A stretch of DNA of 32,000 bases. It comes from Candidatus Saccharimonadota bacterium. Lineage in GTDB: Bacteria > Patescibacteriota > Saccharimonadia > Saccharimonadales > Saccharimonadaceae. The stretch lies in NCBI GenBank assembly GCA_023898645.1, contig CP060232.1, positions 30,001-62,000 of the forward strand. Direction: 5' to 3'. Each line of letters starts with the position of its first letter. Position 1 is the first letter of the stretch. Of the stretch, positions 1 to 32,000 are shown in pieces. Both the position numbers and the translations under genes were made by a program. A model generated the notes under the pieces. It did not search any database. It had not been told where the DNA came from and saw only the letters and a list, made by a program, of their open reading frames with translations.

Positions 1-857
1 TCATTAATGACGGTAGTACCGATGATACGGCGAAGCTAGCAAAAAAGGCTGGCGCTAAGGTGTACGGAGATAGTCATTCCAAGGGGCTGGCTTTTCGTTT
101 CCGTGAAGCGGTCAGTATTGTGCTGGAGCAAGGTTTTGATGCTATGGTAAACATCGACGGCGACCTACAGTTCGCACCCGAGGATATACCCATGATGTTG
201 GCGCCGATTATAGCGGATGAAGCGGACTTTGTGGCGGCAGACAGGTTTACTGACCCAAAGACAGGGAAGCGAATCAAACCCAAGAATATGCCATTTGTGA
301 AATACCACGGCAACAAGGTTGGTGCCTGGGTGGTGGGCAAGCTAAGCGAAGAAAAATTTAGAGACGTAACTTGTGGTTTTCGTGCCTACGATCAAAAAGC
401 GCTGTATGCACTCAATATCAACGGCACACACACATATACGCAAGAGTCATTTCAGTTACTAGCCGCCCGACGTATGCGTATAAGGTCTATGCCGGTGAAG
501 GTTAAATATTTTAAGGATCGTAAGTCGCGCGTTGTAACGAGCATACCTAAATATATGGCCATTAGCTTGCTGAATATATTGCGAGCATTTCGTGATTTTG
601 CTCCGCTACGATTCTTTTTACTTATTGGCACGGTGCCGTTTGTTCTTGGCGTGATATGTCTCGTTTTTCTTGGTGTGTATTGGCTACGCGCACAACAACT
701 TTCACCATATAAATCAGTTGGTTTTGCAGGGCTTTACCTTGTGACACTGGGAGTATTCTTTTGGGCGCTTGGACTTGTGGCAGACATGCAAGTTCGCGTA
801 CTTAACAATCAAGAGAAGACCTATGAAGCTTTGCGTCGGCTGGCGAATCGTAAGTAA
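1..857 (+). CDS. Glycosyltransferase family 2, polyprenyl-phosphate-sugar synthase-like (DPM1/GtrB/ArnC-like); 5' end lies outside the window
   Basis: The frame of the tracked ORF (60-857) is open back to nt 3 (INDGSTDDTAKLAKKAGAKV...), which is the GT2 nucleotide-sugar-binding 'DDGS.D.T' region. It has an NIDGDLQF DxD-type motif and two C-terminal hydrophobic helices (FFLLIGTVPFVLGVICLVFLGVYW; GFAGLYLVTLGVFFWALGLVADM). It is clearly paralogous to the CDS at 8511-9452. Confidence 0.8.
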   Translation, partial: INDGSTDDTAKLAKKAGAKVYGDSHSKGLAFRFREAVSIVLEQGFDAMVNIDGDLQFAPEDIPMMLAPIIADEADFVAADRFTDPKTGKRIKPKNMPFVKYHGNKVGAWVVGKLSEEKFRDVTCGFRAYDQKALYALNINGTHTYTQESFQLLAARRMRIRSMPVKVKYFKDRKSRVVTSIPKYMAISLLNILRAFRDFAPLRFFLLIGTVPFVLGVICLVFLGVYWLRAQQLSPYKSVGFAGLYLVTLGVFFWALGLVADMQVRVLNNQEKTYEALRRLANRK

Positions 858-898
858 ATTCTACAAAGGGAATTGGTGCTACAATAGGCTTAACAATT

Positions 899-2386
899 AT
901 GCGTTTATTTTTATTGAAATCATATAGTTACGTTATGGCGAAATTAAACAGTCGATACTTTATGTTTGCTGTCCTTGCTTTGTTTGTGATTCAAGCACTT
1001 TGGATAGCTCTTAGTTTTCGTTTTTCAATGCTGTACGATGAAGCGTTTCATGTAGACGCTATAAAGTTATATAGCCATCAGATCTCACCGTATATTACAG
1101 ACCAGGCAACTTATTACGATAAATACGGTAGCCTAAGCCACGGCTGGGCTACATTGTTTCATTACGCGATGAGTTTTCCGTATCGCTTAATTTCTGTTTT
1201 TACGAACGATTTGGTAGTACGGGTTATTTCGCTACGCATTATAGACATTGCTATGGCAGCGACGGGAGTTTTCTTGCTTAGTGTGCTGTTTAGGAAGATG
1301 AAAATCAGACAGATATATATAAATATTACTCTTTTGATATATGTTCTCATTCCAATTACCCCATTTGTCGCTGCGACCATAAGCTATGACAATATGCTCT
1401 TGCCACTTACTGCTCTCTATTTCATCATGGGTATTGATCTACTAAAGAAAAAGAAAGTAGACGCGACCGATTACCTGAGGTTGATAATAATTGGATGTAT
1501 AGCGTCGCTTGTAAAGTTCACCTTTTTGCCGATATTTGCCGCAAGCGTACTGTTTATAGCTGTATTTATGTATAAGAAGCATTCTAAAGCTTTCTTTGTT
1601 GAATTTATAAAATCACTAAAGAAAAAATCAAAGAAAAGTATATATGTCTTAGTCTCACTTACTATAATCATTGTTGGGTGGTTTTCGTCGATATACTTAT
1701 ATAATCTTGCTGTTTATCACGCTGTAAACCCAGAGTGCTCAAGATTGATGAGTGAGAAAAGATGTGAAAGCAGTGGACTCGTGCAACGTAAAGAACAGGC
1801 GCTTGCCATAAGGAATGAGCTAAAGCAGACGGCAATGAACGCCGATCAATATATACAGTACTGGGTAAGTCATATGATCAACTGGTCGGTAACGACTGGG
1901 GCGCGCCCAAGTGATGGCGGAACCGTGGTAGCACAGCCAATAAAGTCTATATATAAGTTGATTTATATAGCTAGTTTTGTAGGCTTTGCTATACTACTTT
2001 ATTCATGGAGGTCTCTACACAAAGACGAAGGCTGGTATTTTCTTGTAACCATTACAGCGTCGCTGACGTTGGCGGAATTTTTGCAAAATTATCTTTTGTA
2101 TCAAAAACTGCTCTACCCTTTTTCTATACAGCCAAGGTATTTCCTCAGTGTCGTTCCGATAGTTATCGTCATGTGCATGATGGCGTGTGCTTTCGTGTTG
2201 AGGAAGGTAAAGCCGGAATATAAACTATTGGTGGTTGCTGTGTTCTTCATGCTTATGACTCAAGGGGGTGGGCTGACGACTCATATACTTTTAAGTCAAG
2301 ATACGTGGTATTGGGATAACTCTACGGTGAGAGATGTAAATGACACGGCAAAAAAGATTCTTCACCCACTAGTAATTGGATCGTGA
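899..2386 (+). CDS. Polytopic membrane protein, GT-C-fold glycosyltransferase-like (ArnT/PMT/GtrC-like)
   Basis: 495-aa ORF with roughly 10 or more hydrophobic segments. It has an acidic 'YDEAFH' motif just after TM1, where GT-C enzymes carry their DE/DD motif, and a large soluble loop (aa ~270-350). It lies directly downstream of a GT2 polyprenyl-P-sugar synthase-like gene. ATG 899 is preceded by TGcTACAAT (877-885). An alternative start at ATG 935 is preceded by TATAGT (923-928). Confidence 0.55.
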   Translation: MRLFLLKSYSYVMAKLNSRYFMFAVLALFVIQALWIALSFRFSMLYDEAFHVDAIKLYSHQISPYITDQATYYDKYGSLSHGWATLFHYAMSFPYRLISVFTNDLVVRVISLRIIDIAMAATGVFLLSVLFRKMKIRQIYINITLLIYVLIPITPFVAATISYDNMLLPLTALYFIMGIDLLKKKKVDATDYLRLIIIGCIASLVKFTFLPIFAASVLFIAVFMYKKHSKAFFVEFIKSLKKKSKKSIYVLVSLTIIIVGWFSSIYLYNLAVYHAVNPECSRLMSEKRCESSGLVQRKEQALAIRNELKQTAMNADQYIQYWVSHMINWSVTTGARPSDGGTVVAQPIKSIYKLIYIASFVGFAILLYSWRSLHKDEGWYFLVTITASLTLAEFLQNYLLYQKLLYPFSIQPRYFLSVVPIVIVMCMMACAFVLRKVKPEYKLLVVAVFFMLMTQGGGLTTHILLSQDTWYWDNSTVRDVNDTAKKILHPLVIGS

Positions 2387-2390
2387 AATT

Positions 2391-3539
2391 ATGATGAATA
2401 TAACTCTACTGGGTAGCTTGCCGCCGCACAAAGGAATAAGCAAGTACATGTCGGCATTATTAGACGGGTTGGACGGAGTTGATAATTTGCATGTGGATGT
2501 ATTAGCGTTTAAAAATATATATCCAGACATACTGTATCCAGGCGGCACGAAAGATCCTAGTATGCGACTGGCAAAGGACACAAAAAATATCAAAATACGG
2601 AATTTTTTAAATTGGTATAATCCAATCGGTTGGATTTATGCAGGATTTACAGTTCGTGGCGACATATTGCATGTGCAGTGGTGGACTTATGTGCTCGCGC
2701 CTGTATACGTGACAATCATACTAATAGCTAAATATATACGAAGAAAGAAAATCGTTGTTACGGTGCACAACGTAAAGCCGCATGAAGGTGGCTTGATTAA
2801 AACTTTAGCTAATAAGATGATTGTAGCGCTAGGTGACCGCTTTATCGTGCATACGGACGATGGAAAAAAGGATTTTTGCGATACGTACCATAAGCCTGTA
2901 AATATAGTTGACGTGGTACCACACGGAATATTAATGCCTGATGCTGATATAAAAAATATAACCAAGTCTGAAGCGCGTAAACAGCTTAATGTGCCACAAG
3001 ACAAAAAAGTCATATTGTTCTTTGGGATAATTCGTGAATATAAGGGTCTAGATATATTGATAAAAGCCATGTCTGAAATCATAAAAAAGGAACCAAAGGC
3101 ACACTTGATAATAGCTGGAAAGCCGTGGGAGGGTTGGGAAAAATACGAAGAAATAATCAACTATCACGACCTAAATAAATCAGTTCAACTAAATTTGGAG
3201 TTTATACCTGAGGGCGATATTGAGAAGTATTTTCGAGCAGCAGACCTCGTGGTTTTGCCATATAAGCATTTCGATGCACAGAGTGGCGCGGGTACGCTAG
3301 CACTTCCGTTTGGCAAAGCGATGATAGTCACAAATACGGGTGGATTGCCGGAATTGGTGGTGAATAAGAGCGTCATTGCGAGGGTGGACGATGTGCAAGA
3401 CCTTGCGACGAAGATAGTGTTGGTGCTTGCTGACGAAAAGCTCAAAAGCACCCTAGAGTCTGACGCGCGTAGACTTGCTAATGAGCTGTCTTGGGACGCA
3501 GTGGCAATACGGACACAAAAGACATATAATAGTCTCTAG
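2391..3539 (+). CDS. Glycosyltransferase family 4 (GT-B fold, Glycos_transf_1-like)
   Basis: The C-terminal half shows the typical GT4 pattern (KKVILFFGIIREYKGLDILIKAM... IAGKP... ADLVVLPY... SGAGTLALPFGKAMIVTNTGGLPELV). The tracked ORF begins at TTG 2376, overlapping the previous stop. ATG 2391/2394 (MMNITLLGS) is the more likely start. Confidence 0.85.
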   Translation: MMNITLLGSLPPHKGISKYMSALLDGLDGVDNLHVDVLAFKNIYPDILYPGGTKDPSMRLAKDTKNIKIRNFLNWYNPIGWIYAGFTVRGDILHVQWWTYVLAPVYVTIILIAKYIRRKKIVVTVHNVKPHEGGLIKTLANKMIVALGDRFIVHTDDGKKDFCDTYHKPVNIVDVVPHGILMPDADIKNITKSEARKQLNVPQDKKVILFFGIIREYKGLDILIKAMSEIIKKEPKAHLIIAGKPWEGWEKYEEIINYHDLNKSVQLNLEFIPEGDIEKYFRAADLVVLPYKHFDAQSGAGTLALPFGKAMIVTNTGGLPELVVNKSVIARVDDVQDLATKIVLVLADEKLKSTLESDARRLANELSWDAVAIRTQKTYNSL

Positions 3540-3544
3540 TTTGT

Positions 3545-4450
3545 ATGAATAAGGGTAAGAGTGAGCACAGCGATGAAGTGTGGCCAAATTTTTTGATAAT
3601 TGGTGAGCCACGAAGCGGTACTACGTCTTTGCACGACTGGCTTAGCATGCACCCAGATTTATACATGTCATCCGTAAAAGAGCCGCACTACTTTTCGTCG
3701 ATAAACTTTCCGAAAATAGAAAAGCAAATATTGCATACAACTCGCAGCAAAAGAAAATATTTGAGTTATTTCAAAGATGGCGCAAATAAGCCTTTTCGGG
3801 GTGAGTCGAGCACCTATTATTTGTCTGACCCTGAAGCACCAAGAAAAATAAAGAAAGCCATACCTGACGTAAAGCTGATTGCAGTGTTGCGCGAACCTGT
3901 TGATCGCGCGTTTTCGCACTATCTACTTTATAATCGACGAGGTACTCAGCAGCAATCGTTTACAGACGTTGTGAGTGAAAATCTGAAAGGTAAAACCAAC
4001 CCCGCGTATGACCTAGTAGAGCTAGGTAGGTATTATAAGCATCTGAAGAATTACGGCAAATATTTTGACAATGACCAGATACTAGTCGTGCTGTTTGATG
4101 ATTTGAAAAAAGAACCGCGTGTCGTTATAAAGCGAGTGCTTGATTTTTTGGGTGCCGATACGAGGGTGGTAGACAGTCTTAATATCAAGACAGCAAGCAA
4201 CGCTTATGCGCAACCACGCAACAAACTGTCGAACGCACTATTGTCTAATAGAATATTGACGAATATTGGCTTAAGAATAGTACCTCGACCTGCGTTGAAA
4301 AAGATCCGCACGAAATTATTGATGAGCGGGAAAAAGCCAGAAATTGATAAACGCGCCGAAACCACACTAATAAAGGTATATAGAAAGCAAATCGACCAAC
4401 TTGAAGTTTTATTAAATCAGGATTGTTCATCACTACGGAGGGTTAATTAA
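3545..4450 (+). CDS. PAPS-dependent sulfotransferase
   Basis: N-terminal 5'-phosphosulfate-binding loop 'IIGEPRSGTTSL' (PKxGTT-like). 3'-phosphate-binding region 'LIAVLREPVDRAFSHY' (R-x7-S). Size of about 300 aa. It is adjacent to the PAPS synthesis genes. Confidence 0.8.
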   Translation: MNKGKSEHSDEVWPNFLIIGEPRSGTTSLHDWLSMHPDLYMSSVKEPHYFSSINFPKIEKQILHTTRSKRKYLSYFKDGANKPFRGESSTYYLSDPEAPRKIKKAIPDVKLIAVLREPVDRAFSHYLLYNRRGTQQQSFTDVVSENLKGKTNPAYDLVELGRYYKHLKNYGKYFDNDQILVVLFDDLKKEPRVVIKRVLDFLGADTRVVDSLNIKTASNAYAQPRNKLSNALLSNRILTNIGLRIVPRPALKKIRTKLLMSGKKPEIDKRAETTLIKVYRKQIDQLEVLLNQDCSSLRRVN

Positions 4451-4483
4451 GCCCCTAAAATTTATTTAAGCAGTCGTTGTACG

Positions 4484-5452
4484 CTATGATTTGCTACTTA
4501 GTTTAAAAATAGATGTGTGTAATAGCTTGGGTGTATAGTATGAAGACAATACTCCGGCTAGGATGAATGTTAATAGTCGCAGTAGTATCGCAACGACGAG
4601 TGTAGGGGCTATGGGCACGCCAGCGATTTGTGCCGCTAGAACCATAAGGCCCTCTCGCACGCCAAGACTACCAGGAGTTATAGCGAAAAGGACCGACCAG
4701 GTAGTGAGTGATGATATGAAAAATACATTGACAACATTCAAATGAGATCCCAAGGATGCGTACAGGAAGAAGTACGTAGCCCCAAGCGCTGTGATGTTAA
4801 CAAGCATCCATAATACGGTACGAGGGAGGAGCTTAGGGTGACTTCGAACGGTTTCATAACCGTCAAGTAATTCACGAAGCCTTTCAAGTAAGCGATTATT
4901 CTTTGCACCCTCTTTTTCTATGAGATGCCTCAGGCGAGATACGGGCAAATTGAGGAGTGACAAAAAGAAAATCACGACGACACCAACGGTTATAAGGGCA
5001 CTATCATTATAGGTAGACAGCTTCTCGAGCGCAAAGAATGTCACGATGGCAAAGACCCCAGATATCATAAATTGCAGTAAATTACTGATGATAAAACTGG
5101 AGGAAAACTTTGTGTATGAGACACCATAGGTTTTCTTTAGGTAGGTTGCCCTGACGGTGGCACTTATGTAACTGGGAGACAATTGGTTAGTAAATCGTGT
5201 GATTGCTGCAAGTCCAAAAGCTTCTTGTCGCTTGAGTTTTATACCGTGTGGCTCGGTGGCGAGATCAATGACGACACCTGCGCCATATATGTTGATTGTC
5301 AAGAATAGTAATGCTGGGACAAGATAAAGTGGGTCTGTGATGGCGATTTTTGCGAAGTCGTCATGATTTGCAACGACATACCAAATAGCTATACAGACGA
5401 AGAGCAAGACAACAGTCGTACTGACAAGGGATTTAAAGAGTTCTTTTTTCAT
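4484..5452 (-). CDS. UPF0104 / LPG_synthase_TM-like (MprF flippase-domain-like) integral membrane protein
   Basis: 322 aa with about 8 TM segments. The central charged loop 'RLRHLIEKEGAKNNRLLERLRELLDGYETVRSHPKLL' is followed by 'LWMLVNITALGATYFFLYASLG' and '...ITPGSLGVREG', which is characteristic of the family. Confidence 0.65.
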   Translation of the reverse strand: MKKELFKSLVSTTVVLLFVCIAIWYVVANHDDFAKIAITDPLYLVPALLFLTINIYGAGVVIDLATEPHGIKLKRQEAFGLAAITRFTNQLSPSYISATVRATYLKKTYGVSYTKFSSSFIISNLLQFMISGVFAIVTFFALEKLSTYNDSALITVGVVVIFFLSLLNLPVSRLRHLIEKEGAKNNRLLERLRELLDGYETVRSHPKLLPRTVLWMLVNITALGATYFFLYASLGSHLNVVNVFFISSLTTWSVLFAITPGSLGVREGLMVLAAQIAGVPIAPTLVVAILLRLLTFILAGVLSSYYTPKLLHTSIFKLSSKS

Positions 5453-5465
5453 AGAGCTGTTTACT

Positions 5466-5503
5466 ATTTTACCACGGAAGCACCCCGATAAGCATGGTAT
5501 TAT
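5466..5503. promoter_or_regulatory. Divergent promoter pair between the UPF0104 gene and sat/cysC
   Basis: Minus strand: TGGTAAAAT (5466-5474), 13 nt from ATG 5452. Plus strand: TGGTATTAT (5495-5503), followed by a ~30-nt leader with a GAGGAA SD. Confidence 0.5.
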
Positions 5504-5536
5504 GGGGTAAGTAAAATTGCGAGGAAATGGGGAAAT

Positions 5537-7252
5537 ATGCGAGAGACTGACGTACCGCGTGGAGGGAAACTAGTTGATTTGTTGGTTGGTAGCAAACGAG
5601 CTGCAGACGTAAAAAAGCAAAGCGCACAATACAAAAGTTGGAACCTGACACCTAGGCAGATTTGCGATACAGAATTGTTGATAAACGGCGGCTTTTCGCC
5701 GCTTAAAGGCTTCATGAATAAAGCAGATTACGAAAATGTTTGCAAAAACATGCGGCTTGCTGATGGTACGCTCTGGCCAATGCCAATCACGCTCGACGTA
5801 GACGAGATGTTTGCAAACAGTCTGAAAAAGGGCAAGAAGATTGCACTTCGCGACCAAGAAGGCGTGATACTAGCCATACTGACCGTTGGTGATGTGTGGA
5901 AGCCGAATAAATCCAAAGAAGCCGAGCAAGTATATGGCAAGGACGACAAAGCTCACCCTGCTGTCGCTTATTTGCACGATACTGCGGGTGATTACTATGT
6001 GGGCGGCACACTCGAAGGCTTGGAATTGCCAAGCTATTATGATTTCAACGAGCTGCGCTATACACCACAGGAGCTACGTAATCATTTTAAAAAGATGGGT
6101 TGGACGAAGATTGTGGCGTTTCAAACGCGCAACCCTATGCATCGTAACCACGCTGAAGCTGTGTTGCGTGCCGCTAAGCAGTCTGAGGCTGCGGTGCTGA
6201 TACACCCGGTTGTGGGCATGACGAAGCCGGGCGACGTAGACCACTATACGCGTGTACGAGTGTATAAGTCAGTGATTAATCGTTTTCCTGCGTCGACAGC
6301 TATGATTTCGCTACTCCCGCTGGCTATGCGTATGGGCGGCCCACGCGAGGCCGTGTGGCATGCGATTATTCGTAAAAACTATGGCGTGACGCATTTCATT
6401 GTGGGTCGCGACCATGCTGGTCCGGGCAAAGATTCTGACGGTAACGATTTTTATGACCCATTAGATGCCATGGCGCTGGCTCGTAAGTACGCCTCAGAGA
6501 TTGGAATTGAAATCATGGAGGCTGGTTTCCTATCTTACGTAAAGGAACTCGACAAATACATGGAGTCAAAGGAAGTGCCAGAGGGTATGGAAGTACTGAA
6601 TATATCTGGTACCGAACTACGCGCACGACTAGCAGAGGGTCGTGAACTACCCGAATGGTTTACATACCCAGAAGTGGCGACAGAGCTGCGCCGTACATAC
6701 AAGCCACGACACCAACAAGGATTTACAGTGTTTTTCACTGGCTTGTCGGGATCGGGCAAGTCGACAATTGCAAACGCGCTGATGGTTAAGATGATGGAGC
6801 AAGGTGGGCGAACCGTGACGCTGCTTGACGGTGACGTGGTGCGCAAAAATCTTTCTAGCGAACTAGGCTTTAGCAAAGAGCACCGTGATTTGAACGTAAC
6901 GCGTATCGGCTATGTGGCATCGGAGATATCCAAACATGGTGGCGTAGCAATATGTGCGCCGATTGCACCGTATGACGATGTGCGCAAAAAGGTGCGCGGT
7001 ATAGTAAAAGACAATGGCGGCATGTTTGTGCTAGTGCATGTAGCTACGCCACTCGAAGTGTGTGAAGATCGTGATCGCAAGGGGCTATATGCTGCGGCTC
7101 GTGCGGGTAAAATCAAGGAATTTACTGGTATATCTGACCCATATGAAGAGCCGGCAGATGCGGACGTGACACTACATACAACCGAAAATACACCAGAAGA
7201 GCTGGCAAATCAGATTTTGCTACACCTGGAAAAAGAAGGCTTGTTGCAATAA
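5537..7252 (+). CDS. sat/cysC: Bifunctional sulfate adenylyltransferase (ATP sulfurylase) / adenylylsulfate (APS) kinase
   Basis: ATP sulfurylase motifs 'FQTRNPMHRNHAE' and 'HFIVGRDHAGPG', with a PUA-like N-terminal domain. The C-terminal domain carries an intact APS-kinase P-loop 'FFTGLSGSGKSTIANAL' and 'LDGDVVRKNL... FSKEHRDLNVTRIG'. A GAGGAA SD lies at 5521-5526. Confidence 0.93.
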   Translation: MRETDVPRGGKLVDLLVGSKRAADVKKQSAQYKSWNLTPRQICDTELLINGGFSPLKGFMNKADYENVCKNMRLADGTLWPMPITLDVDEMFANSLKKGKKIALRDQEGVILAILTVGDVWKPNKSKEAEQVYGKDDKAHPAVAYLHDTAGDYYVGGTLEGLELPSYYDFNELRYTPQELRNHFKKMGWTKIVAFQTRNPMHRNHAEAVLRAAKQSEAAVLIHPVVGMTKPGDVDHYTRVRVYKSVINRFPASTAMISLLPLAMRMGGPREAVWHAIIRKNYGVTHFIVGRDHAGPGKDSDGNDFYDPLDAMALARKYASEIGIEIMEAGFLSYVKELDKYMESKEVPEGMEVLNISGTELRARLAEGRELPEWFTYPEVATELRRTYKPRHQQGFTVFFTGLSGSGKSTIANALMVKMMEQGGRTVTLLDGDVVRKNLSSELGFSKEHRDLNVTRIGYVASEISKHGGVAICAPIAPYDDVRKKVRGIVKDNGGMFVLVHVATPLEVCEDRDRKGLYAAARAGKIKEFTGISDPYEEPADADVTLHTTENTPEELANQILLHLEKEGLLQ

Positions 7253-7254
7253 AC

Positions 7255-8028
7255 ATGGCTGATTTGTTGGACGAGGTTATTGATTTGGCTAAGGTTGCTG
7301 GCGATGCAATCATGGAAGTATATGAGTCGGATGATTTTGATGTTGAGATCAAAGACGACAGCTCGCCCCTGACACGCGCCGACAAAGCCGCGCACGATGT
7401 CATAGTAAAAGGCCTAGCGAAAATTAGCGACTACGATATTGTTTCGGAGGAGGGCGAGGGCCGTAATCCTGCAACAGAGGCATACTGGCTAGTTGACCCG
7501 CTCGACGGCACCAAAGAGTTTGTGAAGCGCAACGGTGAGTTTACGGTAAATATAGCCTTGATAAAAGACAAAAGGCCGGTGCTCGGTGTGGTGTATGCAC
7601 CTGTGCTCGATGTTTATTATTGTGGAGACGTGCTGGCAAATCGAGCGATCAAAATCGAAAAAGGCGAACAAAAAGAGATCCATGCGACCCCTGCCGCAGG
7701 TTTGCCGACTATTGTCGTGAGTCGTTCACACAAAGATGAGCAAACACAAAAGTTGCTTGATTCAATTGGCGAATGTAACGAAGTGGCTATGGGGTCTTCG
7801 CTCAAGCTTTGTTTGGTTGCCGAGGGAGCTGCTTCGCTATATCCTCGCCTTGGTCCAACGAGTTTGTGGGATACTGCTGCAGCTGATGCTGTAGTTGTGG
7901 CTGCAGGTGGAGCGGTAAAAGATCTTGCGGGTGAAATGCTACGCTACGATCCGCGAGAAGACATATTGAATCCGTATTTTGTGGTTGAGTCTGCGGATAA
8001 TAGAATTGACTGGAAGGTTTGCTTGTAG
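7255..8028 (+). CDS. cysQ: 3'(2'),5'-bisphosphate nucleotidase (PAP phosphatase), inositol monophosphatase family
   Basis: Motifs 'SEE', 'WLVDPLDGTKEF' and 'WDTAAADAVVVAAGG'. Size of 257 aa. It starts 2 nt after the sat/cysC stop. Confidence 0.88.
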   Translation: MADLLDEVIDLAKVAGDAIMEVYESDDFDVEIKDDSSPLTRADKAAHDVIVKGLAKISDYDIVSEEGEGRNPATEAYWLVDPLDGTKEFVKRNGEFTVNIALIKDKRPVLGVVYAPVLDVYYCGDVLANRAIKIEKGEQKEIHATPAAGLPTIVVSRSHKDEQTQKLLDSIGECNEVAMGSSLKLCLVAEGAASLYPRLGPTSLWDTAAADAVVVAAGGAVKDLAGEMLRYDPREDILNPYFVVESADNRIDWKVCL

Positions 8029-8030
8029 TG

Positions 8031-8480
8031 ATGCATTCAAAAAAGCGCCACCTTGCGAAAGCAGTGTCGTGGAGGGTTATTGGTTCAATCGACACGATGA
8101 TTTTGGGTTGGGTATTTTCGGGAAATCCGCTCATTGGTCTAAAGATCGGTCTGACGGAAACAGTCACAAAAATTGGCCTGTATTACCTGCATGAACGAGC
8201 TTGGTTTAAGTTTAACCGAGATCGACTGCACTGGTTGCGTCTACGTTCAAGTCGACGACGCCATTTGGCAAAGACGGTGACGTGGCGCGTTGTCGGTACT
8301 ATAGATACGATGATATTGGCGTGGATTATATCGGGCGATCCGCTTGTGGGGCTTAAGGTTGGCGGTACAGAAATCGTCACCAAAATGACACTGTACTATT
8401 TTCATGAAGAACTGTGGCATCGCAGCAAGTTTGGCCTACTGCCGAAGAAACCAGACGAAATCGAAGAAATTTTTAACTAG
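8031..8480 (+). CDS. Tandem DUF2061-like small membrane protein (two repeats of a 2-TM unit)
   Basis: There are two roughly 55-aa repeats: 'KKRHLAKAVSWRVIGSIDTMILGWVFSGNPLIGLKIGLTETVTKIGLYYLHERAW' and 'RRRHLAKTVTWRVVGTIDTMILAWIISGDPLVGLKVGGTEIVTKMTLYYFHEELW'. The 'K..tWR..g..dT....y..tG...a..ig..e..tK...YY.HE..W' pattern matches my memory of DUF2061. ATG 8031 overlaps the cysQ stop context (TAGTGATG). The tracked ORF starts at TTG 8019. Confidence 0.6.
   Translation: MHSKKRHLAKAVSWRVIGSIDTMILGWVFSGNPLIGLKIGLTETVTKIGLYYLHERAWFKFNRDRLHWLRLRSSRRRHLAKTVTWRVVGTIDTMILAWIISGDPLVGLKVGGTEIVTKMTLYYFHEELWHRSKFGLLPKKPDEIEEIFN
8040..8417 (+). repeat. Internal tandem duplication of the DUF2061-like coding unit (8040-8204 and 8253-8417, offset 213 nt)
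   Basis: Direct comparison of the two translated halves shows a majority of positions identical, in the same order and without gaps. Confidence 0.8.
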
Positions 8481-8510
8481 AGTATATATAAAATATCAGT
8501 TCCCGAATTA

Positions 8511-9452
8511 CTATTTTCTGTACTGTGTTTCTTTCATGCGCTCTAGTTGGTCTTCGAGCAAGGTTCGATTAATGCGCAGTAAGTCAGCGATAACTACAAG
8601 TGCGAACGATAGCAATGAGCCGACAAGTGTAGCGCTACCAAAAATGAGTGACTGGAGGTGGCCATCGCCGTCACCCTGGAGGGCGAAAATGATAAAACGT
8701 ACAAACGGAACAGCTCCTAAAACAAGCAGTACAATACCAAGTGTCATAAACACTACATGAGGTCGGTACATGATGTAGCTACGGATGATTGCTTTGCCAG
8801 ACTGAGCCATGTGGTGCCAGATGTTTTTAAACAGGCGCGATTCACGGGTTTTTTCGTTGGTTTCGATTTTGACACTGGCGATCTTGAGTCGTTTGTTGCC
8901 GGCCTGGATGATTGTTTCCATACAGTAGCTGAATTTCGTGACGATGTTGAGCTTGATCAAAGAGTTACGGGAGTAAGCGCGGAAGCCACTGGCGGCGTCG
9001 GGTAGGTTGGTACCTGCTGCGTAGTTGACGACCTCACTACCCACGCGTTGCATCAGCTTTTTGAAAGGCGAAAAATGAGCAATCTTGGCCGTTTGGCGAT
9101 CACCTATAACGATGTCTGCCTCGCCAGCAATAATCGGCTGCACCAGGTCGGCTATACGAGTTTGTGGATATTGGTTGTCGCCATCGGTGTTTACTACGAT
9201 GTCGGCGCCGTGCTTGAGTGCGTAGTCTATACCGTCGCGGAAGCTACGAGCCAAACCCATGTTGCGCGTATGGTGTACGAAGTGTTTGACGCCGTGTGCT
9301 TTTGCAACATCGACGGTTTTGTCGCTTGAGCCGTCGTCTACGATCAGAATTTCAATAGAATCAACATTGTCGATTTTGGTTGGGATGTCTTTGAGAACTA
9401 GCGGAAGGGTGGCCTCTTCGTTGAGGCAAGGGATTTGTACGAATACTTTCAT
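8511..9452 (-). CDS. Glycosyltransferase family 2, polyprenyl-phosphate-sugar synthase-like (DPM1/GtrB-like)
   Basis: 'MKVFVQIPCLNEEATLPLVL', 'ILIVDDGSSDKTVDVAK', 'NTDGDNQY' and 'GFRAYSR', plus two C-terminal TM helices. It is a paralogue of the partial CDS at 1-857. Confidence 0.88.
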   Translation of the reverse strand: MKVFVQIPCLNEEATLPLVLKDIPTKIDNVDSIEILIVDDGSSDKTVDVAKAHGVKHFVHHTRNMGLARSFRDGIDYALKHGADIVVNTDGDNQYPQTRIADLVQPIIAGEADIVIGDRQTAKIAHFSPFKKLMQRVGSEVVNYAAGTNLPDAASGFRAYSRNSLIKLNIVTKFSYCMETIIQAGNKRLKIASVKIETNEKTRESRLFKNIWHHMAQSGKAIIRSYIMYRPHVVFMTLGIVLLVLGAVPFVRFIIFALQGDGDGHLQSLIFGSATLVGSLLSFALVVIADLLRINRTLLEDQLERMKETQYRK

Positions 9453-9458
9453 GTTACC

Positions 9459-9467
9459 ATTCTAACA
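9459..9467 (-). promoter_or_regulatory. Extended -10 (TGTTAGAAT) 6 nt upstream of the GT2 start codon
   Basis: It reads TGTTAGAAT-ggtaac-ATG on the minus strand and sits in the 18-nt gap after ugd. Confidence 0.45.
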
Positions 9468-9470
9468 GAT

Positions 9471-10826
9471 TTACGATCGGCCGACGCCGATATAAGTAAG
9501 ACCGGCAGCTTTGACATCTGCAGACGAAAAGCGATTCATGGCATCGACGAACACGGTGGCGCCATTGACGAACTCTGCTACGGGCGTATTGACGAACTGT
9601 GGCCAATCGGTAGCCACGATGACGGCGTCTACGTTTGCGACAGCATTTTCGGCTGAGTCGACGAGTGAAATTGAGCGTACGAGTTCTTCTTCGGCCTCTT
9701 CGTTTGCCTCGGGATCGTATGCAGTTACGATAGCTTGCTGAGCGGCGAGGGTGTTTGCTAGGGCGACGCCAGGTGATTTGCGCACATCGCTCGTACCGGA
9801 TTTAAACGCGAGTCCGAGCACGGTTACTTTTTTGCCAGCTAAGCTGCCACCAAGAACGTCTTTGAGCTTTTCGACGATATAGCCGGGCATGGAAGCGTTT
9901 GTTGACTGGACGGCGCTCATGATGTCGAGGTCGATACCGTGTGAAAGACCACTAGAAATTAAGCCACTGACATCTTTGGGGAAGCAGCCTCCTCCGTAAC
10001 CGCGACCAGCGTTTAGAAAGGCTCGGCCAATGCGCTTGTCGGCACCGACGGCGTCCATAACTTCGTTGATGTCGGCATCGGCTGCGTCTGCGAGTTTGGC
10101 TATGGAATTTGCGAATGAAATCTTGAGTGCTAGAAAGGCATTTGCTGTAACTTTGATTAACTCGGCGCTGCTGAGAGTCGTAGTGATATAAGCACCTTGC
10201 TGACTGTTTGCGGTAACACCAGCTACAGTGGCAATGTTGTCGCGATGTGATTCAAGCGCGTGGTAGATGTCGAGTACTTTTTCGGTAGCTTCGGAATTGT
10301 CTCCGCCTACGACCACTCTGTCAAAATAGAGGGTGTCTTCTACGGCCGTACCTTCGCGTAGGAATTCAGGATTTGACACGTACGCTATGTCGGCACCGGC
10401 CTTGGCGAATTGCTCTATGACTCGTTGGCCAGTACCTACGGGAACGGTACTTTTTTGCACGTAGACAGTACCTAGTTTGGCATGCTTGGCGGTTTCTTCT
10501 GCCGCTGCAAATACATACGTAAGGTTTGAGCTACCGTCGGGGTTGTCTGGTGTGCCGACGCAAGAAAACACGATATCACTTGTGGGTACGCATTCGGCGT
10601 AGTTGTCTGTAGGTAGTAGTGAACCGTTGTCGATGGCTAGTTTGATTAATTTGTCGATTCCTTGCTCAAAAAAGAACGAACGGCCAGATTTTATGACCTC
10701 GAGTCGTTTTGGGTTTGGTTCTATGAGGTGTACTTTGTAGCCGGCGTGCGCAAATAGGACTGCGGAGGTTAAGCCGACGTAACCTGCTCCTAGAATGGTT
10801 ATTTCATCTTGTTTTTCCATGATCAA
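9471..10826 (-). CDS. ugd: UDP-glucose 6-dehydrogenase family (nucleotide-sugar dehydrogenase)
   Basis: N-terminal Rossmann motif 'ILGAGYVGLTSAV', catalytic-Cys motif 'GGGCFPKDV' and a C-terminal UDP-binding domain 'VTVLGLAFKSGTSDVRKSP'. Exact sugar specificity cannot be determined from the sequence alone. Confidence 0.85.
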   Translation of the reverse strand: MIMEKQDEITILGAGYVGLTSAVLFAHAGYKVHLIEPNPKRLEVIKSGRSFFFEQGIDKLIKLAIDNGSLLPTDNYAECVPTSDIVFSCVGTPDNPDGSSNLTYVFAAAEETAKHAKLGTVYVQKSTVPVGTGQRVIEQFAKAGADIAYVSNPEFLREGTAVEDTLYFDRVVVGGDNSEATEKVLDIYHALESHRDNIATVAGVTANSQQGAYITTTLSSAELIKVTANAFLALKISFANSIAKLADAADADINEVMDAVGADKRIGRAFLNAGRGYGGGCFPKDVSGLISSGLSHGIDLDIMSAVQSTNASMPGYIVEKLKDVLGGSLAGKKVTVLGLAFKSGTSDVRKSPGVALANTLAAQQAIVTAYDPEANEEAEEELVRSISLVDSAENAVANVDAVIVATDWPQFVNTPVAEFVNGATVFVDAMNRFSSADVKAAGLTYIGVGRS

Positions 10827-10827
10827 T

Positions 10828-11682
10828 TTAAAGAGACATCAGGTAATTACCGTAGCCAGATTTTTTTAGAGGCTCAGAAAGTCCGACAAGTTGCTCTTTG
10901 GCAATGTAATTTTCATGATAGGCAGTTTCTTCGGGACTGCCGATGATTTGACCGGTGCGTTTTTGAAGCACCTTCACGTAGTCGGTCGCGTCGGTCATGC
11001 TGTCGATGGTACCCGTGTCTAGCCAGACGTCACCGTCGTTTAGTGTGGTGACTTGGAGCTTGCCACGCTTCAGGTATTCGTCATTGATACTGGTGATTTC
11101 TAGTTCGCCACGCTCGCTTGGTTGGATGTTTTTGGCGATTTCTATGACGTCGTTGTCGTAGAAATAGAGGCCCACAACGGCGTAGTCAGACTTCGGCTGA
11201 GTTGGTTTTTCCTCGATTGAAATAGCCTTGTTGTCTTCGTCGAATTCGACCACGCCATAGCGTTCAGGGTCGGAGACTTGGTAGGCAAACACAACACCGC
11301 CGTCAGGATCGGTGCACTTTTTTAGAGACTCACTTAGTCGATGACCATGGAATATATTGTCGCCGAGTACCATGGCAACTTTGTCGGTACCAATGAATTC
11401 TTCGCCGATGATAAACGCTTGGGCAAGGCCGTCCGGCGAGGGTTGGATTGCGTACTGGAGGTTGATGCCCCACTGTGAACCGTCGCCGAGCAGGTTTTGA
11501 AACGATGCTTGGTCTTCGGGCGTCGTGATGATCAAAATGTCGCGAATACCGGCAGACATGAGCGTGGTGAGTGGATAATATACCATCGGTTTGTCATAAA
11601 TAGGCATTAATTGCTTGCTGATACCTTTGGTGATAGGCCAAAGTCGTGTACCTGAACCACCTGCTAAAATAATTCCTCGCAT
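10828..11682 (-). CDS. rmlA: Glucose-1-phosphate thymidylyltransferase
   Basis: '[38 protein letters not shown]' is a near-canonical RmlA N-terminus. A GGAGGA SD (11691-11696, minus strand) lies 8 nt upstream. Confidence 0.93.
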
Positions 11683-11702
11683 TTTGTAATTCCTCCGTAG
11701 AC

Positions 11703-13109
11703 CTACTGTTTTTCTAGATATTCCCTAAGCGCTTGTTTCCACTCGCGTGGCGTGAAGCCTGCGGCCTTTATTTTACCAAGGTCGAGCGTACTTTGTAAGG
11801 GGCGAGGAGCGACACCTTCTTTGCCGGCGTAATATTCCTCGGTTGTGACTGGAGTGATGTCGTTGCCCGATTTGCCGACAAATTCATATACCTCTTTGGC
11901 GATGTCGGCCCAGCTGGCTGGCTCGCCTTCGTTTGACAAGTTATATGTGCCATAAGAGGCGTTGCTAGTAAGCAGATGAGAGATTGCTGCAGCGAGGTCT
12001 TGCGTGAAGGTGAGGCGACCGATTTGGTCGCTAACGACGCTTGGTTTTACGTCACGTTCAGCCAAAGACTTCATGGTGAGTACGAAGTTTTTACCGTCGC
12101 CGATGACCCAACTGGTACGTAGTAGATAGTGTCGTGGCGTAGTGCTGACGATTAGATCACCCGCCGCTTTGCTTTGCCCATAAACACTAAGCGGTGAAAG
12201 CGCTTCGTTTTCGGTGTGAGGGTCTTGTGTGCCGTCGAATACATAGTCGCTAGATACGTGGACGAGCGTAATGTCGTTTTCGTTGCAGATTTTAACTAAG
12301 TTTGTGAGCGCGGTGGCATTTGCGAGCCATGAGTCTTTGCGGCCGTCTGGAGTTTCGGCGAGGTCAACGGCTGTATAAGCAGCAGCGTTGAGAATAGTCC
12401 CGTAATCACGCCAGCGTCGACCTGTGATAATTGCAGGGTCACTCATGTCAAAGGTGTCGCGGTCAACTTGCTCGGCGTCAGGAAATACTGCAGAAAGCGC
12501 TCGGCCGAGTTGACCGTAGGCGCCGACAATCAGGGTCTTTTTTGGTCTGATAGGTGTGGCATCTTTGAGTGACGGGTGGTTTTTGTCTTTTTCGGATACC
12601 TCGCATTCACTGAGCGGAATTGGCCAGTCGATACCTAGTGTCTCGTCAAACATGCTGACATTTGAATATTGTGCATCTGCCGACCAATGGTCGTTTACTA
12701 GGTAGCTATAGACGGTTTCGTCTTCGAGAGTTTGATAGCCATTAGCAACGCCACGGGGTACGAAGACGGCTTTGGTTGGGTCTACTTCGGTTGTAAAGAC
12801 TTTGCCGTAGGTTTCGCTGCCCTCGCGAATGTCTACCCAGAAGCCAAAGATTTTGCCTGACCCGAGTGAAATAAATTTATCCCACGGTTCGGCATGGATG
12901 CCACGAGCAACACCGCGCTTGTCGTTGAACGAGAAATTGTTTTGTACTGGTTTTAGGTCGGGCAGGCCAAGTTTGAGCATCTTTTCGCGTTGCCAATTTT
13001 CTTTGAACCAGCCACGGTTGTCGCCGTGGAGTATGAGGTCGTAGACGACGAGCCCTTTGATGGGCGTTTCTGTTACTTTTAGTTCTTTTTTAAATTCGAG
13101 TTCTGACAT
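11703..13109 (-). CDS. rmlC-rmlD: Fused dTDP-4-dehydrorhamnose 3,5-epimerase / dTDP-4-dehydrorhamnose reductase
   Basis: The N-terminal ~180 aa form a cupin epimerase ('[21 protein letters not shown]', '[11 protein letters not shown]', '[12 protein letters not shown]'). The C-terminal ~285 aa form an SDR reductase ('[13 protein letters not shown]', '[12 protein letters not shown]', 'YGQSKAAGD'). It is a single uninterrupted 468-aa ORF. Confidence 0.88.
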
Positions 13110-13115
13110 GAATTC

Positions 13116-13151
13116 AGTATATCACCTAGTGGTCAACTACCATGGTAAGAT
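13116..13151. promoter_or_regulatory. Divergent -10 boxes for rmlCD (minus) and the EEP gene (plus)
   Basis: Minus strand: TGaTATACT-gaattc-ATG (hexamer 13116-13121). Plus strand: TGGTAAGAT-cgtaggt-GTG (13143-13151). Confidence 0.45.
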
Positions 13152-13158
13152 CGTAGGT

Positions 13159-13923
13159 GTGAAATTGAAGGTAGTTTGTCTGAATTTGATGCACGGCGGC
13201 GAGCTGTTCGAAAATGTTATAGATTTTTTGAATAAACAGGAAGCGGATATCGTGCTGACGCAAGAAACGTACAGTTGCGAAGACCCAACGGTTGAGCGAC
13301 AGTATCGTACGATGCAAACTATGCCACAGCTACTTGGTTATGACTATGTGCACCTTGCGCCGACATATCGGGACTTTGACAGGACTAACGGTAGGGCTCA
13401 ACGGGGCAATGGTGTATTTTCAAAATACCCTCTAACGCCAAAAGAAACGGTGTTTTTTGACGGAGAATACTCCGAAGATTATCGCGACGTGCCCGGACAA
13501 TTTCAAAACTGTCCGCGTAATTTGGAGCATGTCGTGCTACACACTCCAGCAGGTGATGTTGATTTATTTAACATCCAAGGCGTTTGGGATATGGACGGCG
13601 ACAACTACAGCGAGAAGCGCCAACACATGGCGCAGACTGTCATAAGGGAGATTGAAGGTTTAAAAAGAGTGATATTGGGTGGAGATACCAATGCCAAGCC
13701 GTATAATCAAGCAATTATAGAGATTGATCAACACCTGAAGAGTGTGTTTGGTAAAGACGAGCTAATAACGACGTTTAATATGAGGCGTAAAGATAACCCA
13801 GGTTATGCATCGGCCGTGGTGGACATGATATTTGTCAGTCCTTCGATACAGGTGGTCGAAAAAAGCTGTCCGGACGTTGACGTGTCGGACCATTTACCAC
13901 TAGTTGCTACGTTAGAGATTTGA
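13159..13923 (+). CDS. Endonuclease/exonuclease/phosphatase (EEP) family protein
   Basis: 'KVVCLNLMHGG' first strand, 'DIVLTQE' (catalytic Glu), 'ILGGDTNA' and a C-terminal 'SDHLPLVATLEI'. The tracked ORF begins at 13057, inside the divergent rmlCD gene. I prefer GTG 13159, which sits 7 nt after TGGTAAGAT (13143-13151). ATG 13108 is the alternative. Confidence 0.75.
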   Translation: MKLKVVCLNLMHGGELFENVIDFLNKQEADIVLTQETYSCEDPTVERQYRTMQTMPQLLGYDYVHLAPTYRDFDRTNGRAQRGNGVFSKYPLTPKETVFFDGEYSEDYRDVPGQFQNCPRNLEHVVLHTPAGDVDLFNIQGVWDMDGDNYSEKRQHMAQTVIREIEGLKRVILGGDTNAKPYNQAIIEIDQHLKSVFGKDELITTFNMRRKDNPGYASAVVDMIFVSPSIQVVEKSCPDVDVSDHLPLVATLEI

Positions 13924-15517
<1,594 letters not shown>

Positions 15518-15525
15518 AACTTCAT

Positions 15526-15533
15526 TGTATACT
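15526..15533. promoter_or_regulatory. Overlapping face-to-face -10 hexamers in the 23-nt Nudix / nucleotidyltransferase intergenic region
   Basis: Plus strand: TATACT (15528-15533), then 7 nt, then ATG 15541. Minus strand: TATACA (15526-15531), then 8 nt, then ATG 15517. Both share the palindromic GTATAC core. Confidence 0.45.
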
Positions 15534-15540
15534 GAGTGAC

Positions 15541-15978
15541 ATGAAAGTAGTTATTGTTAGCGGATTTTTTAATCCTTTACACGGCGGTCATCTGGACATG
15601 GTAGAGGCTGCGGCACTTATGGGCGACAAACTCATCGTAATCGTGAACAACGATACGCAACAAATTATTAAAAAAGGGAAAATAATTCTAAACGAACAAA
15701 ACAGAGCGCGGTTAGTAGGTGCACTGCGCATGGTTGACGACACAGTGATATCGATTGACGAAGACCCAACGGTCATAAAGACACTACAGATGATTGCCAT
15801 TCAGCATCCTGGAGATGAGCTGATATTTGCAAACGGCGGCGATAGAGATTCAGAGAAGGTAATACCGGAAACGCAAGTATGCAAAGATTACCACATACAG
15901 ATGGTCATGGGCGTAGGCGGCACGGAAAAATCAGACTCCTCTACGAGAATCAATCAAGCGAACGGTCACGAAAAGTAG
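15541..15978 (+). CDS. Cytidylyltransferase-like nucleotidyltransferase (HldC / RfaE domain II-like sugar-phosphate adenylyl/cytidylyltransferase)
   Basis: 'IVSGFFNPLHGGHLDMV' (HxGH), 'LIVIVNNDTQQIIKKGKIILNEQNRARLVGALRMVDDTV' (resembles the RfaE-II 'vnsD...KG...n.e.R...l.aL..VD.V') and a C-terminal 'SDSSTRI' (ISSTxI-like). Confidence 0.7.
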   Translation: MKVVIVSGFFNPLHGGHLDMVEAAALMGDKLIVIVNNDTQQIIKKGKIILNEQNRARLVGALRMVDDTVISIDEDPTVIKTLQMIAIQHPGDELIFANGGDRDSEKVIPETQVCKDYHIQMVMGVGGTEKSDSSTRINQANGHEK

Positions 15979-15981
15979 TTT

Positions 15982-16422
15982 TTAATCTTCGCGAAAGTTC
16001 TTTTTGAACACATTTGTGTCGCGGATTTCGGCGCCGCGGTTAAGGTAGAAGTGTTGCGCGGCTATGCGCGATGAACGTGAGGTGAAGTGCAGTTCGACGT
16101 CTCGCTCGACGCACCATGCGCCCATTTCTTTCCAGAGCGCACTTCCCACACCTTTAGTTTCAGGATCGGTGACGAAATCTTCTAGGTGCGCTTTGCCGCC
16201 AGCGCCCGCCCCCAAGATGAGGCTAAGTGTTGCAGCGCCAACGATACGTCGGGTATCTTCGCGTGCCACTAGCTGATCATGGTAGTCCGACTCAATAATG
16301 GCACGCAGGCGTTCTTCGGGGATAGGGGTGCTTAAAAAAGATTCGCTCAAAAACGGCATTAATCGCCCAATGCCTGCGGCATCTTCTGGCGTATACGCTC
16401 GCAATCGTTCAACGGAAATCAT
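15982..16422 (-). CDS. GNAT family N-acetyltransferase
   Basis: 146 aa. The acetyl-CoA-binding motif-A-like segment is 'DFVTDPETKGVGSALWKEM' (R/Q-x-x-G-x-G/A-like), followed by 'AQHFYLNRGAE'. Confidence 0.75.
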   Translation of the reverse strand: MISVERLRAYTPEDAAGIGRLMPFLSESFLSTPIPEERLRAIIESDYHDQLVAREDTRRIVGAATLSLILGAGAGGKAHLEDFVTDPETKGVGSALWKEMGAWCVERDVELHFTSRSSRIAAQHFYLNRGAEIRDTNVFKKNFRED

Positions 16423-16428
16423 AGAGGT

Positions 16429-16437
16429 ATTTTACCA
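16429..16437 (-). promoter_or_regulatory. Extended -10 (TGGTAAAAT) 6 nt upstream of the GNAT start codon
   Basis: The minus strand reads cgTGGTAAAAT-acctct-ATG. The same cgTGGTAAAATA string occurs upstream of the gene at 5452. Confidence 0.5.
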
Positions 16438-16547
16438 CGACAGACGCTAGTTTAGTTGTAATATTCACATTTTATTAAATTTATAAAAAAATGTTACGAT
16501 AGGAATATAAGCATGACGAACATTCATGCGCCGAAAGGATTGAATTC

Positions 16548-18374
16548 ATGTGCGGAATCGTTGGCTATATCGGTGACAAGGAAGCCCAGCAGGTGCTGCT
16601 GAGCGGTCTTAAGCGGTTAGAATATCGAGGCTATGACAGCGCGGGCGTGGTGACGATAAACAAAAAAAGGGCGGCAACGCTTCTTCGCGAAAAGGGAAAA
16701 GTTGTCGAACTAGAGAAGAAGGTAGCAACTCACAAAACCAATGATCGGGTAGGCGTAGGTCACACTCGCTGGGCGACGCACGGCGAACCGAGTAAACGAA
16801 ATGCGCATCCGCACGAGGTGGGCGATATTTACTTGGTGCATAACGGCATCATTGAGAACTATCAGGACTTGAAGGATGAACTGACGAAGTACGACTACCA
16901 CTTTAAGAGCGACACGGACACCGAGGTGCTGGCGGCACTTATAGACTACATGCACCACGATGCCATTAGTTTGCTCGATGCAGTGAGCGGTGCCCTGGAG
17001 ATGGTGGTGGGTGCGTATGGTATAGCCGTACTAAGTCGTAAGAATCCTGATGAAATTGTAGTGGCACGAAAGGGTAGTCCGCTGATTGTGGGAGTGGGCG
17101 ATTGTGAGGTGTTTATAGCGAGCGACGCATCGGCACTTGTTGGTTATACGGATCGGGTGATTTATTTGCATGATGGCGAAATTGGTTTGTGTACACGGGA
17201 TGGTGTACAAATGTATGACATTGAGGCGAATGCAATTGAAGCGGATGTCGAAAAGCTAGAGCTAGATATGCAGTCGATTCAAAAGAAGGGTTTTGACCAC
17301 TTCTTGCTAAAAGAAATTCACGAGCAGCCGGAGAGCTTGCGGAGTACACTTAGCGGACGCGTGAATACTAAGTCGGCGACAGTAAGACTGGGTGGTCTAA
17401 ATATGACTAGCGAGGAGCTGAGGCAAATTGAGCATGTGATGGTGATTGGTTGTGGTACCGCCTACTATGCCGGACTACAAGCAGGCTACCTAGTGGAGCA
17501 GGTGTTGGGCGATGTGACATTTAGCTCATATATTGCAAGCGAATTGCGTTATAGGTCGTTTGTCGTACCGAAAAATACAATGGCATTGATTGTGAGTCAG
17601 AGTGGTGAGACGGCAGACACACTTGCATGCCTACTGGAGCTTAAGCGTCGCGGAGTGCGAACTTTGGGTGTGGTCAACGCTGTTGGTAGCACTATTGCTC
17701 GAGAAGTGGACGGTGGTGTATATGTACATGTAGGTGCAGAAATCAGTGTGGCAAGTACCAAGGCGTTCACGAGTCAAGTAGCAGCGATTTTGATGTTTGG
17801 CTTGATGGTGGCGCAGGCAAAAGGCTTGGGTGCAAAAGAGATATCAGGCTATATACGCGAGCTGGAGTTGTTGCCGACTGAAATAGAAAAAGTCATAGAG
17901 AACCATGAAAAGGAGCTTGAAAAGCTTGCAGGTAAGTACTCACACTATGAGCACGCATTGTACGTGGGACGCGACACGCTCTACCCTGTGGCGATGGAGG
18001 GAGCGCTGAAGCTCAAAGAGGTTAGTTACGTGCAAGCTGAAGGCTACGCTGCTGGCGAGCTTAAGCATGGTCCGATTGCGCTAATCGATGATCGATTTTT
18101 TGAAGTGTTTTACCTGCAAGACAACTGGCTATACGAAAAGTCACAAAGCAGTCTGATAGAAATGAATACGCGTGGAGCGCACATGATAGTGATCACTGAC
18201 ACCACCAAGCGCATATCTGCCGAGCATGTAGTGCGGGTGTCGACGAAGCTTGAGTTACTCACACCACTGGTGTTTAATGTGCTGTCGCAGCTGCTTGCCT
18301 ACTATGTGGCGGTGGCGAAAGGCAATGACGTGGACCAACCGCGTAATTTGGCCAAGAGCGTGACGGTAGAGTAG
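16548..18374 (+). CDS. glmS: Glutamine--fructose-6-phosphate aminotransferase (isomerizing)
   Basis: 'MCGIVGYIG' N-terminal nucleophile Cys, two SIS domains ('VSQSGETADTL') and the C-terminal 'DQPRNLAKSVTVE' signature. An AAAGGA SD is present. Confidence 0.96.
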   Translation: MCGIVGYIGDKEAQQVLLSGLKRLEYRGYDSAGVVTINKKRAATLLREKGKVVELEKKVATHKTNDRVGVGHTRWATHGEPSKRNAHPHEVGDIYLVHNGIIENYQDLKDELTKYDYHFKSDTDTEVLAALIDYMHHDAISLLDAVSGALEMVVGAYGIAVLSRKNPDEIVVARKGSPLIVGVGDCEVFIASDASALVGYTDRVIYLHDGEIGLCTRDGVQMYDIEANAIEADVEKLELDMQSIQKKGFDHFLLKEIHEQPESLRSTLSGRVNTKSATVRLGGLNMTSEELRQIEHVMVIGCGTAYYAGLQAGYLVEQVLGDVTFSSYIASELRYRSFVVPKNTMALIVSQSGETADTLACLLELKRRGVRTLGVVNAVGSTIAREVDGGVYVHVGAEISVASTKAFTSQVAAILMFGLMVAQAKGLGAKEISGYIRELELLPTEIEKVIENHEKELEKLAGKYSHYEHALYVGRDTLYPVAMEGALKLKEVSYVQAEGYAAGELKHGPIALIDDRFFEVFYLQDNWLYEKSQSSLIEMNTRGAHMIVITDTTKRISAEHVVRVSTKLELLTPLVFNVLSQLLAYYVAVAKGNDVDQPRNLAKSVTVE

Positions 18375-18407
18375 AGCGTTTGATCGCCACCGTCAGCTTT
18401 ATTTTTT
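18361..18407 (+). terminator. Putative intrinsic terminator of glmS
   Basis: TGACGGT (18361-18367) pairs with ACCGTCA (18389-18395), with inner GCG/CGC pairing in the loop. It is followed by TTTATTTTTT (18398-18407). The stem overlaps the glmS stop codon. Confidence 0.45.
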
Positions 18408-18434
18408 GTACCATTACGGTTATGCTATAGGTAT

Positions 18435-20039
18435 ATGCGGAGGCTAATTCTAGCGATCGTTGTATCTCTCGTATGGGTGGCGGGTAGTCATACCGGAGTT
18501 GCTAATGCATTGTCGTCGGGCGACAAGCTCCTTGTTAGTGCAGATAATACCTTTTACGTATATGTGAAGGCTGGTGAAAAGCTGAGCGTTGCTTTTATTC
18601 GTTCTCAATATTACGAGGTTAATATTAATATGCTGCGCGTAGATGTTAGCATTACGGTAGATGGGCCGGATGTTAAACAACAAAAGTGTATTGCAAAAAG
18701 AGATATAGCTGTTGGTAAGGGTTGTGTATTTAAGCCCGTGACAGCAGTGAAGACTGGTATATGGCGAATTAATTTTACACCCGCAAAGGGTGCGAGGCCC
18801 TTCGAAGAGGTTTCACCAACTGTACGTTGGGGAAAGAATCTATTTTCGTGGGATATTACAGTTACGGGTAATAATGGTGAGCAACACGGGCGTATGTGGA
18901 CAGAAGGGTATGCTACGAGACAGTCAGATCCAAACCAAGCCGATGCTACTAATGATTTCACATACTACTATGTTAGCGAAGACGGATATATATATAAACA
19001 AACAGAGAATCAGTACAATGGTCAGGTTTCAATTTTATCGGCAGATTCGATAGGAATTCGCAAGGATGGGGGTTGTATATCAGTGTATCAAAGTACAGAG
19101 GTGGAGGATAAAGACTACACGCCAGCATTGGGTAGCTGCGGCGATAAATATAAGTTGTTTTTTGAGCAACCAGCTGGTGATTTGCCAACCAACTCCGTCC
19201 GTTGGGATGGAACCAAAGATTGGATGCTTCCCAATGTTGGTCACCCAGTAATCAGTGAGCTTCACTTCATACCGGACGGCTCCAAGGATCAGCTTTCGGG
19301 CAATATAACGTTTTTCTTGCACAATTTCATAGGTCAATACCAAGTCAAGGTAGACACCGATGGCGACGGTAGTTTCGACGGACAAAACGACGTGACGCTC
19401 AACGAGCAGATGAGCGGTTTGTCGAATGATTTATTGCGTATACCTTTTCAGGGCGTAGATAAAACGGGCGGAATTATATCGCCATCGAGCAAGATCGGTA
19501 TAGAAGTTGTAATCACAAGGGTTGCAGAGATTCATTTTGTAGCCAGTGACGTTGAGGGAAGAGGTGGGATTGCTGTTACCCGACTTAACGGTGATAATGC
19601 TCCGACGACACGACTGTGTTGGAACGATGCTGACCTGGTGCCAATAGCGGATATACGCTTCACTACGACAAATGTTGATGGACGAGATTGTCCTGAGAGT
19701 GGAGGCGGTATACATGGATGGGCATATGACAATTACTCATGGGGAAACGGTCGGTATATCGACGATTGGACATATGCAACCGCCAAATTAGATGGCAAAA
19801 ATACTGTGACGTACCCAGAATCAACTACGGAAGCAATTGCAAAAAAGCAGAGTAACTGGCTACCGGCAATACTTGCCGGTGGGGCCGTAGTACTGATTGG
19901 TTCTGTCGTGGTAGTTGTTGTGATAGTTCGACGCCGAAAAACACCCCCACCAGTTGCGCCGCTAGCGCCTCCAGGCGTGCAGTCGACGGGGTCGCAAGAG
20001 CCAACAAGTGAACAGCCGTCGGACCTTGATAGGTACTAG
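18435..20039 (+). CDS. Hypothetical cell-surface protein: signal peptide, large ectodomain, C-terminal TM anchor, basic stop-transfer and Pro-rich tail
   Basis: Signal-like 'MRRLILAIVVSLVWVAGSHTGVANA'. Asp-rich 'DTDGDGSFDGQNDV' (Ca-binding-like). C-terminal 'WLPAILAGGAVVLIGSVVVVVVIVRRRKTPPPVAPLAPPG'. I recognise no enzyme motif. Confidence 0.6.
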   Translation: MRRLILAIVVSLVWVAGSHTGVANALSSGDKLLVSADNTFYVYVKAGEKLSVAFIRSQYYEVNINMLRVDVSITVDGPDVKQQKCIAKRDIAVGKGCVFKPVTAVKTGIWRINFTPAKGARPFEEVSPTVRWGKNLFSWDITVTGNNGEQHGRMWTEGYATRQSDPNQADATNDFTYYYVSEDGYIYKQTENQYNGQVSILSADSIGIRKDGGCISVYQSTEVEDKDYTPALGSCGDKYKLFFEQPAGDLPTNSVRWDGTKDWMLPNVGHPVISELHFIPDGSKDQLSGNITFFLHNFIGQYQVKVDTDGDGSFDGQNDVTLNEQMSGLSNDLLRIPFQGVDKTGGIISPSSKIGIEVVITRVAEIHFVASDVEGRGGIAVTRLNGDNAPTTRLCWNDADLVPIADIRFTTTNVDGRDCPESGGGIHGWAYDNYSWGNGRYIDDWTYATAKLDGKNTVTYPESTTEAIAKKQSNWLPAILAGGAVVLIGSVVVVVVIVRRRKTPPPVAPLAPPGVQSTGSQEPTSEQPSDLDRY

Positions 20040-20117
20040 ATATTTACGTAGAGTAGAGGATTGATTTTTTATCAATTTTATGCTAATATTACATCTGTTA
20101 GTTAGCAAAATATAAAC

Positions 20118-21242
20118 ATGTCAAAACCTGAAGAAATGCTACCGCCGCAAAATGAGCCCGAAAGTGCTCAACTTGACTACGTAGAAGAACTGCCCGATTT
20201 AGCGACTATACAAGAGCGGCACCCTGATTGGCCAAAGCTTGAATTGTCGTTTTATTTTGCGCCCCATGGCAACAACAAGGACATGGAAGGTATAGCGCCT
20301 CAATTAGCAAAGGCAGACATTTTACTCTATGAAGAAGTTGTGGCGCATGAGGATGATGTCGCAATTCGGTACGAGAACTTAGATGATTTTAATAAGCTTT
20401 CTGTTAATCCTGCTGTGAGTCTGCGCCGCGCAATGAGAGACGGCGAAGTAAGCGGGTCGTCGTATGAGCCGCTATTAAAAGGCATCTATAAGTCAAAAAA
20501 AGCAATCGGTTTGATAGATATAGGCGACACTAATTATGAACGAGAATTAGTGCAAGAAATGCAAACTTTGTTTGACCAGTCCTGGATAAAAGGAATGGAG
20601 TATTCGGAAGCTTTGAGTGCGTACAACGAAACTTGGGCAAGGATGGGTGAACTGATGCACCAAAGAGAAGTGTTGATGGTGGAGAAATTTGAAAAAGAAA
20701 TCGACCGAATACTATATGCACGACCGGATTTGCTAAAGCGCGAAAACGTAAGGATCCTTATTTCAATGGGAGCGGGCCATACGACGCTTCGTCACTTGTT
20801 TCGACAGGCTGGTATGCGGTCTGAACGGAACTTTTCTGCCGAGTCGCCCTATACATTTAACTACCTTAACGAGCTAATAAGGACGCATATGTTTAATCGC
20901 GAACCGTCTGAAAGGCTTGTGAAGCAAGCGTTGACCGAAAGTATTCTAAGTAGGTCGCTCGATGAAATGCGAGAGAATTTTTCCATACGCACAGACGACG
21001 ACGACACCTATAAACGAAGGATTGTTTCGTTGCTGACAGACGACGAGCTAGAGGGTGCTTATGAAGCGTGGAGTGAGCATGCTAATTTACGTGCGTACTT
21101 TGATAACGTGCTCCAGCGACACGACGTAGATCACCTAGCTAGAAGCGACAAAGAAATACGCGAATTTATAAAAAGGCCCAAGAAAACTGCACGGAATCTG
21201 GCGAAGATTGCTTTGCGCGACTTGTTTCGTAAGGGCAAGTAA
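20118..21242 (+). CDS. Hypothetical cytoplasmic protein (weak TIKI/TraB/ChaN-superfamily-like motifs)
   Basis: 374 aa, acidic, with no TM segment or signal peptide. 'FYFAPHGNN...ADILLYEE', 'HQREVLMVEKF' and 'ILISMGAGHTTLRHLF' loosely resemble the GxxH / E / ERDxxM / VGAGH motifs of TraB/TIKI-like proteins. This assignment is low confidence. Confidence 0.5.
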   Translation: MSKPEEMLPPQNEPESAQLDYVEELPDLATIQERHPDWPKLELSFYFAPHGNNKDMEGIAPQLAKADILLYEEVVAHEDDVAIRYENLDDFNKLSVNPAVSLRRAMRDGEVSGSSYEPLLKGIYKSKKAIGLIDIGDTNYERELVQEMQTLFDQSWIKGMEYSEALSAYNETWARMGELMHQREVLMVEKFEKEIDRILYARPDLLKRENVRILISMGAGHTTLRHLFRQAGMRSERNFSAESPYTFNYLNELIRTHMFNREPSERLVKQALTESILSRSLDEMRENFSIRTDDDDTYKRRIVSLLTDDELEGAYEAWSEHANLRAYFDNVLQRHDVDHLARSDKEIREFIKRPKKTARNLAKIALRDLFRKGK

Positions 21243-21303
21243 AAAGACCTAATTTTAAGCTGCTTTTAACACAATTTTTACTTTCTGTGTATAATGGGGG
21301 GTA

Positions 21304-24147
21304 ATGAAAGTTTGGAACGCGAGGAGTATTGTCCTTTATTTGTCTGTTGCTATGGCTCTGTTTACAATTGCTTTGTTACCAAAGTTGGTGAGTGCAGACG
21401 CACTGTCATGGACAAACAATTCTCCGGTAGTTGAGAGCGTAAAAGATGCGAGTAGCGATTGGAAATGGCGAGATTTGTGCCAAGCTAAATACAATACAGC
21501 CGCCGCGACAACTATAGACGTAGTGGGTACCGGTGGTCAGCCTACGCCAAAAACTAACTGTGTAATGGGTGAGGACGAAAATTATCAGTTGTTTAGTTAC
21601 AACAACTTCCATGGCCTGGCTGTAAAATTTGTTGGCGACAAAGCCTCACATGCCATAAATGGGATTACATGCACGTACTCATGTATTTATATGCCGAGCA
21701 GGGATGTATTAGCTGTGGTTAGTCACACTACGTACATTGGCGCCGGTCAGATAGACATTTACAAAAACTTTGTCAGTAAGTTGAAGCTTCAGGGTGGTGA
21801 GAATGTACTTAATAATCATTTTTATGCCGTAGGACAAACACAACCTGACCAGACCATTAGTAATGATGCTGGTAGTGGGGCGCCAGGCTTTTTGGGTGTA
21901 GCTAAGCATATGCAACACTCACCAAACGACAAGTGGTTGGTGGTGGAATTTGTAGGTCTGGGGTTGGTACGAATAGATATGGATACCATGCAAATGGTGA
22001 AGTTCTCTGATTGGAAAACCAACTACACGATAGGGTATAGCCCAACTATAGAATTCAACATTACTAACGACGGTCAGCATGTTGCCGTGCTTGGGCAAAA
22101 TACATTAAATTCCATCTATGACATTTCAGGTAGTTGCGGTAATGTGTTGCCGGATAACGCGATATACGCTGACCTGGTAAAACTACAAGATACACCGTGT
22201 CCTGTGGTCGAAGTTGTTCACGGACCAGATATTGGTAATGGCGTAATTGATCGTCCGAATGCAATGTATCAGCCAAAATTTAGCGAAGATAGCGGCGAGA
22301 TTAGCTTTTACGCGACATCGTATGATAGTGCGATTGTGCCGAAATATGTGACTTTGCGGGCGGCGAATTATATTGGTCCACAGCCGTTAGACTACCTGGC
22401 TTTGGGTGATTCGTATTCGAGTGGTGAGGGGGACACTACGAAAAAGACCGACGGAACGAAGTATTATTTACCAGGTACTGATGTCGCTAGCGATTATGCA
22501 AATGGAGTCCCGGAAGAGAAGTGTCATATTAGTAGCAGGTCGTATCCATTTTTGCTACGAACCTTAAGTGGGATTGCTGATGACAAGATGAGGTCAGTCG
22601 CCTGTAGTGGGGCAGTTGGATCGGATATTTATGGGTGGTCGAGTTCGTTTGATGACAATGGTCATTTCCTCGGACAATACGAGGATGGTAAGCCAAGGCT
22701 TGCGGGTTTACCAAACATCAAGCAGCTACAAGACCAGGCAAGAAGCAACTTTACACCCGGTCGTATACAGCAGATAGAGTTTATAGAGAGGAACAAACCA
22801 AAAGCTACTACACTTAGCATCGGGGGTAACGATGTGTTATTTGGCGAAATCATTAGGAGCTGTGTCACGAAGATAGGCCTAGATAGTATTTGTGAGTGGG
22901 CTCAGAGCAACCAGAGTGACCCGGGCGCTCCAGGTCTAAAACGACTGGGTGAGATGATAGGCGGAGAGTATAGCGCTCTCCAAAACTTGTACATGCAACT
23001 CAAAAACGCTTCACCCGAAACGAAAATATATGTATTAGGTTATCCGCAATTCATAGACAGCTCATCATCCCACTGTCCAACAAATTTTGGTCTAAATCAG
23101 ACAGAGAGACAGATGATTACCGAAGGGGTTGCTTACATGAACCAAGTCATTAAGGCGGCCGCGAATGCTGCCGGTGTGTACTACGTGGATATCGAGAATA
23201 GTCTTGGTGGCCACGTATTGTGCGGCTCAGAGGCTTCGTATGTGAACGGTACTGCAACGGGTGTCATTGGCATGATTGCACCAAATATATATGAGCAACA
23301 GGAGGCCTATCATCCTGACGCCGATGGGCACTTGGCCGTATTTAAAACGATAGGCTCCGGCCTTAACGGCCAGACGCTAACCTCTTTTGGTAATTGCAAC
23401 CAAATAATCATATGCCCAGCTTCAAACCAAGCAACACAGCCGCCAATCCCTAGTTATTTTAGGATTAGTCCGACCATCGACACGATTATTATTAAGGCTA
23501 TTAATTTCGTAGTGTCCGCGGGTAAATCTATAGGTGACGGCATTACCTCAATCGTCAAAAGCCAGGTGCTAAATATTCACTCGCCCTCACGTTATTTTGC
23601 CGCCGGTAGTAATGTATCTGTAAATATTTACTCCAATCAGGTTAATCTCGGTACGCTTGTTGCGAATGAAAATGGTAGCATAGACGCCTCGATAACGGTT
23701 CCGTCTGGTCTTGAAGCAGGTTACCATACGATTATCTTCACCGGCACGACATACTCGGGTGACCCTATCGAGTATACGCAGATTGTCCTCGTGCAAGGTT
23801 CTAATCCCGATGATATCGACGATGACGGCATAATTGATAGCAAAGACCCTTGCCTGTTCGTTACTGCTAGTGGGGTTGATGGTGACATGGATGGTATAGA
23901 TGACGCATGTGATCCTGTGCTCGGAGACACGCCGCCCGCAACGCCTGTTACTACGCCAACACCAGCGCCTACGACTCCGTCACCTACGCCAACTCCTTCC
24001 TCCGCTCCTACACCAAGTCCCAAACCAAGCCATCATGGTCATGGTAAGTCAAGTATATTGTCATTTGTTAAGTTTATACATAGTTTAATAGTGTCATTTG
24101 TGAAACTTGTGTTGAGTGTCGCAAGACACGCGCTATTTAGATTTTAA
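21304..24147 (+). CDS. Large secreted/surface protein with a central SGNH (GDSL-like) hydrolase domain, Asp-rich Ca-binding repeats, a Pro/Thr linker and a hydrophobic-basic C-terminal tail
   Basis: N-terminal signal/anchor 'IVLYLSVAMALFTIALLPKLVSADA'. SGNH blocks: 'LALGDSYSSGEG' (GDS at 22405-22413), 'VACSGA', 'SIGGNDVLF' (22822-22833) and 'AYHPDADGH' (from 23311). 'DIDDDGIIDSKDPC' and 'DGDMDGIDDACDP' are thrombospondin-type-3-like DxDxDGxxDxxDxC repeats. The PT-rich linker is followed by '...SILSFVKFIHSLIVSFVKLVLSVARHALFRF'. Confidence 0.8.
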   Translation: MKVWNARSIVLYLSVAMALFTIALLPKLVSADALSWTNNSPVVESVKDASSDWKWRDLCQAKYNTAAATTIDVVGTGGQPTPKTNCVMGEDENYQLFSYNNFHGLAVKFVGDKASHAINGITCTYSCIYMPSRDVLAVVSHTTYIGAGQIDIYKNFVSKLKLQGGENVLNNHFYAVGQTQPDQTISNDAGSGAPGFLGVAKHMQHSPNDKWLVVEFVGLGLVRIDMDTMQMVKFSDWKTNYTIGYSPTIEFNITNDGQHVAVLGQNTLNSIYDISGSCGNVLPDNAIYADLVKLQDTPCPVVEVVHGPDIGNGVIDRPNAMYQPKFSEDSGEISFYATSYDSAIVPKYVTLRAANYIGPQPLDYLALGDSYSSGEGDTTKKTDGTKYYLPGTDVASDYANGVPEEKCHISSRSYPFLLRTLSGIADDKMRSVACSGAVGSDIYGWSSSFDDNGHFLGQYEDGKPRLAGLPNIKQLQDQARSNFTPGRIQQIEFIERNKPKATTLSIGGNDVLFGEIIRSCVTKIGLDSICEWAQSNQSDPGAPGLKRLGEMIGGEYSALQNLYMQLKNASPETKIYVLGYPQFIDSSSSHCPTNFGLNQTERQMITEGVAYMNQVIKAAANAAGVYYVDIENSLGGHVLCGSEASYVNGTATGVIGMIAPNIYEQQEAYHPDADGHLAVFKTIGSGLNGQTLTSFGNCNQIIICPASNQATQPPIPSYFRISPTIDTIIIKAINFVVSAGKSIGDGITSIVKSQVLNIHSPSRYFAAGSNVSVNIYSNQVNLGTLVANENGSIDASITVPSGLEAGYHTIIFTGTTYSGDPIEYTQIVLVQGSNPDDIDDDGIIDSKDPCLFVTASGVDGDMDGIDDACDPVLGDTPPATPVTTPTPAPTTPSPTPTPSSAPTPSPKPSHHGHGKSSILSFVKFIHSLIVSFVKLVLSVARHALFRF
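23926..24030 (+). repeat. Low-complexity Pro/Thr/Ser-rich linker coding region
   Basis: It translates to DTPPATPVTTPTPAPTTPSPTPTPSSAPTPSPKPS. This also explains the spurious Gly/Val-rich antisense ORF at 23721-24023. Confidence 0.9.
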
Positions 24148-24202
24148 AACCAACCAGTAAAAGAACGGGCGAAAGATTTATTTTGCTATACTGATAATGT
24201 TT

Positions 24203-24577
24203 ATGGTAAGACAAAAGACAAAACAGACTCTTCAGGCGCTCGAAAAGCGCGCAACCCTAGAGAGTGGTAGGTCTGCGAGTAGAAAATTAGCACGAAGCAC
24301 GCGCAAAAGCACCAAACGCTTTAGGTGGGGGATAGTTGTTGTTGCAGCACTAACAGTTTTCATAATTAGCTGGATTTCTGGAATTTTTTCTTGGGGTGTA
24401 AAATACGTTGAATGTCAAAAACCGCCAACATCCATAACGTCGCCCGGACTGTGGTCGGGCTCGTCGATAGGCGTTCCTCAAGAGCCGGGTGATGCCAACT
24501 ATGGCCCTGGAATTGGAAAAACGTATACATGTACGGCAAAAAAGGATATGTATCCAGACAATTCACCACGACGGTAA
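24203..24577 (+). CDS. Small bitopic membrane protein, paralogue A (basic N-terminus, 1 TM, ~55-aa two-Cys ectodomain)
   Basis: 'MVRQKTKQTLQALEKR...' then the TM 'WGIVVVAALTVFIISWISGIFSW', then 'ECQKPP...PGDANYGPGIGKTYTC'. It is homologous to 25457-25801. ATG 24203 aligns with the paralogue's start and lies 10 nt after TGcTATACT (24184-24192). The tracked ORF starts at 24197. Confidence 0.65.
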   Translation: MVRQKTKQTLQALEKRATLESGRSASRKLARSTRKSTKRFRWGIVVVAALTVFIISWISGIFSWGVKYVECQKPPTSITSPGLWSGSSIGVPQEPGDANYGPGIGKTYTCTAKKDMYPDNSPRR

Positions 24578-24610
24578 AGAGTTTAGTCTTAGTGTGTTAA
24601 ATTTTGGTAC

Positions 24611-25327
24611 AAGAGGACGTTCCTCCTAAGGTGTAATTTCATACCAGTTATAGTACAGTGAAAAGTATGCCGTCGCGAAATGTCATAAAAGAACAAGCCC
24701 CAGAGTCGTACTATCATGTGTATGCCAGGGGTTCGAACAAGCAAAAGATATTTCTTGAAGCGGCTGATTATAAATATTTTCTCAATCTCTTTGAACGTTA
24801 TCTGTCTGACGAACCGGCAATAAGTAAGACTGGCGAGATTTACCCCCACTTCAAAAACCAAGTTATCCTCCTCACGTATTGTCTCATGAGCAACCATTTT
24901 CATCTGCTTATGTACCAAAAGGACATCCCCTCGTTGGAGAAATTTATGCGCAGCCTGATGACGAGCTATAGTAGGTACTTTAATCTGAAATACAAACGTA
25001 CTGGCTCGCTGTTTGAGAGTAGGTACAAAGCGTCGAGAATTGACAGCAATTCGTACTTGCGGCACATCACCAGGTATATTCACCTCAACCCCAGACGATG
25101 GCAGACTTATAGATATTCAAGTTTAAGGCATTATGCCGAGCCTGCCGAAGCGCCCGACTGGATAGACCCAAGGGTCATATTGGAGGTTTTTGACGACACC
25201 CACCAGTACATGGAATTTGTAGCTGACTATGAAGAGCTGCGGGATGAAATAGCCGACCTGAAGCACCAATTAGCCGATCGGTGATAAAACTGACAACGTT
25301 ACTATCTGTTAGAGGACAGTCCTCTAA
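24611..25327 (+). mobile_element. IS200/IS605-type or RAYT-like unit: HUH/Y1 transposase gene bracketed by two similar hairpins
   Basis: Left hairpin GAGGA-cgt-TCCTC (24613-24625, within aAGAGGACGTTCCTCCTAAGg). Right hairpin TTAGAGGAC-a-GTCCTCTAA (25309-25327). Both share AGAGGAC...TCCTC(C)TAAG. I saw no terminal inverted repeats or target duplication. Confidence 0.55.
24667..25284 (+). CDS. HUH-family Y1 (IS200-like / REP-associated tyrosine, COG1943-type) transposase
   Basis: 'YYHVYARGSNKQKIF', the HUH motif 'LMSNHFHLLM' and catalytic-Tyr region 'RHITRYIHLNPRR'. The start is ATG 24667, or GTG 24658 as in the ORF track. Confidence 0.8.
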   Translation: MPSRNVIKEQAPESYYHVYARGSNKQKIFLEAADYKYFLNLFERYLSDEPAISKTGEIYPHFKNQVILLTYCLMSNHFHLLMYQKDIPSLEKFMRSLMTSYSRYFNLKYKRTGSLFESRYKASRIDSNSYLRHITRYIHLNPRRWQTYRYSSLRHYAEPAEAPDWIDPRVILEVFDDTHQYMEFVADYEELRDEIADLKHQLADR

Positions 25328-25331
25328 GTAA

Positions 25332-25400
25332 CATAGTCCATTTGTGGCGGTTGTGAAATTTATATTGAGCACGATTAGACACGCACTATTTAGACACTAA
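25332..25400 (+). pseudogene. Relic 3' end of a second large surface-protein gene (paralogue of the 21304-24147 C-terminus)
   Basis: The 69 nt at 25332-25400 align without gaps to 24079-24147 (my hand count is 48/69 identical). The translation HSPFVAVVKFILSTIRHALFRH* compares with HSLIVSFVKLVLSVARHALFRF*. The frame is closed by TAA at 25329-25331, inside the right hairpin of the transposase unit. Confidence 0.7.
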
Positions 25401-25456
25401 CTGGGGTTAAATCCATAAGGGTTTTACTTTGTCACATTTGGTATACTAAAAAAGTT

Positions 25457-25801
25457 ATGGTAAGAAAAAAACCGACAGCTGAGACACTTAGTAGGCTCGA
25501 ATCAAAACCCACTAAGGGTGTGCCTATTCGTAAGCAAAAGGAATCATTAAGTGAGGTTCGGGCGCGGAGACAGTTGGTCTGGCTGGCGTGTTTATTGGCT
25601 GTCATTGTTCTAGGGTTTATCACAGGGATGATTCAATATACAACTAAATTGGCAGTCTGCGGGGAGCCGCCATTGACACAAAGCCTTGTCGTCGAGGGCG
25701 GTAGTCCAGTTTTGCATCCAGGTGAAGAAGGCTATGGACCAGGACTTCTCAACACATACTACTGCAAAGATGAAGCAAAGAGAAAGTTTGGTACGGACTA
25801 A
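25457..25801 (+). CDS. Small bitopic membrane protein, paralogue B
   Basis: 'MVRKKPTAETLSRLESK...' then the TM 'LVWLACLLAVIVLGFITGMI', then 'VCGEPP...PGEEGYGPGLLNTYYC'. It has the same architecture and conserved Cys/PP/YGPG/TYxC positions as 24203-24577. TGgTATACT (25439-25447) lies 9 nt upstream of the ATG. Confidence 0.7.
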   Translation: MVRKKPTAETLSRLESKPTKGVPIRKQKESLSEVRARRQLVWLACLLAVIVLGFITGMIQYTTKLAVCGEPPLTQSLVVEGGSPVLHPGEEGYGPGLLNTYYCKDEAKRKFGTD

Positions 25802-25834
25802 TCTGATCAATAGCACCATATATTTTGATTTTAT

Positions 25835-26374
25835 ATGAAACAAGAAAAGCATAGATTTAGCACCACGGCGGCGTTAAGCGCTGGTTGTCTTGTGGTACTT
25901 GCGCTTGCCTGTAGTTATAACGAGGGTTTAGTAAAGCAAAACGACGCTTATCTCGCAAGTAAGCAATGGGGTAGTTATGACTATGGCGTTGAACCGACGT
26001 ATGTAATAGCGATGGCATGCATTGCTATATTTGTCATGGCCTTCACGGCGCTCTTGCTACTGAGGAAATCGGAAAAGCAGAAAAGAAGTAACGTAGGAGT
26101 ATTGGTTTTCCCTGCGATACTACTACTAATAATTAATGCTTTGTGCATGTTAGACCTTTTGCTATCTAGCTGGTCAATTCCTCAACGATGCGGGGAAGGG
26201 TTCGGGCTGGGAAACTGTTTTTTGTTCGACGGACTGGGTACAATCTTTTACTACGCATCAGTCCCTCTCTTCTATTTGATTGCTGTAATCTTGTTGGTGC
26301 TGAATCGGAAATTTGGGACAAAACAGCGGAAGCTTCGGAGGTTAAAACGGAGTGACGTACCAGGAATTCTATAG
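25835..26374 (+). CDS. Hypothetical 4-TM membrane protein
   Basis: 179-aa ORF with four hydrophobic segments and a basic C-terminus (RKFGTKQRKLRRLKR). I recognise no family. Confidence 0.5.
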   Translation: MKQEKHRFSTTAALSAGCLVVLALACSYNEGLVKQNDAYLASKQWGSYDYGVEPTYVIAMACIAIFVMAFTALLLLRKSEKQKRSNVGVLVFPAILLLIINALCMLDLLLSSWSIPQRCGEGFGLGNCFLFDGLGTIFYYASVPLFYLIAVILLVLNRKFGTKQRKLRRLKRSDVPGIL

Positions 26375-26469
26375 ATTAGGAATCACTGTCGCCAGCTAAA
26401 GTGTATGATCTTGTATATCTTGGTGACGAGCACTGATTTGTTGAAGTGTTTTGCAAAAGAGGTAATTAA

Positions 26470-27483
26470 CTACTTCGAAAACCCGTCAGGATTTTGCGAT
26501 TGCCAGTTCCAGCTGTCGCGGCAGGCTTCTTGGACGGATAGTTTAGCTTGCCAGCTGAGCTCGCGCTCGGCTTTGGACACGTCGGCGTAGCAGGCGGCGA
26601 TGTCGCCAGCGCGGCGTGGCGAGACTATGTAGGGGACTTTTTTGCCACTGGCTTCTTCGAATGCATGGATTAGCTCGAGGACTGAGGTGCCACGGCCGGT
26701 GCCGAGGTTATAGACTTGAGCGCCTGGTCGCATGTGAGTGAGCGCCGCAACGTGCCCACGGGCGAGGTCGACCACGTGGATGTAGTCGCGTACGCCAGTG
26801 CCGTCGACCGTGTCGTAGTCGTCGCCAAATACAGATAGTTTGTCGCGCTTGCCTACGGCAACTTGGGCGATGTATGGCATGAGGTTGTTTGGAATGTCTT
26901 TGGGGTCTTCGCCGATCAGGCCGGACTCGTGCGCGCCGATGGGGTTGAAGTAGCGCAAAATGGTTACGGACAGGTCATCGTTGGCTATTACTGCGTCGCG
27001 CAAGATTTCTTCGCACATGTATTTGGTTTTGCCGTAGGGATTGGTCAGGTCGATGCCGACGGGTGAGTCTTCGGTGAGTGGCATGTGCTCGGGCGTGCCA
27101 TAGACGGTTGCTGATGAACTGAAGACGACTTGTTTGACGTTGTGTTGCTGCATGACTTCTAGCAGCGTGAGCGTCGAATCAAGATTGTTTTTGTAGTAGA
27201 GCAGAGGCTTTGCAACTGATTCGCCGACGGCTTTGAGGCCGGCGAAATGAATGACGGCATCGAACGAATGTTCGCTGAATATCTTGCCGAGCGCATCGGT
27301 GTCGCGGACGTCTACTTCGTAAAAAGGAATTGTGTTGCCTGTGATTTTTTCAACCCGATACAAGGCCTCAACACTACTGTTGATTAGGCTGTCGACGACA
27401 ACGACATCGTAGCCTGCGGCGATGAGTTCTATGACGGTGTGAGAGCCTATGTAACCGGCACCGCCAGTTACGAGAATGTTCAC
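26470..27483 (-). CDS. galE: UDP-glucose 4-epimerase
   Basis: 'MNILVTGGAGYIGSH', 'FSSSATVYG' and 'PYGKTKYMCE' (YxxxK). The GTG start overlaps the upstream stop (GTGA), with an AGGAGA SD. Confidence 0.92.
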   Translation of the reverse strand: MNILVTGGAGYIGSHTVIELIAAGYDVVVVDSLINSSVEALYRVEKITGNTIPFYEVDVRDTDALGKIFSEHSFDAVIHFAGLKAVGESVAKPLLYYKNNLDSTLTLLEVMQQHNVKQVVFSSSATVYGTPEHMPLTEDSPVGIDLTNPYGKTKYMCEEILRDAVIANDDLSVTILRYFNPIGAHESGLIGEDPKDIPNNLMPYIAQVAVGKRDKLSVFGDDYDTVDGTGVRDYIHVVDLARGHVAALTHMRPGAQVYNLGTGRGTSVLELIHAFEEASGKKVPYIVSPRRAGDIAACYADVSKAERELSWQAKLSVQEACRDSWNWQSQNPDGFSK

Positions 27484-28610
27484 GCACGGTCTCCTGTGTA
27501 ACTGTCGCGCACGACTTTGCGGATTTTTGTTATGAAGAGAGATTTGTCGAAGCGCTTGGCTTTGCGACGGAGGGTTGCTGGGAGGAAGTTGATAGCTTGA
27601 GCGTCGCTTATGGCGGTAGCTACGGATTCGACAGTTTGATCGCGGAAAAGTATGCCGCTGACGCCGTCGTCGACGATGTCTTTGGCGCCGCCACGGCCAA
27701 GAGCGATGACTGGCGTGCCCGCTGCAAGTGCTTCGGCGGCAACGATACCGAAGTCTTCTTCGGCTGGGAATATGGCTCCACGAGCACGATTGAGTGCTTT
27801 GGTGACGGCTTCGTCAGACGCGTCGCCATTGCGGTCGGTATGGAACTCGACTTTGGGCCCAGCTAGCGAGATCAAGTATTCGTGCTCGCTACCACTACCA
27901 AATACTTTGAGTGGCACTTTGAGCTCGGTAGCGGCTGCAACAGCTAGGTCTATACGCTTGTAGTGGACTTGGCGGCCAAGAGCAACGTAGTAGTTGCCGC
28001 GAGTACGGGCTGGTTCGAAACGGTTGACGTCTACTGGTGGGAATATGACGGTGGAGTTGCGGCCGTAGTACTTTTTGATGCGGTGCTGCACGACAGTACT
28101 GTTTGCTATGAACACATCAACGTTTTGAGCCGCCTGGTAGTCGGCTTTTTTTAGTGGCGGTACAAAAATCGGCATAGCTAGGCGAATGAGCCAATTGAGT
28201 CCGCCAAAGCCTGGGTCGCGCTTGTAATCGTTGTAGTGCGACCAATAGTAGCGGATGGGTGTGTGGCAATAGCAGATGTGTATTTGGCCGGGGCGAGTTT
28301 TGCGCACCTGCTTGGCTTCGGCGCTAGAACTGCTGATGATAATGTCGTATTCCGACAAGTCGAGAGCGCGGAATGCCTTTCCGCGCAGGTGAGGGAAGAA
28401 TTTGTGCAGTCGACGCATAGGGCCTGTGAGATTTTGCAGATAAGTGGTGCGGACGTCGAGGCCGGCAAATTCAGGCATGTTTTCGGGCACGAATGTACTG
28501 GTATAAATCGGTGCGTCGGGAAAGGCTTCGTGTAGTGCCAAAACGACTTTTTCGGCACCGCCCATGTTGGTCAGCCAGTCGGCGACGATAGCGATTTTGG
28601 GTGCGGCCAT
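27480..28610 (-). CDS. Glycosyltransferase family 4 (GT-B)
   Basis: 'KIAIVADWLTNMGGAEKVVLAL' N-terminus and 'FPAEEDFGIVAAEALAAGTPVIALGRGGAKDIV' (EX7E region). Its ATG overlaps the upstream stop (TAATG), with an AGGAG SD. Confidence 0.88.
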   Translation of the reverse strand: MAAPKIAIVADWLTNMGGAEKVVLALHEAFPDAPIYTSTFVPENMPEFAGLDVRTTYLQNLTGPMRRLHKFFPHLRGKAFRALDLSEYDIIISSSSAEAKQVRKTRPGQIHICYCHTPIRYYWSHYNDYKRDPGFGGLNWLIRLAMPIFVPPLKKADYQAAQNVDVFIANSTVVQHRIKKYYGRNSTVIFPPVDVNRFEPARTRGNYYVALGRQVHYKRIDLAVAAATELKVPLKVFGSGSEHEYLISLAGPKVEFHTDRNGDASDEAVTKALNRARGAIFPAEEDFGIVAAEALAAGTPVIALGRGGAKDIVDDGVSGILFRDQTVESVATAISDAQAINFLPATLRRKAKRFDKSLFITKIRKVVRDSYTGDRA

Positions 28611-30046
28611 TATTTTGCTCCTGTACGTCGGAACACGACAGCGATGGTTTTGAAAAGTATTTTAACGTCGAGCCAGAATGACCAGTTTTGAGCGTAAAAC
28701 ATTTCGAGTTCTATGCGCTCCTCGAATGACAGGCTACTACGGCCAGATACTTGCCAAAGGCCGGTGACGCCGGACTTGACGCTGTGTAGTAGTGCGGTTT
28801 TGGCTGGAGAAAAGTTGGCTTCTTGCGGCAAGATAGGGCGTGGTCCTACGAGGCTAAGGTCGCCACGAATGACGTTAATAAGCTGAGGTAGTTCGTCGAG
28901 GGAAGTTTCGCGTAGGAAGAGGCCGAACTTGGTGACGCGCGGATCGTTGTTGACCTTGCGGACTTGCTCGTATTCCCGAGCTAGGTCTTCGCGACCCATG
29001 TTGCGAAACTCTTCGGCGGCGTCAACTTTGCCGTATTCTGGTCGCATGCTGCGGAATTTGATCAGGTCGACGGGCTGGCTGAATCGACTGAGGCGTTTAC
29101 TGACGTAAAAGATTGGGCCAGGGTTGAAGATTTTTTGCAAAACAAGGAGCACCACAAAAACCGGTGACAAGATGATAAGAGCAATAAGCGCGATGACGCG
29201 GTCAAAGATACTCTTCATGATTGCGCCCCAGCCAATCAACGGCGTCTGGCTGACACCGATCATAGGGTAGCCGAGGAAAACGTCGACTGTGTTTTTGCCA
29301 CTATAAAATTCTGGCTCGCCCGGTATGAAGTTGTAGCTGATGTGGTTTACCTGTGCGGCACCGAGCACTTGCTGGTTGCGCTCTGCGCTGTCGTATAAAT
29401 CAGTTTGAATGATGGTGGTGATACGGAGATCGCGTACCTTTTTGAGCGCTTCTTCGACTGTGGAAAAATGGTGGACATCTAACCCGCGGGGGATGTATTT
29501 GGCTGGTCCTGCAAGGGCGACGATTTTGTAGCCGCTTTCGGCGGTGTTGGACAAGTTTTTGGCAATGTCGCGAGTGGCGTCGCTGCTACCGATGACAAGA
29601 ACTCGACTAATACCGTGGCCAAAGCGGAACATAAGTTCGCGGACAAGGCGAAGGATTTCACGCTCGAGTAGGAGTAACAGAAATGATCCGGCTAGTGCAT
29701 AGACGGCAACGAGTCGGGCGGGGAAGATGTGCTTTTCGCTGACATATTCCCAGCCGATGACGACAAGAATGCCAATGAACGCACCGAGTAAAATACGGCC
29801 CCATTCTACCAGGCGACGAGTGTAGGTACTGGGCTGGTACATGCCGAGTGCCGCAAAAAGGACGATCCATATAGGCACGATGACTAGCGATGCTTGCAAG
29901 TAATCAATGGCATAGACGGTGTTTAACAATGGTCGATGGTCGAAATGTACGCGAATGACGTAGGCCAACGTGAACGCAGCCAGTAGTGTGAACATGTCGA
30001 CGAGGACAAGGATCAGGCTGTAGTACTTGGTGTTTTTCGACGGCAT
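28610..30046 (-). CDS. Polyprenyl glycosylphosphotransferase (bacterial sugar transferase, WbaP/EpsB-like initiating enzyme)
   Basis: N-terminal TM bundle, a central Rossmann-like 'VLVIGSSDA' domain and the C-terminal catalytic domain 'DELPQLINVIRGDLSLVGPRP... SVKSGVTGLWQVSGRS'. ATG 30046 (MPSKNTKYYSLILVLVD) is preferred over the tracked start at 30088. Confidence 0.9.
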   Translation of the reverse strand: MPSKNTKYYSLILVLVDMFTLLAAFTLAYVIRVHFDHRPLLNTVYAIDYLQASLVIVPIWIVLFAALGMYQPSTYTRRLVEWGRILLGAFIGILVVIGWEYVSEKHIFPARLVAVYALAGSFLLLLLEREILRLVRELMFRFGHGISRVLVIGSSDATRDIAKNLSNTAESGYKIVALAGPAKYIPRGLDVHHFSTVEEALKKVRDLRITTIIQTDLYDSAERNQQVLGAAQVNHISYNFIPGEPEFYSGKNTVDVFLGYPMIGVSQTPLIGWGAIMKSIFDRVIALIALIILSPVFVVLLVLQKIFNPGPIFYVSKRLSRFSQPVDLIKFRSMRPEYGKVDAAEEFRNMGREDLAREYEQVRKVNNDPRVTKFGLFLRETSLDELPQLINVIRGDLSLVGPRPILPQEANFSPAKTALLHSVKSGVTGLWQVSGRSSLSFEERIELEMFYAQNWSFWLDVKILFKTIAVVFRRTGAK

Positions 30047-30061
30047 AATATATGTATCGCT

Positions 30062-30098
30062 ATTATAACACCTTGAGCCAAGCGACATGGGGTATACT
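30062..30098. promoter_or_regulatory. Divergent promoter pair between the sugar transferase operon and the O-antigen-ligase-like gene
   Basis: Minus strand: TGtTATAAT (30062-30070), 15 nt from ATG 30046. Plus strand: TATACT (30093-30098), 7 nt from ATG 30106. Confidence 0.45.
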
Positions 30099-30105
30099 TA
30101 ATTGT

Positions 30106-31410
30106 ATGAAGCATAATCTCGTTGAGCGAGTGCTTGTCGGAACACTTTTGGTGGTTGCCGCGGGTATTGTGATACATGCGCCATTAACCGTATGGCTGGG
30201 CACTGTATGGCCTCACCAAGTGCAATTTATAAAGGCCTGGAAAGAAGTGTTAATGGGCGTGGCGTTGGTGTTGTTGATTGTAGCGGCGACGCAACGTAAG
30301 CAAATTTCGACGCTTCTTCAGGATCGACTGATGCAACTGGCGCTCGTGTATGCCGGGCTGCACTTTGTACTCGTAGCTGTGTATCAGAACGGTTTGACAC
30401 AAGCTGGCGCAGGGTTGTTGATTGACTTACGATTTGTACTGTATTTCGTGCTGGTGTATGGTGCTCTTAAACTTTACCCGTGGTATCGCGAGCTGTTTGT
30501 CAAAGTATTTGCCGGCGGGGCTGTTGTGGTGCTGTTGTTTTCGGTGTTGCAACAGTTTGTGTTGCCGCGTGACTTTTTGACGCATATTGGCTATAGCAAA
30601 GACACGATCTCACCCTACTTATTGGTAGACGAGAATCCAACGTTTGTACGAATTAATAGCACGCTTCGGGGGCCAAACCCACTCGGTGCATATGCGGTAA
30701 TTGTATTAAGTTTCCTAGCGGCGATTGCCATACGTGGCAGTCTGAAACGGCGCGATTGGGGCTTTTTGGGCATGGCTGCGCTAGCGGCAGGACTGACGCT
30801 GGGAGCGAGTTATTCACGAAGTGCTTTGATAGGCGCCATTGTGGCGCTGTTAGCCGTCGTGGCTGTGTCTGTGAGCAAACGTATACGACAAAAATTTGGT
30901 TGGTCGATTTTGGCGGCAACGCTCGTTGTAATCGGCGGGCTTTACGCGCTACGTGGCAGTGAATTTGTGACGAATGTAATATTGCACGACAACCCTACCA
31001 CTGGTGCGTCGGTTGACTCTAACGCGGGGCACCTTAGCTCGGTAGTCGATGGTCTGAAGCTAGTTGCAAGTGAACCGTTTGGCAACGGTGTAGGTAGTAC
31101 TGGTTCGGCGTCGCTTGGCGGTAGCGAGCCACTTATCATTGAAAATCAGTATTTGTTTGTAGCACATGAAGCCGGCTGGATCGGACTTGGTTTGTTTGCG
31201 TGGCTATATGTAGAAATAATGAAGCGATTGTACCAACGACGACGATCCATGTTGGCCCTTGGTGTGTTTGCTAGCGGCTTGGGGCTTGCGGTAGTTGGTT
31301 TGTTTTTGCCGGTATGGGTCGACGATACGGTGAGTATAGTGTGGTGGGGTTTGGCGGCTATTGCAGTGACTGGTCCAATAGGGGGGCATCGTGCGCGAAA
31401 GGGCAACTAA
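30106..31410 (+). CDS. O-antigen ligase / polymerase-like (Wzy_C domain) membrane protein
   Basis: Polytopic protein. 'LGASYSRSALIGAIVALLAV' followed by the loop 'HDNPTTGASVDSNAGHLSS... NGVGSTGSA' and 'ENQYLFVAHEAGWIGL', typical of the family. ATG 30106 sits 7 nt after TATACT (30093-30098). The tracked ORF starts at 30052. Confidence 0.75.
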   Translation: MKHNLVERVLVGTLLVVAAGIVIHAPLTVWLGTVWPHQVQFIKAWKEVLMGVALVLLIVAATQRKQISTLLQDRLMQLALVYAGLHFVLVAVYQNGLTQAGAGLLIDLRFVLYFVLVYGALKLYPWYRELFVKVFAGGAVVVLLFSVLQQFVLPRDFLTHIGYSKDTISPYLLVDENPTFVRINSTLRGPNPLGAYAVIVLSFLAAIAIRGSLKRRDWGFLGMAALAAGLTLGASYSRSALIGAIVALLAVVAVSVSKRIRQKFGWSILAATLVVIGGLYALRGSEFVTNVILHDNPTTGASVDSNAGHLSSVVDGLKLVASEPFGNGVGSTGSASLGGSEPLIIENQYLFVAHEAGWIGLGLFAWLYVEIMKRLYQRRRSMLALGVFASGLGLAVVGLFLPVWVDDTVSIVWWGLAAIAVTGPIGGHRARKGN

Positions 31411-31735
31411 AAAACAGCAAGAATTGTTGCAGTTTATCGGTGACTTCATAGCCGAGCACAACTATGCACCAAGCTACCGCGAAGTTATGACGTCGTTGGG
31501 GTATAAGTCTGTGTCTACTGTAGCCGTGCACGTAGACGGATTAATTACAAAGGGTTTCTTGGTGAAAAAAGACAAGTCTGCCCGTTCCATACGACTGGCT
31601 TCAGAGGGACCTGAGACGGAAGAAAATACGCATTTAGCGTGGTTGCGTACGGAAATCATGAAGCGTGAAACTGCAGGTGCTGCCGACGAAGAGCTGGGCG
31701 TGCTTCGCCAAGCATTAGAGTTTTTGGACGTCTGA
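31391..31735 (+). CDS. LexA-type winged-helix DNA-binding protein lacking the S24 peptidase domain
   Basis: 'TKKQQELLQFIGDFIAEHNYAPSYREVMTSLGYKSVSTVAVHVDGLITKGFLVKKDKSARSIRL' aligns position by position with the LexA N-terminal domain as I remember it. Only ~45 further residues follow, with no Ser/Lys-dyad domain. The GTG start overlaps the preceding gene by 20 nt. Confidence 0.75.
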   Translation: MRERATKKQQELLQFIGDFIAEHNYAPSYREVMTSLGYKSVSTVAVHVDGLITKGFLVKKDKSARSIRLASEGPETEENTHLAWLRTEIMKRETAGAADEELGVLRQALEFLDV

Positions 31736-31751
31736 TACTATAATGTCCTCT

Positions 31752-32000
31752 ATGAGGCCATTGCGCCTAAAACGGCACGGAGAGTATTTACGTCAACATT
31801 GGCGAAGGTTAATCGTATCTGGTTTTAGTACGATTACATTGCTATTAATTGTTGCGCAGATGGCGTACCCCGAGGACAATTTATCACTTTATGCGATGGT
31901 TGACGGGGTTGATGTGGGTGGATTGTCTAAGAGTGCAGCGAGTAATTTACTCGACAATAAATACAAGCAGCTGCCCATTAATTTATATTTCGGGAAAAAT
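31752..32000 (+). CDS. Partial CDS (3' end outside window): N-terminally anchored protein, VanW/YoaR-like start
   Basis: Open frame from ATG 31752: MRPLRLKRHGEYLRQHWRRLIVSGFSTITLLLIVAQMAYPEDNLSLYAMVDGVDVGGLSKSAASNLL... The TM anchor followed by 'v.g..vgGlsk.eA...l' is typical of VanW-family N-termini. TATAAT (31739-31744) lies 7 nt upstream. Confidence 0.5.
   Translation, partial: MRPLRLKRHGEYLRQHWRRLIVSGFSTITLLLIVAQMAYPEDNLSLYAMVDGVDVGGLSKSAASNLLDNKYKQLPINLYFGKN

What the first reader, a model, noticed from the sequence alone, without database searches (positions are those of the whole stretch)
3545..8480. Self-contained PAPS cycle (Sat-CysC fusion + CysQ) wired to a sulfotransferase inside a glycan locus: candidate sulfated envelope glycoconjugate pathway
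**Seen in sequence.** One polypeptide combines ATP sulfurylase (QTRNPMHRNH, GRDHAGPG) with an APS kinase domain that keeps an intact P-loop (GLSGSGKST). It is followed 2 nt later by a CysQ-type PAP phosphatase (WLVDPLDGT). About 1 kb upstream lies a sulfotransferase with 5'-PSB (PRSGTT) and 3'-PB (R..7..S) motifs. No cysH, cysJI, sir or cysK-like gene is in the window. Every neighbour is a glycosyltransferase, nucleotide-sugar enzyme or flippase-like protein.

**Established knowledge.** PAPS is the universal sulfuryl donor, and PAP must be removed by CysQ. Bacterial precedents for PAPS used for sulfation rather than assimilation are NodPQ/NodH and LpsS in rhizobia and Stf0/sulfolipid-1 in mycobacteria.

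**Inference.** This organism makes PAPS mainly to sulfate a surface glycan or glycolipid. If the genome is a reduced CPR-type genome, such a dedicated sulfation pathway would be an unusual investment and, as far as I know, is not characterised.
Basis: partly seen in the sequence, partly recalled or inferred. Interest (0 to 1): 0.75.

Follow-up and report, generated by a model that had tools for sequence, protein, structure and literature searches.

The report
PAPS-making sulfation module in CPR glycan locus
A tiny-genome (CPR/Patescibacteria) bacterium carries a complete set of genes to make the activated sulfate donor PAPS, recycle its by-product and use it with a carbohydrate-type sulfotransferase inside a cell-surface sugar locus. 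It therefore probably decorates its envelope with sulfate, a known kind of pathway in a lineage where it has not been described.

Summary
Curated HMMs identify a soluble PAPS-type sulfotransferase at 3545-4450. At 5537-7252 they identify a bifunctional Sat/CysC with all catalytic motifs and an intact P-loop. CysQ follows 2 nt later, at 7255-8028. The window matches a closed 1.13-Mb NCBI MAG labelled Candidatus Nomurabacteria, so the CPR guess is right.

The module recurs in related CPR genomes. In one Saccharimonadales genome, Sat/CysC, the sulfotransferase and a flippase-like gene form one abutting operon. This argues that PAPS is made for sulfation rather than for sulfur assimilation.

- The sulfotransferase always sits beside an MprF-type flippase-like gene (4484-5452).
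- The 495-aa unknown protein (899-2386) has a GT-C glycosyltransferase fold.
- A DUF2061 gene (8031-8480) is a conserved partner of cysQ across phyla.
- The sulfotransferase cassette is a low-GC variable unit, replaced by a pyruvyltransferase cassette in a close relative.

PAPS genes next to sulfotransferases in glycan loci are already known (NodPQ/NodH, xss, Actinoplanes wps-1). I rate this a new member of a known kind, of moderate interest. The acceptor molecule and the genome-wide absence of cysH/sir/cysK remain untested.

The parts
1..857 (+). 3' part of a 321-aa GT2 glycosyltransferase. The gene starts before the window. It is highly conserved (92%) in related CPR loci.
   Evidence: Glycos_transf_2. 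The full 321-aa gene is seen in L001/L006. 92% identity in L009 and L012.
899..2386 (+). Polytopic membrane GT-C-fold glycosyltransferase, distantly related to DUF2142. It is the candidate extracytoplasmic transferase using a polyprenyl-phosphate-linked donor.
   Evidence: No Pfam hit for the window protein itself. Several homologues carry PF09913. The AF2 model has pLDDT 94, and Foldseek matches PglB/STT3, ArnT, Pmt4, ALG9/12, AftA and Emb with probability 1.0 and TM about 0.45. D47 and E48 are invariant. About 10 TM segments.
2376..3539 (+). GT4 glycosyltransferase directly upstream of the sulfotransferase. Other gene callers start it at 2391.
   Evidence: Glycos_transf_1 E 2e-23. A GT4 gene lies directly beside the sulfotransferase in the window, L009, L010, L012/L095 and L094, but these GT4s are not all orthologous.
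3545..4450 (+). Soluble PAPS-dependent, carbohydrate-type sulfotransferase.
   Evidence: Sulfotransfer_1 and Sulfotransfer_3. PDB matches: 3RNL at 1e-34 and heparan-sulfate 3-OST/NDST at 1e-16 to 1e-13. Invariant residues are K45, E46, P47, H48, R116, R121 and S124. No TM segment.
4484..5452 (-). Stand-alone MprF-type flippase-like membrane protein (LPG_synthase_TM), convergent with the sulfotransferase.
   Evidence: PF03706 E 1.6e-29. TIGR00374 scores 70 bits against a cutoff of 43. About 8 TM segments. It lies beside the orthologous sulfotransferase in every locus of the 45%-or-more identity clade.
5537..7252 (+). Bifunctional ATP sulfurylase / APS kinase (Sat-CysC), the PAPS synthase.
   Evidence: NF004040 scores 911 bits against a cutoff of 669. 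PDB matches are 1I2D and 2GKS.
7255..8028 (+). CysQ 3'(2'),5'-bisphosphate nucleotidase, which removes PAP.
   Evidence: TIGR01331 scores 266 bits against a cutoff of 229. There is a 2-nt gap after Sat-CysC.
8031..8480 (+). DUF2061 protein with two 55-aa repeats that form four long helices. It is an uncharacterised, conserved partner of cysQ. An alternative TTG start lies at 8019.
   Evidence: PF09834 E 2e-42. It abuts cysQ in 7 of 7 contexts, including Flavobacterium and Vicingus. AF2 pLDDT is 83, with no PDB fold match.
8511..9452 (-). GT2 polyprenyl-phosphate-sugar-synthase-like enzyme with two C-terminal TM helices (GtrB/ArnC/AglJ-like).
   Evidence: Glycos_transf_2 E 3e-23. NCBIfam similarity to AglJ, PpgS, dolichyl-phosphate hexose transferase and ArnC, all below their cutoffs. 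TM segments at 233-251 and 270-288. In L010 its orthologue (63%) overlaps the flippase-like gene.
9471..14961 (-). Nucleotide-sugar supply genes: UDP-glucose/GDP-mannose dehydrogenase, RmlA, an RmlC-RmlD fusion and RmlB. A plus-strand Exo_endo_phos gene sits at 13057-13923.
   Evidence: The block is syntenic in L093 and L010.
28610..31410 (.). Initiating phosphoglycosyl transferase (Bac_transf, 28610-30088, minus strand) and a Wzy_C polymerase/ligase-like protein (30052-31410, plus strand). Together they mark a lipid-linked glycan assembly line.

Best explanation
This is a self-sufficient sulfation module in the envelope-glycan locus of a CPR bacterium.

**Proposed steps.**
1. Sat-CysC converts sulfate and 2 ATP into PAPS.
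2. The soluble, heparan-sulfate-type sulfotransferase moves the sulfuryl group onto a sugar hydroxyl or amine of a lipid-linked saccharide at the cytoplasmic face of the membrane.
3. CysQ hydrolyses the inhibitory by-product PAP to AMP.
4. The sulfated, lipid-linked product is moved across the membrane by the adjacent MprF-type flippase-like protein.
5. It is then built into a surface glycoconjugate.

**Most specific version (inference, about 35%).** The logic follows the Arn and Gtr pathways. A GT2 enzyme makes polyprenyl-phosphate-sugar, the sulfotransferase modifies it, the flippase-like protein flips it, and the GT-C enzyme (899-2386) transfers the sulfo-sugar to a wall polymer or protein.

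**Alternative acceptors.**
- The polyprenyl-PP-linked repeat unit made by Bac_transf plus the GT4s, as proposed for synechan (about 30%).
- A glycosyl-diacylglycerol lipid (about 15%).

**Shown.** Family assignments, motif integrity, gene order and conservation of the module.

**Inferred.** Enzymatic activity, the acceptor, the flipping step, the surface location, and the absence of sulfate reduction elsewhere in the genome.
For: - **Family assignments.** HMM and equivalog scores are above curated cutoffs for Sat/CysC and CysQ, and above Pfam cutoffs for the sulfotransferase and the flippase-like protein.
- **Catalytic residues.** Motifs are intact and invariant across 19 homologues.
- **Topology.** Sulfotransferase, Sat/CysC and CysQ are soluble. 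The flippase-like protein, GT-C and GT2 are membrane proteins.
- **Module conservation.**
  - L012/L095: GT4 > ST > <ST2 <FLIP > SatCysC > CysQ > DUF2061.
  - L011: <CysQ, then SatCysC > ST > FLIP, abutting or overlapping.
  - L013: ST > FLIP.
  - L010: ST > <FLIP <GT2.
  - L094, a high-GC organism: cysN, cysD, cysQ, TauE, cysC, ST2, FLIP, ST inside a teichoic-acid-type locus.
- **Clade-specific pairing.** A flippase-like gene lies next to the sulfotransferase in 3 of 3 CPR loci and 0 of 77 other loci in the GTDB scan.
- **Flippase partners.** Elsewhere in these loci the flippase-like genes pair or overlap with GT2 genes.
- **GT-C fold.** The 495-aa protein matches PglB, ArnT, PMT and ALG structures.
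- **Genetic precedent.** In Actinoplanes, deleting a Sat/APS-kinase gene next to an EPS cluster with two sulfotransferases disrupts sporangium formation (PMC13390465).
- **Model for the cytoplasmic step.** In the Wzx/Wzy model the repeat unit is built and modified on the lipid carrier at the cytoplasmic face (PMC8205485).
Against: - No biochemical evidence exists for any sulfated product.
- The acceptor cannot be read from the sequence.
- The whole 1.13-Mb genome could not be screened for cysH, sir, cysK or cysE.
- In the close relative L093 the PAPS operon (80% identical) is kept, but no sulfotransferase lies within the 16 kb read. A pyruvyltransferase cassette sits there instead. The PAPS operon is therefore not strictly tied to this sulfotransferase.
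- L010 and L013 have ST-FLIP without nearby PAPS genes.
- No recognisable sulfate transporter is in the window.
- The flippase activity of stand-alone LPG_synthase_TM proteins is itself only predicted.
Confidence: 0.7

Rival explanations
1. Sat-CysC and CysQ serve ordinary assimilatory sulfate reduction (PAPS to sulfite to sulfide to cysteine). On this view they lie in the glycan locus by accident, and the sulfotransferase merely taps a housekeeping PAPS pool.
For: - The PAPS operon belongs to the conserved, higher-GC core of the locus (0.46-0.49). The sulfotransferase cassette is a lower-GC (0.39-0.43) variable unit.
- The relative L093 keeps the PAPS operon with no sulfotransferase in 16 kb.
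- The whole genome was not screened.
Against: - No PAPS reductase, sulfite reductase, CysK or CysE family is in the 32-kb window or in the 6 kb upstream.
- In GCA_035546935, Sat/CysC, sulfotransferase and flippase-like gene form one abutting operon.
- The same arrangement is seen in L012/L095.
- From established knowledge, CPR genomes of about 1 Mb generally lack amino-acid biosynthesis. This was not tested here.
Confidence: 0.12
2. The sulfotransferase acts on something other than an envelope glycoconjugate. Candidates are a secreted small molecule, a peptide or protein tyrosine (RaxST/TPST-like), or a soluble nucleotide sugar.
For: - The acceptor is unknown.
- The 5'-PSB carries Arg (PRSGTT), as I recall for TPST-type enzymes (own knowledge).
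- NCBIfam has no specific model for this protein.
Against: - The closest solved structures after 3RNL are carbohydrate sulfotransferases, and the KEPH(Y/F)F catalytic motif is shared with them. No entry annotated as Stf0 or as a protein-tyrosine sulfotransferase is listed at E <= 0.01.
- In all loci of the 45%-or-more clade the gene sits directly beside a flippase-like gene, and in most of them also beside a GT4.
Confidence: 0.1
3. The cassette is a recently acquired, possibly non-functional horizontal insert with no role in this organism.
For: - The GT-C/GT4/ST/FLIP block has lower GC than its flanks.
- The sulfotransferase is 50% identical to one in a 69%-GC organism.
- DUF2061 is about 60% identical to Flavobacteriia proteins.
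- An IS200-like gene is in the window.
Against: - All ORFs are intact, with tight 2- to 5-nt spacing.
- The locus is identical in at least six metagenome assemblies.
- Orthologues at 45-76% identity keep every catalytic residue.
Confidence: 0.05

Closest known systems
NodPQ + NodH (Sinorhizobium Nod-factor sulfation); RaxPQ + RaxST (Xanthomonas)
   Different: - Those systems use the CysD/CysN-CysC type of enzyme, not a Sat-CysC fusion.
- Their acceptors are a lipo-chitooligosaccharide or a peptide tyrosine.
- They have no linked flippase-like, GT-C or DUF2061 gene.
- Sequence relationship of the sulfotransferases was not tested here.
Synechocystis xss cluster (synechan) and Actinoplanes missouriensis wps-1 cluster with AMIS_7390
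   Same: Sulfotransferases are embedded in a lipid-linked polysaccharide assembly locus. One Actinoplanes enzyme carries a heparan-sulfate-sulfotransferase domain. In Actinoplanes an adjacent Sat/APS-kinase gene is required for the phenotype (PMC8205485, PMC13390465).
   Different: - Those clusters are Wzx/Wzy systems in large genomes.
- Here no Wzx was found in the window. The sulfotransferase instead pairs with an MprF-type flippase-like protein.
- CysQ and DUF2061 are part of the operon.
- The host is a 1.1-Mb CPR genome.
Aquifex aeolicus bifunctional Sat/APS kinase (PDB 2GKS) and Penicillium chrysogenum ATP sulfurylase (1I2D)
   Same: They share the three-domain architecture PUA-like, ATP sulfurylase, APS-kinase-like. 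Scores are E 4e-181 and 3e-204.
   Different: The Penicillium C-terminal domain reads GYMNSGKD at the P-loop position and, from my own knowledge, is allosteric only. The window protein has the canonical GLSGSGKST and passes the apsK equivalog-domain cutoff.
Arn pathway (ArnC-ArnD-ArnE/F-ArnT) and three-component Gtr / CsbB-GtcA-YfhO glycosylation systems
   Same: The logic I propose is shared: GT2 polyprenyl-phosphate-sugar synthase, then cytoplasmic modification of the lipid-linked sugar, then a flippase, then a GT-C transferase. The GT2 shows weak ArnC similarity and the GT-C matches ArnT by fold.
   Different: - The modification would be sulfation, not deformylation.
- The flippase candidate belongs to the LPG_synthase_TM family, not GtrA or ArnE/F.
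- The resemblance is in logic only and is inferred.
3RNL, an uncharacterised bacterial sulfotransferase structure
   Same: It is the closest solved relative (E 1e-34, full length). From my own knowledge the structure comes from Alicyclobacillus. Homologues in Alicyclobacillus genomes also sit next to sat and cysC.
   Different: Its function is unknown. No flippase-like gene lies next to the Alicyclobacillus homologues.

Membership tests
Bifunctional sulfate adenylyltransferase/adenylylsulfate kinase (NCBIfam NF004040) | Whole-protein score above the curated equivalog cutoff | tested here: met
   911.4 bits against a cutoff of 669.
Bifunctional sulfate adenylyltransferase/adenylylsulfate kinase (NCBIfam NF004040) | ATP-sulfurylase active-site motifs QxRNPxHxxH and GRDHAG | tested here: met
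   QTRNPMHRNH and GRDHAGPG are in the translation and align to 1I2D.
Bifunctional sulfate adenylyltransferase/adenylylsulfate kinase (NCBIfam NF004040) | Catalytically competent APS-kinase domain (canonical Walker A, DGD motif) | tested here: met
   GLSGSGKST and LLDGDVVR are present. TIGR00455 scores 188.5 bits against a cutoff of 138.7. Enzyme activity itself cannot be tested with these tools.
CysQ 3'(2'),5'-bisphosphate nucleotidase | Score above the TIGR01331 equivalog cutoff, with metal-binding DPxDGT and WDxAA motifs | tested here: met
   266.1 bits against a cutoff of 228.8. The E. coli-type model NF008182 is below its cutoff (277 against 379).
PAPS-dependent sulfotransferases (Pfam Sulfotransfer_1 / Sulfotransfer_3) | 5'-PSB loop, 3'-PB motif (RxxxxRxxS) and a catalytic base | tested here: met
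   - PRSGTT has Arg in place of Lys; more distant homologues have AKAGTT.
- R116, R121 and S124 are invariant.
- K45-E46-P47-H48 aligns with the EPHFF motif of 3-OST.

Stf0 / TPST-type sulfotransferases | Detectable sequence similarity to the Stf0 family or to solved Stf0/TPST chains | tested here: not met
   The only Pfam hits at E <= 0.01 are Sulfotransfer_1 and Sulfotransfer_3. No entry annotated as Stf0 or as a protein-tyrosine sulfotransferase is among the 39 PDB matches at E <= 0.01.
NodH / LpsS rhizobial sulfotransferases | Phylogenetic grouping with NodH or LpsS | not tested
   No reference sequences were available through the tools.
MprF (lysyl-phosphatidylglycerol synthase/flippase) | LPG_synthase_TM membrane domain | tested here: met
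   PF03706 scores 103.8 bits against a cutoff of 33.4. TIGR00374 scores 70.3 against 43.2.
MprF (lysyl-phosphatidylglycerol synthase/flippase) | C-terminal aminoacyl-phosphatidylglycerol synthase domain | tested here: not met
   The protein is only 322 aa, all membrane domain, with no second Pfam domain. It is therefore a stand-alone flippase-like protein, not MprF.
GT-C glycosyltransferases | GT-C membrane fold with an acidic motif in the first external loop | tested here: met
   Foldseek probability is 1.0 to PglB, STT3, ArnT, Pmt4, ALG9/12 and AftA. D47 and E48 are invariant in 40 homologues. The protein has no Pfam hit of its own.
Wzx/Wzy-dependent polysaccharide pathway | Initiating phosphoglycosyl transferase, Wzy polymerase and Wzx flippase | tested here: inconclusive
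   Bac_transf (E 1.9e-59) and Wzy_C (35.3 bits against a cutoff of 31.7) are present. No Wzx/Polysacc_synt/MurJ family and no ABC exporter were found in the window.

The most novel reading that the evidence does not exclude
Saccharimonadia-type CPR bacteria and at least one high-GC, probably actinobacterial, organism share a 'sulfate-then-flip' module. In it, a heparan-sulfate-type sulfotransferase sulfates a polyprenyl-phosphate-linked sugar. A stand-alone MprF-type protein flips the product. A lineage-specific GT-C enzyme then attaches the sulfo-sugar to the cell surface. DUF2061 would be a so far unrecognised component of bacterial PAPS metabolism, for example in sulfate entry or PAP handling. 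Because cultivated Saccharibacteria are, to my knowledge, epibionts of Actinomycetota, the module may have moved between host and epibiont and may shape their surface contact.
Probability: 0.25. Interest if true: 0.7.

Novelty: new member of a known kind. Interest (0 to 1): 0.5.

Why it matters
- **Sulfated glycans are rarely reported in bacteria.** Two recent papers state they are known only from cyanobacteria (PMC8205485, PMC13390465). From my own knowledge, rhizobial and marine examples also exist.
- **It would be a real investment.** A 1.1-Mb epibiont-type genome spending two ATP per sulfate plus five or more genes on sulfation suggests that a strongly anionic surface matters to its lifestyle. 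Possible roles are adhesion to hosts, cation binding, and phage or immune evasion.
- **Two testable leads for gene function.**
  - Stand-alone LPG_synthase_TM proteins may flip modified lipid-linked sugars.
  - DUF2061 may be a partner of CysQ and PAPS metabolism. This can be tested in genetically tractable Flavobacteria.

Tried and rejected
- **Whole-genome check for cysH/sir/cysK.** Not possible. The single genome-collection scan showed the window's genome is not among the species representatives; the best sulfotransferase hit was 49%. The look-up of encoding contigs returned only metagenome contigs of 45 kb or less.
- **Rfam scan of the window.** No riboswitch or other RNA family.
- **Promoter and terminator scan of 1-10000.** Promoter-like sites were not above shuffled expectation, and terminator-like sites were only about 1.7 sd above it. 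No site could be tied to the operon.
- **DUF2061 fold search against the PDB.** No match with E < 7. Hydropathy is only moderate, so even its membrane location is uncertain.
- **Literature searches.** Searches for CPR, Patescibacteria or Saccharibacteria with sulfotransferase, APS kinase, sulfated or Sat gave nothing relevant. DUF2061 and LPG_synthase_TM have no functional literature in the library.
- **Apparent loss of the GT2 gene in L001/L006.** This was a gene-calling artefact; tblastn finds the gene at 100% identity.
- **Stf0 or TPST membership.** Rejected on sequence grounds.
- **A pseudo-kinase, fungal-type allosteric C-terminal domain.** Rejected, because the P-loop is canonical and the apsK model cutoff is passed.

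Full report
**1. Observation.**

- **Sulfotransferase, 3545-4450 (+).** A 301-aa protein matching Sulfotransfer_1 (E 5.8e-22) and Sulfotransfer_3 (E 3.5e-18).
- **Sat/CysC, 5537-7252 (+).** A 571-aa protein with PUA_2, ATP-sulfurylase (4e-81) and APS_kinase (4.6e-58) domains.
  - It scores 911 bits against the curated equivalog for bifunctional Sat/CysC (cutoff 669).
  - It contains QTRNPMHRNH, GRDHAGPG, the canonical Walker A GLSGSGKST, and LLDGDVVR.
- **CysQ, 7255-8028 (+).** It starts 2 nt after the Sat/CysC stop. TIGR01331 scores 266 bits against a cutoff of 229. WLVDPLDGT and WDTAA are present.
- **No sulfur-assimilation genes.** None of the scanned ORFs matches a PAPS/APS reductase, sulfite reductase, CysK or CysE family.
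- **No sulfate transporter.** None matches a recognised sulfate transporter family either.
- **Not an assembly artefact.** The identical locus occurs in at least six independent metagenome assemblies.

**2. Source organism.**

The proteins are exact matches to NCBI entries USN96602-USN96617 (locus tags H6797_...). These belong to a MAG labelled Candidatus Nomurabacteria bacterium, on a 1,134,346-bp contig.

All named relatives of the lineage-specific genes are Saccharibacteria, Saccharimonadales or Patescibacteria. The organism may thus be closer to Saccharimonadia than its NCBI label suggests.

**3.

- **Flippase-like gene.** The 1-kb gap between the sulfotransferase and Sat/CysC is a minus-strand gene (4484-5452). 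It encodes a 322-aa protein with about 8 TM segments of the LPG_synthase_TM family, the MprF flippase-type domain.
- **DUF2061.** Downstream of cysQ, 2 nt away, lies a DUF2061 gene (8031-8480).
- **GT-C enzyme.** Upstream of the sulfotransferase is a GT4, and before it a 495-aa polytopic protein with no Pfam hit.
  - With an alignment of 40 homologues its AlphaFold model reaches pLDDT 94.
  - Foldseek matches PglB/STT3, ArnT, Pmt4, ALG9/12, AftA and EmbA/B at probability 1.0.
  - An invariant Asp47-Glu48 pair completes the picture of a GT-C glycosyltransferase.
- **GT2 enzyme.** The gene at 8511-9452 has two C-terminal TM helices and weak similarity to AglJ, PpgS, dolichyl-phosphate hexose transferase and ArnC. 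This is the polyprenyl-phosphate-sugar-synthase type.
- **Rest of the locus.** It supplies dTDP-rhamnose, UDP-sugar dehydrogenase, GlmS, an initiating Bac_transf and a Wzy_C protein.
- **Exporter.** No Wzx or ABC exporter was found.
- **Topology.** The sulfotransferase, Sat/CysC and CysQ have no TM segments.

**4. The sulfotransferase.**

- The closest solved structure is 3RNL, an uncharacterised bacterial sulfotransferase (E 1e-34).
- Next come heparan-sulfate 3-O-sulfotransferases and NDST (1e-16 to 1e-13).
- No entry annotated as Stf0 or as a protein-tyrosine sulfotransferase appears at E <= 0.01.
- Alignment shows three features: the 5'-PSB loop (PRSGTT, with Arg where distant homologues have Lys), the 3'-PB motif (R116, R121, S124), and the K45-E46-P47-H48 motif matching the EPHFF catalytic Glu/His of 3-OST.
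- All of these are invariant among 19 homologues.
- It is therefore an intact, cytoplasmic, carbohydrate-type PAPS sulfotransferase.

**5. Conservation of the module.**

| Locus | Organism or source | Gene order |
|---|---|---|
| L011/L014 | Saccharimonadales GCA_035546935 | <CysQ, then SatCysC (8261-10000) > ST (10001-10888) > flippase-like (10885-11844); one abutting operon |
| L012, L095 | Saccharibacteria-type | GT-C-like > GT4 > ST > <ST2 <FLIP > SatCysC (89% identical) > CysQ > DUF2061 |
| L009 | ST 76% identical | Repeats the left half; contig ends after FLIP |
| L010 | ST 50% identical | ST > <FLIP <GT2 (63% to the 8511-9452 protein), FLIP overlapping GT2; no PAPS genes nearby |
| L093 | Close relative, 75-80% identity on the right-hand genes | Keeps SatCysC-CysQ-DUF2061; left flank is GT-C > nitroreductase-like > FLIP > pyruvyltransferase; no ST in 16 kb |

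In the window, the GT-C/GT4/ST/FLIP block has GC 0.39-0.43, against 0.46-0.51 for the PAPS operon and the rml genes. The sulfotransferase cassette therefore behaves like the variable part of an O-antigen-type locus, while PAPS supply is part of the conserved core.

An HMM scan of 80 loci from species-representative genomes that carry homologous sulfotransferases gave two results.

- PAPS genes lie within 10 kb in 17 loci. These include Alicyclobacillus, Bacteroidota, Fraserbacteria and Desulfurobacteriaceae.
- A flippase-like neighbour occurs only in the three CPR loci.

Outside CPR the pairing occurs once, in 'Microbacter sp. GSS18' (CP119753).

- Its locus has 69% GC and carries teichoic-acid genes, which points to an actinobacterium despite its Bacteroidales label.
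- It carries cysN, cysD, cysQ, an Rrf2 regulator, TauE, cysC, ST2, FLIP and an ST 50% identical to the window's.

**6. Mechanism.**

*Shown:* family membership, intact motifs, topology, and operon-level linkage of PAPS synthesis, PAP removal, sulfotransferase and flippase-like protein.

*Inferred:*
1. PAPS is made by Sat/CysC.
2. The soluble sulfotransferase modifies a lipid-linked saccharide at the inner face of the membrane.
3. CysQ removes PAP.
4. The flippase-like protein exports the sulfated intermediate.

In these genomes the flippase-like genes otherwise pair or overlap with GT2 polyprenyl-phosphate-sugar-synthase-like genes, and a GT-C enzyme is in the same block. I therefore favour an Arn/Gtr-like route, at about 35%: GT2, then sulfotransferase, then flippase, then GT-C.

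The alternatives are:
- sulfation of the polyprenyl-PP-linked repeat unit, as proposed for synechan (PMC8205485), at about 30%;
- sulfation of a glycolipid, at about 15%.

The overall claim, dedicated sulfation of an envelope glycoconjugate, I put at about 0.7.

**7. Rivals.**

- **Assimilatory use of PAPS.** This cannot be excluded without the full genome, and the L093 case gives it some support. The operon fusions and the absence of any reduction gene in about 38 kb argue against it.
- **A non-glycan acceptor.** Disfavoured by the structural neighbours and the gene context.
- **A dead horizontal insert.** Disfavoured by intact, tightly spaced ORFs and conserved catalytic residues.

**8. Comparison with known systems.**

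The Sat/CysC fusion is the known PRK05537 type.
- Its best PDB matches are Penicillium ATP sulfurylase (1I2D) and Aquifex Sat/APS kinase (2GKS).
- Unlike the fungal protein, whose kinase-like domain reads GYMNSGKD, the window protein keeps the catalytic P-loop.

Dedicated PAPS genes next to sulfotransferases are known from several systems.
- NodPQ/NodH and RaxPQ/RaxST (own knowledge).
- Sulfotransferases in polysaccharide clusters, from Synechocystis xss (PMC8205485).
- Actinoplanes wps-1, where deleting an adjacent Sat/APS-kinase gene disrupts sporangium formation (PMC13390465).

Both papers describe sulfated polysaccharides as essentially unreported outside cyanobacteria. From my own knowledge, rhizobial LPS/K-antigen and several marine O-antigens are sulfated, so the statement is too strong.

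No paper in the library mentions sulfotransferases or PAPS use in CPR.

**9. Verdict.**

This is a new member of a known kind, a PAPS-plus-sulfotransferase module in a glycan locus, in a lineage where it has not been described.

Two features may prove to be real variants: the clade-specific coupling of the sulfotransferase to an MprF-type flippase-like protein, and the cysQ-DUF2061 pair. Interest is 0.5.

Noticed in passing
window 8031-8480; L092 7001-7441; L096 4001-4432; L093 8001-8444; L095 14455-14940; L097 6001-6450: DUF2061 has two 55-aa repeats with invariant R/H/K/D/E residues, predicted to form four long helices with no PDB fold match.
- It directly abuts or overlaps the cysQ (Inositol_P) gene and lies near an APS-kinase gene in all 7 contexts read, in both CPR and Flavobacteriia.
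- An example is Flavobacterium dauae: cysQ > DUF2061 > cysC > cysD > cysN.
- The window protein is about 60% identical to the Flavobacteriia proteins.
- It is an uncharacterised, apparently obligate partner of the PAPS module.
   Followed up: partly
L094 (CP119753.1, 'Microbacter sp. GSS18'), whole locus: The record is classified under Bacteroidales/Porphyromonadaceae. However, the locus has 67-72% GC and carries teichoic-acid genes (Glyphos_transf, an IspD-SDR fusion). It looks like an actinobacterium, possibly a Microbacterium, that has been mislabelled. It holds the closest non-CPR copy of the ST-FLIP-ST2 module, with cysDN, cysQ, cysC and TauE.
   Followed up: partly
L093 2174-5414 versus window 899-5452: In a close relative (75-80% protein identity on the shared genes) the GT-C/GT4/sulfotransferase/flippase cassette is replaced. 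The replacement is GT-C > nitroreductase-like > flippase-like > polysaccharide pyruvyltransferase. This is a swap of one anionic modification (sulfate) for another (pyruvate ketal), while the PAPS operon is retained.
   Followed up: partly
window 899-5452 versus 5537-14961: GC content steps from 0.39-0.43 in the GT-C/GT4/ST/FLIP block to 0.46-0.51 in the PAPS operon and rml genes. This is consistent with a horizontally exchanged variable cassette. Sat/CysC is 89% identical to L012, whereas the sulfotransferase is only 49% identical.
   Followed up: yes
window 11703-13109 (-): RmlC (dTDP-4-dehydrorhamnose 3,5-epimerase) and RmlD (reductase) are fused into one 468-aa protein. The fusion is conserved in L093, L002 and L010.
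   Followed up: no
window 24658-25284 (+): An IS200-like Y1 transposase homologue (E 7.5e-10) sits between the surface-protein genes and the second glycan block. It is flanked by 0.5-1.2 kb of sequence with only short ORFs without family hits.
   Followed up: no
window 18435-24147 (+): Three consecutive large proteins: 534 aa, 374 aa and a 947-aa protein with a GDSL-like domain.
- The 534-aa and 947-aa proteins have an N-terminal signal/anchor and a C-terminal TM helix and no other family assignment.
- They are probably cell-surface proteins and possible acceptors or partners of the glycan.
   Followed up: no
L006 1-6300 (upstream of the window): Just upstream of the window lies a second set of DUF2142-type membrane protein, GT4, GT2 and flippase-like gene, plus a methyltransferase and a second UDP-sugar dehydrogenase. 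The organism therefore carries at least two parallel GT2/flippase-like/GT-C sets.
   Followed up: no
whole window: GC skew is positive in nearly every 2-kb interval regardless of gene strand. The only exception is about 23-25 kb, where it is -0.009.
   Followed up: no

Follow-up and report, generated by a model that had tools for sequence, protein, structure and literature searches.

A probable remnant of an orphan C-terminal module downstream of a surface SGNH hydrolase gene in Saccharibacteria

The short segment 25331-25400 of the window (the whole 32,000-nucleotide stretch of DNA that was analysed) is most probably the cut-down remnant of an orphan C-terminal module of the large gene 21304-24147, which encodes a surface SGNH (phospholipase A1-like) hydrolase; for a new protein-sorting signal in the tail of this enzyme, we find no evidence. 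The repeated unit would run from the conserved Ca-binding DGIDDACDP junction of the large gene through its stop codon and the expression signals into a gene for a small membrane protein, and would have been copied downstream of the full-length large gene in this type of Saccharibacteria locus. The locus is laid out as follows.

21304-24147, forward: large secreted or surface SGNH (GDSL) hydrolase, 947 aa (Pfam Lipase_GDSL_2, E 2.2e-12)
23914-24078, forward: start of the variable C-terminal module, with the post-DGIDDACDP sequence (VLGDTPPATP...), PT-rich linker and His/Gly patch (from junction position, AF2 and the match to L141)
24052-24117, forward: internal 33-nt (11-codon) tandem duplication within the tail, ILSFVKFIHSL / IVSFVKLVLSV (22/33 nt identical at offset 33)
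24079-24147, forward: tail-coding segment, repeat copy 1 (HSLIVSFVKLVLSVARHALFRF, then stop), C-terminal part of a 30-residue amphipathic helix
24184-24192, forward: extended -10 promoter-like element TGCTATACT, 10 nt before the S1 start codon
24203-24577, forward: S1, small bitopic membrane protein, 124 aa, subtype A (annotated USN96621.1)
24427-24605, forward: strain-variable segment, the S1 ectodomain-coding part and 3' flank (L141 aligns up to 24426 and again from 24606)
24606-25328, forward: RAYT/IS200-like unit, 723 nt, a Y1 HUH transposase-like gene between two palindromes
about 24612-24630: left palindrome of the RAYT unit
24667-25284, forward: Y1 HUH transposase-like gene, 205 aa (Pfam Y1_Tnp, E 7.5e-10)
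25309-25327: right palindrome of the RAYT unit
25331-25400, forward: relic, repeat copy 2 (HSPFVAVVKFILSTIRHALFRH, then stop), probable 3' remnant of orphan C-terminal module 2
25439-25447, forward: extended -10 promoter-like element TGGTATACT, 9 nt before the S2 start codon
25457-25801, forward: S2, small bitopic membrane protein, 114 aa, subtype B-like, S1 paralogue (annotated USN96623.1)
25835-26374, forward: 179-aa multi-TM protein, last in the array, of a family that recurs beside homologous SGNH genes

The 947-aa protein comprises, in this order, a signal/TM helix, a beta-propeller-like N domain, the SGNH domain, an Ig-like domain, TSP3-like Ca-binding repeats, the PT linker and a C-terminal helix. 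Its sequence matches in the PDB are phospholipase A1 (4HYQ) and a lipase (5MAL); the AF2 model (pLDDT 81.9, pTM 0.82) matches 4HYQ in Foldseek with E 1.8e-12 and a target-normalised TM-score of 0.79, and the family numbers 1172 representatives at E<1e-30. From the end of the DGIDDACDP junction to the end of the stop codon there are 234 nt. In the model, residues 876-917 have pLDDT <50, the disordered PT linker being followed by a single helix (917-946) that ends in basic and aromatic residues; the hydrophobic moment of the tail, 0.41 over 32 aa, was equalled by 14 of 2000 shuffles. As judged from an alignment of the tails of 17 homologues, about 17 of 150 family representatives retain the PT stalk and 30-residue amphipathic helix, with a recurring [QK][KR]-L-F-R-[FW]-like ending; other members have different C-termini, in every case behind the invariant DDACD junction. 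The tail of L012, the closest homologue, is conserved as protein sequence but not as DNA. The first-pass annotation was thus right to regard the tail as a conserved C-terminal module. Of the two functions that it proposed, sorting or anchoring, only the latter has gained ground: given the linker and amphipathic helix predicted by AF2, the tail plausibly serves as a membrane anchor for the enzyme.

The cassette of tail, promoter and small membrane protein is a genuine repeated unit. The match between 24079-24147 and 25332-25400 is gapless, with 48 of 69 nt identical, as originally counted by hand, and 13 of 22 amino acids, one more than in that count (12/22). Elsewhere in the window, on both strands, the best match of the same 69-mer is 33 (null mean 17.6, sd 3.6), and the maximum in 200 shuffles was 37, so that the similarity is significant against a shuffled-sequence model. 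In blastn, 64 nt align at 71.9% (E 2-4e-5), and a 44-nt degenerate pattern derived from both copies matches these two sites only, with 0 expected. On the diagonal of the repeat, homology sets in abruptly at 24078/25331, and the last matching position is the stop codon.

The downstream halves of the two cassettes likewise agree with the earlier description, TGnTATACT and ATGGTAAGA following at similar distances: TGCTATACT lies 36 nt and TGGTATACT 38 nt behind the respective stop codon, and ATGGTAAGA, at 24203 and 25457, comes 10 and 9 nt later. The position of TGCTATACT 10 nt from the S1 start codon implies a leaderless or near-leaderless mRNA; the 24184-24192 element was not called in a TTGACA/TATAAT consensus scan demanding at least 4 of 6 matches per hexamer. 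TGNTATACT has 4 occurrences in the window (0.85 expected), and TTTGCTATACT, about 10 nt and an ATG are also found downstream of the tail in L012 and in module 1 of the sister strain L141. S1 consists of a basic N-terminal helix, one TM helix and an ectodomain of about 50 aa with two Cys (AF2 pLDDT 75.6), with no match among Pfam, NCBIfam and PDB folds. S2 is its paralogue (30% identical, BLASTP E 6e-12; E 2e-27 against the S-family HMM), and both share the motif C-x-x-PP ... PG-[DE]-x-x-YGPG ... Y-x-C. The 179-aa protein has no significant Pfam family; its jackhmmer matches are in L141, L029 (directly after the large gene) and L025. The enzyme, or its C-terminal module, may have functional partners in the small membrane proteins, which could act as an anchor/receptor or as an inhibitor/immunity-type protein.

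Might the repeat be a chance match, or part of the terminal repeats of the RAYT/IS element itself? This element encodes a protein with both HUH and Tyr motifs (40 bits against NCBIfam REP_Tyr_transpos, under the 80-bit cut-off), its two palindromes are alike, and its right hairpin folds with a z of -2.4. The relic begins 3 nt past the right palindrome, and 60-nt direct repeats border the RAYT gene of L047. However, the RAYT block shared with L141 (93.6% identical, exactly over 24606-25327) ends at 25327, while the L141 relic lies about 950 nt away from the block; moreover, the sequence behind the left hairpin is unlike the tail or the relic (357 and 351 of 1000 shuffles reach the score), and the relic is not continued by the left flank of the unit. 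Both proposals are refuted by these comparisons together with the repeat statistics and can be practically dismissed.

The history of the relic can be read from L141, represented by a single contig from a metagenome assembly, whose large gene is 92% identical to that in the window. This strain has three modules, one on the full-length gene and two orphans. Orphan module 1 is made of a PT remnant, a tail ending in SITSHILFRV-stop, TTTGCTATACT and a gene for a 101-aa 3-TM protein; orphan module 2 is an open frame from the junction to RHALLRH-stop, followed by S2. The counterpart of the relic is the end of this 77-codon frame (PVLGDTPPATPSPTPS to RFTHGPFVAVVKFILSTIRHALLRH, then stop). Similarity of orphan module 2 to the large gene reaches back 228 nt, to the DDACDP junction (its 5' end, 10791-10873, is 78% identical to window 23913-23992), with none beyond position -228. 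Compared with L141, the window is short of exactly 953 nt (L141 9990-10942), a stretch that comprises orphan 1 with the gene for its 3-TM partner and, from the 5' end, two-thirds of orphan 2. The edge of the gap is flush with the right hairpin of the RAYT unit; what survives of the orphan 2 cassette is the final 69 nt of tail 2, the promoter and S2. By parsimony with this one sister contig, the difference would be a deletion in the window lineage and not an insertion in L141. In the window, a TAA at 25329-25331 closes the relic frame, which holds no credible start codon, and the relic is presumably no longer translated.

A longer ancestral copy, which had been postulated from the window alone, is therefore corroborated by L141, where a third module exists as well. 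The same annotation had envisaged two full tandem copies of the large and small genes, the second large gene being almost entirely lost. This does not hold: in L141, L023, L026 and L027, the orphans start at the junction or close to it, and the upstream part of the large gene, about 2.6 kb, has no homology in them, so that there is no sign of another large gene of full length.

Between the window and L141, the relic and spacer differ at 2 of 121 nt (1/65 and 1/56, respectively), whereas third codon positions differ by about 11-14%. Such near-identity could betray functional DNA, kept for the control of S2, for instance as an upstream promoter element or a regulator site at about -55 to -125, and not as a by-product of the cassette; the blocks AGACACGCnCTATTTAGA and TTGTGAAA are, indeed, perfectly conserved between copies 1 and 2 at a fixed distance to the -10 element. 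However, these blocks are missing from the orthologous L012 tail despite the same promoter, and significant secondary structure was not found. The low-divergence tract, furthermore, extends 133 nt into S2 (codons 1-44) and takes in its synonymous sites, with 3 differences in 254 nt altogether, which indicates a recombination tract; a recent one would fit equally well. A regulatory role as the reason for retention thus seems quite unlikely.

The preferred reading, a remnant of an orphan module, gains from analogous relics elsewhere in Saccharibacteria: at least 12 further loci have them, and their tails are of three unrelated types. Examples are the following.

L007: relic, -66 to +74 (97.9% over 141 nt)
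L009: relic, -29 to +63, two copies
L001: relic, -23 to +67
L038: relic, -112 to +60 (90.7%), with the sequence of a classical TM anchor
L002: three relics (tblastn E 4e-28 for the longest)
L023, L026, L027: orphans from -461, -489 and -494, entire C-terminal domains followed by 3-TM genes

The copies in L023, L026 and L027 begin 40-70 nt upstream of the junction. In several relic-bearing loci, the small gene has its ribosome-binding site and start codon within the final codons of the large gene (SD AAGGAG with a GTG start in L007 and L009, and L038 as well). In the window, the promoter is in the spacer, not in the tail, so hitch-hiking with expression signals alone is insufficient to account for the retention of the tail.

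A further suggestion was that the RHALFR[FH] tail might act as a novel signal for sorting or anchoring, dependent on its small partner, within the full tandem copies rejected above. The conservation of the tail in those 17 or so family representatives, with its recurring ending, fits this suggestion, as does the fact that the three tails of L141 each lie directly upstream of a small membrane-protein gene, and the order tail, promoter, small protein is found in L012, too. The pairing is, however, not obligatory: the S family also follows large genes with unrelated C-termini, either classical TM anchors or a Cys-containing domain ending in QGxxCE (L001, L003, L007, L009, L034-L036, L038, L042 and others), and of the tail-bearing homologues, L013 is followed by a different 3-TM protein and L014 by no small membrane protein. 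Against 32,812 ORF segments (1.15 Mb), the tail HMM matched this SGNH family and the relic, and no other protein family. LPXTG, PEP-CTERM and GlyGly-CTERM systems combine a signature motif with a processing enzyme; here, no such motif precedes the tail helix, and the window encodes no sortase, exosortase or rhombosortase. Taken together with orphans that start at the junction, these data make the suggestion highly improbable.

A further possibility, less likely than a simple remnant yet the foremost of the alternatives, is that the tail, or C-terminal domain, and the small membrane protein form a cognate pair, and that recombination at the junction would load an orphan onto the full-length gene, which would change lipase display or the working partner, as in the reloading of CDI/Rhs systems. 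Such switching has a published precedent (PMC3150448) and is consistent with the junction kept by the orphans of L141, L023, L026 and L027, and with the three different tails of L141, paired with members of different partner families. Variation points the same way: the S protein that comes first in the array has ectodomains of different types in the window and L141 (24427-24605 has no homologue at that position in L141) and in L007 and L009; L007 and L009 have a mosaic segment within the SGNH domain (aa ~410-490, 28-44% versus ~99% elsewhere); and the locus, compared between the window and L141, is made up mosaic-like of segments with 1% to 29% divergence. Yet no case was found in which the main module of one strain is the orphan of another, many relics, at just 23-112 nt, are not reloadable, and diversifying selection on the anchors is not obvious.

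Returning to the remnant of an orphan module, such modules could have their origin either in a partial tandem duplication or in displacement when the conserved junction recombines, in line with what has been proposed for CDI/Rhs; in this genome, the 3' end of the large gene encodes the PT-rich stalk and the 30-residue amphipathic helix, and the loss of 953 nt beside the right hairpin of the RAYT/IS200-like unit would have left the relic, the promoter and S2. In CDI/Rhs loci, orphan gene fragments start at a conserved junction without initiation signals, each being followed by a small expressed partner gene, sometimes with interspersed IS elements (PMC3150448). The locus described here resembles these orphan CT/immunity modules in its junction-started orphans and small partner genes; since, however, its C-terminal modules appear to be membrane anchors and not toxins, the analogy is limited to the architecture.

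We consider it quite probable that the sequence repeated downstream of the large gene, which encodes the 947-aa surface SGNH hydrolase, is a truncated orphan C-terminal module of this gene together with a partner gene. The features involved are the following.

21304-24147 (+), large gene
24203-24577, S1, small bitopic membrane protein
24612-24630, left palindrome of the RAYT-like unit
24667-25284, Y1 HUH transposase-like gene (Pfam Y1_Tnp, E 7.5e-10)
25309-25328, similar palindrome on the right of this unit
25331-25400, relic, second copy of the end of the tail (the C-terminal PT linker and helix of the large protein)
25457-25801, S2, small bitopic membrane protein

The repeat, first noticed from the sequence alone, withstands comparison with chance: the last 22 codons and the stop of the large gene (24079-24147) align without gaps to 25332-25400 with 48 of 69 nucleotides identical, whereas the best match of the same 69-mer elsewhere in the window, on either strand, is 33/69 (null mean 17.6, sd 3.6), and no shuffled query scores above 37. 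In blastn, the tail matches the relic with 71.9% identity over 64 nt (E 2-4e-5). The first-pass annotation had counted 12 of 22 identical residues by hand; the repeat stands, and the count becomes 13 of 22. Also confirmed is its observation that both copies are followed, at similar distances, by the same blocks: an extended -10-like element, TGnTATACT, lies 36 and 38 nt past the stops of the tail and the relic copy, respectively, with ATGGTAAGA 10 and 9 nt further on, and the small proteins encoded next, S1 (124 aa) and S2 (114 aa), are indeed paralogues (30% identity, E 6e-12). The 21 differences between tail and relic fall on the three codon positions as 9/4/8 (hand count), which is not significantly different from an even distribution and thus speaks neither for nor against past selection at the protein level. 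Conserved RNA or DNA structure was not detected in the tail and spacer (z-scores 0.2-0.3). The tail of the large gene also harbors an internal 33-nt tandem duplication (24052-24117; ILSFVKFIHSL / IVSFVKLVLSV, 22/33 nt identical).

The element TGNTATACT occurs four times in the window, versus 0.85 expected, namely at 1987-1995 (+), 13116-13124 (-), 24184-24192 and 25439-25447. As read from the coordinates, a start codon follows 6-10 nt downstream of three of these four sites, including that of an rmlC-rmlD fusion gene starting at 13109, which suggests leaderless mRNAs and leaderless transcription from extended -10 promoters in this organism. The TGnTATACT sites were not picked up by a scan for the TTGACA/TATAAT consensus; we call them promoters on the strength of the extended -10 element, its enrichment, and the conservation of its position.

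The large protein belongs to the SGNH/GDSL hydrolases (Pfam PF13472, above the cut-off), with catalytic blocks I (GDS), III (GxND) and V (DxxH/HPN) present within the SGNH fold. Among 52 sequences, G368, D369, S370, N509 and H670 never vary, and G508 and D510 hardly do; G368, D369, N509 and H670 are likewise invariant in an alignment of 150 sequences. Streptomyces phospholipase A1 (4HYQ) and lipase (5MAL) are matched by sequence at E 1.6e-10, and a Foldseek search with the model retrieves 4HYQ, 5MAL and the esterase 1ESC (E 1.8e-12; target-normalised TM-score 0.79-0.81). The SGNH fold and the catalytic blocks are common to all of these proteins; unlike the Streptomyces enzymes, the window protein is four times larger, with a beta-propeller, an Ig-like domain, TSP3 repeats, a stalk and a presumed anchor in addition. 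Specifically, the AF2 model (pLDDT 81.9, pTM 0.82) begins with a signal/TM helix at the N-terminus, followed by a beta-rich domain resembling a propeller, the SGNH domain, a sandwich of the Ig type, and a segment similar to thrombospondin type-3 (TSP3) repeats, to which the sequence match is weak; the C-terminal end is modelled as a disordered PT linker (876-917) and a single 30-residue helix (917-946). The family is large, with 1172 representatives at E<1e-30. The residues D866, D867, C869 and D870 of the DGIDDACDP junction are nearly invariant in the 52 sequences, and beyond this motif the C-termini are of several kinds: the amphipathic tail, a TM helix with a basic tail, a QGxxCE domain, and others. 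Since Saccharibacteria are obligate epibionts, most of which have lost lipid biosynthesis, a conserved, surface-anchored enzyme similar to phospholipase A1 is a plausible tool for taking lipids from the host. In one member of the group, a genome study found fatty-acid synthesis to be absent (PMC6031116).

The origin of the relic can be traced by comparison with a sister strain, L141 (Logan contig SRR7638747_3196), a close relative that was found by exact-sequence match.

Correspondence between the window and L141
Window 21000-24426, L141 5707-9126: large gene and 5' part of S1, 92.4%
Window 24606-25327, L141 9267-9989: RAYT-like unit with both palindromes, 93.6%
Window 25336-26379, L141 10943-11992: relic, S2 and the gene for a 179-aa protein, 88.7%
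Absent from the window, L141 9990-10942 (953 nt): orphan module 1 and the 5' part of orphan module 2

Orphan module 1 of L141 consists of a PT remnant, a tail ending in NHGHGRNMTVIDAKFIHGLLAAIMRLVFSITSHILFRV and a stop, TTTGCTATACT, and the gene of a 101-aa 3-TM protein. Orphan module 2 is an open frame that runs through PVLGDTPPATPSPTPS to RFTHGPFVAVVKFILSTIRHALLRH and a stop, and its first 79 nt correspond to -228 to -150 of the large gene, precisely the segment just past DDACDP. The relic in the window is the final 69 nt of orphan module 2. The end of the missing DNA coincides with the right palindrome of the RAYT-like unit. We infer, on grounds of parsimony, that the 953-nt difference is a deletion in the window lineage, because an insertion in L141 would have had to supply the missing 5' part of the relic in frame. 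The first-pass annotation had envisaged two tandem copies of the large and the small gene, the second large gene being almost entirely lost; the comparison with L141 yields no such second full-length gene, as homology to the large gene upstream of the junction is absent from the 953-nt stretch. The L141 modules combine different tails with different partner families, a circumstantial case of co-variation.

Copies of the 3' end of the large gene, placed upstream of later genes of the downstream arrays, recur across related loci.

Copied 3' ends of the large gene in related loci (positions relative to its stop)
L007: -66..+74, 97.9% over 141 nt
L009: -29..+63, two copies
L001: -23..+67
L029: -89..+5
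L025: -56..+4
L038: -112..+60, 90.7%; the relic ends in LMITAAILFAIVGLTTAIIIWRHHHAKSTTTI and a stop, a classical TM anchor
L002: up to ~330-380 nt, three relics

In three further loci (L023, L026 and L027), whole C-terminal domains are duplicated with 72-77% identity, each followed by a 3-TM gene, and the copies begin 40-70 nt before the junction (-461, -489 and -494). The copying of the 3' end is independent of the tail sequence. In L007, L009 and L038, the Shine-Dalgarno sequence and the start codon of the small gene lie within the final codons of the large gene, so that any expressible duplicate must carry part of the tail. The clearest orphan module in the family is an intact 191-codon ORF at 8670-9245 of L026, which is an orphan copy of the TSP3 junction and of the complete C-terminal domain of the QGxxCE type, and overlaps the start of a 3-TM gene. 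The QGxxCE-type domain has no Pfam match.

The small proteins S1 and S2 belong to a family (the S family) that is represented by no Pfam or NCBIfam model. In the predicted fold, an N-terminal helix precedes the TM helix, and the ectodomain has three strands and contains two cysteines; a fold search of the PDB with the S1 model returned no match (best E 7.8). The family is rare, with 20 clusters retrieved among 5.8 billion proteins by a profile search. On those contigs that have room upstream (L001, L003, L007 and L009), a single large homologue of the 947-aa protein is followed by two to seven tandem small paralogues, and the 3-kb contig L002 contains relics of the large gene. When 46 Saccharibacteria genomes, collected via homology to the large protein, were searched with a family HMM, 11-12 of them had members immediately behind a homologous large gene. 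Together, these contigs and genomes make the linkage of the S family to the large SGNH gene solid. In L001, L003, L007 and L009, the large protein terminates in a Cys-containing domain (PQGxxC[ED]), and in L034-L036, L038 and L042 in a classical TM helix with a basic tail; hence, the tail is not needed for the linkage to the S family. The position of the S family, directly downstream of homologous SGNH genes, can also be taken by small multi-TM proteins of at least three other families, often in mixed arrays.

Other small-protein families downstream of SGNH genes
3-TM family of ~100 aa: L013 3973-4269; L057 (four copies); L017, L015 and L002; L141 10235-10540
L026-type 3-TM family: L023, L026 and L027
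179-aa family: window 25835-26374; L029; L025

The small proteins are probably partners of the enzyme and could act either as its anchor or receptor or as an inhibitor or immunity protein for self-protection. Membrane-anchored or periplasmic partners encoded downstream, sometimes as tandem paralogues, are known for lipases with specific foldases (Lif) and for the Tle phospholipase effectors with their tandem Tli immunity genes. The window locus shares with these systems the order of a secreted lipase or phospholipase gene and genes for partners that are N-terminally membrane-anchored or periplasmic. It differs from them in that sequence and fold similarity are lacking, the S ectodomain being only ~50 aa long and without a PDB match, and in that the window locus has no secretion-system context.

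As to the tail, the first-pass annotation had proposed a novel C-terminal sorting or anchoring signal that is obligatorily paired with the small membrane protein. The tail helix is amphipathic, with a hydrophobic moment of 0.41 over 32 residues, a value matched by 14 of 2000 shuffles (0.54 for the best 18-mer), and with a Kyte-Doolittle value of ~1.8 it could also be a true TM helix. A PT/PS linker with an Ile/Val/Lys-rich helix of ~30 residues is seen in ~17 of the best 150 family representatives, which end, for example, in FQKFIFKF, LLQRLFRF, KSLFRFF, QKLRFRLW or IKRLFRW. The sole motif that recurs in the 17 aligned tails is this basic-aromatic end, similar to [QK][KR]LFR[FW]; no signature motif precedes the helix in these tails, the variable PT/PS linker running straight into it. 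The closest homologue, L012 (57% identical), retains the tail at the protein level, as well as the arrangement of TTTGCTATACT, 10 nt and ATG followed by a basic small protein; the DNA blocks common to the two window copies are absent from it. The supposed obligatory pairing breaks down at two other tail-bearing loci, with a 3-TM protein downstream in L013 and no small membrane protein downstream in L014. Nor did the tail turn up on other proteins: among 32,812 ORF segments in 1.15 Mb (the window, 47 Saccharibacteria SGNH loci and 80 other loci), a tail HMM matched only SGNH large proteins and the window relic. A direct search with the 43-aa tail (E up to 10) gave no match, but it missed the parent protein as well and is, hence, uninformative. 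Sortase, exosortase and rhombosortase domains were not found among the window ORFs; a sortase is encoded near the large gene of L001, yet this large protein lacks the tail.

In its general layout, that is, a secreted protein with a low-complexity linker, then a hydrophobic helix and basic residues at the extreme C-terminus, the tail does resemble the LPXTG/sortase, PEP-CTERM/exosortase and GlyGly-CTERM/rhombosortase signals. Unlike these, it has no signature motif before the helix, is limited to one protein family in the 1.15 Mb examined, and has no processing enzyme nearby, the small protein being devoid of an enzyme-like domain. In the DNA examined, the claim of a novel sorting signal is not supported, and this tempting idea can be set aside. 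Most likely, the tail is a membrane anchor, in which a stalk leads into a helix that is amphipathic or weakly hydrophobic and has basic and aromatic residues at its end. The DD-carboxypeptidases PBP5 and PBP6 of E. coli are secreted enzymes that use an amphipathic helix at their C-terminus to attach to the outer face of the cytoplasmic membrane. The window protein is PBP5-like in carrying a terminal helix of high moment on a secreted enzyme (0.4-0.54, as compared to ~0.5 for the PBP5 tail), but its helix is longer (30 aa), contains more Ile, Val and Lys, is preceded by a long PT stalk, and shows no sequence similarity to the PBP5/PBP6 anchors.

The unit that separates the two copies resembles REP-associated tyrosine transposases (RAYTs) and the IS200/IS605 TnpA in its Y1 HUH fold, HUH and Tyr motifs, length of ~200 aa and flanking similar palindromes. 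The match to PF01797 (Y1_Tnp) scores 39.4 bits against a cut-off of 23; unlike typical RAYTs, the protein scores 40 bits with the NCBIfam equivalog NF047646, under the 80-bit cut-off, and dispersed REP copies of the palindrome do not occur in the 32-kb window. Only the right hairpin stands out in folding (z -2.4). Of the 46 other SGNH loci, five encode a homologue with 29-55% amino acid identity, placed downstream of the large gene and in the same orientation (6/47 with the window included).

RAYT-like units at SGNH loci
Window 24606-25328
L047 8222-8957
L048 10838-11570
L022, L054 and L021

The window protein shares the conserved motifs NHFHLL and ESRYKAS with L047, L048 and L022, whose relative in L054 has lost the HUH and Tyr motifs; as in the window, the genes of L047 and L048 are flanked by similar palindromes. 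The RAYT family is abundant (>565 metagenomic matches), and many metagenomic relatives (e.g. L063-L067) are flanked by near-identical palindromes, as RAYT/REP units are. An SGNH gene was found near the RAYT gene in none of 80 metagenomic loci, 33 of which have >3 kb upstream; therefore, we reject the notion of a RAYT gene dedicated to the SGNH system. Its presence at SGNH loci might reflect either conserved synteny or a preferred insertion site. Two further ideas were discarded: that the left flank of the RAYT-like unit continues the relic (local alignment score 15, reached by 288/500 shuffles), and that the sequence after the left hairpin forms a three-way repeat with tail and relic (357/1000 and 351/1000 shuffles score as well).

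At the strain level, the locus is a mosaic. The ectodomain-coding part of S1 is non-homologous between the window (24427-24605, subtype A) and L141 (9127-9266, B/C-like), while the large genes are 92% identical; the 5' half of S1 has diverged by 29%, the PT linker by 24%, and the rest of the locus by about 1% to 29%. Relic and spacer differ at only 2 of 121 nt. This similarity belongs to a low-divergence tract (25336-25589; 3 of 254 nt differ, as against ~13% in the flanks) that comprises the relic, the promoter spacer and S2 codons 1-44, and may be either a recent recombination tract or the result of nucleotide-level constraint. Since the tract extends into the first 133 nt of S2, synonymous sites included, conservation of the relic between the strains cannot be taken as proof of its function. 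The large proteins of L007 (511-3774) and L009 (114-3377) are ~99% identical except for aa ~410-490, inside the SGNH domain, where identity drops to 28-44%, and the first S gene of the array switches from subtype A in L007 to C in L009. In this single case, the enzyme segment and the partner may co-vary.

The wider window is devoted to surface polysaccharides and encodes glycosyltransferases, dTDP-rhamnose functions, a PAPS pathway with a sulfotransferase, Bac_transf and Wzy_C. Within the polysaccharide cluster, genes for a sulfotransferase, a fused ATP sulfurylase/APS kinase (PAPS synthesis) and a CysQ-like protein of the inositol-monophosphatase family (sulfation-related genes at 3545-4450, 5537-7252 and 7255-8028) hint at a sulfated surface glycan in a Saccharibacterium. 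A single ORF, 11703-13109 (-), fuses RmlC (dTDP-4-dehydrorhamnose 3,5-epimerase) and RmlD (reductase) domains. Directly upstream of the SGNH gene, two genes conserved in the sister strain (18435-20039 and 20118-21242) encode Pfam-less proteins: one of 534 aa that is secreted and ends in a TM helix and a Pro-rich cytoplasmic tail, and one of 374 aa that looks cytoplasmic. The source MAG is labelled 'Candidatus Nomurabacteria bacterium' at NCBI (locus tags H6797_00240-00255). This label may be wrong; the 46 GTDB loci with homologues of the large protein are nearly all assigned to Saccharibacteria/Saccharimonadales or unspecific, two being labelled Dongiaceae and Parcubacteria.

A broader proposal, to which we give a low probability, is that the surface phospholipase loci of Saccharibacteria represent a new polymorphic cassette system. 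The exchangeable C-terminal module would be a membrane-docking element (amphipathic helix, TM anchor or small Cys domain) rather than a toxin, each module would be cognate to the adjacent small membrane protein as its receptor, anchor or inhibitor, and recombination at the DGIDDACDP junction would put orphan modules onto the enzyme gene. If so, the way in which the lipase is displayed on the surface of the episymbiont, or its neighbours there, would vary between strains. Apart from this proposal, the locus shows, downstream of the enzyme gene, arrays of small undescribed membrane proteins that change fast, together with orphan copies of the C-terminal module of the enzyme. Such an architecture has so far been described for CDI/Rhs toxin-immunity loci, and it identifies the region as a hot spot of recombination in which strains diversify. 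A literature search found no paper describing this locus.

In CDI and Rhs systems, the orphans are fragments that start at the conserved junction, lack initiation signals and precede a small gene that is intact; IS genes sometimes lie between them, and rearrangements distinguish the strains (PMC3150448). The parallels of the present family with cdiA-CT/cdiI and rhs-CT/rhsI (Poole et al. 2011, PMC3150448; Zhang et al. 2012, PMC3482391) are several: a large surface protein with a conserved body and a variable C-terminus after a junction motif (VENN or PxxxxDPxGL in CDI/Rhs, DGIDDACDP here); a small partner gene directly downstream; downstream arrays of 3' fragments from or near the junction, without initiation signals, each followed by an intact small gene; interspersed transposase genes; and rearrangements that differ between strains. 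Orphans that begin near the junction and carry a small partner gene are seen in L141 (module 2, -228..stop) and in L023, L026 and L027 (-461 to -494..stop), and shorter relics in the window, L001, L007, L009, L025, L029 and L038. The differences are as follows. A toxin domain was detected neither in the C-terminal module of the window protein (PT linker and one helix) nor in the QGxxCE domain; instead of toxins, the modules are predicted membrane anchors (PT stalk with amphipathic helix, or classical TM) or a small Cys domain. The conserved body holds the enzymatic domain (SGNH), the partners, all small membrane proteins, fall into at least four unrelated families, and the host phylum is Saccharibacteria. 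In its architecture, the locus follows the orphan-module organisation of CDI/Rhs, with undescribed partners and with probable anchors in the place of toxins as the terminal modules.
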